Shown here one piece after another: positions 1-32,000 of a DNA stretch of 32,000 nucleotides. The notes below the pieces were generated by a model. It searched no databases, was not told the origin of the DNA, and saw nothing but the letters and a program-made list of their open reading frames with translations. The position numbers were made by a program, and so were the translations under genes. Origin of the DNA: Synechococcus sp. A15-28 (GTDB lineage Bacteria > Cyanobacteriota > Cyanobacteriia > PCC-6307 > Cyanobiaceae); the NCBI RefSeq assembly GCF_014280175.1, contig NZ_CP047931.1, positions 2,250,001 to 2,282,000 on the forward strand, in the 5' to 3' direction. The number at the start of each line of letters is the position of its first letter. Within the stretch, counting starts at the first letter, position 1.

Positions 1-249
1 GAGGGCATCTCTGTCGATGAATTTGAAGGGAAACAATATTATATGGATGTGCATATTGCTTATCGCAGAGCCTGCCTAAATGCAATTGAATACTTGAAAA
101 AATTTGGTTATACAGGAGAACAGGCCTATCTCTTGCTGAGCTGCGCTCCGGTTGAAGGCAGGATCAGTGGAATTGTCGACATTCCAAATGCGTGCTGCAC
201 CCTTGCCATACCAACTTCCATATTTGACAAAGATATTCTCCCCTGCTAA
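1..249 (+). CDS. fmdA: formamidase/acetamidase-family amidohydrolase (FmdA/AmdA type), C-terminal fragment; the 5' end lies outside the window
   Basis: Frame 1 is open from nt 1 (EGISVDEFEGKQYYMDVHIAYRRACLNAIEYLKKFGYTGEQAYLLLSCAPVEGRISGIVDIPNACCTLAIPTSIFDKDILPC*). From memory the tail resembles the conserved C-terminus of FmdA/AmdA amidases. An FmdB-type gene follows directly, as in the Methylophilus fmd locus. Confidence 0.65.
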   Translation, partial: EGISVDEFEGKQYYMDVHIAYRRACLNAIEYLKKFGYTGEQAYLLLSCAPVEGRISGIVDIPNACCTLAIPTSIFDKDILPC

Positions 250-283
250 GCACTTACTTCTACCATTATTTATCGATTTTCAC

Positions 284-568
284 ATGCCAGTCTACGAATA
301 TTCCTGCCAATCTAGTGAATGCCTCACCTATGAAGTATGGCGATCAATTGATCAACGTTCTGTTCAAACAGAATGCCCTACTTGTGGAAGAGAAGGCAAG
401 AGGATTTTCAATCCACCCATGGTGTTATCCTCATCTATTCGCTCGAAAATCGAAGTTAAGGAACCAAAACTTGTGAGCAAAAAAAATTCAATATATGCGA
501 CTGAGCCTTCAAAGCCTCGATTACGCACAAACGATTCACGTCCTTGGATGTTGAATCGAGGTTGCTAA
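284..568 (+). CDS. fmdB: FmdB-family putative regulatory zinc-ribbon protein
   Basis: The ATG at 284 gives MPVYEYSCQSSEC...ECPTCGREGKRIFNPPMVLSSS..., with the MPxYEY start, paired Cys motifs and Ser-rich stretch typical of the FmdB (CxxC_CxxC_SSSS) family. The track ORF 152..568 extends upstream, overlaps the fmdA stop, and has no similarity there. Confidence 0.65.
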   Translation: MPVYEYSCQSSECLTYEVWRSIDQRSVQTECPTCGREGKRIFNPPMVLSSSIRSKIEVKEPKLVSKKNSIYATEPSKPRLRTNDSRPWMLNRGC

Positions 569-592
569 GAAAAGACTATCAAAATTAAAAAA

Positions 593-626
593 ATGGGGTG
601 TGATTAAAAAATCACACCCCATTTTT
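593..626. terminator. bidirectional rho-independent terminator between fmdB (+) and urtE (-)
   Basis: A perfect 13-bp stem, ATGGGGTGTGATT (593-605) / AATCACACCCCAT (610-622), with an AAAA loop. A T-run follows at 622-626 and an A-rich run (581-593) precedes it, which supplies the T-run for the minus strand. Confidence 0.7.
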
Positions 627-633
627 ATTCTGA

Positions 634-1380
634 TTAAACTGTCAGGAATTCTTCAATCACATGATCTGATAATTGTGAGGTTGGACCACTCGATACAATA
701 CCACCTCGTTGCATCGCATAATAGAAATTAGACTGCTTCACAAAATGAAGGTGTTGCTCAACCAGAAGAACACTAATGCCTGTTTCTTTAATGATCCGTT
801 TGACAGCACGTTCAATGTCGAGAATAATCGACGGCTGGATCCCTTCGGTTGGCTCATCTAACAAAAGAAGCTTGGGCTTGCCAAGAAGTGCACGTGCAAT
901 CGCAAGTTGTTGCTGCTGACCTCCACTGAGGTCACCTCCACGTCGATTCAGAAACTGTTCAAGAATAGGAAACAATTCAAAAACAATGGGATCAATATGA
1001 CGATTTCGCCCCATCCCCCCAGACAATGATTCCATTCCGATCAAAAGATTCTCTCGAACTGTAATTCGAGGAATAATATCTCGGCCTTGGGAAACATAAC
1101 CAATTCCTCCCCTTGCTCGTTTATAAGGAGGCTGGTTAGTTAACATTTTTCCGTCATATTCAATCGAACCAGATCGTTGCTCGAGAAGACCAATGATCGT
1201 CTTTAGAAAGGTTGTCTTTCCCACTCCATTACGACCGATCAAACAAATCATTTCCCCCTCAGGGATATGCAGGTCAACATTTCTGAGAATGTGACTCTCG
1301 CCATAATAGACATTCAAGCCATTTGCTCGAAGAACTGTTTTTGCTGAGGTTGGATGTGTGGTGGTTGTCGTTTGTACCAT
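634..1380 (-). CDS. urtE: urea ABC transporter ATP-binding protein UrtE
   Basis: LivF-like ABC ATPase with Walker A GRNGVGKTT, signature LSGGQQQQ and Walker B LLLLDEP. It is the last gene of a urtA-B-C-D-E ordered operon next to urease genes. Confidence 0.9.
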   Translation of the reverse strand: MVQTTTTTHPTSAKTVLRANGLNVYYGESHILRNVDLHIPEGEMICLIGRNGVGKTTFLKTIIGLLEQRSGSIEYDGKMLTNQPPYKRARGGIGYVSQGRDIIPRITVRENLLIGMESLSGGMGRNRHIDPIVFELFPILEQFLNRRGGDLSGGQQQQLAIARALLGKPKLLLLDEPTEGIQPSIILDIERAVKRIIKETGISVLLVEQHLHFVKQSNFYYAMQRGGIVSSGPTSQLSDHVIEEFLTV

Positions 1381-1412
1381 GATCTTTAAAGGGATTAGTG
1401 AATAAAAAGATA

Positions 1413-2156
1413 CTATTCAGATTGACCGAGATAAACCTCAATCACTTTTGGATCAGACTTTACCTCATCAAGTGAACCTTCCGTCAACAACTGCCCTTGA
1501 TGCAACACAGTGACTGGTGCGGCAAGATCACGAATAAACTCCATATCATGCTCAATTACCACCACGGTATGTTCACCTGCAAGGGATTTAATCAGTTCAG
1601 CTGTTTTGTTCGTCTCGTCATCGGTCAAGCCTGCCACTGGCTCGTCCAGAAGAATGATATCTGGAGATTGAGCAACAAGCATTGAAATCGCAAGCCATTG
1701 TTTTTGGCCGTGAGACAAAGAACCGGCCAAGACCTTTGCATAAGGAGCAAGGCCCACATAATCCATCAAGCGATAGACCTCATCTTTAGCCGTGTTATTG
1801 AGTTTTTCAAACATAAGACTGAATGGCATCTTGCTCGGTGAAGCAGCCAACTCAAGATTTCTAGAGACCGAAAGATTTTCAAACACGCGAGGTGTCTGAA
1901 ACTTACGACCAACACCTAGTCTTGAAATCTTCTGTTCCGAAAAACCAATAATGCTGGAACCTCGCAGGGAGACTGAGCCTTTGGTTGGCTTAACCTTTCC
2001 AGTGATGACATCTAGAAAAGTTGTTTTACCAGCGCCATTGGGTCCAATGATTGATCTTAACTCACCATGCTCTAGTGAGATGGAAAGATCAGTCAATGCG
2101 AAGAAACCATCAAAATCAACGCTGACATCGTTCAATTCAAGAATTGGTGTTGACAT
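1413..2156 (-). CDS. urtD: urea ABC transporter ATP-binding protein UrtD
   Basis: LivG-like ABC ATPase with Walker A GPNGAGKTT, signature LSHGQKQ and Walker B ILLDEP. Its position in the urt operon supports the call. Confidence 0.9.
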   Translation of the reverse strand: MSTPILELNDVSVDFDGFFALTDLSISLEHGELRSIIGPNGAGKTTFLDVITGKVKPTKGSVSLRGSSIIGFSEQKISRLGVGRKFQTPRVFENLSVSRNLELAASPSKMPFSLMFEKLNNTAKDEVYRLMDYVGLAPYAKVLAGSLSHGQKQWLAISMLVAQSPDIILLDEPVAGLTDDETNKTAELIKSLAGEHTVVVIEHDMEFIRDLAAPVTVLHQGQLLTEGSLDEVKSDPKVIEVYLGQSE

Positions 2157-2206
2157 TGCTTAAACAGTGTTGGTTGACATGAAGAAGAAGGTTGTTTAAA
2201 AGCAAA

Positions 2207-3328
2207 CTATTGTGATTCAACTGTGTAACTTTTATCCATTTCTAATTTTGGATAAGTCGAAGATTTTTTGGCAATTCCAAAGGCTGCCAACATCGAAGTA
2301 AATCCACCATTCTTGAACCATCCATAAATACCATCCGGCATCAACACAACCACGAAGATAAACAGACCACCCTGCACAAACAACCAGGCTTCTGGTAGTG
2401 CTTCACTGACAAGGCTTCGTAAGTAGTTCACCAAAACGGCGCCTATAATCGGTCCGATCAATGTTCCACGACCACCAACGGCGACCCAAATCACCATTTC
2501 AATAGACATTGAAATGGCCATGTACTGAGGTGAAACGATACCTGACTGAACTGTATAAAGTGCACCTGAAATGCCAGCCAAGCCACCAGCAACTAAAAAG
2601 ACGATCACTTTAAAAGGAACCGGATTAAACCCACTGAAACGGAGTCGTGCTTCATCATCTCTGATCCCGATCAAAGCATCACCAAAACGACCACTCGTTA
2701 AAAACTTACATAAGAGATAGGCAAACGGGAGTATTATAAGTGTAATCCGATAGAACATAATCTGAGCATCATCGGAGCCCACGATCATTCCGAAGATCTC
2801 CGTTGTGCTCGTCTTAAGGCCATTCGTTCCATTAACAAGCTTCTGCTGACCATTGAAAAAATGGTAAAAAACCATCAAAGAAGCCTGAGTAATAATAGAA
2901 AAATAAACACCCTTGATTCTGTTTCTAAAAATCAAATATCCGACAAGGCCAGCAACCACAGCAGGAATTAACCATATAGCAATCAATGTCCAAGGGAATG
3001 ACCAGAATGGTTGCCAGAAAAACGGAAGGTTATCAACACCATAATTCTCAAAGAACTTAGGCAGACCATTAGCACCAGTGGTGAAATCATTGTTAGTCAC
3101 CAAGAGAAGATGCATGGCTATGGCATAACCACCCAAGGCAAAGAAGATACCTTGACCAAGACTTAGGAGTCCGGTATATCCCCAGATCAGGTCGATACCT
3201 AAAGCAATGATAGCTAAAGAAAAATACCTACCGAAAAGGTTAAGGCGGAACTGTGAAAGAATCGCTGGTAGGACAAAGAATGCGAAGGCGAGAAGAAGCC
3301 AGGGAATCAGCTTTTTGAAAATTTTCAT
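2207..3328 (-). CDS. urtC: urea ABC transporter permease UrtC
   Basis: 373-aa polytopic LivM-like branched-chain-type permease in the urt operon. Confidence 0.88.
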   Translation of the reverse strand: MKIFKKLIPWLLLAFAFFVLPAILSQFRLNLFGRYFSLAIIALGIDLIWGYTGLLSLGQGIFFALGGYAIAMHLLLVTNNDFTTGANGLPKFFENYGVDNLPFFWQPFWSFPWTLIAIWLIPAVVAGLVGYLIFRNRIKGVYFSIITQASLMVFYHFFNGQQKLVNGTNGLKTSTTEIFGMIVGSDDAQIMFYRITLIILPFAYLLCKFLTSGRFGDALIGIRDDEARLRFSGFNPVPFKVIVFLVAGGLAGISGALYTVQSGIVSPQYMAISMSIEMVIWVAVGGRGTLIGPIIGAVLVNYLRSLVSEALPEAWLFVQGGLFIFVVVLMPDGIYGWFKNGGFTSMLAAFGIAKKSSTYPKLEMDKSYTVESQ

Positions 3329-3345
3329 GGTAAAAACCGTAGTAA

Positions 3346-4503
3346 TCAGGATTCGACAGATCGTCCCTTTTGAGGGAACATCCCAGTGGGTTTAAATTGA
3401 AGGAACGTAATAATAAAGATAAATATCAGCACATATGACATACTTGTTGTGGCAAAGAACTCAATCACAGCAGCAGGACCAGCCGGTATATTGTCGAAAG
3501 CAATTAAGATGGCACCAGATCCAATGATGGATTGAATGATGCCAAGCATCATCGAAGCAATCACAGTACCAACAAGATTTCCAACTCCCCCTAGAACAAT
3601 AACCATAAAGCAAGAAACGATATAGGCCGCTCCAAGATTGGGTCCTACAGAGCCAAGCAGAGTGATCGCACTACCAGCAACACCAGCTAAGCCTGATCCA
3701 ATCCCGAAGGTGATGCTGTCGACACTATCAGTGGGAATACCCAAGCAATTGCTCATCTGGCGATTTTGAGTGACAGCACGGATACGTAAACCCCAAACAC
3801 TCTTTGTGAGGAACCATGCTACAAACGCAAGCAGCAGAGCCGAAAGGATAATGATAAAAATTCGAATACCTGGCAACTCAATCCCCGCAATGGAACCCCA
3901 GCTTCCTTGCAACCATTTCGGAGCTGTCACGTCAATATTGCGAGGTCCAAACCAAGCTTTAGAGAGCATCTTAGAAGCTGTCATCGCATTAATTGAAATA
4001 AATCCAATCGCTGATGCCACAACCCAAGCAAAACCTGATAAATAAGGGTAGAAATTAGCACTTTTAAGCTTTGCTGGTGAAAATCGTTGAGAGAAATAAC
4101 CTAGCAATATCGCAATTAATATACCTAAAACCATACTTGTTGAAACACTGCGTATAAATTGAATCAGCACAAGGCTGACACCCCAAGTAGCAAGCAATGT
4201 CTCAAGCGGTCGGCCATATAATTGCCGTATTAATGTTCTTTCCAGAAGAATGCCGACAATTCCAGTAATGACAAAGGCAAAAAATAATGCGAAAAAATAA
4301 TAGAGTTGGAAAACACCCTCGCCAAGAGGCTTGAACATGTTTTGAGTGACAAAAGTCACGTAAGCTCCAACCATCATCAACTCGCCATGAGCGAGATTGA
4401 TTACCCCCATCAAACCAAAAACGATGGCAAGGCCAGTCGCCGCAAGAAGCAAAACTGACCCAATGCTGAGCCCATCAAGGAGCTGTGAAAAAATTAATTC
4501 CAT
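3346..4503 (-). CDS. urtB: urea ABC transporter permease UrtB
   Basis: LivH-like permease. I place the start at ATG 4503 (MELIFSQLLDGLSIGSVLL...) because the longer track ORF (to 4548) would run through the urtA terminator hairpin and T-run at 4517-4545. Confidence 0.88.
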   Translation of the reverse strand: MELIFSQLLDGLSIGSVLLLAATGLAIVFGLMGVINLAHGELMMVGAYVTFVTQNMFKPLGEGVFQLYYFFALFFAFVITGIVGILLERTLIRQLYGRPLETLLATWGVSLVLIQFIRSVSTSMVLGILIAILLGYFSQRFSPAKLKSANFYPYLSGFAWVVASAIGFISINAMTASKMLSKAWFGPRNIDVTAPKWLQGSWGSIAGIELPGIRIFIIILSALLLAFVAWFLTKSVWGLRIRAVTQNRQMSNCLGIPTDSVDSITFGIGSGLAGVAGSAITLLGSVGPNLGAAYIVSCFMVIVLGGVGNLVGTVIASMMLGIIQSIIGSGAILIAFDNIPAGPAAVIEFFATTSMSYVLIFIFIITFLQFKPTGMFPQKGRSVES

Positions 4504-4516
4504 CAGTACATGGGGT

Positions 4517-4545
4517 AAAAAAAAGGCCACAAGTTTATTGTGGCC
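4517..4545 (-). terminator. intrinsic terminator/attenuator immediately after urtA, before urtB
   Basis: On the minus strand the sequence reads GGCCACAA-TAAAC-TTGTGGCC followed by T8 (plus-strand A8 at 4517-4524). It sits 30 nt after the urtA stop and 14 nt before the urtB ATG. This is the classic arrangement that keeps the binding-protein transcript in excess. Confidence 0.65.
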
Positions 4546-4574
4546 CACTATTCAAAGAAATTCAGAAGTAACGA

Positions 4575-5882
4575 TTACATCTTGAACTTTCCGGCATCAG
4601 CACGATCAAGGGTCCAGTCGCACTTGTAGCCTTTGGTCTCAGGAACGTACTGGTTCCAAGTGATAGGAGGAACAGGGGTCTTGCTGTCCCAGAGAATCTC
4701 AAACTGACCATCCTCCTTAGCCTCACCAATCCGCACAGTCTGTGAGATGTGGTGATTGGGATACATCTCAATCGGACCCTGAGGAGCATCGAGCTTAATT
4801 CCGATCAGTGCATTCCGGACAGCATCCAGATCTTCATAAGTGCCAGCCTTCTCAACAGCAGCCTTCCAGAGGTAAACCATGTTGTAAGCCGACTCCATCG
4901 GATCGTTCGTCACACGATCATCACCGTACTCAGCAAGGAATGCTGAATTGAAGGTATCGGAGGCCGAGGATCCGAGGGACATGAAATAGTTCCAGGCCGC
5001 ATAAGTGCCGCCCACATACTCAGGTCCGATCTGACGGATCTCCTCCTCAGCGATGGAGAAGGACATGATCGGATACTTTTCCGGAGTAATTCCTGCTGCC
5101 TTGAACTGCTTGAACAGGGCAACGTTGGAATCACCGTTCAGAGTGTTGATGATGATTCCACCATCAGGGAACTCCTTCTTGATCTTGGCGATGATAGGTG
5201 CCACCTCAGTGTTGCCCAGAGGGATGTAGTCCTCACCGACTGTCTCACCACCCAGGCTCTTGACCTGCTCTTTGATGATGGTGTTAGCAGTTCTGGGGTA
5301 GACGTAGTCAGAACCAACCAAATAAACCTTCTTGCCGTACTTGTCGGCGAACTGCTCAAACAGCCAGTCAACAGCGGGCTCAGCCTGCTGGTTGGGGACA
5401 GCGCCGGTGTAGAAGATGTTCTTGGAGCACTCCTGACCTTCGTACTGAATTGGGTAGAAGAGGAAGTGATCCTTGGCTTCGTAAACCGGAAGCATTGCCT
5501 TCCGACTTGCGGATGTCCAGCCGCCAAACACAACGGCAACCTTATCGGCGTCGATCAGCTTCTGTGACTTCTCCGCGAAGGTAGGCCAATCTGAAGCACC
5601 ATCTTCAGAGGTGTAGGTGATCTTGTAGCTCTTGCCATCGATTTTGACGCCACCGTCGGCATTGATTTCCTTGATCGCCATCTCCTCGACTTCTTTTAGA
5701 GTCGTTTCGGAGATCGCCATCGTTCCGCTAAGGGAATGAAGGATGCCAACTTTGATTTCACCATCAAAATCTGCACCACCACCAGCGGAATCACCACTAT
5801 CTCCGCCACAGGCGGTCATTGTGACTCCCACTGTTGTGGCAGCGAAAGCAGCTAGCAGACGCTTCGTAAACGTTGAATTCAT
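4575..5882 (-). CDS. urtA: urea ABC transporter substrate-binding protein UrtA (probable lipoprotein)
   Basis: LivK-type periplasmic binding protein. ATG 5882 gives MNSTFTKRLLAAFAATTVGVTMTACGG, a signal peptide with a lipobox-like TAC. The track start at 5894 is a GTG four codons upstream. Confidence 0.9.
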   Translation of the reverse strand: MNSTFTKRLLAAFAATTVGVTMTACGGDSGDSAGGGADFDGEIKVGILHSLSGTMAISETTLKEVEEMAIKEINADGGVKIDGKSYKITYTSEDGASDWPTFAEKSQKLIDADKVAVVFGGWTSASRKAMLPVYEAKDHFLFYPIQYEGQECSKNIFYTGAVPNQQAEPAVDWLFEQFADKYGKKVYLVGSDYVYPRTANTIIKEQVKSLGGETVGEDYIPLGNTEVAPIIAKIKKEFPDGGIIINTLNGDSNVALFKQFKAAGITPEKYPIMSFSIAEEEIRQIGPEYVGGTYAAWNYFMSLGSSASDTFNSAFLAEYGDDRVTNDPMESAYNMVYLWKAAVEKAGTYEDLDAVRNALIGIKLDAPQGPIEMYPNHHISQTVRIGEAKEDGQFEILWDSKTPVPPITWNQYVPETKGYKCDWTLDRADAGKFKM

Positions 5883-5929
5883 GAAGAAAGACACACGGTG
5901 GATGAGACCGCCATGAGGGCGACATTAGA

Positions 5930-5971
5930 ACCGTATGAACCGTCCAGGACCCGATTTGTATCGACTACGAC
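5930..5971 (-). promoter_or_regulatory. candidate NtcA-activated promoter of urtA
   Basis: The minus strand reads GTCGTAGTCGATAC (5971-5958; GTN10AC, one mismatch to GTA-N8-TAC). Exactly 22 nt later comes TACGGT (5935-5930), which fits the TAN3T -10 box. It lies about 48 nt upstream of the urtA ATG. Confidence 0.45.
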
Positions 5972-5999
5972 ATTTTGAGAATTGCCGCGATTCGTTGAC

Positions 6000-6602
6000 T
6001 TAATTCGGTAGCTGTTGCAACACAAATGCCTCCACTTCCTTCAATCCTTCGCCGCTCTGGAGATTGGTGAAACACCAGGGACGCTCGCCCCGCATTCGCT
6101 GAGTGTCCGCCTCCATCACCGAGAGGTCGGCACCCACTAGGGGTGCCAGGTCGATCTTGTTGATCACCAGCAGATCGGATCGGGTGATGCCAGGCCCTCC
6201 CTTGCGGGGAATCTTGTCCCCAGCGGCGACATCGATCACATAAATGCAGAGGTCCACCAACTCCGGACTGAAGCTGGCAGCCAAGTTGTCGCCACCGCTT
6301 TCCACCATCACAAGATCCAGATCCGGAAACTGTTTCTCCAAATCGGCCACAGCCGCCCGGTTGATGGAACAGTCCTCACGGATCGCCGTATGCGGACAGC
6401 CGCCCGTTTCCACGCCGCGGATCCGTTCCGGCTCAAGGGCGCCAGCGCGCGTCAAAAATTGCGCATCTTCCTGGGTGTAGATGTCGTTGGTGACAACAGC
6501 CAGCTCAAGCTGACCGCGCAGTCTGTGGCAAAGCGCCTCCACCAACGCAGTTTTGCCGGAACCGACCGGACCGGCCACCCCAAGACGCAACTTGCTGCTC
6601 AT
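6000..6602 (-). CDS. ureG: urease accessory GTPase UreG
   Basis: [24 protein letters not shown]... carries a P-loop and shows full-length similarity to UreG. Confidence 0.95.
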
Positions 6603-7270
6603 CAGCTCCGAAACAAGCGGGAATACAACTCAGCATGAGCGAGCTGCGCCATGCCAGCCCCAACGCCGCTGGTCCACAACTGCCGGGGATCCCGTCGTTG
6701 CAGCTGCTCGGCCTGCCCAATGATGAATGGCAGCAAGCGGTTCTGCAGCTGCTGAGCCCGGCTGGGGCCCAACGGCAAGAGCCGCACCGCAGCACTGAGC
6801 TGATTGGCGACCCAGCCGTAGAGGTAGCCCTCCACCATCTCGCTCTCCGCCACCCCCAAGGCCTGCGCTGCCCATGCCCAGGCCGCTGGCCAGCTCAACG
6901 CCACCTGCTCCGGCAAGGGGTGGCCCATCTCCGCGAGGAGATTGAGCAACGACCCACCCATCTGTCGTTGCTGAGCCCGCAGTTCAGCCGATTCACGACC
7001 GGCCAGCAGCCAGCCATCAAGATCCAGCACCCGGCAGCAGGCCGCGGTCTCTCCTGCTGACCATGCCGTGAATGCACGCAGCAGCGATGGCAACGCCGCC
7101 GCCTCCAATCGGATCGCCCCCCGCGACAGCTCCGCCTCCAACCAGGCCTGCAGTTGCTGCTCATCTCTGATCGTCTCCGACTGGATCAGAACTTCCAATC
7201 CCTCCGAATAACTGAAGCCACCAACCGGCAGAGCGGGGCTCACCAGCTGCAGCAGCGCCAGCGAACTCAT
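6602..7270 (-). CDS. ureF: urease accessory protein UreF
   Basis: [21 protein letters not shown] is the UreF N-terminal signature. The stop overlaps the ureG ATG (TGATG). Confidence 0.85.
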
Positions 7271-7719
7271 CCGTGCTGATGGCCTGCGTAGGCGCCGCCT
7301 TCGGGCCGGAACGGTCGCTGACAGCGACTGAGCTGCAGACCACGGCTTTCCAGCATCGTCGCCAACACGGCGTCCTCCAGCAGATACAGATCCTGCTCAT
7401 GCAGCTCGAGGGCCACATGTCTGTTTCCCAGGTGATAAGCCGCCTGCATCAACGCCAAGGCTGATGTCGCCCGCACCCGCAACAGCGCTTCGGTGGCTGC
7501 CGTCACTTCCACCCTGGCTGTACCAGCGGCATCACTGAGCTGATCCCCTGGCTGCAGGGCCCCGTCCCTTGGCAACTGCAACAGCACCTCCCGGCCACAG
7601 TCCGTGCGGCGACGGCCACGCACAACGCTGCGTTCATCCGCCGTGAGCGGCAACAGCAGATCAGCTTGATCAGCCCTGGCGGCAAGCCGTTGATCCAGAA
7701 CAAGAACGGCCTGCGTCAC
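7267..7719 (-). CDS. ureE: urease accessory metallochaperone UreE
   Basis: Contains the AYHLGNRH motif. It uses a GTG start and overlaps ureF by 4 nt. There is no long His-rich tail (the protein ends ...AGHQHG). Confidence 0.8.
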   Translation of the reverse strand: MTQAVLVLDQRLAARADQADLLLPLTADERSVVRGRRRTDCGREVLLQLPRDGALQPGDQLSDAAGTARVEVTAATEALLRVRATSALALMQAAYHLGNRHVALELHEQDLYLLEDAVLATMLESRGLQLSRCQRPFRPEGGAYAGHQHG

Positions 7720-7817
7720 CCGTGCTTCACGTAGAAACTCAAGCCTGCCCAGCCGTGGGCCAGCATTTGGTGATGGTTGTTACCGAGCTTCATCCCACGG
7801 CGAAGGAGCGTGCCCCC

Positions 7818-8753
7818 ATGCAATCCCTTGAGCCCTGGCACGGCCGCTGCCGGCTGCAGTTCCAAACCACCAACGGCAGCACCAAACACCAGGGGGGATG
7901 CACAGCTCCGTTCAAGCTGCTGCGGGCAGACGTGGGGGATCACGGCCGCTGTGAGCTGCCCCTTCTCCACACCGCCGGCGGCCTGGTGGGAGGCGATGAG
8001 CTCAGCATTGAGCTTGACCTCGGCCCTGACAGTCGCAGCCTGATCACCAGCGTGGCGGCCCAGAAGGTCTACGGCTCCGTGGGCCGCAGCCGTCTCCATC
8101 CCGACGGAGCCTGGACCCAGCAGTCCGTGACCTGCAGGTTGGAAGACACCAGTGATCTGGAGTGGCTGCCCCAAGAACTGGTGCTCTACGCGGACGCGTT
8201 GTTCCAGCAGACCCTAACGGTGAGCCTGCCGAACAACGCCTCATTTCTCAGCGCCGAGATCGTGCGGCTGGGGCGCACCGCCGCAGGGGAGCAGCTAAGT
8301 CGCGGGCGCTGGCGCTCCTGCCTTGAGATTCAGCGCGAAGGGGCGCACCAGCCCCGATGGGAGCTGGTGGACCGGCTGGAACTGAGCGACACCAGCCTCA
8401 ACGACCCCCACGGACTTGGTGGTGCTCCCGTGTTCGGCTCACTGGTTTGGGCAGCACCAATGCCCTTGACCGGTGAGCAGATCACCCTGCTGCTGGCGGG
8501 AGCCCGCAGCGACCGTGACGGCCTTGAGGGAACCATGCGCTGCAGCAGCCTTGATCAAGGGCTGATCGCCCGCTACGCCGGCCCCTCCAGCCGCGATGCC
8601 CGCTTCTGGTTCAGCCGAATCTGGGCACGAACCCGCGCCTTACGGGGACTCTCCACGCCGCGCATTCCTCGGGTCTGGCCCCTGCAGGAACAGCCGTTGA
8701 TGGGACAACCGTTCACGGCGAACGCTTCACCGACCGCTGCAACGACACACTGA
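7818..8753 (+). CDS. ureD: urease accessory protein UreD
   Basis: Contains the LLHTAGGLVGGDEL motif. I chose ATG 7818 because it is preceded by GAAGGAG at 7802-7808. The track ORF start at 7722 would abut the divergent ureE start. Confidence 0.85.
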   Translation: MQSLEPWHGRCRLQFQTTNGSTKHQGGCTAPFKLLRADVGDHGRCELPLLHTAGGLVGGDELSIELDLGPDSRSLITSVAAQKVYGSVGRSRLHPDGAWTQQSVTCRLEDTSDLEWLPQELVLYADALFQQTLTVSLPNNASFLSAEIVRLGRTAAGEQLSRGRWRSCLEIQREGAHQPRWELVDRLELSDTSLNDPHGLGGAPVFGSLVWAAPMPLTGEQITLLLAGARSDRDGLEGTMRCSSLDQGLIARYAGPSSRDARFWFSRIWARTRALRGLSTPRIPRVWPLQEQPLMGQPFTANASPTAATTH

Positions 8754-8771
8754 AGAGGACCCAGGCTCTCC

Positions 8772-9074
8772 ATGCATCTCAGTCCCCAGGAAAAGGACAA
8801 GCTCCTGATCGTGACCGCGGCGCTGCTGGCCGAGAGGCGCTTGAACCGTGGCCTGAAGCTCAACCACCCCGAAGCAGTGGCCTGGCTCAGTTTTCTGGTG
8901 CTTGAAGGCGCCCGTGACGGCAAGAGCGTGGCGGAGCTGATGCAGGAAGGCACCACCTGGCTGCGTCAGGACCAGGTGATGGAGGGCGTACCCGAGCTCG
9001 TCCATGAGGTGCAGATCGAGGCCGTCTTCCCCGATGGCACCAAGCTCGTCACCCTGCATGACCCGATTCGCTGA
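8772..9074 (+). CDS. ureA: urease subunit gamma UreA
   Basis: [37 protein letters not shown]... is a 100-aa canonical UreA. Confidence 0.95.
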
Positions 9075-9084
9075 GACAGAACCC

Positions 9085-9405
9085 ATGGCACCTCTCATTC
9101 CAGGCGAACTGCTTCCCGAACCGGGTGAACTCGAACTGAATGCAGGCCGACCCGTCACCACGGTGAGCGTCTCCAACAGTGGGGATCGCCCTGTGCAAGT
9201 GGGCTCCCATTTCCATTTCGCCGAAGCCAACGCCGCCCTGCAGTTCGACCGGGCCGCAGCCCGCGGTCAACGGCTCGACATCCCCGCCGGCACGGCCATC
9301 CGCTTTGAACCCGGCGACAGCCGCGACGTGAACCTGATTCCCTTCGCCGGTGCGCGACGCGTCATCGGCTTCAACGGCCAGATCAACGGACCCCTCGACG
9401 CCTGA
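9085..9405 (+). CDS. ureB: urease subunit beta UreB
   Basis: ATG 9085 gives [23 protein letters not shown]...[11 protein letters not shown], a canonical UreB. The track ORF start at 9004 lies inside ureA. Confidence 0.95.
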
Positions 9406-9408
9406 CCC

Positions 9409-11118
9409 ATGCCCTACCGCATCTCCCGCCAGGCCTACGCCGAGACCTACGGACCCACCACCGGCGACCGGGTTCGCCTGGCCGACACCGAGCTGATCCT
9501 CGAAGTCGAGAAGGATTTCACCGTGTACGGCGACGAGGTGAAGTTCGGCGGCGGCAAGGTGATTCGCGATGGCATGGGCCAGTCCCAGACCCCTCGAGCC
9601 GAGGGCGCCGTCGACACGGTGATCACCAATGCTCTGATCCTGGATTGGTGGGGCATCGTCAAAGCCGATGTCGGACTGAAAGACGGCCGGATCGTGGGCA
9701 TCGGCAAAGCCGGCAACCCCGACACCCAGGAAGGGGTGACCATCGTGGTGGGCCCCGGCACCGAGGCGATCGCTGGGGAAGGTCACATCCTCACGGCCGG
9801 TGGCATCGACACCCACATCCACTTCATCTGCCCCCAGCAGATCGAAACAGCTCTGGCCAGTGGCGTCACCACCCTGATGGGAGGCGGCACTGGACCAGCC
9901 ACCGGCACCAACGCCACCACCTGCACCCCCGGCGCCTTCCACATCGGGCGAATGCTCCAGGCAGCGGAAGGCCTGCCGGTGAATCTGGGCTTCTTCGGCA
10001 AGGGCAACGCCAGCACCCCTGAAGCCCTGGAAGAACAGGTGCGCGCCGGCGCCTGCGGCTTGAAGCTGCATGAAGACTGGGGCACCACACCGGCAACGAT
10101 CGATGCCTGCCTGTCGGTGGCCGACCGGATGGATGTGCAGGTGTGCATCCACACCGACACCTTGAATGAAGCCGGCTTCGTGGAAGACACGATCGCCGCC
10201 ATCAAGGGACGCACCATTCACACCTTCCACACCGAAGGTGCCGGCGGCGGCCATGCACCGGACATCATCAAGATCTGCGGCAAAGCGAATGTGCTGCCAA
10301 GCAGCACCAACCCCACCCGGCCCTACACCCGCAACACGCTTGAGGAGCACCTCGACATGCTGATGGTGTGCCACCACCTCGATCCGAAGATCCCGGAAGA
10401 CGTGGCTTTTGCCGAATCGCGGATTCGCCGCGAAACGATCGCCGCCGAAGACATCCTTCACGACCTGGGCGCCTTCTCGATCATCGCCAGCGACTCCCAG
10501 GCCATGGGGCGCGTGGGCGAAGTGATCACCCGCACCTTCCAGACCGCCCACAAGATGAAGGTGCAGCGCGGTGCACTGCCGGAAGACTCCAACCGCAATG
10601 ACAACTATCGGCTGAAGCGCTACATCGCCAAGGTGACAATCAACCCCGCTCTTGCCCATGGCATCAGCAGCGAGGTGGGCTCGATCGAAACCGGCAAGCT
10701 CGCCGATCTCGTGCTGTGGAAGCCGGGCTTCTTCGGCATTCGCCCGGAACTGGTGGTGAAGGGCGGTTCGATCGTCTGGGCCCAGATGGGCGACGCCAAC
10801 GCCTCGATTCCCACCCCCGGCCCGGTGCACGGCCGGCCGATGTTCGGCGCCTTCGGCAAAGCCCTTGCCCCCAGTTGTCTTACCTTCGTGAGCGCAGCGG
10901 CGATGGATGCCGACATCCAACGTCAGCTGGGACTGGAGCGCACCTGCATGGCGGTGAAGGAGACCCGCAGCGTCGGCAAGAGCGCCCTCAAGCTGAATGC
11001 AGCGCTGCCCAAGGTGAGCGTGGATCCGCAGACCTATGAGGTGTTCGCCGACGGTGAGCTGCTCACCTGTGAGCCCGCCGAGGTGCTGCCCCTCGCCCAG
11101 CGCTACCTGCTGCTTTGA
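9409..11118 (+). CDS. ureC: urease subunit alpha UreC
   Basis: 569 aa with the active-site motifs [17 protein letters not shown] and MVCHHLD. Confidence 0.97.
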
Positions 11119-11223
11119 TCCAAAGCACACCCCAAGGTGTTCTGCATCACCAATTCAGAAGAAAGTTCAAATTGGTATCCGCACGAACGACCGCCAAGAA
11201 TTCAAACCTTGCATAATTCTTTT

Positions 11224-11237
11224 GTAGCAACTGCTAC
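11224..11237 (+). promoter_or_regulatory. consensus NtcA-type box GTA-N8-TAC within a 7+7 inverted repeat
   Basis: TGTAGCA-AC-TGCTACA spans 11223-11238, with perfect 7-bp arms and an exact GTAGCAACTGCTAC core. It lies in the ureC/DUF4278 intergenic region, 85 nt upstream of the DUF4278 ATG. Confidence 0.45.
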
Positions 11238-11240
11238 AGA

Positions 11241-11321
11241 CGTTCACCTTGCTTATTGAAGCAAGGCGCAGTTCGACTCAGGCCATGGAACGGGGACCTG
11301 AGCTTGCTTCGAGGAACCACC
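11241..11321 (+). promoter_or_regulatory. structured 5' leader, candidate glutamine-riboswitch-like (glnA / Downstream-peptide family) element
   Basis: CGTTCACC begins at 11241. Hairpin 1 is CCTTGCTT-ATTG-AAGCAAGG (11247-11266). Hairpin 2 is CTCAGG-(14 nt)-CCTGAG (11277-11302). Its loop contains GAACG (11288-11292), complementary to CGTTC (11241-11245), so a pseudoknot is possible. A second CTTGCTT copy (11303-11309), next to GAGGAA and the ATG, can pair alternatively with AAGCAAG. No covariance model was run. Confidence 0.35.
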
Positions 11322-11489
11322 ATGACGACTCTTCTCTACAGAGGTCAGGCCTACCAGCAGGTCAAGGAGCCTGCACAACAGCAGGGCGTGCAACTCACCT
11401 ACCGCCGCAACGTTTATCAGTCCCGCCAGGCTGATGTGCGTCAGGCCCGTGTTCAACTCACTTACCGCGGCGTCAGCTACCTGCGCTGA
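11322..11489 (+). CDS. DUF4278-family small protein (55 aa)
   Basis: MTTLLYRGQAYQQ...VQLTYRRNVYQ...VQLTYRGVSYLR carries three L-[LT]-Y-R-[GR]-x-x-Y repeats, typical of cyanobacterial DUF4278. The track ORF start at 11256 adds 22 residues with no similarity. Confidence 0.7.
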   Translation: MTTLLYRGQAYQQVKEPAQQQGVQLTYRRNVYQSRQADVRQARVQLTYRGVSYLR

Positions 11490-11500
11490 TACCTGTTGGT

Positions 11501-12175
11501 TCAGGCCACAAGTCGGTTAAGCACGGGCAATTCCAGCAGTTCATCACGCCACTGCTGAGCCCACAGATCCTGACTGCGTTCGTAGAGCTCCATCAGCTCT
11601 TCGACCGCACCTGGGCGGAAATCAACCCGCAGATCCAGCAACGGAAATGCCGCTTCGCCGCTCACCTGCAGAGCGGCGGATGTGCAGCTTGATGCGCGTT
11701 GGTCGCCACCAGCCTGCTCTCCTGCCTGCAGGGCCGTCATCAAACGACGGCCCAGTTTCCAGTTGGGATCACTGGTGAGAAACGTCTGTTCCATCGCCTC
11801 CAGCACCACTTCGCCAGCCAGGCAATTTCCCGCAACCGAAAGGTTGGGATGGTGCCGATGACCCGCCCATCCGCCGCACTCAACTCCAGTCCAGCAAGCA
11901 GTCCGGCCATCAAGATCGATCAGATGGAACTGGCGCCAATCCCGTTGGGGGTCATCCAGCAGAAGGCTGTTCAGCACATCCTGCGCATCCGCATGATGTT
12001 CAAGACGCTCCAGGCCGCAAATTCCCAGATAAGGATTGGTGTGGGCTTGGGTTGCAACGGCACCTACTCCAGATCGGATGTGGGGAACAGTGGAGCCCAC
12101 AGCCAGGTGACAGGTCGCCACGGCAACGCCGAAACGACCGTTGTTGGGATCACGCGCCAGGATTGAGAAGGTCAA
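11501..12175 (-). CDS. DUF1028-family (Ntn-hydrolase-fold) protein
   Basis: It begins (TTG)-TFSILARDPNNGRFGVAVATCHLAVGSTVPHIRSGVGAVATQA, the hallmark DUF1028 N-terminus with Thr2 as the putative N-terminal nucleophile. The TTG start overlaps the upstream stop (TTGA). Confidence 0.8.
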   Translation of the reverse strand: MTFSILARDPNNGRFGVAVATCHLAVGSTVPHIRSGVGAVATQAHTNPYLGICGLERLEHHADAQDVLNSLLLDDPQRDWRQFHLIDLDGRTACWTGVECGGWAGHRHHPNLSVAGNCLAGEVVLEAMEQTFLTSDPNWKLGRRLMTALQAGEQAGGDQRASSCTSAALQVSGEAAFPLLDLRVDFRPGAVEELMELYERSQDLWAQQWRDELLELPVLNRLVA

Positions 12176-13452
12176 GACAGCTCGCGATCCAAACGCTGCA
12201 GAGTCCCCAGCAAGACGGCAGCCCCAGCCCAGCAGTGCTCGTCACTGGTGAATTCCTTGGATGAGTGGCTAAGCCCACCACGGCTGGGGACGAAAATCAT
12301 TCCCATCGGCCAGCGACGTCCGATCTCCTGCGCATCGTGACTGGCACGGCTGGGAAGGTGGCTATGCGACAACCCCAGATCCTCTGCAGCAGAAACGATC
12401 GCTGCCATCACTCCATCCGCTGCAGCTGTGGGTTCCACCTCAAATTGAGGTTCCAACTGGATCGGGCATCCGGTTTCGGCACCGATCCGCTCCACCTGCT
12501 GCATCAACTCAGCCACCAACTGATCGAGCACAACTGAATTCACATCCCGGAGGTCAACGGTCAGCGCCACTGAGCCAGGCACCACATTGGCGGCGTTGGG
12601 CCAGACCTCGAGTCGTCCGACTGTGGCAACGGGATCACCTGGGTGCTGTCTGGCCATCGTCTCCACCGCCAGCACGATCCGGGACGCCGCCACCAAAGCG
12701 TCTTGCCGCAGCTTCATCGGCGTGGTGCCGGCGTGGTTCGGCTGACCATCCACCTGGATGCTGAAACGGCGTTGTCCCACAACGCCCTCCACCACACCGA
12801 TGGCGTCACCGCGTTGCTCGAGCACGCCTCCCTGTTCCACATGGAGCTCGAGAAAAGCAGCACAGGCGTCGTCCGCCCGACGTGCTGAGACCAGCGATGG
12901 CCAGTGACCACCGATACGAGCGAGATTGTCCTCGATCGGTTCCCGATTGCTGGTGGCATAGGCCTTGGGGTCACAGGAAGCCGTACCGGCCATGCCCTTG
13001 CACCCGACCATCGTCGATTCCTCATCGGCGAAGGCGATCAACTCGAGATCGTGCTGAAGACGAATGCTGTTGTCCTGCAGGGAGCGACAAACTTCAAGAC
13101 CTGCCAAAACCCCCAACACACCGTCAAAACGACCACCGGTGGGAACGGTGTCGAGGTGGGAACCGGTCATCAGTGCTGGGCGATCCGGATCCAACCCCTG
13201 AAGCCGACCGATCAGGTTGCCCGCCGTATCGATCCGAACCTGAAGGCCAGCCTCGTTCATCCATCGGGCCAGCAAGGAACGTCCCGCAACGTCCTCAGTC
13301 GAGAAACCCCGTCGACAGACGCTGCCATCGGGCTGCAGCCCAATGGCAGCCATTTCAGCCAAGGAGTGCATCAGACGCTCACGGTTGGGTCGAATGCCCA
13401 CCTGTGCTTTCGACCGAGCAGTGACCTGGCGAGTGGTCAGGAGGGACGGCAA
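12172..13452 (-). CDS. M20-family hydantoinase/carbamoylase-type amidohydrolase (allantoate amidohydrolase / N-carbamoyl-L-amino-acid hydrolase / beta-ureidopropionase group)
   Basis: Contains GSHLDTVPTGGRFDGVLGVLAGLEV, FADEES and a C-terminal SHDA, the metal-ligand motifs of the AmaB/AllC group. Confidence 0.82.
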   Translation of the reverse strand: MPSLLTTRQVTARSKAQVGIRPNRERLMHSLAEMAAIGLQPDGSVCRRGFSTEDVAGRSLLARWMNEAGLQVRIDTAGNLIGRLQGLDPDRPALMTGSHLDTVPTGGRFDGVLGVLAGLEVCRSLQDNSIRLQHDLELIAFADEESTMVGCKGMAGTASCDPKAYATSNREPIEDNLARIGGHWPSLVSARRADDACAAFLELHVEQGGVLEQRGDAIGVVEGVVGQRRFSIQVDGQPNHAGTTPMKLRQDALVAASRIVLAVETMARQHPGDPVATVGRLEVWPNAANVVPGSVALTVDLRDVNSVVLDQLVAELMQQVERIGAETGCPIQLEPQFEVEPTAAADGVMAAIVSAAEDLGLSHSHLPSRASHDAQEIGRRWPMGMIFVPSRGGLSHSSKEFTSDEHCWAGAAVLLGTLQRLDRELS

Positions 13453-13547
13453 TGCAGTGGCCTTCAGATCAAAAGATCAGATCACCATCGCCGCAGCGAC
13501 CCAAACGGCCTGTCGTCAATGCGACGTTTTAACCCTCACCAAAGAAT

Positions 13548-15572
13548 TCAAACGGGCATCAGCACCCGCCACCCGAGGCGATCGGCCTGCTCACGAGCCT
13601 GGGCTGGCACATCGGCCGCTACAAACATCCGATGCAGCATCTGGACACCCAGGAGGTGGTTGATGACGGCATCCATCTGAACCCGCTCGGCGTCGGTGGT
13701 GGCAGGGTCGTCGTGGCGCGCAAACAAGGCACGCACGCCCTCTTTGCTCAACAACCCAGCCGCATCAATCGCTTCATCACTCAGGTAGTCATCAGCCAAC
13801 TGCTTCATTTGCGCCCACTTCTCGGGCTCGGTGTGGGCCGGGGGCGCCAGGAAGGCAAATTTTTCGCGCTTGTAAAGCACCTCCGGCAGCAGACCCGCCA
13901 TGGCCTCCCGCAGCACATATTTCTCAGTTTTTCCCTTGATCCGCAGCTCCGGAGGCACTTGTACCGCCGCAGCCGCCAGATGGTGATCCAGGAAAGCCGG
14001 CCGTGCCTCCATGGAGTTGGCCATGTCGACGCGATCACCTCCCCAGGTGAGGATCTGGCCTTCCAACATTGTTTTGATCCAGACGTACTGAGCCTTGTCG
14101 AGGGCATGGCGACCATCGAGTTGCTGGGGATTCAACTGCTCAGCAATGGCTTTACCTGGCGAGTACTCCACCAACGCCTGACGGTGCTCGTCAGCCAGCA
14201 GATCCGGCACCAGCGGCGCGCAGGCCAGCCAGGGCTGCAGACAGCTGGGGGTGAAGCCCACCACGGCATCAAGATCGGGATCATCCACCTGATCAGCCGC
14301 CAGCATTGCTCCCTGCACCAGGGAATTGTTGGTCTGCAGCAGAGACTCCCAATCATGGCGATCGCTCTGCGACAGGTCCTCCAGACCATGGAGGAACATG
14401 TCACGCCGGAACGCGGGATAGCCACCGAACAGCTCGTCTGACCCTTCCCCAGTCATCACGACTTTGTAGTCGACACTATTGACATGGCGACTCATTAAGT
14501 ATTTGGCCACAGCCAAGGTGTTGTAGATCGTGCGCTCGGTATGCCAGAGCGTTTGTTCCATGTGGCCGTACAACTCACGACCCGACAGACGCATGACGTC
14601 CTGCTCGGCACCGGTGGCCTCCGCCATCTCCGCAGCAATGGGTGTTTCGTCGTAGCGCGCATCATCGAATCCGATCGTGAACGCCTTGACGGGACCCTGA
14701 CTCACCGCCGAAGCAAGACCGAGGATCGAACAACTGTCGATTCCGCCTGAGAGATAACAACCCACGGGCACGTCGGCCACCATCCGCATCTCCACCGCTT
14801 CCAGCAGAGCAGCACGAACATTGGCGATGTGATCAGCCTCCGTGAGGGTGCTGTCCCGCTGATCCAAACGTGGAAAATCGACATCCCAGTAGGTCGACTC
14901 CGACACCTCCAGCCGGTCACTCCTGCGCTGCACCTTCAGCACATGACCAGGCTGAACTTGGTGCACCCCGGCGAAGGCGGTCGTTCCCGGGACCATGGTC
15001 TGCATCAACTGATGAAAGAGACCCTCCGACGTGAAGCGTCGCTCCACGGCCTGGTGAGCAAACAGCACCTTCAACTCGGAGCCGAACACCAACCCCTCCG
15101 GCGTCATCGTCCAGTACTGGGGCTTGATGCCGAAGCGATCCCTCACCAGATAGAGACAGTCATCCGCCGCATCAAACAGAGCAAAGGCGAATTCCCCCCG
15201 CAGCAGAGGCAACGTGGACTCGAGACCCTGCCGTTGATACAGGCGCAACAAAATCTCGGAATCACTCTTCGAGGAGAAACGCACTCCCTGGGCGGTGAGA
15301 TCAGCACGGATGCGCTGAAAGTCGTAGAACTCGCCGTTGTGCGCCATCAGCACCTGCCGGTCGTTGCTGAGAAACGGCTGACGTGCCCGGGATTCGTTCA
15401 GATCAATAATCGACAACCGGGCATGACAGAAGCCGACACCGGCTGCGTCGAGGCATTCCACACCGAAACCATCCGGTCCGCGATGGGACTGGATGGCCGC
15501 CATGTTGACCAACAGCTGGCGATCCAACGTCTGATGACGATCCGCCAGAAACACACCTCCGATTCCGCACAT
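13548..15572 (-). CDS. asparagine synthetase (glutamine-hydrolysing)-like amidotransferase, 674 aa
   Basis: Has the N-terminal MCGIGG (Cys2 Ntn glutaminase nucleophile) and the PP-loop SGGIDS (CYLSGGIDSCS). It is longer than E. coli AsnB. Confidence 0.85.
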   Translation of the reverse strand: MCGIGGVFLADRHQTLDRQLLVNMAAIQSHRGPDGFGVECLDAAGVGFCHARLSIIDLNESRARQPFLSNDRQVLMAHNGEFYDFQRIRADLTAQGVRFSSKSDSEILLRLYQRQGLESTLPLLRGEFAFALFDAADDCLYLVRDRFGIKPQYWTMTPEGLVFGSELKVLFAHQAVERRFTSEGLFHQLMQTMVPGTTAFAGVHQVQPGHVLKVQRRSDRLEVSESTYWDVDFPRLDQRDSTLTEADHIANVRAALLEAVEMRMVADVPVGCYLSGGIDSCSILGLASAVSQGPVKAFTIGFDDARYDETPIAAEMAEATGAEQDVMRLSGRELYGHMEQTLWHTERTIYNTLAVAKYLMSRHVNSVDYKVVMTGEGSDELFGGYPAFRRDMFLHGLEDLSQSDRHDWESLLQTNNSLVQGAMLAADQVDDPDLDAVVGFTPSCLQPWLACAPLVPDLLADEHRQALVEYSPGKAIAEQLNPQQLDGRHALDKAQYVWIKTMLEGQILTWGGDRVDMANSMEARPAFLDHHLAAAAVQVPPELRIKGKTEKYVLREAMAGLLPEVLYKREKFAFLAPPAHTEPEKWAQMKQLADDYLSDEAIDAAGLLSKEGVRALFARHDDPATTDAERVQMDAVINHLLGVQMLHRMFVAADVPAQAREQADRLGWRVLMPV

Positions 15573-15581
15573 CAGTTCGCC

Positions 15582-16769
15582 TCAGATCACATCCATCACG
15601 CGCTCGGCACGATTCACCATGCAGGTGAGCAGTGCCATGCGCACAAACACCGCCCCACGCGCCTGGCTGAAATACCAGTTGTGCGGCGTGTCATCGAGAC
15701 AGGTGCTCAGCTCAGGACCCCGGGCCAGGGGATGCAACACGATCGCCTCCGGCTTGAACGGCAGATCCCGGGTGAGACGAAATCCACCGCCGTGCACCTC
15801 GTAGCTGTCGCCAACCCAGGCAATCGCATTGATGTAGACGACATCCAGATCGGGAATCTCAGCAGCCAGATCTGAACTGCAGCGGATGGACATCCCGCTT
15901 GCTTCCAGTTCCTCCAGCTGGCCTGGATCAAACAAAGGCGCTTCCGACTCCATCTCGGGCGCATGGATCACCACCACCTCCTCCAGGATCTGGGGGAATT
16001 TGCTGAGGATCCGCAGCAGCGAACGCACGGTGCGCATCCGCGACGGCAAACCGATCACCCCGATGCGGATCCGATCCTTCGGGGAGTCCTCTTTCGAAGC
16101 AAGGCTTGGACGCCATTTGAACATCGTGTAGAGATCCGCCATCGCCTGTGTCGGATGCTCATCAATGCCATTACCGGCATTGATGATCGGAATCCGCAGG
16201 GTGGAACTCATGGCGTACACGGCCTCCGGATTGCTGTCGCGCAGCACCACGCAGTCGCCGTAGTTGTTGAACATGTGCGCCACGTCTTCGAGCGACTCCC
16301 CCTTGGCGATGCCGGTGGTGCTGCGATCGGTGATGTTGATCGAATCACCGCCGAGGCGATGCCAGGCGCTGTCGAAGGAAAGGCGTGTGCGCGTGCTGGG
16401 CTCGTAGAACGCGTTGATCAGGATCTTGCCGGTGAGCGGCGTGTTGTGCCGGCAGTAACGGTCTGGGTTGCTCTCGAATTTCGCCGCCAGTCGAAACAAC
16501 TGGAGCAGGGTTTCAGCACGAAATGCCTGAATCGACACCACGTGTTGATCGACAAGATCCACCAACGGCTCACCGTCTTCAGCGATTGCGGCCAAAAGCT
16601 CCTGCGGCTGATTGTGGCCGAACACATCAGGACCCATCGGCTGGAAGCGGAGCGGCGCCGAAGCCTCCTCGATCACGGCTGTGTGGGGTTGTGCCATAAG
16701 CATTTGCATCAACACCCGATTTGCCAGATCGCGTGATGTGCCATGAATCACATCATCCTTCGCTAACAA
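15582..16769 (-). CDS. aspartate/ornithine carbamoyltransferase-fold protein, atypical (unknown second substrate)
   Basis: Carries the carbamoyl-phosphate motifs STRTR and HPTQ and the ATCase-like HPLAR. The ATCase aspartate-loop motif (TRVQKER) is replaced by INAIAWVG. The start is uncertain: TTG 16769, or ATG 16709/16703/16697. Its stop lies 9 nt before the AsnB-like ATG. Confidence 0.75.
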   Translation of the reverse strand: MLAKDDVIHGTSRDLANRVLMQMLMAQPHTAVIEEASAPLRFQPMGPDVFGHNQPQELLAAIAEDGEPLVDLVDQHVVSIQAFRAETLLQLFRLAAKFESNPDRYCRHNTPLTGKILINAFYEPSTRTRLSFDSAWHRLGGDSINITDRSTTGIAKGESLEDVAHMFNNYGDCVVLRDSNPEAVYAMSSTLRIPIINAGNGIDEHPTQAMADLYTMFKWRPSLASKEDSPKDRIRIGVIGLPSRMRTVRSLLRILSKFPQILEEVVVIHAPEMESEAPLFDPGQLEELEASGMSIRCSSDLAAEIPDLDVVYINAIAWVGDSYEVHGGGFRLTRDLPFKPEAIVLHPLARGPELSTCLDDTPHNWYFSQARGAVFVRMALLTCMVNRAERVMDVI

Positions 16770-16873
16770 CGAACCAGCACCCCTGACCAGCTTAAAAGAA
16801 GTTCTTTATACAAATAACTGGCAAATAGTTCGAATGAATACCAAATCCGCCGCAAATTGTTCACTTTGAACAT

Positions 16874-17020
16874 TCACCAGACGCGTCCATTGCGCCACTC
16901 AAACCACCAAATCACCAGCAATGCGAGCACAGAACAGACGAGCGCCACCTGGCTTCCCACCAGGACCAGACCGAACCAGTGTTGATCCACCAGAACCGTG
17001 AGCAGCAACGCATTGGCCAT
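16874..17020 (-). CDS. unannotated 48-aa hydrophobic ORF immediately downstream of the symporter
   Basis: An ATG 5 nt after the symporter stop gives MANALLLTVLVDQHWFGLVLVGSQVALVCSVLALLVIWWFEWRNGRVW*. It is too short for the ORF track. GC-rich codons and a hydrophobic profile are the only support. Confidence 0.35.
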   Translation of the reverse strand: MANALLLTVLVDQHWFGLVLVGSQVALVCSVLALLVIWWFEWRNGRVW

Positions 17021-17025
17021 GGCGT

Positions 17026-18456
17026 TCACACCCCCTCTTGCAGACGATTGAAATCAAACCCTTCCGGCTGCCAGCGGCTGCCCACCACCATCACGACAGC
17101 CGAAACGGCTGCGGAGAACACTGCCGCGCAATAGGGAGCAATCAGAACGTAAGCCGATAGTCCGACGGCACTGCCGGCTGCCATGGCGACGATCGCTGCC
17201 CAACGATTGGCAGAAGACCAGTAGAGACCGCAAGCCACAGGCCAGACCGTGGAGGCCACCAACGCACCGGTGAAGAACAGCACCGACGCCAACGAATCCA
17301 GTCGCGGCCAGGACAGGGCCAGGGTGAGAACAGACAGGCCAACCACCATCTGCCGGGCCGCCTGCTTGAGCTGTGCATCGCTCGCCTGAGGGCGCAGCAG
17401 ACGGAAATAGACGTCTTCCGCCAGCAGATCCGCCGTGGACGCCAACAGCGAATCCAGGGTGGAGGTGAGTGACGCGAAGACCACCACAAACACCAGTGCC
17501 GCCCCACCAGCCCCCAGAAGATCGGCCGCCATTACAGGGAACACCATGTTCACCTGCTCCAGCGGCAGGTCCCTGGCCAGCGCCACCAGACCGATCGATC
17601 CCGTCACCAGGGGGATACTCATCCAGGCCAATCCCCCCAAGACAAACGAGGTCATCACCACACTGCGCCGGCTGGCGAACACCCGCGACCACCAGATGTT
17701 GTTGTGAAAGACTTCACCCATCGAGAACAGGGCGGAATTCCAGGCGATCAGCAGACCAGCCGGAAGCAAGAGATCCAGCCGGTCAGGGTGCGTACTGATC
17801 AAGCGAGCATGCACCACCGGCATCGGGAACTGACGGAACGCCAGCACCGCCACCACCGCCAGCAACACCATGATCAGCAGCGACTGGATGAAATCGGTTC
17901 CGATCACTGCCCGCATGCCGCCGAACAGGGTGTAAACGGTGGCGACGCCGATCACCACCACCATGCCTACGTGGTAATCGAAGCCGGAGAGCGCCTGAAG
18001 CAACAGACCGGCCCCCATGGCCTGGGTCATCAGAAAACCGAGGGTGTACACAGCGGTGATCACCATGAACACCCACCACGCCAGGCGCCCGTAACGCAAC
18101 CGGATGAAATCGCCACTGGTGCGGCCATGCGGCATCAGCTGCTTGATCCGCACGGCCAGCGGCGCGAACAGGATCAAGCCCAGACCGGCCAGGGCATAAC
18201 TGAACATGCCCCAAAGACCAGTCCTGTAGCCGAATTCCGGAGCCAGCAGTGTGGTGTTTCCGGTCACCCAGGAGGCCATCAGCGTGGCCGTGCTCAACGC
18301 CAACCCGATGTTGCGTCCGGCCAGCATGTAGTCGTCGGCATCTCCTTTACCGCGGCGGCCCCAGACGATCCCCAAGGCGATCCACAGCACGGAAAACAAC
18401 ACAACCAGGGCCCAGGCGATGCCAGGCGCCAGAAAAGGTGCGGCGTCAGCAGGCAT
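17026..18456 (-). CDS. sodium:solute symporter (SSS) family transporter
   Basis: Polytopic protein of about 476 aa with the SSS-like N-terminal region DDYMLAGRNIGLALSTATLMASWVTGNTTLL. The start is either ATG 18456 (MPADAAPF) or GTG 18474. Confidence 0.85.
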   Translation of the reverse strand: MPADAAPFLAPGIAWALVVLFSVLWIALGIVWGRRGKGDADDYMLAGRNIGLALSTATLMASWVTGNTTLLAPEFGYRTGLWGMFSYALAGLGLILFAPLAVRIKQLMPHGRTSGDFIRLRYGRLAWWVFMVITAVYTLGFLMTQAMGAGLLLQALSGFDYHVGMVVVIGVATVYTLFGGMRAVIGTDFIQSLLIMVLLAVVAVLAFRQFPMPVVHARLISTHPDRLDLLLPAGLLIAWNSALFSMGEVFHNNIWWSRVFASRRSVVMTSFVLGGLAWMSIPLVTGSIGLVALARDLPLEQVNMVFPVMAADLLGAGGAALVFVVVFASLTSTLDSLLASTADLLAEDVYFRLLRPQASDAQLKQAARQMVVGLSVLTLALSWPRLDSLASVLFFTGALVASTVWPVACGLYWSSANRWAAIVAMAAGSAVGLSAYVLIAPYCAAVFSAAVSAVVMVVGSRWQPEGFDFNRLQEGV

Positions 18457-18571
18457 CGACCGACCCCCGATCACGCCAGTGCAGATGGCCCTGAATGATC
18501 ATCGCCACCGTTGCCAGGGTCACCGCAGCACCGAGGGCAAAGACCAGTCCAGCCCAGAGATTGTCATCCAA
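18446..18571 (-). CDS. unannotated 41-aa single-TM ORF overlapping the symporter start
   Basis: TTG 18571, preceded by GAGGAG 7 nt upstream, gives (M)DDNLWAGLVFALGAAVTLATVAMIIQGHLHWRDRGSVDAC*. Its last codons contain the symporter ATG (GATGCCTGCTGA). Confidence 0.35.
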   Translation of the reverse strand: MDDNLWAGLVFALGAAVTLATVAMIIQGHLHWRDRGSVDAC

Positions 18572-18705
18572 AGCGAATCTCCTCTTCAGCAGATCTCAGA
18601 CAAGCAAATCGCGGTGTTCTCGAGCTTGCATTCACGAATAACAAGTCGCTGGCGCTACCCAAATCACAGGCTGTCAGTGCACTGATGCCTTCAATCTCGA
18701 AATGT

Positions 18706-18719
18706 GTAGCAATCACAAC
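18706..18719. promoter_or_regulatory. NtcA-like half-consensus box GTAGCAATCACAAC (GTN10AC)
   Basis: It lies in the divergent intergenic region between the symporter operon and the ATP-grasp gene. It shares the TGTAGCAA half-site with the box at 11224. No TAN3T sits at the canonical 22-nt spacing on either strand. Confidence 0.2.
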
Positions 18720-18769
18720 CCGCGGGGCCCTGATCGAGTTTTTGGATGCGCCTATTCATCGTTCAGGCA

Positions 18770-20242
18770 ATGTTCACCGAGTACCGACCAACCCATGGGT
18801 ACGACGAATATTTTTGCCGTGAACAGTCCGCTCCCCGCGCTGATCTGGAGCCGCTGCTGTCCTCCCTTGGAGCCATGGGGCTGGCGGAACTGAATCGCAG
18901 TCATGCATCAGCGAGCAATCTGTTGCGACGTCTTGGCGCCACCTTCCGACTCAACGGATCAGGTCTGCATGGCGGAGAGCGGATCCTTCCCTTCGATCCA
19001 CTGCCAAGACTCATTCACCGTCAGGAATGGTCCGTTCTGGAGCGCGGATTGGTGCAACGCCTGGAGGCCATTGATCAGTTTCTGGCGGACGTTTATGGAC
19101 CCCAACGGATCCTCAACGATGGCGTGATCCCCCGTGAGGATGTGGAGAGCTCCCAGGGCTGGCGGCCCCAGATGCAGGACATAGCCGTGCCGCTCAACCG
19201 CTGGTGCCACATCTCAGGTCTGGATCTGATCCGCGATGGCGACGGCACCTGGAGGGTTCTGGAGGACAACCTGCGCTGCCCCTCCGGCGTGGCTTATTTC
19301 CTTGAGAACCGTCGGGTGATGAAGCGGTTGTTCCCCAGCCTGTTCCAAGGGCGAACCGTGCAGCCGATCGACGATTACCCCTCCCATCTCTTGCGCACGT
19401 TGCGTGATCTGGCTCCTTGGAGTGATGCCCCACGGGTGGTGCTGCTCACCCCCGGCGTGTTCAACAGCGCCTACTTCGAGCACAGCTATCTGGCCCAGCA
19501 GATGGGCATTGCCCTTGTGGAAGGCCGCGATCTGATCTGTGAAGACGGACGCGTCTGGATGCGCAGCACGGCCGGTCGGGAACCTGTGGATGTGATCTAC
19601 CGGCGCATCGATGACGATTTCCTCGATCCGAACGTGTTCCGACGCGATTCGATGCTCGGTGTCCCCGGCCTCATCGATGCCATGCGCTCCGTTCGGGTGG
19701 CCATCGCCAACGCCCCTGGGAGCGGTGTCGCTGACGACAAGCTGATCTATGCCTACGTGCCGGCCATGATCCGTTACTACCTCAACGAAGAACCGATCAT
19801 CGACAACGTCCCCACCTATCTCTGCTCAAGGGACGACGACCGCCGTTATGTGCTCGAACATCTCAACGAACTGGTAGTAAAATCAGCCGCCGAGGCAGGC
19901 GGCTACGGAATGTTGATCGGGCCCCATGCCAGTTCTGAGGAGATTGAGAGCTTCGCGGTGAAGATCAAGGCTCACCCGCGCAATTTCATCGCCCAGCCCA
20001 CCCTGCAGTTATCCACAGTTCCATCCCTGAGCGAAGGGGAGCTGTACCCCTGCCATGTGGATCTGCGCCCCTACGTGCTCCGGGGTAAAAGCGACTGGGT
20101 CAGCCCCGGCGGCTTGACTCGTGTAGCCCTGAAACGCGGTTCCCTTGTGGTGAACTCCTCCCAGGGGGGCGGCTGCAAGGACACCTGGGTGGTCAGCGAC
20201 AGTGCCGTAACGGCTGGCAATCAGGAGCTCGTGCCGTGCTGA
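18770..20242 (+). CDS. circularly permuted ATP-grasp (type 2) family protein
   Basis: The start MFTEYRPTHGYDEYF and the 490-aa architecture match the CP-ATP-grasp proteins that precede Alpha-E and transglutaminase genes. The stop overlaps the next gene's start. Confidence 0.82.
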   Translation: MFTEYRPTHGYDEYFCREQSAPRADLEPLLSSLGAMGLAELNRSHASASNLLRRLGATFRLNGSGLHGGERILPFDPLPRLIHRQEWSVLERGLVQRLEAIDQFLADVYGPQRILNDGVIPREDVESSQGWRPQMQDIAVPLNRWCHISGLDLIRDGDGTWRVLEDNLRCPSGVAYFLENRRVMKRLFPSLFQGRTVQPIDDYPSHLLRTLRDLAPWSDAPRVVLLTPGVFNSAYFEHSYLAQQMGIALVEGRDLICEDGRVWMRSTAGREPVDVIYRRIDDDFLDPNVFRRDSMLGVPGLIDAMRSVRVAIANAPGSGVADDKLIYAYVPAMIRYYLNEEPIIDNVPTYLCSRDDDRRYVLEHLNELVVKSAAEAGGYGMLIGPHASSEEIESFAVKIKAHPRNFIAQPTLQLSTVPSLSEGELYPCHVDLRPYVLRGKSDWVSPGGLTRVALKRGSLVVNSSQGGGCKDTWVVSDSAVTAGNQELVPC

Positions 20243-21219
20243 GCCGTGTGGCCGATTCGCTGTACTGGATCAACCGGTATGTCGAGCGGGCCGAAAACAT
20301 CTCCCGGTTTCTGGAAGTGAGCGAAGCCATGGCCCTGGATTGCCCCCCCGGCAGCGCTGAGCCCTGGCTTCCCCTGGTGGATGCCAATGGGGACCGCAAG
20401 CGGTTTGACGAGGCCTATCCCCAGGGCACACCACGGGACGTCGTCAGCTTTCTACTGCTGGATCGCGATAACCCCAACAGCATCGTGAGTTGCATAGCCA
20501 ACGCCCGTGAGAACGCTCGCCAAATCCGCGATGTGATCACCACGGAAATGTGGGAGCAGCTCAATGACCTCTATTGGAACGTTCAAGACGGTGAGGCGCT
20601 CTGGCAGGAGCCGGATCAAGAACAGCTGCGCAGCATCCGACGCGGATGTCAGCTCTTCTACGGCATCACGGACGTGACCCTCAGTCGTGATCAAGCCTGG
20701 CTGTTCAGCCAGCTGGGACGGCTGATCGAACGGGCGGACAAAACCTCCCGCATCCTCGATGTGAAGTACTTCCTGCTGTTGCCAACGCCAACGGAGGTGG
20801 GCGGCGTTCTCGATGAATTGCAGTGGATCTCACTGCTTCGAACAGCTGGGGCTTATCAGATGTATCGCCAGAGCGTGCAGCAGGCGATAACACCAACATC
20901 AGTGGCACAATTCCTGCTCCTGGATCTGATCTTTCCCCGTTCGGTTCGCTTCTGCCTGCAACAGATCAACGAGACGTTGCAACGCATTCAAGGGAAACCC
21001 CACGCCGGCCCACCGGATGACCTGGAATGCCTGGGCGGTCAGTTGCTGGCCCAATGGAGCTACGTCCGCATCGATGCTCTGATCGAACGCGGACTGCATG
21101 AGGCCATCGATCAACTGCAAAGCGATCTGAACCGGCTGCATGGCCTAATCCACCGTTGCTATTTCACCACCACCGACCTGGGCTCCATCCCCACCGACCC
21201 GTCATGCGCGCTGAGCTGA
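20236..21219 (+). CDS. Alpha-E domain protein
   Basis: A GTG start gives MLSRVADSLYWINRYVERAENISRFLEV, the characteristic Alpha-E N-terminus. It overlaps the ATP-grasp stop by 7 nt. Confidence 0.82.
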   Translation: MLSRVADSLYWINRYVERAENISRFLEVSEAMALDCPPGSAEPWLPLVDANGDRKRFDEAYPQGTPRDVVSFLLLDRDNPNSIVSCIANARENARQIRDVITTEMWEQLNDLYWNVQDGEALWQEPDQEQLRSIRRGCQLFYGITDVTLSRDQAWLFSQLGRLIERADKTSRILDVKYFLLLPTPTEVGGVLDELQWISLLRTAGAYQMYRQSVQQAITPTSVAQFLLLDLIFPRSVRFCLQQINETLQRIQGKPHAGPPDDLECLGGQLLAQWSYVRIDALIERGLHEAIDQLQSDLNRLHGLIHRCYFTTTDLGSIPTDPSCALS

Positions 21220-22103
21220 CCCATTGCCTCACGTACCGCTACGAGGCTCCGGTGCAGCTCGGAGAACACCGCCTCTGTCTGCGGCCCCGGGCCCAGGGTC
21301 ATCAACGGCTGATCCACCACACACTGCAGATCAAACCGGACCCCTTACACAGCCATGAGCTGTTGGCCGCCAGTGGCGATGCGATCGAGCGCGTGCGCTT
21401 CCGAGGCAGCACCGATTTGCTGCAGCTCGAAGCCAGGAGCTTGGTGGAAACCCGGCAGGCCGCACCGCTGCTCACCTGTTTCAACGGACTTGAACCCTCG
21501 CTTCCCTATCCGCGCGGTCTGCTGAACCACGACCTGCTGGGGGCTCTGGAAGGGTGGCTGCCCAACGGTCAACACGACCCCTCAGCTGTGGAACTGGCGC
21601 AGGACGCTCTGATGGGAAGCAATCAGCAGGTGCTGCTTTTTCTCCAGCAACTGATGGAGATGATCCAGGACCGGGTCAAGTACACCCAGCGCCATGTTGG
21701 CCCAGCCTGGCCAGCGGGCCGGACCCTGCGGGAGCGTGTGGGCTCATGCCGTGATCTGGCAATGCTAATGATGGAGTGCTGCCGCAGCGTGGGGCTGCCG
21801 GCTCGGTTTGTGAGTGGTTACCACCTAGCCGAACCAGCACCCGAGACCTACGACCTGCACGCCTGGACCGAGATCTATCTGCCAGGTGCCGGCTGGCGCG
21901 GTTTTGATCCCAGTGCTGGTGGTGAAATCACCTCGCGTTACATCGTGCTCGCCAGTTCCTCTAAACCGGATCTCAGTGCAGCGGTTCAGGGAAGCTTTAC
22001 AGGACCCCCAGCAACGACAAGCCACCTGAGCTGGACCATTGACGCCGATGTAGAACCTCGAACGATCGCTTCGTGCAGCCAAACCATGGTTCAGGCCGCC
22101 TGA
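21204..22103 (+). CDS. transglutaminase-like cysteine peptidase family protein (with N-terminal bacterial transglutaminase-N region)
   Basis: Starts MRAELTHCLTYRYEAPV. The catalytic-triad context is GSCRDLAMLMMECC (Cys), HAWTEIYLPGAGW (His) and GFDPS (Asp). It overlaps the Alpha-E gene by 16 nt. Confidence 0.82.
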   Translation: MRAELTHCLTYRYEAPVQLGEHRLCLRPRAQGHQRLIHHTLQIKPDPLHSHELLAASGDAIERVRFRGSTDLLQLEARSLVETRQAAPLLTCFNGLEPSLPYPRGLLNHDLLGALEGWLPNGQHDPSAVELAQDALMGSNQQVLLFLQQLMEMIQDRVKYTQRHVGPAWPAGRTLRERVGSCRDLAMLMMECCRSVGLPARFVSGYHLAEPAPETYDLHAWTEIYLPGAGWRGFDPSAGGEITSRYIVLASSSKPDLSAAVQGSFTGPPATTSHLSWTIDADVEPRTIASCSQTMVQAA

Positions 22104-22666
22104 AGCAGCGGCTCGACACCATGGAGACTGGGAGGCGGAGCCTGAAACGAGGTGACCGCCAACAGCGCTGGAATGCGGGCACTGTTGTAGACGCGGAATT
22201 CCTGCACCAACGACACCCCCTCCTCCCGGACCGCCTGGTTGAGAACAACCGAACCGTCGGGATCCGACACCGACCGGTGAAACGTACCGGGCGGGATGCG
22301 CAGGATGTCGCCGCCACTATCGAGTCGCACGATGTGGAACGGCTGATCCCAGGCCAGGTTGACAAGATAAAAGGTTCGCCCACCACTGGCGGCCAGAAGA
22401 TTGTCTTCCTGGTGCGGATGGAGATAGAACTGCCAGGCCCCGCTGTCGGGATCATTGGGTGGACTGGTGGCCGGGCCACTGTGGATCACCAGATCGCGGG
22501 CATTGGAGGTGTCCACCGTGACGTCGAAAAAACGCACCGCTGGTGTGTCGCGGAAGCGTTCGTAGGCCAGCAGTTCAAACATCTCCAGGGGCGTGACAAA
22601 GCCCGAGCTCTGAGACGGTTGTACTGGGGTTATCCGAGCAAAACGGTGACGATGGCAACGGTTCAA
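22091..22666 (-). CDS. conserved hypothetical protein (possibly a beta-barrel/cupin-like fold; weak)
   Basis: A 191-aa ORF with host-like GC. The TTG start overlaps the moaA stop (TTGA); ATG 22582 (MFELLAYERF) is an alternative start. I recognise no motif with confidence. Confidence 0.45.
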   Translation of the reverse strand: MNRCHRHRFARITPVQPSQSSGFVTPLEMFELLAYERFRDTPAVRFFDVTVDTSNARDLVIHSGPATSPPNDPDSGAWQFYLHPHQEDNLLAASGGRTFYLVNLAWDQPFHIVRLDSGGDILRIPPGTFHRSVSDPDGSVVLNQAVREEGVSLVQEFRVYNSARIPALLAVTSFQAPPPSLHGVEPLLQAA

Positions 22667-23703
22667 CCACCGAGATAAGCCATTTCGGCATGGGGCATGG
22701 AACCGGTCGTCCGCTGGCGCTCCTCGCTGTAACGGTCGTCACGGCGCCGCCAGAGATCAGCAACCAGCCGCAGCAATTCCGCCTCACAGTGCAGAGCGGG
22801 TTTCAGATCAGTCCCCACCGACGCGAAGAGGCAGCGAAACGCCTGTCCATCAGCTGTGACCCGCAGTCGATTGCAATCGCAGCAAAATGGCTCGCTGATC
22901 GAGGCGATCACGCCGAGATGTCCACCACCATCGACATAACTCCAACGCTGAGCTGTTCCGCCGCTGGGTCGGCCAACTGCCTGAAGCGGCCACCGTGCCC
23001 TGATCCGCGCCACCATCTCCGCGGCTGACAGCACCTGATCCGGCCTCCACTGATTGCGGTTGCCCACATCCATGTACTCAATCAGACGCAATTCCACACC
23101 TTGATCACGAGCCAGATCCGCCAGAGGCAGAAGCTGATCCTCATTCACCCCCCGTTGGATCACGGCATTGAGCTTGAGTTCCCCCGCCAAAGGGTCAAAA
23201 CCAGCGGAACGAGCCGAAGCCAATCCACTGAGCACCTTCCGCAGCAATGACTCCCCCGCTGTGGCAGTTGGTCGTCCTGCCATCCGCGCCACCACAGCCC
23301 CATCCACGCCATCAAGGCTCACGGTGATGCGATCCAAACCGGCCTGCCTGAGGTCGCGAGCTCGCTGGTCGCTCAGCAAGACGCCATTGGTGGTCAGGGT
23401 CACCTGCTGAAGACCCTGTAGTGGATCGCCAGGCGTTGCCCGTGCTGCCGCGATGGCCTGCAACAGAGGCAGAAGCCGAGCACTGAGCAAGGGCTCGCCT
23501 CCCGTGAGCCGCAGGGTGTGAATCCCCAGCCGACAGGCGACACGGATCAGGCGCAGCTGCTGCTCCAGGCTGAGCAAATCCGGCGGATCCTCAAGATCCG
23601 GACAGCAGTAAGGACATGCCAGGTTGCAGCGGGCCGTCAACGACAACCGAAGCACTCTCAACGGCCGCGACCGCTGATCGACAAGCGCTGAAGCTGGTGT
23701 CAT
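22663..23703 (-). CDS. moaA: GTP 3',8-cyclase MoaA (radical SAM)
   Basis: Contains the radical-SAM motif CNLACPYC. ATG 23703 overlaps the mobA stop (ATGA). The track start at 23805 lies inside mobA. Confidence 0.9.
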   Translation of the reverse strand: MTPASALVDQRSRPLRVLRLSLTARCNLACPYCCPDLEDPPDLLSLEQQLRLIRVACRLGIHTLRLTGGEPLLSARLLPLLQAIAAARATPGDPLQGLQQVTLTTNGVLLSDQRARDLRQAGLDRITVSLDGVDGAVVARMAGRPTATAGESLLRKVLSGLASARSAGFDPLAGELKLNAVIQRGVNEDQLLPLADLARDQGVELRLIEYMDVGNRNQWRPDQVLSAAEMVARIRARWPLQAVGRPSGGTAQRWSYVDGGGHLGVIASISEPFCCDCNRLRVTADGQAFRCLFASVGTDLKPALHCEAELLRLVADLWRRRDDRYSEERQRTTGSMPHAEMAYLGG

Positions 23704-24278
23704 GCCATCAACGCTGCCAGATCCTCCGGACGGTTGGCATTCAGCAAGGCCTGAGACGGCAGCACCACCGGCCGATGGGGCACCGACGCCAACCAAGCCA
23801 TCCAACGCCGTTCACCGCGGGCCAACTGCTCAGCGAGCCTGGTTTGAAACGGTTCTCCCGTTGGAATCACCGCCAGCAATGGCTGCAGGCGCTGCCCATC
23901 CTGGGCAACGGCGATCTGATCAGGCTTCTCATACCAGGAGTTGATCAACTGCTGAAGAACAGCAGCACTGAGCCGAGGCATGTCCACCGGCAGCACCAGC
24001 AGAGCTTCAGCAGGGGTGCCAGGCAACACGCGTCCGAGAGCCTGCAGCGGCCCCTGCCAGGGCGGTGGCTCCTGCACAACGGTGACGCCGGGGCAATCAG
24101 CCAGTTGATCCGCATGGGCCTGATGGCGGCTGACCACCTGCAATGGCAAACCGAGAAGCCGCACCTGATCCACCAGGGCAGTCAGCCAGACCCCTCCACT
24201 GGGGTGTGGCAGCAGAGCTTTGTCCTGACCCATGCGCCGGCTCTCTCCACCGCTGAACAAGCAGGCACACAACATCAA
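23700..24278 (-). CDS. mobA: molybdenum cofactor guanylyltransferase MobA
   Basis: The N-terminal motif LFSGGESRRMGQDKALL is the MobA signature, and the length (192 aa) fits. Confidence 0.85.
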   Translation of the reverse strand: MMLCACLFSGGESRRMGQDKALLPHPSGGVWLTALVDQVRLLGLPLQVVSRHQAHADQLADCPGVTVVQEPPPWQGPLQALGRVLPGTPAEALLVLPVDMPRLSAAVLQQLINSWYEKPDQIAVAQDGQRLQPLLAVIPTGEPFQTRLAEQLARGERRWMAWLASVPHRPVVLPSQALLNANRPEDLAALMA

Positions 24279-24427
24279 CGCGCAATGTCTCCAGCCATCA
24301 TTGATTCCACCTCAGCAAAACCCATTCCCCGCGGTGACAACCGCTACCAAGCAAAAACTGAACGCGGATGCTGATCAATCGGATAAGCCCAAGCGATGTT
24401 CCTTTCATCACACAAACCCTTCCATTG

Positions 24428-24441
24428 GTAGCAATTCCAAC
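24428..24441 (+). promoter_or_regulatory. NtcA-like box GTAGCAATTCCAAC (GTN10AC) upstream of nrtP
   Basis: It is 118 nt upstream of the nrtP ATG, with TTAACT (24464-24469) 22 nt downstream as an imperfect -10. A second weaker box, GTGACAACCGCTAC, lies at 24334-24347. Confidence 0.3.
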
Positions 24442-24558
24442 GAAGTCGTTCCCTGTTGATTGATTAACTGCCCGAGTTAACGGATTTTTTTCGACCGTTT
24501 CGCCACCCACGGGCACCCTTTCGTTTTGAAGCCCGCGGTTTCAACATTTCTCCTCTCA

Positions 24559-26099
24559 ATGCTTGGCGACCTCTGGTCGTTCCAGGGCAGGTACCGAACC
24601 CTTCACCTCACCTGGATCGCCTTCTTCCTGACCTTTGTGGTCTGGTTCAACCTGGCCCCTCTGGCCACCACCGTGAAAGCGGACCTGGGACTGACCGTTG
24701 GTCAGATCCGCACAGTGGCCATCTGCAACGTGGCCCTCACCATTCCTGCGCGCGTGCTGATCGGCATGCTCCTCGACAAGTTCGGACCCCGGATCACCTA
24801 CTCGTCGATCCTGGTGTTCTCAGCGATTCCCTGCCTGCTGTTTGCCTCCGCTCAGGACTTCAACCAGCTGGTGGTGGCCCGTCTGCTGCTCTCCATTGTT
24901 GGCGCCGGCTTCGTGATCGGCATCCGCATGGTGGCCGAATGGTTCCCGCCTAAGGAAATCGGCCTGGCTGAAGGCATCTACGGCGGCTGGGGCAACTTCG
25001 GCTCCGCCTTCTCCGCCCTCACGATGGTTGCCCTCGCTGGCTTCCTCTCCTTCTCCGGCGGCTTCGAACTGCCCACCGGCGCTGTTCTGAACTGGCGTGG
25101 TGCCATCTCCCTCACCGGCATCGTCTCCGCCGTTTACGGCCTCTTCTATTTCTTCAACGTCACCGACACCCCCCCGGCAAGACCTATCAGCGCCCTGAGA
25201 AAACCGCAGGCCTGGAGGTCACCTCCATGCGCGACCTCTGGGGTCTGCTCGGCATGAACGTGCCCTTCGCAGCCATCCTCTGCGTGCTCTGCTGGCGTCT
25301 CGGCAAGGTGGGCTTCCTGACTCCGTCCACCTACCCACTGGCTCTCGGGGCTGTTGCCGTCTGGTTTGCTTTCCAGACCTGGGGAATCATTCGCACCAAC
25401 CGCGACCTGATCCTCGGCAACAAGGTCTATCCAAAGGAAGACCGCTACGAGTTCCGCCAGGTAGCGATCCTCGAGCTCACCTACATCGTGAACTTCGGCT
25501 CCGAGCTGGCCGTGGTTTCGATGCTGCCCACCTTCTTTGAAACCACCTTCGATCTGCCGAAGGCCACCGCCGGAATCCTGGCCTCCTGCTTTGCTTTCGT
25601 GAACCTGGTTGCCCGCCCTGCCGGTGGTCTGATCTCCGACAGCCTCGGCAGCCGCAAGAACACCATGGGCTTCCTCACCGCCGGTCTCGGCGTGGGCTAC
25701 CTGGTGATGAGCATGATCAAGCCCGGCACCTTTACCGGCACCACCGGCATCGCCGTTGCCGTGGTGATCACCATGCTCGCCTCCTTCTTCGTGCAGTCCG
25801 GTGAAGGCGCCACCTTCGCGCTGGTGCCCCTCGTCAAGCGTCGCGTCACCGGTCAGGTGGCCGGCCTGGTGGGTGCCTACGGCAACGTTGGTGCTGTGAC
25901 CTACCTGACCATCTTCAGCCTTCTGCCGATGTGGATGGGCGGCGGCGGCGAACCCACCCCCGAGGTGATCGCGGCTTCCAACAGCGCCTTCTTCCAGATC
26001 CTGGGCGTGGCCGGTCTGATCGTGGCCTTCTTCTGCTTCTTCTTCCTCAAGGAGCCCAAGGGATCTTTCGCGGAACTGCATGAAGGCGAAACCGCCTGA
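24559..26099 (+). pseudogene. nrtP: nitrate/nitrite MFS permease NrtP (NapA), reading frame broken by a 1-nt shift in a C7 run
   Basis: Two adjacent track ORFs (24526..25257 and 25227..26099) are the N- and C-halves of one MFS permease. Frame 1 reads ...FFNVTDTPP, then nonsense, then a stop at 25257. From 25176 the other frame reads GKTYQRPEKTAGLEVTSMRDLWGLLGMNVPF... One extra C in the run at 25169-25175 would give a continuous protein of about 513 aa. Confidence 0.85.
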
Positions 26100-26136
26100 T
26101 CGTGGTGTCCACGCAGCGCAGTGGTGCTGCATCACG

Positions 26137-26171
26137 GCCCGGAGCTTTGGCTTCGGGCTTTTCTCTTTCTT
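26137..26171 (+). terminator. terminator-like hairpin plus T-rich tail between nrtP and narB
   Basis: GCCCGGAGC-TTTG-GCTTCGGGC forms 9 bp including one G-U. The tail TTTTCTCTTTCTT follows and ends 9 nt before the narB ATG. Confidence 0.4.
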
Positions 26172-26179
26172 AAGCCCTG

Positions 26180-28411
26180 ATGTCTGACGGCCCCCGCAGT
26201 GTTCGCAGCCAGTGCCCCTACTGCGGAGTGGGCTGCGGTCTTGAGCTGCTGCCTCCGGCCGTGAAGGGTCAAGCCGTGAAGCGGGATGCAGAAGGCAACC
26301 CGATGTGGACCGCCCGCGGCGACCGGGAGCACCCCTCCAGCCTGGGCCAGGTGTGCATCAAGGGGGCCACCGTCGGCGACACCCTGGCCAGGGGCCGCCT
26401 GCGCCAACCCCTGTTCCGCAGCAAGCTCACAGACGACTTTGCACCAATCAGCTGGGACGACGCTCTCAACACAATCACCGGCCAGATCCAGGCGAGCGTG
26501 GCCAGGCGCGGCAAAGCCGATGGCATCGCCATGTACGGCTCCGGGCAGTTCCACACCGAGGATTACTACCTGGCCCAGAAACTGCTGAAAGGCGCCCTGG
26601 GCACCAACAATTTCGATGCCAACTCGCGGCTGTGCATGAGCTCAGCCGTGGCCGGCTACACCCGCAGCCTGGGTTCCGATGGCCCCCCCTGCAGCTATGA
26701 GGACCTCGACCACTGCACGGTGGCTTTTCTGATCGGCACCAACACCGCCGAGTGCCATCCAGTGCTGTTCCAGCGGCTGCTGAAGCGGAAACGCAAGAAC
26801 CCCGGCAGCGTCACGATCGTGGTGGTGGATCCCCGTCGCACCGACACCGCCAAGGCCGCCGATATTCATTTGCCGATTGCCCCTGGCAGCGACCTGGCCC
26901 TGCTGCATGGCATTGCTCACCTGGTGCTGCGGGACAACGGCCAGGACCCGGCCTTCATCGACGACCACACCGAGAACTACGACGCCTTCTTCGACGTGGC
27001 CGCCCGCTGGACCCCCAGGCGAGTGGCCCTGTTCTGCAACATCCCCGAGAAACGTCTGCGGGACGTGGCGGCTCTGTTTCACCGACGCCAGAAGGTGCTC
27101 AGCCTCTGGTCGATGGGGGTGAACCAGCGCCGAGAAGGAACGGCCGTGGTGCAGGGGTTGATCAACCTGCATCTGCTCACTGGTCAGATCGGCAAAGAAG
27201 GGGCAGGGCCCTTCTCCCTGACCGGCCAACCCAATGCCATGGGCGGCCGCGAAGCCGGGGGGCTCGCCCACCTGCTGCCGGGCTATCGGTTGGTGGGGAA
27301 TGCCGCGCACCGCGCCGAGGTGGAACTGGCCTGGCAGCTGCCGGCAGGCCGCATTGCCTCCAAACCCGGACTCGCCGCCTGGCAGCAGGTGGAAGCGATG
27401 GAACGGGGCGAACTGGACCTCTGGTGGGTGGCCGCCACGAATCCGCTGGTCAGCATGCCGGACCTGGATCGGGTCAAACAGGCCATGGGGAACTGCCCGC
27501 TCGTGGTGGTGAGCGAGGCCTACGCCGATTCGGAAACATCCCACTACGCCCACCTCCTGCTGCCGGCTGCCCAATGGAGTGAAAAAGCCGGAGCCATGAC
27601 CAATTCCGAACGGCGTGTCACCTTCTGCCCCGCCTACCGCCGAAGCTTCGGCGAAAGCCGTCCGGACTGGGACGTGTTTGCTGAGGTGGGCCGCCGGCTG
27701 GGCTTTACCGAACAGTTCAGCTTCGGCTCCGCCGCAGAGGTCTACGCCGAATTCACCCGACTCACCCAGGGACGCCTCTGTGACGTCAGTGGCCTGAGCC
27801 ATGAATTACTGGCGCAGGAGGGTCCCCAGCAGTGGCCTTATCCCAACGGAAGCACTCCCGGCACAGCAGCCAAACGGCTGTATACCAACCACCAGTTCGC
27901 GACCCCCAGCGGCCGCGCCCGTTTCAGCACCGACCAGCCGCTCGGGCTGGCGGAACCCCCCTGCGACACCTACCCACTCGTGCTGACCGTTGGTCGTTAC
28001 CTGGGTCAGTGGCACACCATGACCCGCACTGGAAAGGTGGAGCGATTGGTGAAACTGCACCCCGAGCCGTTGCTGGAGATTCATCCTCGGGATGCCCAGG
28101 AGCTGAAAGTGGAGAACGGAGCCCTGGCGGGCATCAGTTCTCGGCGCGGTCACCTCACCGCCACGGTGAAAGTGACCGATCGCATTCGCTGCGGGACTGT
28201 GTTCCTGCCGATGCACTGGGGATTCACCCAGGAGAAGGCTTGCGAAGCCAACACGCTGATGCATGACGATGCCTGCCCGGTGTCCAAGCAACCGGAACTG
28301 AAAGCCTGCGCAGTGATCGTGGCGCCAGCCGTGTCGGTGGTGAAGCCGGTGGAACAGGAGAAGGGTCGCCTGGAGGCGTTGCGGCGCCTGCTCACCCCAG
28401 CACTTCGCTGA
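26180..28411 (+). CDS. narB: assimilatory ferredoxin-dependent nitrate reductase NarB
   Basis: Has the N-terminal CPYCGVGCG Fe-S motif and a 743-aa molybdopterin oxidoreductase architecture, and lies adjacent to nrtP. Confidence 0.95.
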   Translation: MSDGPRSVRSQCPYCGVGCGLELLPPAVKGQAVKRDAEGNPMWTARGDREHPSSLGQVCIKGATVGDTLARGRLRQPLFRSKLTDDFAPISWDDALNTITGQIQASVARRGKADGIAMYGSGQFHTEDYYLAQKLLKGALGTNNFDANSRLCMSSAVAGYTRSLGSDGPPCSYEDLDHCTVAFLIGTNTAECHPVLFQRLLKRKRKNPGSVTIVVVDPRRTDTAKAADIHLPIAPGSDLALLHGIAHLVLRDNGQDPAFIDDHTENYDAFFDVAARWTPRRVALFCNIPEKRLRDVAALFHRRQKVLSLWSMGVNQRREGTAVVQGLINLHLLTGQIGKEGAGPFSLTGQPNAMGGREAGGLAHLLPGYRLVGNAAHRAEVELAWQLPAGRIASKPGLAAWQQVEAMERGELDLWWVAATNPLVSMPDLDRVKQAMGNCPLVVVSEAYADSETSHYAHLLLPAAQWSEKAGAMTNSERRVTFCPAYRRSFGESRPDWDVFAEVGRRLGFTEQFSFGSAAEVYAEFTRLTQGRLCDVSGLSHELLAQEGPQQWPYPNGSTPGTAAKRLYTNHQFATPSGRARFSTDQPLGLAEPPCDTYPLVLTVGRYLGQWHTMTRTGKVERLVKLHPEPLLEIHPRDAQELKVENGALAGISSRRGHLTATVKVTDRIRCGTVFLPMHWGFTQEKACEANTLMHDDACPVSKQPELKACAVIVAPAVSVVKPVEQEKGRLEALRRLLTPALR

Positions 28412-28862
28412 GGGCAGCCTCCAGGTTTTGGTGGTCATGCCCAGGCCGCACCAATTTGCACAGCGCAAAGCGATCCAACTCAGGCATCGCCGCCCACTGC
28501 TGAAGCGTTAACTCCACACCACGGGACGCTGCAGCGCTCTGGATCTCTGCCGGTAAAACGGTCTGCTGTTGCCAGGGCGCATCCACAGCAGGCGGCAAAT
28601 CCTTCACCACTCCATCCGCCATCCCTCGGGTGACCTCCCGCAGATGCTGCCCAAGCTGAGCGAGCGCCTCTGGATCGTCGGCCCAATCCACCAAAGCCTG
28701 GCGCTGGTTCTGGGTCAGCGCCAACCAGTGACTCAATTTCAGCTTGATGCCGCAAAGATCCAACTTGCGGCGCACGCAAAGCGGAATGCACCGCCAGGTC
28801 CCGATGAAATCCTGCTCGAAAGCAAAGCAATGGCTGGCGGATTGCGTGGTGCTGGCCATCAA
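28392..28862 (-). CDS. nitrate-reductase-associated protein (NarM-like)
   Basis: A 156-aa protein convergent with narB, overlapping its 3' end by 20 nt. From memory, its size, position and FAFEQDF...CIPLCVRRKLDLCGIKL N-terminus resemble the cyanobacterial nitrate-reductase-associated family. Confidence 0.55.
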   Translation of the reverse strand: MMASTTQSASHCFAFEQDFIGTWRCIPLCVRRKLDLCGIKLKLSHWLALTQNQRQALVDWADDPEALAQLGQHLREVTRGMADGVVKDLPPAVDAPWQQQTVLPAEIQSAAASRGVELTLQQWAAMPELDRFALCKLVRPGHDHQNLEAALSEVLG

Positions 28863-29137
28863 TCAGAACGCCGAATGGTGTCAATGATGACAACCCCGGA
28901 CGCGCAAAACAGCGATGTTCATTTTGTTACAGAGACAGGTCAGTGCGCTTCGCCATCTCCCTCGGAATGTTGCTCGGCATGTCCCACGGTTGGGTGACCG
29001 CTGAGGGACGAGCAAGCACCAACTCAGACCTGTTCGAAGTGTTAAAAACCGTTAAATCAACGACAACTTTTTCTCCTTTCAGTAGCGGTCAACACCAATT
29101 CTTTCCATACTGAAACTCAATACGTGAGTTTTGAGTC

Positions 29138-29446
29138 TTGACCAACAGCTTCGTCTCCACAGGCCGCAGCCCGATCACCCTGGCTGCGGGCTTCCTGGGC
29201 GCCTTCATCTTCGGCTCCCTGGCCGTTCAGCTGGTGCGCAGTCAGACCGCTTCCATGCAGCTCGGTGCTGCCGTGGTTGAGCCGGTGATCGCCGGCCCTG
29301 CCGCTCTCTGGGCTCCCTTGGCCGAGCGCGACATCGCCAGTGCCACCGCAGGCGCAACAGCCCAACCTGCTGCGGCCATCCAGCCCGCCATTGAACCTGT
29401 CGTGGGCTCCGAAGCCACCCTCTGGGCTCCCTTCGGCGAGCGCTGA
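29138..29446 (+). CDS. hypothetical small membrane protein with an internal repeat
   Basis: A TTG start gives one predicted TM segment (ITLAAGFLGAFIFGSLAVQLV) and two copies of [AT]LWAP[LF][AG]ER. I recognise no homologue. Confidence 0.35.
   Translation: MTNSFVSTGRSPITLAAGFLGAFIFGSLAVQLVRSQTASMQLGAAVVEPVIAGPAALWAPLAERDIASATAGATAQPAAAIQPAIEPVVGSEATLWAPFGER
29306..29443 (+). repeat. 24-bp direct repeat pair (22/24 identical), 114 bp apart
   Basis: CTCTGGGCTCCCTTGGCCGAGCGC (29306-29329) matches CTCTGGGCTCCCTTCGGCGAGCGC (29420-29443). The pair is in frame and encodes LWAPLAER / LWAPFGER. Confidence 0.8.
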
Positions 29447-29523
29447 TCAATCGAAGCATTCAGCCGACTCGCTGCAGATCTAAAAAATTTGCTCATAGTG
29501 AGGAGGAAGTTCAGCTCCCTCTT

Positions 29524-30282
29524 GTGGCTCTCAATCGCCGATCATTTCTGCTGGGTTCAGGCCTGACGGCCATGGGGCTTGTGGGTTGCAGCAAAGTTGC
29601 TCAAACCGACGCTTCCCAAGCCAACATCGGAGCCGGAGCCACCGCCGTACCGAGCAACGAAACTCCACGATCCTGTCGCCCCGGTGATTCCTTATCAGCG
29701 CTGAAAGATGGAAACAGGCGATTTGCAACGGCTTGGCAAAGCAAAAACACCGCAGACACGACTGAGGCGCGAGCCAAGGCCATGTCCAATCTTTGGTTGG
29801 ACAACTGCTACCTACCCTCCAGTGTCCTGGACAAGGGTCAAGCACCGTGGGCGTCAATTCTCACCTGTGCAGATTCCCGCGTGGCACCTGAATGGATTTT
29901 CGATGCAGCACCATCAGATCTTTTCGTGATTCGAAGCGCCGGAAACACTGCCTTCGACGATGCGATCGCTTCCCTGGAGTACGGGGTCGCTGTTTTGAAA
30001 ACCCCTCTGATCATGGTGATGGGTCACAGTGTATGCGGTGCTGTTGACGCCGCACGCAAAAGCGACCCTCTGACCCCGCTTCTGGAGAAACTGGTCACGC
30101 CAATCCGTGCGTCACTCACTCCTGGCGAAACACTGGATGAATCCATCCAAGCCAATTCGCGCTACGCGGCCAATCAGCTGACGGAAAGGAGTGCCGTTCT
30201 TGCCGACGCTGTCAAAAACGGTTCCCTTCAGATCGTTGTCAGCACCTTCAACATCGCAGACGGTTCCGTCAGCATGGTCTGA
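29524..30282 (+). CDS. beta-class carbonic anhydrase with Tat signal and lipobox (EcaB-like)
   Basis: A GTG start gives [23 protein letters not shown], with a twin-arginine motif and a LVGC lipobox. The beta-CA zinc-ligand motifs CADSR and GHSVCGAV are present. The stop overlaps the moaC ATG (TGATG). Confidence 0.82.
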
Positions 30283-30758
30283 TGGAGGCTCCTCTCAATC
30301 ATCTGAACCAGCAAGGCGAGGTTCACATGGTTGACGTGGGGGACCGCCCGGCCACCCACCGCGAGGCCCATGCCACAGGCGCGATCCGCATGGACGCCTC
30401 AACCCTCGGCCTGATCCAGCGGGGCGAGACACCGAAAGGAGATCTTCTGGCGGTCGCCCGGGTGGCAGCGATCCAGGCCGCCAAACGCACCTGGGAGCTG
30501 ATTCCCCTGTGCCATCCGCTGCCACTCAGTGGCATGGATGTGTCGATCGACGCCGACGCCTCCCTGCCTGGCCTGGTGCTCCACTGCCGCTGCCGCACCA
30601 CAGGCCAGACCGGGGTGGAAATGGAAGCGATGACGGCCGTGTCCGTGGGGCTGCTGACCCTCTACGACATGCTCAAGGCGGTTGATCCAGCCATGACGAT
30701 CGAGGCGATCCAGCTGGAGTTCAAGGAAGGAGGGCGGAACGGTGTCTGGAAACGCTGA
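30282..30758 (+). CDS. moaC: cyclic pyranopterin monophosphate synthase MoaC
   Basis: 158 aa with the MoaC-typical segments [20 protein letters not shown] and [19 protein letters not shown]. Confidence 0.9.
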
Positions 30759-31992
30759 GCCCTACGGACGCGAAGGGCTACCCCTCGAAGAGGCACGTCG
30801 ACGGGTTCTGGCGGCACTCCAGCCGATCACAGCCAGCAACACAGTGCCGCTGCAGCAGGCCCTCGGCCGGGTGAGCGCTGCGGATGTGCTGGCCAGCGCA
30901 GCGGTTCCGGGCTTCCGGGCCTCGATCATGGACGGCTACGCCCTGGGGCAGAACCACCAGCCCAAACCTGGGGAGACCTGGCAGCTGAAGGGACGCTCCG
31001 CCGCCGGCCAGCCCTTCAACGGAACCCTGGCCACCGGCGATGCGATCCGCATCCTCACCGGCGCTCCACTGCCGGACGTTGCCGGCTGGGTGCTGCCCCA
31101 GGAGCTGATCAGCGTGAACGGCACCAGCCTCCAGCTGGTGAAAGAAGCGTCGGATCGTCCCTGGATTCGCCCCGAGGATGAGGAATGTCGAGCGGGAGAC
31201 CTGCTGCTGGCCGCTGGAGAGCGCCTTGGTGCCGCCGATCTCGCACGCCTCGCCGGCTGCGGCATCGCCGACCTAACCGTTGCCCAGCAACCCCGCATCG
31301 GGCTGCTGATCAGCGGGGACGAGCTGGTGCCACCCGGAACAGCGCGGCAACCCGGTGCCATCTGGGAGAGCAACGGCACGCTTCTGGAGACAATGCTCCG
31401 GGCCCTCAGGCAATCGGTGACCCAGCGACGGGTGGTGGCCGATCAACCCGACGCCCTGCGGCAGGCCCTGCTGGATCTGGCCCATGACTGCGACGTGGTG
31501 GTGAGCACCGGCGGCGTCTCCGCCGGCGACACCGATTGGATCCGACCCCTGGTGGCGGAGCTGGGTGCTGTGGACTTCTGGAAACTGTTCCTACGCCCGG
31601 GGCGCCCCTTTGCCTTCGGCAGCATCGGTGAGGGCGTGCCGTTTTTCGGACTGCCGGGCAATCCCGTGGCGGCGGCAGTTACCGCCCTGCAACTGCTCTG
31701 GCCCGCCCTGCAGGTTCTGGAGGGCCAGAGCGAACCAGAGCTGTTCCCCCGGGTGATGGTGGAACTGGCCGACCCGTTGTCCCGCCGACCGGGACGGCCG
31801 GAACTGGCACGGGCCCGCCTCGACACCAACGCCGCAGGAACGCTGCTGGCACGGGTAGATGGCTCGCAGGCCTCATCCCGGATCGGTTCGCTGCAACAGG
31901 CCGATCTACTGTTGGAACTGCCAGCGGAAGCCGGCCCGCTCGAAAGGGGCACCCGTCTCTGGGCCCAGCTGATACGTCAACGGATTTTCTAA
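30742..31992 (+). CDS. moeA: molybdopterin molybdenumtransferase MoeA
   Basis: 416 aa with MoeA domain order and motifs ([32 protein letters not shown]). It uses a GTG start overlapping the moaC 3' end. Confidence 0.9.
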
Positions 31993-32000
31993 GCCGCAGC

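Follow-up and report, generated by a model that had tools for sequence, protein, structure and literature searches.

The locus downstream of ureC

The stretch of DNA that was analysed as a whole (32,000 nucleotides, hereafter the window) belongs to the genome of a marine Synechococcus, which consists of one contig of 2.34 Mb. A reading made earlier from the sequence alone had placed a structured leader and a short open reading frame within a nitrogen-related gene neighborhood, and the gene content agreed with this description. The upstream neighbor is ureC (9409-11118), and a DUF1028 gene, an M20 amidohydrolase gene and an AsnB-type amidotransferase gene lie downstream in convergent orientation. 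The features found between ureC and the end of the short open reading frame are listed below in window coordinates; alignment A1 is described in the next section.

11212..11217, + strand: CATAAT, candidate -10 hexamer (inferred), 6 nt upstream of the NtcA box
11224..11237, + strand: perfect NtcA box GTAgcaactgcTAC (GTA-N8-TAC), read directly, abutting the aptamer
11238..11302, + strand: Glutamine-II (type 2, Downstream-peptide) riboswitch aptamer (RF01704 match; 19/19 invariant columns)
11241..11245, + strand: 5′ strand of the pseudoknot, CGTTC (complementary to 11288-92; 100% of cells pair)
11247..11266, + strand: hairpin P1, 8 bp, ATTG loop (sequence, fold and covariation)
11267..11276, + strand: conserved linker CGCAGTTCGA (G31, C32 and A33 invariant in alignment A1)
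11277..11302, + strand: hairpin P2, 6 + 2 bp, A11296 bulged; its loop holds GAACG, the 3′ strand of the pseudoknot (sequence and Rfam)
11303..11312, + strand: tail CTTGCTTCGA, candidate OFF-state helix with 11256-65, the P1 loop and 3′ arm (fold and duplex z)
11311..11316, + strand: Shine-Dalgarno-like (SD) GAGGAA (sequence)
11322..11489, + strand: open reading frame of a 55-amino-acid DUF4278 protein (IF17-like "downstream peptide"; Pfam PF14105)

All coordinates given for the leader in the sequence-only reading agreed with the sequence between 11200 and 11330. The 5′ strand CGTTCACC starts at 11241, as read directly from the sequence, and its CGTTC (11241-45) is complementary to the GAACG of the P2 loop (11288-92), as had been pointed out, so that a pseudoknot of 5 bp can form. 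Hairpin P1 is a perfect 8-bp stem (11247-11254 with 11259-11266) closed by an ATTG loop, and its folding energy when taken alone is -9.7 kcal/mol. The description of the second hairpin held in part. The 6-bp stem at 11277-11302, formed by CTCAGG (11277-82) and CCTGAG (11297-302), is present, but the loop is 9 nt long and not 14 nt, because the Rfam consensus extends P2 by two C-G pairs (11283/11295 and 11284/11294) and leaves A11296 bulged. The heptanucleotide CTTGCTT occurs twice in the leader, at 11248-54 and again at 11303-09. The GAGGAA at 11311-16 is followed by the ATG at 11322, and 19 nt separate the end of the aptamer from the AUG. A GAAC at 11314-17 overlaps the SD and could pair with the GUUC of the 5′ strand.

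The open reading frame had been assigned to DUF4278, and the Pfam search confirmed the assignment with a PF14105 match of 37.9 bits (cut-off, 25.3 bits) over residues 3-53 of the 55. The peptide contains three x-Y-R-[GR]-x-x-Y repeats. Both the N-terminus, MTTLLYRG, and the threefold repeat are kept in orthologues across genera, while 33-amino-acid paralogs have two repeats. Each of the five DUF4278 matches of the genome directly follows an RF01704 copy. The C-terminal IF7-like region through which IF17-type proteins contact glutamine synthetase (GS) was not found in the 55-amino-acid open reading frame; there is no C-terminal extension, because the frame has 55 codons for amino acids and DUF4278 fills residues 3-53. 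Klahn et al. 2018 described the picocyanobacterial homologues as devoid of the C-terminal part of IF17 that binds glutamine synthetase (PMC6212724). A 2018 review equates DUF4278 with the N-terminal portion of IF17, a portion not needed for GS inactivation, and left GS inhibition by these peptides unclear (PMC6316151). A PDB sequence search with the peptide returned designed repeat proteins only and was uninformative.

The surroundings of the gene deserve some additional comments. The riboswitch and the peptide gene directly follow ureC in this genome, at a distance of 120 nt. Elsewhere in the genus, the orthologous pair is in many genomes located about 840 nt past the ureC stop codon with another gene in between (for example, L022:686, L025:663, L026:681, L028:686, L034:655 and L036:667). 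The ends of the DUF4278 open reading frame and the convergent DUF1028 gene are 11 nt apart (11487-11503). There is no terminator-like hairpin between these ends, and metatranscriptome contigs cross the junction (11384-11663). Inside ureC, on the antisense strand, Rfam family RF02514 (the 5′ ureB sRNA of Helicobacter) matches 9564-9850 (-) with 166 bits. Members of this family are encoded opposite the homologous urease subunit gene. The match most likely reflects conserved coding sequence and not an sRNA gene.

Family assignment, conservation and transcription of the leader

The layout of the leader had been likened to the glutamine-binding glnA and Downstream-peptide RNAs, and two tests had been proposed, a scan with the Rfam covariance models and a search for covariation in orthologous leaders. 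Both were positive, because a covariance-model match and compensatory substitutions were found. In the Rfam scan of the whole window, RF01704 (Glutamine-II, the former Downstream-peptide motif) matched 11238-11302 (+) with 72.9 bits and E = 5.3e-16, well above the gathering cut-off of 33 bits and over the full length of the model (positions 1-60 of 60). An E-value of 5e-16 indicates that the match is more than chance. The type 1 glutamine aptamer, the glnA RNA (RF01739), had no match at the gathering threshold in the window and none genome-wide. The proposal of an RNA of the glutamine-binding families ahead of the DUF4278 open reading frame was therefore supported, specifically for type 2 and not for type 1. 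The genome carries nine RF01704 copies, of which the window copy has the best score, one that is also near the top of those of the family. RF01704 was found in 85 of the 151 genomes searched within the taxonomic family (24 of 36 genera), usually in several copies, and was absent from all 14 control genomes.

Conservation was assessed in alignment A1, which comprises 58 distinct leaders, taken from the paralogs and from genomes of the genus and of the family; each sequence begins 3 nt before CGTT and extends to include the start codon. Taking P1, P2 and the pseudoknot together, 97.2% of the cells contain standard pairs, compared with 87.2% in column shuffles, and no more than 50% pair when the 3′ partners are slid. 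Compensatory double changes were found at 11 of the 19 pairs (116 cells vs 30 expected), and the covariation score of 0.328 (0.151 in shuffles) was reached in none of 500 shuffles. In P1 all six aligned pairs show compensatory changes and 93.6% of cells pair; in P2 four of eight pairs do, and 98.1% of cells pair. The pseudoknot pairs in 100% of the cells of the 58 leaders. Four of its five pairs are invariant, and at the fifth both bases are exchanged (C-G to G-C) in two paralogs, where the 5′ strand is CGUUG and the loop GCAACG. Thus, both hairpins and the pseudoknot are supported by the covariation. All 19 invariant columns of A1, which include the GCA of the linker and the loop GGAACGGGG, are kept in the window copy. 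We conclude that 11238-11302 is very probably a functional-looking type 2 glutamine riboswitch in the 5′ UTR of the 55-amino-acid DUF4278 (IF17-like) gene.

A different reading would be that the transcript functions chiefly as a regulatory sRNA, like Yfr6, or that the aptamer is a decayed relic, and that the open reading frame is not controlled by glutamine. The homologue in Prochlorococcus MED4 was indeed first annotated as the non-coding RNA Yfr6 (PMC6212724), and the function of the peptide is unclear (PMC6316151). However, the Pfam match of the open reading frame is above the cut-off and its N-terminus and repeats are conserved across genera, the score of the aptamer is close to the highest in the family and every invariant position is kept, and a reporter placed behind the MED4 leader is translated in a glutamine-dependent manner (PMC6212724). 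We consider this reading highly improbable.

The perfect GTA-N8-TAC of the NtcA box is shared by 54 of the 58 leaders; in 53 of them it ends 3-8 nt before CGTT, and in the 54th it ends 23 nt before it. Hexamers of the form TAnnn[TA] are found 0-6 nt before the NtcA box in many homologous leaders, and a strict sigma-70 promoter scan found no full promoter at the leader. The CATAAT at 11212-17 predicts a start near 11224, while an RNA-derived contig, described below, ends at 11237. For a start near 11224 or at 11237/38 the NtcA box would cover the -10/+1 region, which is the geometry of a repressor site, as in gifB. In Prochlorococcus MED4 a perfect NtcA site overlaps the transcription start (PMC6212724). 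The box is also a perfect palindrome, GUAGC-AACU-GCUAC; a transcript beginning near 11224 would carry it as a 5-bp hairpin at its 5′ end.

Four metatranscriptome studies yielded contigs over the leader and the open reading frame, at 95% identity or more. In one run (X1) a 106-nt contig with a depth of 1117 spans 11237-11319 with one mismatch, and 23 nt of Illumina adapter are fused to it on the upstream side, at 11237. Upstream of this position, run X1 has no cover between about 11096 and 11236, with depth near zero, and the depth in a second run (X2) is low. Since the adapter-fused contig starts at 11237, the whole aptamer is contained in the RNA, and since the adapter is fused there and the cover of X1 stops upstream, many cDNA fragments must have ended at this base. 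Position 11237, one base ahead of the aptamer, is consistent with an RNA 5′ end, either primary or processed, although contigs give weak support for the ends of RNAs and cannot prove one. Processing at 11237 is possible because the end of the contig falls exactly at the 3′ edge of the NtcA box. A transcription start downstream of 11266 had been named as incompatible with a riboswitch; the RNA-derived contigs reach 11237 and give no indication of such a start. The contigs branch at 11264 and 11322 because a conserved core is common to the paralogs.

Some paralogous copies are arranged differently. Three of them (L004, L008 and L009, each at :1440-1500) have in common a ACAGAAATG / ACAGAAGTG motif, which lies roughly 25-35 nt upstream of the aptamer. 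There is no NtcA box at L004 and L008, and the box of L009 is 23 nt away. L004 and L008 precede small open reading frames of 58 amino acids that are not DUF4278, and L009 precedes one of 81 amino acids with a weak, sub-threshold DUF4278 match. These three copies may constitute a differently regulated subclass.

Proposed translational control and candidate OFF-state structures

The aptamer shows both family hairpins, the conserved linker and the 5-bp CGUUC/GAACG pseudoknot. In the crystallised aptamer described by Huang, Wang and Lilley 2019, P1, the pseudoknot and P2 are coaxial and glutamine lies in the groove of the pseudoknot helix; the linker is the third strand of a triplex, and conserved linker and loop nucleotides form the ligand pocket (PMC6698751). 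A translational mechanism was considered likely by the same authors (PMC6698751). In a reporter assay, translation from the Prochlorococcus MED4 leader went up after the addition of ammonium, which is ON switching (PMC6212724). Judging from the solved structure and the reporter assay with this homologue, L-glutamine would stabilise the pseudoknot by binding in the groove of its helix. The stabilised pseudoknot would lock the coaxial P1-PK-P2 stack, and the stack would in turn displace an alternative pairing that hides the ribosome binding site (RBS) 9-14 nt downstream. With the RBS-hiding pairing displaced, translation would therefore be up at high glutamine, and this ON-switch logic is well founded by homology. 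At the level of the whole module, low 2-oxoglutarate would relieve the repression by NtcA and high glutamine would open the RBS. From the repressor geometry of the NtcA box and the ON switch, we therefore propose that the peptide is made only under nitrogen sufficiency.

Other mechanisms were tried and rejected. Transcription termination was discarded because there is no terminator-like site in 11050-11600, and the linker and the P2 loop were discarded as anti-RBS elements because the duplex z against the tail is about 0 for both. In a partition-function model that mimics the ligand-bound state by blocking the pseudoknot strands, the unpaired probability of the RBS increased by a mean of 0.12 over the 58 leaders. 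The change in the window leader, from 0.57 to 0.62, was small, and an effect of this size is too weak to be decisive. In the MFE of the aptamer fold the SD itself is paired with UCUUC in codons 4-5.

Two structures are candidates for the OFF state. In one of them the tail CUUGCUUCGA (11303-12) would invade P1 by pairing with 11256-65, and in the other the free GUUC (11242-45) would pair with the GAAC (11314-17) inside the RBS. The first derives from the observation, already made in the sequence-only reading, that the second CTTGCTT can compete for AAGCAAG. The competing pairing is real in the window leader, where it extends to 10 bp, but it is not conserved family-wide. Under this model the tail, in the absence of glutamine, would pair with the loop and 3′ arm of P1, open P1 and bury the start of the SD, and the glutamine-stabilised pseudoknot stacking on P1 would expel it. 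It concerns the expression platform alone, is compatible with the main explanation, and we regard it as possible though rather unlikely. The helix between UUGAAGCAAG (11256-65) and the tail reaches the first two bases of the SD. The constrained swap fold has -24.7 kcal/mol compared with -27.3 kcal/mol for the aptamer fold, and this gap of 2.6 kcal/mol is smaller than the mean of 6.7 obtained with shuffled tails (z = -1.9). Taken as an isolated duplex, the tail and the P1 3′ arm pair with -12.8 kcal/mol (z = -3.5 vs dinucleotide-shuffled tails). Among leaders with a CUUGC-type tail, the cognate duplex of P1 3′ arm and tail has a mean of -10.9 kcal/mol vs -7.5 and -6.3 for non-cognate ones. Several P1 variants pair with the tail in other registers that reach the SD, and in the orthologue L012 the tail pairing (-14.4) is stronger than P1 itself (-7.4). 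The overall comparison of cognate with permuted combinations gave p = 0.011 to 0.03 for sequences that are non-independent.

The same helix fails as a family-wide feature and was rejected as such. In fixed alignment columns 64.3% of the cells pair vs 61.0% in shuffles, and the whole-leader ddG test over the 58 leaders gave a mean z of +0.12. The paralogs L002 and L060 combine the same tail with a P1 arm that is not complementary to it, and the swap pairing is absent from Prochlorococcus-type leaders. In addition, in the in-line probing to which Huang 2019 refers, P1 was already present in the absence of ligand; the constructs had no tail (PMC6698751). The helix was thus kept as lineage-specific: in Synechococcus leaders with a CUUGC-type tail the OFF state could, tentatively and somewhat doubtfully, be a P1 strand swap in which the freed 5′ arm could add to the occlusion of the RBS and glutamine would lock P1 by stacking it coaxially on the pseudoknot. 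The CTTGCTT pairing is a reasonable candidate for the OFF state and not a demonstrated feature.

The composition of P1 shows a regularity of its own. Columns 11-13 and 26-28 of A1, which correspond to window positions 11248-50 and 11263-65, make three P1 pairs that have a 5′ pyrimidine and a 3′ purine in nearly all 58 leaders (C-G, U-A or U-G; a single G-C pair is the exception). The 5′ sequence usually seen in P1, UCACCUC, presumably resembles the 3′ end of 16S rRNA (the anti-SD), and the 3′ arm of P1 is similar to an SD. The pyrimidine-rich 5′ arm and the SD-like 3′ arm may matter for occlusion of the RBS.

The second candidate uses the 5′ strand itself as the anti-RBS. Without glutamine GUUC (11242-45) would pair with GAAC (11314-17), a copy of the GGAAC of the loop that overlaps the SD, and close a fold resembling a three-way junction; glutamine would then shift the strand to the loop. 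When the leader is truncated at 11321, this closing helix is part of its MFE (-26.7 kcal/mol), and it is likewise part of the MFEs of many homologues, but it has just 4 bp here and the MFE loses it when the coding region is included. GAAC or GGAC is found in 71% of the leaders and in 56% of the unique tails vs about 39-40% in shuffles (p = 0.014), and leaders that have no SD (the L013 group) retain UGAAC; high-light Prochlorococcus-type tails (CGGAG), however, are devoid of the motif. The 5′ strand is among the segments that change state upon ligand binding (PMC6698751). On its own the 5′ strand has a duplex z of about -0.3 to -0.4, and the comparison of cognate with permuted combinations was not significant (p = 0.27). 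Fixed columns for the 5′ strand/GAAC and linker/tail helices gave 72.6% of cells paired vs 71.2% in shuffles, a test without information value, since the positions of the tails are not homologous between leaders. On balance, we consider this pairing unlikely to be the OFF state. As for the type 2 riboswitch with ON-switch logic, the window copy is a convenient construct for the question of which structure hides the RBS without glutamine, because its 10-bp competitor is unusually clear.

Relation to known glutamine riboswitches

By homology, the urease and nitrogen-metabolism neighborhood would hold a small peptide gene controlled by glutamine and NtcA. The assignment is useful for annotation because such 55-amino-acid open reading frames and their leaders are often left unannotated, and it bears on the role of DUF4278 peptides in marine picocyanobacteria, which have no full-length GS inactivating factors.

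The module of NtcA box, type 2 glutamine riboswitch and IF17-like DUF4278 peptide is already known (Klahn et al. 2018, PMC6212724). The name type 2 glutamine riboswitch is theirs, and they found the element confined to marine Synechococcus and Prochlorococcus, often in multiple copies (nine in WH8102) and nearly always before DUF4278 genes (PMC6212724). The leader studied here has P1, P2, the linker and the pseudoknot in common with the MED4 yfr6/PMM1846 leader and the crystallised Glutamine-II aptamer, as is also evident from the full-length match to the model. Like other Glutamine-II systems, it lies in a 5′ UTR about 20 nt before a short DUF4278 open reading frame, has an NtcA box directly upstream and belongs to a set of multiple copies in a marine picocyanobacterium; no structural difference was found. 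The window copy is one simple aptamer, and nothing is nested in it. Compared with the Glutamine-II consensus, P1 of the window copy is longer (8 bp vs about 5), and its tail duplicates the P1 5′ arm, whereas most members of the family have no such duplicate.

With the Glutamine-I riboswitch (RF01739) of the Synechocystis gifB leader, the window leader would share the ligand, the ON-switch logic and the repression by NtcA, and the class of downstream gene (DUF4278/IF17) is the same. In contrast, the architecture of the Glutamine-I riboswitch is a three-way junction, and RF01739 is unmatched in the window or the genome. The products differ as well: that of gifB is a full-length IF17 with the GS-binding C-terminus, which the 55-amino-acid peptide of the window does not have. 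The window module is a plain, high-scoring instance of the published type 2 system, in its canonical form and context.

Follow-up and report, generated by a model that had tools for sequence, protein, structure and literature searches.

A conserved carbamoyltransferase-amidotransferase gene cluster of picocyanobacteria and marine Gammaproteobacteria: a candidate ureido-amide module

Seven genes of Synechococcus sp. A15-28 belong to a gene unit whose core (a transporter, microproteins, an ATCase-like carbamoyltransferase and an AsnB-like amidotransferase) is conserved across phyla; an M20 hydrolase is facultative and a DUF1028 protein is confined to cyanobacteria. Tentatively, and at somewhat less than even chances, we propose that the products of the cluster make, take back up and degrade an N-carbamoyl amino-acid amide rich in nitrogen, for which the osmolyte Nα-carbamoyl-L-glutamine 1-amide is the candidate. 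We infer the substrates, product, transport direction and physiological role from gene content, conservation, active-site motifs, a conserved NtcA-like box and published transcript responses to salinity, all of which are directly supported. The cluster itself is already known; new here are the conserved core, the accessory genes, the non-PyrB pocket, the NtcA-like box, the salinity response and the ggpS/ggpP context.

Layout and distribution of the cluster

The window is a stretch of 32,000 nucleotides (NZ_CP047931.1, positions 2,250,001 to 2,282,000), to which all coordinates refer. ORF analysis confirmed the seven co-directional minus-strand ORFs originally predicted within 11501-18571: DUF1028 (11501-12175), M20 (12172-13452), AsnB-like (13548-15572), ATCase-like (15582-16769), a mini-ORF (16874-17029), SSF symporter (17026-18474) and a second mini-ORF (18446-18571). 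With the start codons discussed here, the features and their basis are:

18446-18571, minus strand: 41-aa single-helix membrane microprotein (ORF and tblastn)
17026-18456, minus strand: DUR3-type SSF symporter, 476 aa (PF00474 and structure match)
16874-17020, minus strand: 48-aa single-helix microprotein ending ...EWRNGRVW (ORF conservation)
16698-16873, minus strand: AT-rich gap, 176 nt, probable internal promoter (conserved NtcA-like box)
15582-16697, minus strand: ATCase-like carbamoyltransferase "PyrB2", 371 aa (PF02729 and PF00185)
13548-15572, minus strand: AsnB-family glutamine-dependent amidotransferase, 674 aa (PF00733, PF13522, PF13537 and TIGR01536)
13453-13547, minus strand: 95-nt gap between the AsnB-like and M20 genes (weak hairpins; WH8102 expression difference)
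12172-13452, minus strand: M20 N-carbamoyl-L-amino-acid amidohydrolase-type enzyme, 426 aa (TIGR01879 and NF006771)
11501-12175, minus strand: DUF1028 Ntn-hydrolase-type protein, 224 aa (PF06267)

The tight junctions of the original prediction are borne out: the symporter ATG (18456) falls within the 3' end of the 41-aa ORF, the 48-aa ORF starts (ATG 17020) 5 nt past the symporter stop, 9 nt separate the ATCase-like gene from the AsnB-like gene, and the TTG start of DUF1028 overlaps the M20 stop as TTGA. Its domain assignments proved right in Pfam and equivalog profile searches, and the set matches no characterised pathway, as it had stated. The composition is host-like (GC 0.60, against 0.61-0.65 in the ure and ATP-grasp flanks); the cluster is nonetheless part of the flexible genome.

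The core gave about 490 genome hits (491), mostly in marine Gammaproteobacteria, and its order is accessory membrane protein, DUR3-like symporter, ~40-aa microprotein, ATCase-like and AsnB-like gene. Of the 491 hits, 80 genome loci were retained; in every one of them, and in metagenome loci too, the last four genes are arranged in one order on one strand. Wherever the flank is long enough, the symporter gene is the one just upstream of the ATCase-like gene, Prochlorococcus contigs excepted, and the AsnB-like gene directly follows the ATCase-like gene in every locus of sufficient length. Because the flanking genes vary, the module is self-contained. Beyond these genes, only the M20 family has a wide association with the core: NF006771-subfamily proteins adjoin it in 18 of 29 lineages, with no fixed side or strand. 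In cyanobacteria the DUF1028 gene comes after the M20 gene without exception; none of the proteobacterial loci contains it. The gene order holds in about 45 picocyanobacterial contigs plus CC9902, CB0101 and HK05, but the cross-phylum unit is smaller than seven genes. The adjacency to urease applies to one Synechococcus group and is not seen in CB0101, HK05, A. feldmannii or Prochlorococcus.

Although it had been called uncharacterised, the cluster has not gone unnoticed. It corresponds to Syn-eCAG_003/Pro-eCAG_007, shown for WH8102 by Doré et al. 2023 (ISME J 17:720, PMC10119275), and to Cyanorak clusters CK_00001890, 55201, 1891, 1822, 1892 and 1893, with the gene names ureP/DUR3, membrane protein, pyrB2, asnB, pydC/amaB and Ntn hydrolase. 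About one fifth of HLII Prochlorococcus carry it; Doré et al. place the Prochlorococcus eCAG "notably in the Red Sea" (PMC10119275).

Proteins and the proposed pathway

The ATCase-like protein has the PF02729 and PF00185 domains and a conserved N-terminal extension of ~50 aa, and it is 61-67% identical to proteobacterial members. Its homologues are 369-373 aa long, which makes ATG 16697 (371 aa) the most likely start. STRTR, HPTQ and HPLAR are retained. The claim that it lacks the aspartate loop is right in that Ala/Ala stands at the positions of E. coli R229 and Q231 and 4 residues are missing (YINAIAW where a Y-x-T-R-x-Q segment is expected), but the protein still has the 80s-loop Lys and an equivalent of R167. 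As judged from the alignment, the carbamoyl-phosphate site is intact and the amino-acid side-chain pocket is altered; Ala/Ala at these positions would fit a side chain without a carboxylate. The scores fall below the PyrB equivalog cut-offs (194.8 vs 236.95; 186.6 vs 263) and the gene is a second copy in RS9907 and WH8102; for these reasons and the loss of R229/Q231 it is not the housekeeping pyrB, let alone the sole one.

The AsnB-like protein matches PF00733, PF13522 and PF13537, and TIGR01536 well above its cut-off (425 bits, cut-off 267). It carries the motifs MCGIGG, HARLSIID, HNGEFYD and LSGGIDS. Since Cys2 and the PP-loop SGGIDS are retained, it is expected to be an ATP-consuming amidation enzyme, not a catabolic one.

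The M20 protein exceeds the cut-offs of TIGR01879 (387 bits, cut-off 204) and NF006771 (406, cut-off 399); it scores highest, with 428 bits, against ErtE (N-carbamyl-L-glutamate amidohydrolase), short of that model's cut-off of 520. The DUF1028 protein (PF06267, 220 bits) has a Thr directly after the initiator Met; its sole solved relative, 2imh, has no assigned function.

The predicted Na+ symporter is an SSF member (PF00474, 100 bits), more precisely a predicted DUR3-like protein of the urea-proton symporter type: DUR3 is the closest solved structure at 121 bits, aligning over residues 12-438, and the next SSF member scores 42 bits. This fits a urea-like substrate. A DUR3-like transporter could also simply take up urea, a possibility that runs counter to the proposal. 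The 41-aa ORF has tblastn matches of 49-95% in cyanobacterial loci and no Pfam match in the Pfam search; it matches the C-terminal anchor of a signal-peptide protein of 114-235 aa that occupies the same position in proteobacteria, such longer counterparts occurring in 80 of 86 loci. A microprotein ORF also separates the symporter and ATCase-like genes (83 of 85 loci); its core is ~40 aa long and it ends in the motif [KR]D[WFY]xxxx[LI]W-stop. Cyanobacterial matches to the 48-aa protein are 43-100%. Being conserved at the protein level, both mini-ORFs are more than chance ORFs.

In the proposed pathway, the ATCase-like enzyme would use carbamoyl phosphate to carbamoylate the alpha-amino group of a neutral amino acid, for which glutamine is the preferred candidate. 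The AsnB-like enzyme would adenylate the free carboxylate and amidate it with ammonia from glutamine. The DUR3-like symporter and the two single-helix microproteins may recapture or import the substituted urea. The two hydrolases would mirror the two synthetic steps: DUF1028 would take off the amide and the M20 carbamoylase the carbamoyl group, returning the nitrogen as ammonia. The original prediction's two hypotheses, breakdown and synthesis of a carbamoyl compound, are thus probably both partly true, the core synthesising and the hydrolases degrading. Synthetic and degradative genes in one apparent operon would make a futile cycle unless activity is controlled post-transcriptionally.

Carbamoyl-glutamine amide is a known bacterial compatible solute. 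To our knowledge, its biosynthetic genes have never been identified, and a literature search found no paper assigning genes to it. The only producer we know of is Ectothiorhodospira marismortui, which is absent among the 80 loci kept. Some carriers (HK05, Vulcanococcus, Thiothrix nivea) are presumably euryhaline or freshwater-type strains, which runs counter to an osmolyte.

Regulation, salinity and competing readings

The AT-rich gap is present as predicted, but given ATG 16697 it spans 16698-16873, not 16770-16873. It is the probable site of an internal promoter, with an NtcA-like box, GTATTCATTCGAAC, at 16828-16841, a conserved element, TATAAAGAA, at about 16802-16810, and a palindrome, GTTCA-AAG-TGAAC, at 16859-16871; no Rfam match or significant fold was found in it. 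Allowing at most one mismatch to GTAN8TAC between -170 and -110, the box occurs in 39 of 48 distinct picocyanobacterial sequences (9 perfect), mostly at -142 to -149 relative to the start codon; shuffled controls averaged 10.5 and did not exceed 19. The picocyanobacterial enzyme genes appear, from this motif, to have their own NtcA-type promoter, in line with the predicted nitrogen link, and the metabolite pool would therefore be coupled to salinity as well as to nitrogen status. The box suggests nitrogen-stress control, under which making a solute with four nitrogens would be odd.

Two published datasets connect the cluster to salinity. In WH8102 exposed to +0.125 M NaCl for 2 h, SYNW2454 and SYNW2453 rose by +0.78 and +0.62 log2, which places them 4th and 6th by size of increase among 102 genes at 1% FDR; the increase was +0.87 for the glycine-betaine genes and +0.43 for ggpS (PMC2874817 Additional file 10). 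NtcA-type genes (nitrate transporter, nirA, cynS) also rose, so the salt effect may be indirect. In RS9907, three consecutive cluster genes and ggpS are among the salinity-regulated genes at 20 °C (51 in the main text), and the ATCase-like gene is in a high-salt-induced soft cluster; the AsnB-like and M20 genes are in soft cluster 4 with ureC, urtA and glsF, which declines at 50 PSU, 28 °C (PMC12834511). The salinity fold changes are modest. In the Prochlorococcus contigs, ggpS (762 bits, cut-off 569), in some cases accompanied by ggpP, immediately precedes the unit, and a GH13 gene is near; GG synthesis in a Red Sea HLII isolate has been viewed as a salinity adaptation (bioRxiv 10.1101/549816).

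The 95-nt gap at 13453-13547 is a possible point of separate expression control: in the WH8102 salt shock the two genes upstream pass 1% FDR and the M20 gene does not (PMC2874817 Additional file 10). Its region has weak terminator-like hairpins at 13570-13551 and 13504-13477; the gap itself shows no significant fold (z = -0.5).

The main rival, which we consider rather unlikely, is nitrogen scavenging, in which urea or a ureido compound from outside would enter through the symporter, ammonia would be freed by the M20 and DUF1028 enzymes, and the ATCase-like enzyme would run in reverse to carbamoyl phosphate. It is the first hypothesis of the original prediction, matches the "recycling complex nitrogen forms" idea of Doré et al. 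and the enrichment of the eCAG in N- and P-depleted waters (PMC10119275), and would suit the DUR3-like symporter, the NtcA-like box, the RS9907 co-clustering, the ure/urt genes that adjoin the cluster in many subcluster 5.1 genomes and the sigma-54-like motifs upstream of it in some Idiomarinaceae. However, it leaves no breakdown role for an ATP- and glutamine-consuming AsnB-type enzyme with an intact glutaminase site, which has the tightest link to the ATCase-like gene. Idiomarinaceae have the core without any hydrolase within 8 kb, Prochlorococcus contigs keep the four enzymes without the transporter, so that substrate import is not required, and carbamate kinase is absent from the cluster. 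Transcarbamylase equilibria, moreover, favour ureido formation.

The same synteny and active-site evidence could also, though improbably, reflect a different product: a guanidino compound, made by carbamoylating an amine and converting the ureido to a guanidino group with the PP-loop amidotransferase, or a non-osmotic signal or small-molecule nitrogen store, for which NtcA-type control would be apt. PP-loop chemistry on ureido groups is known in related families, GMP synthetase and argininosuccinate synthetase acting on ureido carbonyls. AsnB-family enzymes, however, are known for activating carboxylates, an M20 carbamoylase and an Ntn amidase suit carbamoyl and amide removal better than guanidine breakdown, and the salinity links would be coincidence. 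Alternative pyrimidine biosynthesis or salvage, with PyrB2 making carbamoyl-aspartate and PydC acting on ureidopropionate-type intermediates, was the guess of Doré et al. 2023 (PMC10119275) and agrees with the Cyanorak names and with true ATCases being the solved structures closest to PyrB2, but is highly improbable, as PyrB2 is without both aspartate beta-carboxylate ligands and below all PyrB equivalog cut-offs, the same genomes have a normal pyrB, no linkage to dihydroorotase or other pyr genes was found among the loci examined, and the AsnB-like enzyme, DUF1028 and transporter would have no role.

Comparison with known systems

The Syn-eCAG_003 work (Doré et al. 2023) is a distribution study, its functional guess drawn from annotation names only; the active-site change, proteobacterial core, microproteins, NtcA-like box, salinity response and ggpS neighbourhood are absent from it. 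The ATCase-like protein and the PyrB catalytic chain have the same fold (~35% identity to solved ATCases) and share STRTR, HPTQ, HPLxR, the 80s-loop Lys and the R167 equivalent. Unlike PyrB, it has the R229/Q231 to Ala changes, the 4-residue deletion, the ~50-residue N-terminal extension and sub-cut-off scores, and its gene is a second copy of patchy distribution without a PyrI partner.

DUR3 of plants, fungi and algae is by far the best solved SSF match to the symporter (all others score at most 42 bits), with nearly full-length alignment. In contrast to it, the cluster protein is bacterial, ~230 residues shorter, always accompanied by two single-helix proteins and genetically tied to biosynthetic enzymes, not to urease or urea amidolyase. 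AmaB (PDB 3n5f) is the structure closest to the M20 protein, with which it shares the TIGR01879 family above cut-off; the M20 protein is below the equivalog cut-offs for ErtE, AllC and allantoate amidohydrolase and, unlike AmaB and ErtE, has no hydantoinase or ergothioneine genes nearby.

The NAGGN pathway reportedly pairs the AsnO amidotransferase with Ngg (Sagot et al. 2010 PNAS). The Ngg (GNAT/ATP-grasp) gene is absent from the cluster, whose N-blocking step would instead be carbamoylation by the ATCase-like enzyme, and the AsnO equivalog model gives the AsnB-like protein 294 bits (cut-off 570). The proposed pathway would nevertheless resemble NAGGN synthesis, in which an N-blocked glutamine derivative becomes an uncharged osmolyte when an AsnB-family glutamine-dependent enzyme caps its alpha-carboxylate, and in which, as in the cluster, a hydrolase gene often follows the gene pair.

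Organization and distribution of the cluster

Seven co-directional ORFs on the minus strand lie between ureC/DUF4278 and the ATP-grasp/alpha-E/transglutaminase trio, in the arrangement originally predicted. The tight junctions between them were found as first described, and the domain assignments of the original prediction were all upheld by Pfam and NCBIfam.

Genes of the cluster, in window coordinates
11501-12175, minus strand: DUF1028 protein, 224 aa
12172-13452, minus strand: M20 protein, 426 aa
13548-15572, minus strand: AsnB-like protein, 674 aa
15582-16769, minus strand: ATCase-like protein, 395 aa by the ORF rule
16874-17029, minus strand: small ORF, 48 aa from the ATG at 17020
17026-18474, minus strand: SSF symporter, ATG at 18456
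18446-18571, minus strand: small ORF, 41 aa

The GC content of the cluster (0.60) resembles that of the ure and ATP-grasp flanks, consistent with the host-like composition noted earlier. One boundary has been revised. Alignment with 369-373-aa homologues places the ATCase-like start at ATG 16697, so the AT-rich gap, previously delimited as 16770-16873, spans 176 nt (16698-16873). The 48-aa ORF is followed, directly 3' of its stop codon, by a palindrome, GTTCA-AAG-TGAAC (16859-16871, minus strand), which may act as an operator or form a small hairpin; many relatives of subcluster 5.1 have GTTC-N5-GAAC variants at the equivalent site.

The seven-gene order recurs in other cyanobacterial genomes and in metagenomes. 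The full series of mini-ORF, symporter, mini-ORF, ATCase-like, AsnB-like, M20 and DUF1028 genes is found in Synechococcus CC9902 with the same neighbors as in the window, in CB0101 and HK05, in the sponge symbiont Aphanocapsa feldmannii, and in about 45 metagenomic picocyanobacterial contigs with ATCase-like identities of 74-99%. Adjacency to urease, part of the original description, holds in one group of carriers and fails elsewhere, CB0101 and HK05 having the cluster at a different genomic site. Cluster look-ups added UW179A, MIT S1220, CC9616, CB0205, A15-44, A15-60, A18-25c, NOUM97013, LA31, CBW1107 and Vulcanococcus as carriers, and a low-GC Prochlorococcus lineage has the ATCase-like, AsnB-like, M20 and DUF1028 genes without the transporter. 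Some carriers show signs of decay, with the AsnB-like gene broken into two ORFs in A. feldmannii (homologous locus L006, 11099-13228 in its own coordinates) and DUF1028 shortened to 131 aa in one variant of the Prochlorococcus contigs (locus L139, 9201-9596).

Relatives of the ATCase-like protein extend well beyond cyanobacteria, with 491 matches in 185,579 species genomes (one genome per species); among the matches listed, proteins of Idiomarina, Thiothrix, Pseudoalteromonas, Emcibacter and others are 61-67% identical to it. The best 80 of the 491 come from marine Gammaproteobacteria (Idiomarinaceae, Kangiella, Pleionea, the Pseudoalteromonas piscicida group and Ketobacter), and in all 80 the order and strand of the symporter, ATCase-like and AsnB-like genes are constant. 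Of 29 lineages, 18 have near this core an M20 gene of NCBIfam subfamily NF006771, to which the M20 of the window also belongs, placed on either strand and to either side; in the loci examined no other family shows a broad link to the core. DUF1028 is limited to cyanobacterial loci. The module therefore consists of a five-gene conserved core, a facultative M20 and a cyanobacterial DUF1028. Further conserved partners in proteobacteria were sought and rejected, the neighbors being unrelated (Hsp20, peptidases, aconitase, helicase, integrase). The cluster is a real, conserved module of the flexible genome.

The urea genes nearby have features of their own. The urtABCDE-like ABC transporter genes (window 634-5894, minus strand) have a GC content of 0.42-0.44 in urtB-E and 0.515 in urtA, versus 0.60-0.65 for the ure genes and the cluster, and UrtA is only 63.5% identical to that of CC9902; UreC is 90-100% identical across related contigs. 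The low GC and divergence suggest that the operon for the urea ABC transporter was replaced by a foreign one. An Rfam match to the Helicobacter 5' ureB sRNA (RF02514, 166 bits; window 9564-9850, minus strand), antisense inside ureC, is most likely due to the conserved coding sequence of urease and not to a real sRNA.

Predicted enzymes and transporter

The ATCase-like protein scores 138 bits against PF02729 and retains STRTR, HPTQ, HPLAR, the 80s-loop Lys and the R167 equivalent. Its carbamoyl-phosphate motifs EPSTRTRLSF, DEHPTQ and VVLRD (the R105 equivalent) are invariant in 13 family members. The ligands of the aspartate beta-carboxylate (E. coli R229/Q231 in Y-x-T-R-x-Q) are missing, replaced by Ala/Ala and followed by a 4-residue deletion: YVTRIQKERF of the M. 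jannaschii ATCase (2rgw) aligns with YINAIAWV and then a 4-residue gap. Across the family the NAIAW segment hardly varies: N and I are invariant, and the second A and W are conserved at 90% or more. The protein also falls under the PyrB equivalog cut-offs (TIGR00670, 194.8 vs 236.95; NF002032, 186.6 vs 263). Nor is the gene a single housekeeping pyrB. RS9907 has another ATCase gene, peg.265, besides the ATCase-like peg.2887, a second copy is likewise present in WH8102, and three ATC/OTC-family genes each are reported for WH8102, CC9902, CC9605, WH7805 and RS9917 (Schriek et al. 2007), where the ATCase-like gene was placed among the OTC-family members. The family, with only 491 matches in 185,579 species genomes, also lacks the spread of a housekeeping gene. 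A role as sole housekeeping pyrB/asnB was rejected, the ATCase-like protein departing from PyrB in aspartate ligands, equivalog scores and copy number. The database annotation "pyrB2 / pyrimidine biosynthesis" is probably wrong, and database names for the cluster are probably misleading.

The AsnB-like protein is predicted from its motifs to be an AsnB-type glutamine-dependent amidotransferase: MCGIGG, HARLSIID, HNGEFYD and LSGGIDS supply the Cys2 nucleophile, glutaminase motifs and PP-loop. It passes TIGR01536 (425 bits, cut-off 267). Among structures, a hydroxyamidotransferase and AsnB come closest to it.

Two hydrolases complete the set. The M20 protein, with catalytic (PF01546) and dimerization (PF07687) domains, passes TIGR01879 for hydantoinase/carbamoylase-family amidases (387 bits vs a cut-off of 204) and by these scores belongs to the N-carbamoyl-L-amino-acid amidohydrolase family, its substrate being a prediction. 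The best-scoring model is ErtE, N-carbamyl-L-glutamate amidohydrolase (428 bits, under the cut-off of 520); the AllC model gives 259 bits, under its cut-off of 598. The DUF1028 protein covers PF06267 end to end (220 bits, profile positions 1-193 of 193) and begins M-T-F-S, the Thr directly after the initiator Met being the putative Ntn nucleophile. It has one solved relative. A literature search on DUF1028, Idiomarina osmolytes and ureido solutes returned nothing relevant.

The symporter carries the SSF domain PF00474 and is specifically DUR3-like by sequence comparison: residues 12-438 align with solved urea-proton symporters at 121 bits, vs 42 or less for other solved SSF proteins. Urea transport is putative. 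Two small proteins accompany it. A 114-235-aa protein with a signal peptide, a domain of about 100 aa and a C-terminal helix is encoded upstream in 80 of 86 loci, and the 41-aa ORF of the window matches the anchor helix of this longer proteobacterial protein. Between the symporter and the ATCase-like gene, 83 of 85 loci have a single-helix ORF of about 40 aa ending in [KR]D[WFY]xxxx[LI]W; the 48-aa ORF of the window ends in EWRNGRVW. The ~100-aa domain of the proteobacterial accessory protein (loci L001, 8021-8452; L002, 7941-8435; L004, 8006-8449) has no Pfam match and a weak PKD-like hint (E = 0.06), and the cyanobacterial counterpart is the helix only, a 41-49-aa ORF.

Regulatory sequences and published expression

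Upstream of the cluster the window has no perfect NtcA box; comparative analysis was required to bring out a conserved imperfect one. NtcA-like boxes (GTAN8TAC, at most 1 mismatch) occur at -170 to -110 in 39 of 48 distinct picocyanobacterial sequences, against 10.5 on average and at most 19 in the shuffle control. Counted from the ATCase-like start, most stand at -142 to -149, and nine are perfect; that of the window, with 1 mismatch, is at 16828-16841. A conserved TAAAGA-like element follows 17-20 nt after the box, a spacing slightly short for an NtcA promoter. Sigma-70 consensus promoters were absent across 11-19 kb of the window. A riboswitch or structured leader in either gap was rejected: there was no Rfam match at E up to 5, and the folding z values were -0.5 and +0.18.

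Other control sites lie nearby or in other loci. A perfect NtcA box, GTAGCAACTGCTAC (11224-11237), is followed by a Glutamine-II riboswitch (RF01704, 72.9 bits), the two together spanning window 11224-11302 on the plus strand and preceding the DUF4278 small ORF (11256-11489, plus strand) between ureC and the cluster. This sole perfect box of the window belongs to the glutamine riboswitch/DUF4278 gene, not to the cluster. The divergent region that separates the transporter genes from the ATP-grasp operon has two weaker 1-mismatch boxes (18645-18658 and 18706-18719; equivalent positions in L087-L145). Relative to the symporter start they are conserved at about -264 and -204 in 5.1-type loci only, being absent in the CB0101/HK05 type. 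Among 80 proteobacterial loci, 13 have sigma-54-like -24/-12 motifs (e.g. TGGCTCCCATACTGCA) ahead of the module (shuffle mean 1.6), 140-230 nt upstream of the accessory ORF in L042, L045, L051, L068, L069, L075, L080 and others. These motifs hint at NtrC-type nitrogen control in Idiomarinaceae.

Published data link the genes to salinity. In WH8102, named as a cluster carrier in the Fig. S8C legend of Doré et al. 2023 (PMC10119275), 102 of 2,520 genes responded at 1% FDR to a salt shock that was mild (+0.125 M NaCl for 2 h; Mao et al. 2010, PMC2874817).

Increases in the WH8102 salt shock (PMC2874817)
SYNW2454, putative aspartate carbamoyltransferase: log2 +0.78
SYNW2453, putative asparagine synthetase: log2 +0.62
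SYNW1913/1914, glycine-betaine synthesis: log2 +0.87
SYNW1281, ggpS: log2 +0.43

SYNW2454 and SYNW2453 showed the 4th and 6th largest increases, on which the authors did not comment; the nitrate transporter, nirA and cynS rose too (PMC2874817), and the salt effect on the two genes may be indirect. Their orthology to the cluster genes is taken from annotation and adjacency, the table of Schriek et al. and the Fig. S8 legend of Doré et al., the WH8102 protein not being directly shown in the cluster look-ups. In RS9907 acclimated to 18-50 PSU, the consecutive peg.2887 (ATCase-like), peg.2886 (AsnB-like) and peg.2885 (M20), along with ggpS, are in a list of genes (51 according to the main text) regulated by salinity at 20 °C (PMC12834511). 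The direction of regulation was read from soft-cluster assignments: peg.2887 is in the high-salt-induced cluster with a membership of 0.50 (ggpS, 0.84), and peg.2886 (0.70) and peg.2885 (0.86) are in cluster 4 alongside ureC, urtA and glsF (PMC12834511). The salinity fold changes of the cluster genes are small. In Prochlorococcus, the four enzyme genes are directly downstream of ggpS (TIGR02398, 762 bits, cut-off 569), with ggpP (PF09506) too in some variants and a GH13 gene downstream; this neighborhood counts as one observation because all those contigs are one population. The Prochlorococcus eCAG occurs "notably in the Red Sea" (Doré et al. 2023, PMC10119275), and for an HLII isolate from the Red Sea, GG synthesis has been interpreted as a salinity adaptation (bioRxiv 10.1101/549816).

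Proposed function and comparison with known systems

The original prediction called the cluster uncharacterized. The literature search found no functional study of it, and it had already been flagged, as Syn-eCAG_003/Pro-eCAG_007 (Doré et al. 2023, PMC10119275). The reading we prefer is that carbamoylation by the ATCase-like enzyme and amidation by the AsnB-like enzyme would convert a neutral amino acid to an uncharged ureido-amide. The M20 protein would remove the carbamoyl group and the DUF1028 Ntn hydrolase the amide, each reversing one synthetic step, and a DUR3-type carrier would be suited to a substituted urea. A candidate product is N-carbamoyl-L-glutamine 1-amide, which appears in compatible-solute papers only as a solute of Ectothiorhodospira marismortui; the papers found give no genes for it, and Ectothiorhodospira is not represented among the best 80 of the 491 ATCase-like matches. 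The general scheme is tentative, quite possible if short of probable, and this specific product is doubtful, because of the NtcA-type and cluster 4 signals, the possibly indirect salt effect and the small fold changes. It is similarly unlikely that the whole picture is correct, namely a reversible osmolyte and nitrogen store built by the carbamoyltransferase and amidotransferase, dismantled by the carbamoylase and Ntn amidase, and retrieved by a so far undescribed bacterial DUR3-type symporter of three components (transporter and two microproteins) in marine picocyanobacteria and about 490 other bacterial species.

Scavenging of nitrogen from an external ureido compound or urea, which the putative NtcA-type control and the cluster 4 behavior in RS9907 fit at least as well as they fit the ureido-amide scheme, is somewhat unlikely. 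Synthesis of another product by the same enzymes is improbable. The published suggestion of "an alternative pyrimidine biosynthesis pathway" (Doré et al. 2023, PMC10119275) is very improbable.

Nitrogen budgeting and the ability to cope with salinity shape the niches of marine Synechococcus and Prochlorococcus, both of them major primary producers; the cluster is carried by most warm-water Synechococcus and by Red Sea-type Prochlorococcus, and its expression shifts with salinity. A concrete, testable hypothesis is now at hand. If the ureido-amide scheme is true, a compatible solute that has been known since 1991 would gain its genes, picocyanobacterial physiology would come to include a nitrogen reserve or nitrogen-rich solute, and a widespread orphan module of marine Gammaproteobacteria would be explained. 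It would also extend the ATCase fold to a new class of substrate, provide a first function for DUF1028 and reveal a microprotein-dependent bacterial DUR3-type transporter. Scavenging, if true, would point to an unrecognized organic nitrogen source in oligotrophic seas.

Two features of the ureido-amide scheme have parallels in known systems. Genes for synthesis and breakdown lie side by side in cyanobacteria in the pairs cphA/cphB and ggpS/gghA, and the synthesis of NAGGN by AsnO follows a logic parallel to that proposed here. The cluster differs from the NAGGN system in that its AsnB-like protein falls under the AsnO equivalog cut-off (TIGR03104, 294 bits vs 570), and the Ngg acetyltransferase/ligase gene neighbors the core in no locus examined.

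Follow-up and report, generated by a model that had tools for sequence, protein, structure and literature searches.

The pseudo-ATCase of Synechococcus sp. A15-28 and its neighbors most likely make and recycle a carbamoylated, amidated amino acid, which is probably the salt-protection solute N-carbamoyl-glutamine amide (CGA). The gene lies in a 32,000-nt stretch of the A15-28 genome, referred to here as the window, where it would encode the enzyme for carbamoyl transfer in a conserved module of five genes. We put the probability that CGA or a close ureido-amide is what this module makes and recycles at roughly 55%, and we infer its substrate, the order of its steps, its product and its physiological role. 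The names that databases give to the two central enzymes, aspartate carbamoyltransferase for the pseudo-ATCase and asparagine synthetase for its AsnB-like partner, are very probably wrong. The five genes follow each other on the minus strand in the order SSS symporter, pseudo-ATCase, AsnB-like, M20 and DUF1028, and the features of the region are:

17026..18474, minus strand: sodium:solute symporter, 482 aa, Pfam SSF, upstream of the pseudo-ATCase
16698..16873, minus strand: conserved leader, non-coding, between a 48-aa mini-ORF and the pseudo-ATCase start
to 16769, minus strand: TTG-extended ORF, adding 24 codons upstream of ATG 16697
15582..16697, minus strand: pseudo-ATCase, 371 aa from the conserved ATG 16697, predicted non-aspartate transcarbamylase
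13548..15572, minus strand: AsnB-like glutamine-dependent amidotransferase, 674 aa, catalytic Cys2 present, Pfam GATase_6/7 and Asn_synthase
12172..13452, minus strand: predicted M20 N-carbamoyl-amino-acid hydrolase, best NCBIfam match ErtE
11501..12175, minus strand: DUF1028 protein, 224 aa, Pfam DUF1028 (E 2.3e-65)

Active site of the pseudo-ATCase

The reading frame at 15582-16769(-) is intact and uninterrupted in the ORF list of the window, and its product matches Pfam OTCace_N (E 2.7e-40) and OTCace (E 5e-13). Counted from the TTG codon, STRTR (within FYEPSTRTR) occupies residues 125-129, one residue beyond the 124-128 given in the first-pass annotation, and is followed by AKGES (155-159), HPTQ (205-208), SRMRTVRS (243-250), YINAIAWVG (312-320) and HPLAR (346-350). 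STRTR, HPTQ, RTVRS and HPLAR are all kept, which bears out the earlier view that the carbamoyl-phosphate site is intact. STRTR and HPTQ are invariant among members of the family, and the SxRT/HPxQ pattern that marks transcarbamylases is present.

The aspartate-binding loop, on the other hand, has been replaced by YINAIAWVG, as had also been claimed. An HMMER alignment with the M. jannaschii and Arabidopsis ATCase structures and a MAFFT alignment with the PyrB of the same genome both place A-I-A-W-V-G opposite R-x-Q-K-E-R, and these two independent alignments agree on Ala315 for Arg229 and Ala317 for Gln231, with glycine for Arg234 (E. coli numbering of the ligands). Across 46 members of the family, drawn from several phyla, the LDVVYINAIAWVGD block hardly varies, and it is therefore a selected feature rather than a product of decay. 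Within it, Asn314 is invariant and Trp318 nearly invariant across the family, and both are family-specific. Arg167 and Lys84 contact the alpha-carboxylate end of aspartate in ATCase structures, and the residues aligned with them, Arg246 and the lysine of KGE, are retained in the pseudo-ATCase. Judging from these residues, the pseudo-ATCase looks unable to hold the side chain of aspartate, and its active site would fit an alpha-amino acid with a non-carboxylate side chain.

A conserved Arg/Gln pair at an offset position was considered and rejected, as the HMMER and MAFFT alignments concur in finding none and Table 1 of Barba et al. likewise lists AIA (PMC4016543). The AlphaFold model of the pseudo-ATCase has a pLDDT of 86.9, and its best PDB matches are ATCases (TM 0.83-0.89). 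The Ala/Ala swap gives a larger and more hydrophobic pocket and does not of itself create an amide-binding site.

Start codon and N-terminal region

The pseudo-ATCase most likely starts at ATG 16697, giving a predicted protein of 371 aa. This ATG, which matches residue 25 of the TTG-extended frame, is the start of the other orthologues in the alignment of Synechococcus loci. It is preferred over TTG 16769 because frame-breaking indels interrupt the upstream stretch in Synechococcus relatives, one of which (L006) also has an in-frame stop, and on these grounds the TTG start was ruled out. Counted from Met25, STRTR begins at residue 101; in E. coli PyrB it begins at Ser52 in the usual numbering. 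The N-terminal extension described in the first-pass annotation is thus real, although shorter than the TTG ORF implies. About 25 residues directly N-terminal of the domain are kept across phyla (P-D-x-x-G-x-x-x-P-x-x-L ... E-D), and in the predicted structure they form two short helices with a pLDDT of about 90.

The leader at 16698..16873 takes in the 24 codons of the TTG extension and one small conserved hairpin. Its nucleotides are conserved among the Synechococcus loci, yet indels break the frame. A riboswitch was considered for this leader and rejected: there was no Rfam match at gathering thresholds, RNAalifold gave a single 7-bp hairpin, and the z-score of the single-sequence fold was only -0.2.

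Paralogues and family placement

The A15-28 genome holds exactly three OTCace_N genes. ArgF (NF001986, 416.7 bits against a cutoff of 306) and a canonical PyrB (NF002032, 362.9 bits against 263), the latter with HPSQ, RLQKER and HPGPVNRG, are encoded elsewhere in the genome, and the pseudo-ATCase is therefore a third paralogue. The genome search thus substantiates the earlier statement that this is a distinct paralogue and not the housekeeping enzyme. Three paralogues also occur in five other genomes, and a canonical PyrB is present in 6/6 genomes examined, as identified by model score in A15-28 and by the HPGP motif or tree position in the others.

None of the NCBIfam ATCase, OTCase, PTCase, AOTCase or YgeW models was reached by the pseudo-ATCase at its curated cutoff. 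Its scores against ATCase models were 194.8 bits for TIGR00670 (cutoff 236.95), 186.6 for NF002032 (263), 162 for NF006046 (512) and 153 for NF008853 (560), and OTCase and PTCase models gave 70-110 bits against cutoffs of 280-500. The motifs of the OTCase branch (OTCase, PTCase, DPTCase and DBTCase), namely DxxxSMG or a related 240s-loop and HCLP/HDLP, are absent. In the tree, the pseudo-ATCase forms its own clade that is sister to PyrB, with ArgF in a separate clade. The RxQxxER motif of the 240s-loop distinguishes ATCases (PMC4581275), and it is missing from the pseudo-ATCase in the alignments with its own PyrB and with ATCase structures. The lack of RxQxxER, the scores below model cutoffs and the separate clade together argue for a transcarbamylase whose second substrate is probably something other than aspartate. 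The first-pass annotation had proposed a novel second substrate; the departure from aspartate holds, but the family had already been published (Barba et al. 2013).

One might still take the pseudo-ATCase for a redundant or regulatory second ATCase of pyrimidine synthesis, given its database name and the 26-33% identity to its closest solved relatives, which are ATCases. With Arg229, Gln231 and Arg234 missing, every ATCase equivalog cutoff unreached, a canonical PyrB in all of the genomes examined and a gene context unrelated to pyr genes, this possibility is exceedingly improbable.

Genes of the module

The AsnB-like gene begins 10 nt past the pseudo-ATCase stop and is the sole full-length Asn_synthase gene of the A15-28 genome. 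Its product scores 425 bits with TIGR01536 and 293.7 bits with the NAGGN model TIGR03104, under the cutoff of 570.1 for the latter. The symporter has sub-threshold similarity to PutP and PanF, and it is bracketed by two conserved small hydrophobic ORFs, mini-ORFs with coding-type conservation. The DUF1028 gene overlaps the M20 stop by 4 nt; the only solved relative of its product is the hypothetical protein 2imh, and the protein is presumed to fill an amidase slot. A scan of 11200-18800 found no consensus sigma-70 promoter.

The M20 protein exceeds the cutoff of the hydantoinase/carbamoylase family TIGR01879 (387 bits against 204) and scores 428 bits with the model for the N-carbamyl-L-glutamate amidohydrolase ErtE, below its cutoff of 520. 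It also passes the subfamily model NF006771, 'allantoate amidohydrolase', at 405.9 bits against 399. Since the one characterised pseudo-ATCase is a UGTCase, Rxyl_2847 of Rubrobacter xylanophilus (PMC4016543), that match raises the possibility of UGTCase-type purine breakdown with the M20 protein acting as allantoate amidohydrolase. Motif and context largely refute this idea and leave it very improbable. The H(T/S)LP signature is replaced by HPLA, and Table 1 of Barba et al. pairs GX[SC] with the H[ST]LP subgroup and AIA with the subgroup of the A15-28 protein (PMC4016543). The window has no allantoinase or uricase, and the genome has no carbamate kinase above cutoff. Moreover, the best solved relative of the M20 protein is the L-carbamoylase 3n5f (E 5.6e-84), ahead of the allantoate amidohydrolase 1z2l (E 4.8e-59).

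Distribution of the module across phyla

Wherever there is sufficient downstream DNA, an AsnB-like gene lies directly downstream of the pseudo-ATCase (80 loci, several phyla). The adjacent pair occurs in Synechococcus, Prochlorococcus, Thioalkalivibrio, Nitrosomonas halophila, Emcibacter, Ketobacter and a Myxococcales MAG, while the pseudo-ATCase of Thiorhodospira sibirica is without an AsnB-like neighbor. A carbamoylase, a second amidase and a Na+ symporter are usually near the pair in the 80 loci. The M20 gene is linked to it in cyanobacteria and most proteobacteria. DUF1028 is limited to cyanobacterial loci, and in loci of the Ectothiorhodospira/Thioalkalivibrio type an isochorismatase-family (BiuH/RutB-like) hydrolase gene stands beside M20 in its place. 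Synechococcus and most proteobacteria keep the symporter gene upstream of the pair, Prochlorococcus and Ectothiorhodospira mobilis lack it, and a MarR regulator is linked to the module in Ectothiorhodospirales.

Orthologues sharing 71-72% identity with the Thioalkalivibrio protein are encoded by three strains of E. mobilis and by E. marina, E. lacustris, E. magna and E. shaposhnikovii. In the E. mobilis locus L084 the gene order is sucrose synthase, MarR, M20, isochorismatase, pseudo-ATCase, AsnB-like. The sucrose synthase neighbor lends weak support because it occurs only in E. mobilis and not in the Thioalkalivibrio loci. The named hosts of pseudo-ATCase are almost all marine, saline or soda-lake taxa. 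No carbamate kinase was found at the model cutoff in 5/5 genomes searched (A15-28, Thioalkalivibrio, E. mobilis, Prochlorococcus MIT 9314 and N. halophila), and the only near-cutoff match, in Thioalkalivibrio, is on another contig than the module.

A proposed pathway to CGA

What might such a module make? In the pathway we propose, the pseudo-ATCase would use carbamoyl phosphate to carbamoylate the alpha-amino group of an amino acid whose side chain is not a carboxylate, with L-glutamine as the most likely substrate. The translationally coupled AsnB-like enzyme would then adenylate the alpha-carboxylate and amidate it with glutamine-derived ammonia, and the product would be an uncharged ureido-amide. 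The M20 and DUF1028 proteins (or, in many proteobacteria, an isochorismatase-type amidase in place of the latter) may return this compound to glutamine or glutamate, NH3 and CO2, and the Na+ symporter may recapture or import it.

CGA was described in 1991 and, to our knowledge, has been reported only from Ectothiorhodospira. Published solute analyses of marine picocyanobacteria name glucosylglycerol, glucosylglycerate, sucrose and betaine, and we know of none that reports CGA. CGA is glutamine with its alpha-amine carbamoylated and its alpha-carboxyl amidated (review PMC1224877), and a transcarbamylase adjacent to a carboxylate amidotransferase fits this chemistry. The CGA producer E. marismortui has been equated with E. 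mobilis (review PMC1224877), and the module genes are present in this species, with the full module in L084. In addition, Ectothiorhodosinus mongolicus and T. sibirica, which both carry a pseudo-ATCase, are without betaine and ectoine synthesis, and CGA was suggested as one possible solute for them (Imhoff et al., PMC7824335). We found no paper that assigns genes to CGA and none that links salt responses of Thioalkalivibrio to pseudo-ATCase; in the literature that we found, the term 'pseudo-ATCase' appears only in the 2013 paper.

Several observations run against CGA. With four N atoms per molecule, it would be costly in nitrogen-poor water. Genes for synthesis and breakdown lie on the same strand with short gaps, which poses the risk of a futile cycle if they are co-expressed. 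The T. sibirica gene lacks an AsnB-like partner, the A15-28 module is inside a nitrogen-assimilation region, and a substrate cannot be read from sequence.

The same two enzymes may instead make a different product, such as the N-carbamoyl amide of glutamate, asparagine, alanine or glycine, or a guanidino compound. For the latter, the AsnB-like enzyme would adenylate the ureido oxygen through its PP-loop domain and add ammonia, in analogy to argininosuccinate synthetase and GMP synthetase. The sequence does not settle the side chain, small residues form a hydrophobic A-I-A pocket, the AsnB-like enzyme falls under the cutoff of the NAGGN amidotransferase model, and a carbamoylase with a BiuH/RutB-like or DUF1028 protein would also suit the breakdown of a guanidino compound to a ureido compound and then an amine. 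However, amination of a ureido group is not known to us from any enzyme of the AsnB family, nor do we know a natural product or solute of the host taxa that has one of these alternative structures; CGA, by contrast, is on record for a genus that carries the module. On balance, we consider a different product unlikely.

Salt shock and nitrogen context

Published expression data are consistent with a role of the CGA pathway under salt stress. SYNW2454 and SYNW2453 of Synechococcus WH 8102, annotated as 'putative aspartate carbamoyltransferase' and 'putative asparagine synthetase', rose by 0.78 and 0.62 log2, respectively (both q = 0), 2 h after a mild salt shock (addition of 0.125 M NaCl), a modest induction of 1.5- to 1.7-fold (PMC2874817, Additional file 10). 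WH 8102 has three transcarbamylase paralogues, SYNW2454 among them (PMC2242806), and SYNW2454 was equated with the A15-28 orthologue from annotation, adjacency and two papers rather than by sequence. The same list of 102 salt-responsive genes includes gsmt and sdmt (+0.87), ggpS (+0.43) and a betaine transporter gene, along with nitrate/nitrite assimilation genes and cyanase, and because of these last genes the induction may reflect nitrogen status; urease and urea-transport genes are absent from the list (PMC2874817). For the R. baltica salinity-shift transcriptome (PMC2754498), neither the text nor the part of the supplement covered here mentions RB13301.

The module sits within a nitrogen-assimilation region marked by urt and ure genes and by a conserved NtcA-type box (GTA-N8-AAC) at 18706-18719 in a divergent region. 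The position of this box suits the cpATP-grasp operon, and no -10 element was found at the usual spacing from it in the direction of the symporter. It is possible that the module is catabolic, scavenges nitrogen and is functionally joined to the neighboring urea genes: the symporter would import a ureido or amide compound, from which the hydrolases and a phosphorolytic pseudo-ATCase would release NH3 and carbamoyl phosphate. The module does lie between ureDABC/urt and the operon with the NtcA-type box, with nitrate genes beyond. Two of its five proteins are predicted hydrolases of ureido or amide bonds and a third is a transporter, the nitrate/nitrite genes and cyanase rise together with SYNW2453/2454 under salt shock (PMC2874817), and Barba et al. 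took the gene context as hydantoin-type metabolism (PMC4016543). Nevertheless, the always-coupled AsnB-like enzyme, with its glutaminase Cys intact, would spend ATP and glutamine nitrogen on an amide, a step with no sense in a route that acquires nitrogen. Furthermore, carbamate kinase is absent in A15-28, Prochlorococcus MIT 9314 and E. mobilis, Prochlorococcus and E. mobilis retain the enzymes without the symporter, the urea genes are not co-induced in WH 8102 (PMC2874817), and in proteobacteria the module has a MarR regulator and no tie to urea genes. Nitrogen scavenging is thus quite unlikely.

Implications

If the module makes CGA or a relative of it, abundant marine Synechococcus and some high-light Prochlorococcus may produce or use a ureido-amide solute, rich in nitrogen, that ocean metabolomes have so far missed, a suggestion that we offer tentatively and at somewhat less than even odds. 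Such a compound would add a member to the list of picocyanobacterial solutes and could serve as an osmolyte. Because the module adjoins urea, nitrate and NtcA-controlled genes, the compound might also buffer nitrogen on a small scale. Its production or import by picocyanobacteria would add a four-nitrogen molecule to marine dissolved organic nitrogen. The pseudo-ATCase would likewise represent a new substrate specificity among transcarbamylases, with a recognisable motif (HPLA plus N-A-I-A-W). Both doubtful database labels recur in hundreds of marine genomes, and the module offers an easily testable two-enzyme hypothesis for CGA synthesis.

Comparison with known systems

The pseudo-ATCase family is not new, having been published in 2013 as a marine 'pseudo-ATCase' subgroup (Barba, Dutoit, Legrain and Labedan, BMC Syst Biol 7:99; PMC4016543). 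The authors listed Synechococcus WH 8102, Nitrosococcus oceani, Rhodopirellula baltica and Kangiella koreensis as members and gave the motif changes (HPLA for HP[LG]P; AIA, AIS or SIA for RXQ) and the synteny, without a substrate or role; the numbering of the subgroups differs between their text and Table 1 (PMC4016543). The A15-28 protein shares STRT, HPTQ, HPLA (in HPLAR, 346-350) and A-I-A (A315-I316-A317) with this subgroup. The synteny is also the same, with a Na+ symporter on one side, an 'asparaginase' (the AsnB-like gene) on the other and a HyuC-like carbamoylase nearby. Hosts are marine in both cases, and the N. oceani protein (P0214) has 59% identity in the family alignment. There is no structural difference from the subgroup, and the A15-28 gene is an orthologue in another Synechococcus strain.

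With ATCase (PyrB; EC 2.1.3.2; M. jannaschii 2rgw, P. abyssi 1ml4, E. coli 1d09), the pseudo-ATCase shares the two-domain fold (TM 0.83-0.89 by target length), the carbamoyl-phosphate site and the equivalents of Arg167 and Lys84. It differs in its low identity (26-33%), in having AIAWVGD for RxQxxER and HPLA for HPLP, in about 35-50 more N-terminal residues, and in forming a separate clade that exists beside a true PyrB and outside any pyr context. UGTCase, like the A15-28 protein, belongs to the ATCase branch, has lost RxQ and uses a substrate other than aspartate. It has H(T/S)LP, however, and is encoded in a purine-degradation operon with allantoinase and carbamate kinase, whereas the family studied here has HPLA, and its neighbors are genes for an AsnB-like enzyme, a carbamoylase and a symporter, with carbamate kinase missing.

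The closest parallel in logic, and in logic only, is the asnO-ngg system for NAGGN. There, the amino group of glutamine is masked by an acyl-type group, and an AsnB-family glutamine-dependent amidotransferase masks the alpha-carboxyl to give an uncharged solute. No Ngg-type ligase/acetyltransferase is encoded in the 32,000-nt window, and the mask in the pathway proposed here would be a carbamoyl group from carbamoyl phosphate rather than acetyl. CGA and NAGGN are the two solutes of their class (review PMC1224877), and the pseudo-ATCase module would follow for the first the same logic that asnO-ngg follows for the second.

A third transcarbamylase in Synechococcus sp. A15-28

This marine Synechococcus, whose nearest named relatives are WH 8017 and AG-670-A05, has a 2.34-Mb genome on one contig with three genes that encode an OTCace_N domain. 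One encodes ArgF, the OTCase (NF001986, 416.7 bits, cutoff 306; motif HCLP), and another PyrB, the ATCase (NF002032, 362.9 bits, cutoff 263), which carries HPSQ, RLQKER and HPGPVNRG, the motifs that the first-pass annotation had given for cyanobacterial PyrB. The third, the pseudo-ATCase gene, is thus not the housekeeping copy, as had been proposed. Thioalkalivibrio, E. mobilis, Prochlorococcus MIT 9314, N. halophila and T. sibirica likewise have exactly three such genes each. The open reading frame (15582-16769, minus strand) is intact, and its product has OTCace_N (E 2.7e-40) as well as OTCace (E 5e-13), the two domains of transcarbamylases.

Motifs of the pseudo-ATCase, numbered from the TTG codon
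FYEPSTRTR, with STRTR at residues 125-129
AKGES, residues 155-159
HPTQ, residues 205-208
SRMRTVRS, residues 243-250
YINAIAWVG, residues 312-320
HPLAR, residues 346-350

The gene coordinates and motifs of the first-pass annotation hold, except that its position for STRTR (124-128) was one residue out. Its central claim, that the aspartate ligands are replaced in YINAIAWVG, is borne out by HMMER alignments to ATCase structures from M. jannaschii and Arabidopsis and a MAFFT alignment to PyrB of this genome. In both, A-I-A-W-V-G faces R-x-Q-K-E-R, and therefore Arg229 is replaced by Ala, Gln231 by Ala and Arg234 by Gly; neither alignment revealed a shifted Arg or Gln. The LDVVYINAIAWVGD block is near-invariant across 46 sequences from cyanobacteria, Gamma-, Alpha- and Betaproteobacteria and others, which, as judged from the alignment, marks it as a specificity determinant under selection and not as decay. 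Also invariant in the family are the Arg167 equivalent (Arg246), the KGE lysine and the carbamoyl-phosphate residues, in agreement with the intact carbamoyl-phosphate site described earlier. RxQxxER is the motif that sets ATCases apart from other transcarbamylases (Shi, Allewell and Tuchman, PMC4581275), and the pseudo-ATCase lacks this defining feature. The protein also scored below the curated NCBIfam cutoffs for ATCase, OTCase, PTCase, AOTCase and YgeW. That it is a second true ATCase is hardly credible, as motifs and gene context both speak against it.

In a maximum-likelihood tree, the HPLA proteins (the pseudo-ATCase family, with HPLA and AIA motifs) form one clade (93/87) whose sister group is PyrB (100/99), with ArgF placed separately, and the earlier interpretation of a distinct, non-aspartate transcarbamylase is supported. 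Branches within the clade are much shorter than those between cyanobacterial and proteobacterial PyrB, a pattern that would fit spread by horizontal transfer. Local G+C at the gene is 0.60, the same as for neighboring genes.

The 46-sequence alignment yielded a confident AlphaFold model (pLDDT 86.9, pTM 0.88), whose best PDB matches were the ATCases of T. cruzi, P. abyssi, E. coli and human CAD (26-33% identity; TM, normalized to target length, 0.83-0.89). Synechococcus orthologues are 369-375 aa, and their alignment begins at residue 25. The ATG at 16697 is kept in a nucleotide alignment of ten loci, while the 72 nt 5' of it contain frame-breaking indels and, in a Synechococcus relative (L006), an in-frame stop. 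We therefore take Met25 as the start of a 371-aa protein and drop the TTG at 16769. The N-terminal extension noted previously is nonetheless real and conserved. Numbered from Met25, STRTR begins at residue 101, versus Ser52 in E. coli PyrB. Proteobacterial orthologues (~355-360 aa) all keep the ~25 residues directly before the domain (P-D-x-x-G-x-x-x-P-x-x-L ... E-D), which the model folds into two short helices (pLDDT ~90); residues 1-28 are disordered in it.

Gene neighborhood and its conservation

Features of the module
17026-18474, minus strand, SSS symporter, upstream of the pseudo-ATCase
16698-16873, minus strand, conserved non-coding leader of 176 nt preceding the pseudo-ATCase ATG; includes 24 'codons' of the TTG-extended frame
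15582-16697, minus strand, pseudo-ATCase
13548-15572, minus strand, AsnB-like amidotransferase with intact Cys2, starting 10 nt past the pseudo-ATCase stop
12172-13452, minus strand, M20 N-carbamoyl-amino-acid hydrolase
11501-12175, minus strand, DUF1028 protein, with a 4-nt overlap with the M20 stop

The leader has one small hairpin (CACGCGAU...AUCGGGUG) with some compensatory changes among Synechococcus strains; its fold showed no unusual stability (z-score -0.2), and an Rfam search with it gave no match. Two small hydrophobic ORFs with coding-type conservation across Synechococcus loci flank the symporter and are possibly transporter subunits: 18446-18571 (minus) overlaps the symporter ATG, and 16874-17020 (minus) begins 5 nt past its stop.

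A tblastn survey of 80 loci fetched with the pseudo-ATCase placed the AsnB-like gene directly downstream wherever the locus extends far enough. Nearly all loci also have a linked carbamoylase gene, the symporter gene precedes the pseudo-ATCase in Synechococcus and in the majority of proteobacteria, though not in Prochlorococcus, and DUF1028 occurs in cyanobacterial loci only. In the loci of Thioalkalivibrio, Ectothiorhodospira and related Chromatiales, the M20 gene adjoins a gene for a BiuH/RutB-like hydrolase of the isochorismatase family, which in most cases follows a MarR regulator gene. That two unrelated hydrolase families occupy one slot suggests that an amidase function is needed there. 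For the M20 protein, the top NCBIfam match is N-carbamyl-L-glutamate amidohydrolase ErtE (428 bits, below cutoff), and the best solved relative is the L-carbamoylase 3n5f (E 5.6e-84); allantoate amidohydrolase ranks behind it. Neither this genome nor that of Prochlorococcus MIT 9314 has a full-length Asn_synthase gene other than the AsnB-like one.

To the left of the module in the window are ureDABC, ureEFG and urtABCDE, and to the right is a cpATP-grasp/Alpha-E/transglutaminase operon. An NtcA-type box (GTA-N8-AAC, 18706-18719, plus strand) lies between that operon and the symporter in a divergent region, within an invariant TTGCTACACATT block conserved in nine Synechococcus loci; its placement would suit the cpATP-grasp direction. 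One alternative role for the module is catabolic nitrogen scavenging, as suggested by its two hydrolases and transporter and its position among urea, nitrate and NtcA-linked genes. This role is unlikely, since it does not explain why an ATP- and glutamine-consuming amidotransferase is coupled to the transcarbamylase in all loci, with T. sibirica as the sole exception, nor does it account for the absence of carbamate kinase. No carbamate kinase reached the model cutoff in five genomes (this genome, Thioalkalivibrio, E. mobilis, Prochlorococcus MIT 9314 and N. halophila), the single near-cutoff match being in Thioalkalivibrio on a contig other than that of the module, which argues against the classical catabolic pairing of transcarbamylase and carbamate kinase.

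Two RNA matches lie in this part of the window. A full-length Glutamine-II riboswitch aptamer (Rfam, 72.9 bits, gathering score 33), at 11238-11302 (plus), immediately to the left of where the DUF1028 gene ends and with a small plus-strand ORF downstream of it, substantiates the 'glutamine-riboswitch-like' element reported earlier. A full-length Rfam match to the Helicobacter 5' ureB sRNA (166 bits) at 9564-9850 (minus), antisense to the 5' portion of the gene for the urease alpha subunit, is most likely conserved urease coding sequence and not a real sRNA.

A possible pathway for a ureido-amide osmolyte

What might the module make? The Arg167 equivalent and KGE lysine are presumably contacts of the alpha-carboxylate. 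With these kept and the beta-carboxylate ligands lost, the pseudo-ATCase should act on, and would carbamoylate, an alpha-amino acid whose side chain is not acidic. AsnB-family enzymes turn a carboxylate into a carboxamide, and the AsnB-like enzyme would do likewise. We propose, with a probability of roughly 0.55, that the module synthesizes and recycles N-carbamoyl-glutamine amide (CGA; glutamine with its alpha-amine carbamoylated and alpha-carboxyl amidated) or a very close ureido-amide. The same enzymes could yield another product, from a different amino acid or as a guanidino compound via amination of the ureido group, although we consider this rather doubtful.

CGA serves Ectothiorhodospira marismortui as its compatible solute (PMC1224877, citing Galinski and Oren 1991), and the same review treats this species as E. 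mobilis; we found no paper in the searchable literature that assigns genes to it. Orthologues occur in the producing genus (three E. mobilis strains, E. marina, E. lacustris, E. magna, E. shaposhnikovii) and in Ectothiorhodosinus mongolicus and Thiorhodospira sibirica, with 71-72% identity to the Thioalkalivibrio protein. The latter two hosts lack betaine and ectoine synthesis, and CGA is among their possible solutes (Imhoff et al., PMC7824335). The E. mobilis locus (L084) reads sucrose synthase, MarR, M20, isochorismatase, pseudo-ATCase, AsnB-like, PfkB. Its sucrose synthase gene (2897-5281, minus), directly upstream of the module with the PfkB kinase gene downstream, was not seen in Thioalkalivibrio loci. 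The T. sibirica gene (L085, 8001-9080) lacks an AsnB-like neighbor, and a cluster-type AsnB-like gene lies ~0.7 Mb off in that genome; the genes flanking it are patatin-like and lipid A acyltransferase-family.

Expression in WH 8102 bears on the CGA proposal. In a microarray of mild salt shock (+0.125 M NaCl, 2 h, 1% FDR, 102 genes; Mao et al. 2010, PMC2874817, Additional file 10), SYNW2454, a 'putative aspartate carbamoyltransferase', rose by 0.78 log2, SYNW2453, a 'putative asparagine synthetase', by 0.62 and SYNW2451 by 0.20. These changes are small, and SYNW2454, one of three transcarbamylase paralogues in WH 8102 (PMC2242806), was matched to the gene studied here by annotation, adjacency and these papers, not by sequence. 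The list also includes gsmt and sdmt (+0.87), ggpS (+0.43) and transporter genes for glucosylglycerol and betaine (PMC2874817). Since nirA, a nitrate transporter and cynS are listed as well (PMC2874817), a nitrogen-status effect is possible; urease and urea-transport genes are absent from the 102 (PMC2874817).

Relation to the published family

Barba, Dutoit, Legrain and Labedan (2013, PMC4016543) described a marine 'Subgroup 3' from R. baltica, N. oceani, Synechococcus WH 8102 and K. koreensis, in which the gene stands between those for a Na+ symporter and a 'putative asparaginase', with a HyuC-like carbamoylase close by. We met the term 'pseudo-ATCase' in no other paper of the searched literature. 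The only subgroup characterized there is a different one, the UGTCase Rxyl_2847 with motif H[ST]LP, and UGTCase-type purine catabolism is very improbable here, having failed on motif and context. The observation is therefore confirmed but not new: the A15-28 protein is a new member of a published, functionally uncharacterized family. For the cyanobacterial version, the corrected start codon and the link to salt-shock data from WH 8102 are new, and the value of the comparison lies in a testable gene assignment for an orphan osmolyte pathway and in its occurrence in abundant picocyanobacteria.

Follow-up and report, generated by a model that had tools for sequence, protein, structure and literature searches.

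Known systems related to the locus

In the Gss protein of E. coli an ATP-grasp-type synthetase is combined with a papain-like CHAP amidase, and both act on one conjugate. A module composed of a circularly permuted ATP-grasp protein, an Alpha-E protein and a transglutaminase-like protein is very widely distributed among bacteria; predictions of 2008-2009 had it attach or take off amide tags, and no substrate has been found for it. As described in PMC5666114 and PMC6376114, this neighbourhood is that of Iyer, Abhiman, Burroughs and Aravind (2009), alias the 'Anbu operon' of Valas and Bourne (2008).

Homologous operons have been linked to nitrogen limitation in proteobacteria. The operon of Pseudomonas putida depends on NtrC and nitrogen limitation, PP_2685 and PP_2688 being 22-fold and 16-fold higher (log2 4.44 and 3.99) with nitrate than with ammonium (PMC8050072), and the same dependence is attributed to Hervas 2008 in PMC5666114. 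The genes I35_5080-83 of Burkholderia cenocepacia are NtrC/sigma-54 dependent (PMC5491218). In marine metagenomes the domains of the triad co-vary with urea-metabolism domains (PMC3597751), and a Microcystis 'transglutaminase family protein', known by this annotation label and of unchecked orthology, drops after nitrogen addition (PMC13485200). [quoted passage not shown] The search by others for substrates, peptidase activity and stable complexes of the proteobacterial homologues was unsuccessful (PMC6376114, PMC5666114), and Fuchs 2017 states that the identification of physiological substrates and interactors remains a key task (PMC5666114). In the literature searchable up to 2026 no paper defining a substrate of the triad was found, in agreement with the earlier note on this DNA, which had described the triad as having no experimentally defined substrate.

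Organization of the three-gene module

The DNA analysed here, called the window, is a stretch of 32,000 nucleotides from Synechococcus sp. A15-28 (contig NZ_CP047931.1, positions 2,250,001 to 2,282,000). It contains the following genes:

18770..20242, plus strand: circularly permuted ATP-grasp protein, putative ligase, 490 aa
20236..21219, plus strand: Alpha-E protein, 327 aa, GTG start
21204..22103, plus strand: transglutaminase-like Cys-His-Asp enzyme, 299 aa

Reading of the sequence gave an overlap of 7 nt between the first two genes (Alpha-E GTG at 20236, ATP-grasp TGA at 20240-20242) and of 16 nt between the second and the third (transglutaminase ATG at 21204, Alpha-E TGA at 21217-21219). 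The overlapping plus-strand triad that the earlier note had described was confirmed in this way, as well as by the open reading frames and the Pfam assignments. The list of open reading frames allowed alternative starts at 18746 or 18770 for the ATP-grasp gene and at 21156 or 21204 for the transglutaminase gene; 18770 was preferred to 18746, since the latter ATG lies inside a -10-like hexamer and since a protein of 490 aa is annotated in the closest complete genome. The order ATP-grasp, Alpha-E, transglutaminase was kept in about 35 loci from cyanobacteria and in 46 from outside this group.

The ATP-grasp protein matched PF14403 (CP_ATPgrasp_2) over model positions 1-374 of 374 (E 1.3e-165, 551 bits, cutoff 32) and PF04174 (CP_ATPgrasp_1; E 1.6e-143, 478 bits, cutoff 23.1). 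Its closest solved homologue is PDB 3N6X (E 1.6e-154, query residues 38-477 versus chain 36-474), deposited as 'putative glutathionylspermidine synthase', a structural-genomics label with no assay behind the name. These matches suggest an ATP-dependent amide-forming ligase. An exact-sequence lookup with both start variants of this protein gave no match, and NCBIfam contained no model matching any of the three triad proteins.

The Alpha-E protein matched PF04168 over model positions 1-294 of 294 (E 6.5e-99, 331.8 bits, cutoff 20.8), and two ER motifs, E17-R18 and E165-R166, were invariant across the 24 sequences of alignment A2. No meaningful solved homologue was retrieved from the PDB by single-sequence and profile searches. 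The secondary structure was predicted to be all helical in a model of low confidence, the AlphaFold2 mean pLDDT being 49.9 with alignment A2, in which the input homologues were all at least 74% identical. An 834-aa protein of Marinobacter consists of an ATP-grasp domain fused to Alpha-E.

The third protein contains PF08379 (Bact_transglu_N; E 3e-17, 63.4 bits) and PF01841 (Transglut_core; E 1e-19, 71.3 bits). The contexts of its catalytic Cys, His and Asp residues, GSCRD, HAWTE and GFDPS, align column by column with those of PDB 3ISR (GVCRD, HACFE and FDAT) and of TgpA from Pseudomonas aeruginosa, PDB 6G49 (GFCAH, HAWVE and VDPT), and the catalytic residues are intact, as had been claimed. The protein is probably a thiol amidase.

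Judged by these sequences, the triad of the window is an intact copy of the known triad of Iyer and Aravind 2009, that is, the Anbu operon minus Anbu. Both have the same three domains in the same order, tight coupling and an intact Cys-His-Asp set, and the homologous operons are tied to nitrogen limitation (PMC8050072, PMC5491218). The window differs in that it and the closest 80 loci lack Anbu, a proteasome-beta-like Ntn hydrolase, in that its control is apparently by the cyanobacterial NtcA instead of NtrC/sigma-54, and in the presence of a picocyanobacteria-specific His-rich neighbour of 163 aa. With Gss the module would share, by analogy, the pairing of an ATP-dependent amide synthetase with a Cys-His thiol amidase, and a similar paired synthetase/amidase logic may be seen in PafA and Dop of pupylation. 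Unlike in Gss, the two activities lie on separate proteins, the ATP-grasp protein is circularly permuted and accompanied by the extra Alpha-E component, and the putative amidase has a transglutaminase fold with Bact_transglu_N and not a CHAP domain; there is no sign that glutathione or spermidine serves as a substrate.

The core triad is also shared with versions from proteobacteria and Cyanobium that carry the GS-like 'putative amidoligase' DUF2126, whereas DUF2126 is missing both from the window and from its relatives in marine Synechococcus. These represent a minimal version, which has neither the second ATP-grasp-Alpha-E fusion nor the second transglutaminase gene of Marinobacter.

Gene neighbourhood

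Upstream of the triad, on the minus strand, lie genes for an SSF symporter, an ATCase-like protein, an AsnB-like protein, an M20 amidohydrolase and DUF1028, and farther upstream ureDABC, ureEFG and urtABCDE. Downstream there are moaA, mobA, nrtP, narB, narM, moaC and moeA. The urease gene referred to below is:

9409..11118, plus strand: ureC

An open reading frame at 9049..11130 on the minus strand was rejected as a gene, ureC being the real gene there.

Across Synechococcus, Cyanobium and Vulcanococcus it is ureDABC that precedes the triad, and in the window an asnB-pyrB2-pydC block is inserted between the two. The upstream nitrogen-compound cluster is an insertion limited to some lineages, and the ancestral neighbour is ureC. 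The position between a nitrogen-compound cluster and the Moco/nitrate genes that the earlier note had emphasized therefore holds for the window, but not as a fixed arrangement; the location itself is conserved in relatives, urease adjacency being common to the three genera in the neighbourhood survey. In Prochlorococcus HLII the triad lies amid ZnuA, CobW, WD40 and pentapeptide genes. Extra genes found in relatives encode DUF2126, an M19 dipeptidase, Peptidase_Mx and, placed after ureC and before the triad, a class-I GATase/Peptidase_C26; the DUF2126, C26 and dipeptidase genes are absent from the window.

Neither Anbu nor another self-compartmentalising protease was detected in the window or in the approximately 80 inspected loci closest to the ATP-grasp protein. 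The gene that follows the transglutaminase gene, where Anbu was looked for as a fourth gene, encodes the convergent 163-aa protein without a Pfam match, and the other long open reading frames of the window taken as genes belong to families other than Anbu. When the open reading frames from the 46 non-cyanobacterial loci were clustered all against all, no recurrent neighbour besides the triad and no Anbu-sized gene emerged, nor did any candidate for a conserved small tag gene beside the triad.

The adjacent His-rich protein

22091..22582, minus strand: 163-aa His-rich protein, uncharacterised, candidate accessory gene

This gene is convergent with the transglutaminase gene, the 3' ends overlapping by 13 nt. 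With few exceptions, the picocyanobacterial loci have it beside the module or close by; it is directly downstream of the triad and co-directional in Prochlorococcus HLII, it follows triad, GlgP and DUF2126 as a convergent gene in Cyanobium-type genomes, and it keeps with the triad where an insertion parts the triad from moaA. Residues H34, H55, H102, Q58 and D60 are invariant. No match was obtained in Pfam, NCBIfam or the PDB (single-sequence and profile searches of the latter), and AlphaFold2 gave a mean pLDDT of 36.3 with alignment A3, whose input homologues were all at least 66% identical. Some annotators have labelled the protein as 'redox protein' or RmlC-like. A universal fourth member of the module it is not: outside picocyanobacteria, its distant homologues, one in Anaerosphaera and one in an 8.6-Mb genome, have no triad next to them. 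A cyanophage homologue of the gene lies among small phage genes.

The upstream NtcA-type box

Class II NtcA-activated promoters of cyanobacteria consist of GTA-N8-TAC followed after about 22 nt by TAN3T. The region upstream of the triad contains:

18706..18719, plus strand: NtcA-type box GTAGCAATCACAAC (GTA-N8-AAC), 64 nt upstream of the ATP-grasp ATG
18742..18747, plus strand: -10-like hexamer TTGGAT, 22 nt downstream of the box

The GTAGCAA-type box that the earlier note had noticed upstream of the triad was located at these positions. The likeness to class II promoters comprises GTA-N8-NAC, the -10-like hexamer 22 nt on and the missing -35 element, as well as a canonical box in Prochlorococcus; the differences are the right half-site, AAC in the window and AAC or CAC in Synechococcus and Cyanobium (GTA-N8-[A/C]AC), and the weak -10 element. 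No sigma-70 consensus promoter was present in the upstream region of the triad, the -35 consensus being absent, which is expected for an activator-dependent promoter. We assume an activator geometry with the box centred near -41.5.

A box of this type occurs at -80..-55 in 31 of the 33 species-level picocyanobacterial loci, represented by 25 distinct sequences, while shuffled controls averaged 0.68 and never exceeded 5. Its GTA and AC make up five of the six invariant columns of the upstream alignment A1, which has a mean identity of 41%. Every Prochlorococcus locus inspected has a perfect GTA-N8-TAC, though the urease and nitrate neighbours are gone. The distance from the box to the ATP-grasp start is fixed whatever the upstream neighbour: the divergent SSF gene in the window, ureC or a GATase gene in other loci, or unrelated Prochlorococcus genes. 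The 22-nt spacing with an NNGGAT, CATGAT or TAAAA(A/G) element was seen again in relatives. Within the window the nrtP promoter carries the same box type (GTAGCAATTCCAAC at 24428), and so does the region preceding urtA. A perfect GTA-N8-TAC at 11224 was considered as the box of the triad and rejected; this canonical box of the same window goes with a Glutamine-II riboswitch and DUF4278.

From the sequence of the 18706-18719 box, binding of NtcA may be proposed, and control of the triad by nitrogen status is well supported as a deduction from the promoter. For the orthologues of picocyanobacteria the searchable literature yielded no data on expression or binding, a scope that did not take in Tolonen 2006 and Su 2005. 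The link to nitrogen status suggested in the earlier note is supported, at the level of the promoter, by the conserved box, together with urease adjacency and the proteobacterial homologues, and the triad is probably linked to nitrogen. The nitrogen-rich polymer or protein that the note offered as an example of what the triad might turn over or modify is a speculative target.

Proposed function and alternative explanations

The explanation that we favour, and hold to be somewhat probable, is that the triad is an NtcA-activated synthetase/amidase operon acting on one conjugate, preferably a small amide-linked nitrogen compound or peptide. NtcA would activate the translationally coupled operon, so that induction would be expected when nitrogen is limiting. 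The ATP-grasp protein would activate a carboxylate as acyl-phosphate with ATP and couple an amine to it, a proposal based on the chemistry of glutathione-synthetase- and glutathionylspermidine-synthetase-like relatives. Alpha-E would be the obligate partner of the ATP-grasp protein, to which it is fused in other bacteria, probably binding or presenting the substrate. For the papain-fold Cys-His-Asp enzyme the most likely activity is hydrolysis or transfer of a bond of the same kind, probably gamma-glutamyl, and the synthetase and the amidase would act as a pair on one conjugate. As substrate, a short peptide or a small nitrogen compound with an amide link, handled in nitrogen scavenging, is favoured over a protein tag; this preference comes only from the neighbourhood themes of other lineages, such as their DUF2126, GATase/Peptidase_C26 and dipeptidase genes.

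A pupylation-like tagging, which we regard as unlikely, would have the ATP-grasp and Alpha-E proteins attach an amino acid or small peptide to the side chains of proteins, or join lysines to the carboxylates of proteins. The transglutaminase-like enzyme would then remove or remodel the isopeptide tag, and turnover of the marked proteins would recycle nitrogen in starvation. Transglutaminase-fold enzymes act on gamma-glutamyl-lysine isopeptides, and the catalytic triad of the third protein is intact; control by nitrogen limitation would also suit a starvation-induced turnover of proteins. Iyer et al. 2009 originally predicted tagging, according to the summaries in PMC5666114 and PMC6376114, and many proteobacterial triads are co-operonic with the proteasome homologue Anbu, which nitrogen limitation induces (PMC5666114, PMC8050072). 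However, the window and the loci around its closest relatives have no compartmentalised protease and no conserved small tag gene, others could not detect stable complexes or peptidase activity (PMC6376114), and the closest solved relative of the ATP-grasp protein belongs to the small-molecule ligase branch.

Still less probable, in our estimation very unlikely, is that the triad serves in housekeeping or in stress, apart from nitrogen status, with inherited synteny and a box that is no functional NtcA site. The non-canonical half-site in Synechococcus and Cyanobium, the unrelated surroundings in Prochlorococcus HLII and the lack of conserved nitrogen neighbours outside cyanobacteria agree with such a role, and a recent survey of niche-related nitrogen gene clusters of picocyanobacteria does not mention the triad in the sections consulted (PMC10119275). 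Against it, the core of the box is invariant between flanks of about 41% identity, the box follows the ATP-grasp start whichever gene is the neighbour and is perfect in Prochlorococcus, the classical NtcA targets nrtP and urtA of the window carry the same non-canonical type, and induction by nitrogen limitation was observed independently in two proteobacterial genera (PMC8050072, PMC5491218).

The favoured synthetase/amidase reading can be extended to a more speculative one, distinctly unlikely as it stands, in which the picocyanobacterial triad and the 163-aa protein would form one NtcA-controlled pathway that makes and breaks a gamma-glutamyl or ureido amide on a small organic nitrogen compound, a scavenging or buffering route tied to urease, the last component of which would have been borrowed by cyanophages.

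Significance

The triad itself was already known; new here are the conserved promoter box, the urease linkage and the 163-aa fourth gene. Picocyanobacteria possess a stripped-down version of the module, without Anbu and, in marine Synechococcus, also without DUF2126. The conservation of the box from Cyanobium to Prochlorococcus, the adjacency to urease and the lineage-specific partner make the question of its function more approachable, and allow a substrate hunt to be restricted to certain organisms and certain conditions (nitrogen limitation, NtcA). If the scavenging role is false, the triad of the window is simply an orthologue, rightly identified, of a system that is known but uncharacterised; if it is true, the most abundant marine phototrophs would scavenge nitrogen by a step so far overlooked in the nitrogen cycle of the ocean.

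Triad genes and active site

The ATP-grasp, Alpha-E and transglutaminase-like genes were confirmed as three overlapping reading frames on the plus strand, each recognized by Pfam.

Triad genes with their Pfam matches
18746/18770..20242, plus strand: ATP-grasp gene; CP_ATPgrasp_2 (E 1.3e-165) and CP_ATPgrasp_1 (E 1.6e-143)
20236..21219, plus strand: Alpha-E gene; Alpha-E (E 6.5e-99)
21156/21204..22103, plus strand: transglutaminase gene; Bact_transglu_N (E 3e-17) and Transglut_core (E 1e-19)

Direct inspection of the sequence placed the GTG of the Alpha-E gene (20236) before the ATP-grasp stop (20240-20242), an overlap of 7 nt, and the ATG of the transglutaminase gene (21204) before the Alpha-E stop (21217-21219), an overlap of 16 nt. 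The Cys/His/Asp contexts GSCRD, HAWTE and FDPS, which the earlier note had taken to be intact, indeed matched in an alignment the catalytic residues of 3ISR and of P. aeruginosa TgpA (6G49), both solved transglutaminase-like proteins. The ATP-grasp protein has a close homologue in PDB 3N6X (E 1.6e-154), deposited as 'putative glutathionylspermidine synthase'. No solved relative of Alpha-E was detectable by sequence and profile searches of the PDB, and NCBIfam contained no model naming any of the three proteins. The triad is an intact orthologue of a known, uncharacterised system.

Gene order in the window

The complete 2.47-Mb genome GCA_014280015.1 encodes an Alpha-E protein with 100% identity and has the gene order of the window; the ATP-grasp protein shares 98% identity with its counterpart in Synechococcus sp. 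WH 8017. The window starts with urtEDCBA (-), ureGFE (-) and ureDABC (+), followed by a small DUF4278 gene (+); DUF1028, M20 amidohydrolase, AsnB-like, ATCase-like and SSF symporter genes, all on the minus strand, then precede the triad (+). On the 3' side lie a gene for a 163-aa protein (-), moaA and mobA (-), nrtP and narB (+) and narM (-), and the last genes are a carbonic-anhydrase-like gene, moaC and moeA (+). This agrees with the earlier note, which placed the triad between a nitrogen-compound cluster and the Moco/nitrate genes and all of whose observations were borne out. The minus-strand block on its 5' side matches the asnB-pyrB2-pydC cluster, one of the niche-related nitrogen clusters in Dore et al. 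2023 (PMC10119275); the sections of that paper considered here do not mention the triad.

Some further features of the window were recorded. The minus-strand block (11501-18474) has been inserted between ureC and the triad in a few lineages only, and its M20 amidohydrolase is nearest to N-carbamyl-L-glutamate and allantoate amidohydrolases. The nrtP gene, for a nitrate/nitrite permease, appears as two ORFs (24526..25257 and 25227..26099), split where a poly-C tract (25160-25180) has lost 1 nt; the tract is C7 in the window and C8 in the near-identical genome of locus L001, whose 513-aa protein is intact; the split may represent a pseudogene, phase variation or a homopolymer sequencing error. 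The urtEDCBA operon (1-5900), which encodes the urea ABC transporter, has 41-45% G+C, compared to about 60% in the remaining window. Its products share only 53-78% identity with their counterparts in relatives in which UreG reaches about 90%; together, low G+C and low product identity suggest that the operon was acquired or replaced horizontally. An Rfam match to '5_ureB_sRNA' (166 bits, 9564-9850, minus strand) lies antisense within ureC. This family was defined in Helicobacter, and the match probably reflects conserved urease coding sequence, not a real sRNA.

The upstream region of the triad

A GTAGCAA-type box had been noticed upstream of the triad, and it was located as GTAGCAATCACAAC at 18706-18719, 64 nt 5' of the ATG at 18770. 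This match alone is weak evidence, because the half-canonical pattern occurs 0.75 times per kb in the window when both strands are counted; the comparison of relatives is much stronger. Of 33 species-level picocyanobacterial loci, 31 have the NtcA-type motif GTA-N8-NAC between positions -80 and -55 relative to the ATP-grasp start, as 25 distinct sequences, and the 300-nt upstream regions contained a single further match besides the conserved one. Shuffled upstream sequences, used as a control, gave a mean of 0.68 loci with a box and a maximum of 5. Every Prochlorococcus locus inspected carried the perfect form, GTA-N8-TAC. An alignment of 21 upstream regions (mean identity 41%) left no column invariant but one T and the GTA and AC of the box.

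A -10-like hexamer (TTGGAT, CAGGAT, CATGAT, or TAAAA(A/G) in Prochlorococcus) lies 22 nt 3' of the box, and no sigma-70 consensus promoter was present in the triad upstream region. The alternative ATG at 18746 falls within this hexamer, a position that speaks for 18770 as the actual start. The distance from the box to the ATP-grasp start is kept whether the upstream neighbour is the divergent symporter, ureC, a GATase or unrelated genes, and the box therefore belongs to the triad. The same GTAGC...AAC type of box precedes nrtP (GTAGCAATTCCAAC, 24428) and urtA (GTAGCTGTTGCAAC, 6008), both classical NtcA targets. The upstream region has the predicted architecture of an NtcA-activated promoter, from which we infer NtcA binding, the start site and induction.

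Other boxes occur in the window. The sole perfect GTA-N8-TAC, the palindromic GTAGCAACTGCTAC (11224-11237), was considered as the triad's own and rejected, as it goes with a unit formed by a Glutamine-II riboswitch (11238-11302, 72.9 bits), immediately 3' of it, and the small DUF4278 gene downstream of both; box and riboswitch look like a double nitrogen sensor, transcriptional and riboswitch-based. A second box near the triad, GTAGCGCCAGCGAC (minus strand, 18645-18658, end 18658), faces the divergent inserted operon, and its position is kept in exactly those loci with the inserted block. Two intergenic GTAGC-type boxes, GTAGCGGTTGTCAC (24334-24347, minus strand, 69 nt 5' of mobA) and GTAGCGGTCAACAC (29082-29095, plus strand, between narM and the carbonic-anhydrase-like gene), may bring the Moco genes, too, under the control of NtcA.

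Neighbourhood of the triad in relatives

Synteny was assessed by tblastn, with the full set of window proteins as queries and 80 species-representative loci, retrieved via the ATP-grasp protein, as targets. In Synechococcus, Cyanobium and Vulcanococcus, about 20 genomes have the triad directly 3' of ureDABC; ureC and the triad are kept apart by the five-gene asnB/pyrB2 block only in the window and three or four close relatives (loci L001, L007, L009 and partly L008). The adjacency to urease is the ancestral arrangement. In some Synechococcus genomes a class-I GATase/Peptidase_C26 (gamma-glutamyl-hydrolase-like) gene, absent from the window, stands between ureC and the triad. In many Cyanobium-type genomes the transglutaminase gene is followed by two further genes, for glycogen phosphorylase and for a stand-alone DUF2126 'putative amidoligase', the former often preceding the latter; marine Synechococcus, the window included, has lost both.

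Additional genes at the triad in relatives' loci
GATase/Peptidase_C26 gene: L087 12550-13302; L009 1223-1966; L010 9105-9851
697-aa DUF2126 gene, between the transglutaminase and convergent 163-aa genes: L011 13415-17951; L012, L013, L015, L016; also L018, L021-L023, L026

The Prochlorococcus HLII triad is surrounded by unrelated genes (ZnuA, CobW, WD40, pentapeptide, PfkB). The order ATP-grasp, Alpha-E, transglutaminase is kept outside cyanobacteria, where all-against-all ORF clustering of 46 loci revealed no further recurrent neighbour. An expanded version in Marinobacter consists of Peptidase_Mx, the triad itself with DUF2126 fused to its transglutaminase gene, a gene in which ATP-grasp and Alpha-E are fused, and another transglutaminase gene. 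No gene for the proteasome-beta-like protein Anbu was seen at any inspected locus; compared to the Anbu operon, the window's triad is an Anbu-less form.

The 163-aa neighbour

Within the minus-strand ORF 22091..22666 conservation begins only at the MFELL start, and the gene was therefore taken as 22091..22582, encoding 163 aa. The protein had no Pfam, NCBIfam or PDB match and belongs to a small family (209 representatives among 1.84 billion proteins), whose invariant residues include H34, H55, H102, Q58 and D60 and whose source annotations disagree ('redox protein', 'hemagglutinin', 'cupin type-1 domain', 'dTDP-4-dehydrorhamnose 3,5-epimerase'). In marine Synechococcus the gene is convergent with the transglutaminase gene, with an overlap of about 13 nt at the 3' ends, and it stays at the triad where an insertion parts it from moaA; in Cyanobium it adjoins DUF2126, and in Prochlorococcus HLII it lies directly 3' of the triad on the same strand. 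The more distant homologues inspected in other bacteria were not adjacent to a triad. Homologues are present in 43 cyanophage records, mostly of Synechococcus and Prochlorococcus phages, H1-H15 among them, and the cyanophage homologue is a host-like phage gene. The phage copies are labelled inconsistently ('hn hemagglutinin', 'redox protein', 'dTDP-4-dehydrorhamnose 3,5-epimerase'). Since the gene is linked to the triad in picocyanobacteria, is unlinked in distant homologues and has phage copies, the linkage is lineage-specific; it is suggestive, not proof, of a common function.

Probable nitrogen link and possible function

The triad is the neighbourhood of Iyer et al. 2009 and, with Anbu, that of Valas and Bourne 2008, as these are cited in PMC5666114 and PMC6376114. 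For the Y. bercovieri system, Piasecka et al. (PMC6376114) reported that the ATP-grasp protein released phosphate from ATP, and detected neither peptidase activity of Anbu nor stable complexes among the operon proteins; Fuchs et al. (PMC5666114) still regarded finding the physiological substrates and interactors as a key task. The literature search found no paper assigning a substrate to the triad, which agrees with the earlier note within the literature searched, several key older papers being outside reach.

Regulation by nitrogen has been described for homologous systems. Anbu was upregulated in nitrogen-limited P. putida (Hervas 2008, as cited in PMC5666114), and the promoters of PP_2685 and PP_2688 in P. 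putida were candidate nitrogen-starvation sensors, their log2 fold changes being 4.4 and 4.0 when nitrate is compared with ammonium (PMC8050072). In B. cenocepacia, I35_5080-83 (DUF404/407, DUF403 and two transglutaminase-like genes) are among the strongest NtrC/sigma-54-dependent genes (PMC5491218). In marine metagenomes the domains DUF403, DUF404, DUF407 and Bact_transglu_N vary together with those of urea metabolism (PMC3597751), and the adjacency of ureC to the triad explains this finding. In a Microcystis field study a 'transglutaminase family protein', at most a putative orthologue of the triad gene, is among the genes that fall after nitrogen addition (PMC13485200). That the nitrogen link of the triad is accidental is quite improbable; the conservation of the box among relatives argues against it.

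The best-supported general model, held as rather probable, is an operon switched on by NtcA when nitrogen is limiting, in which the ATP-grasp protein would act as an ATP-dependent carboxylate-amine ligase, Alpha-E as its obligate helical partner (the two are fused in other bacteria), and the transglutaminase-like protein as a Cys-His-Asp thiol amidase or transferase on the same bond. As to the substrate, we favour a short peptide or a small compound with an amide linkage, because the closest solved relative of the ligase (3N6X) belongs to a small-molecule ligase branch, relatives carry extra genes for a GS-like amidoligase, Peptidase_C26 and a dipeptidase, and the picocyanobacterial lineage has no linked protease or tag gene. 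Protein tagging is a serious rival and nevertheless unlikely; homologous triads adjoin Anbu in many proteobacteria, and no Anbu gene was seen at the loci inspected here.

The long-standing question of the triad's function is not solved by these data, which point out a clean setting for testing it. They contribute evidence for a nitrogen link built into the triad promoter across picocyanobacteria, the ancestral adjacency of the triad to urease, and a lineage-specific partner gene.
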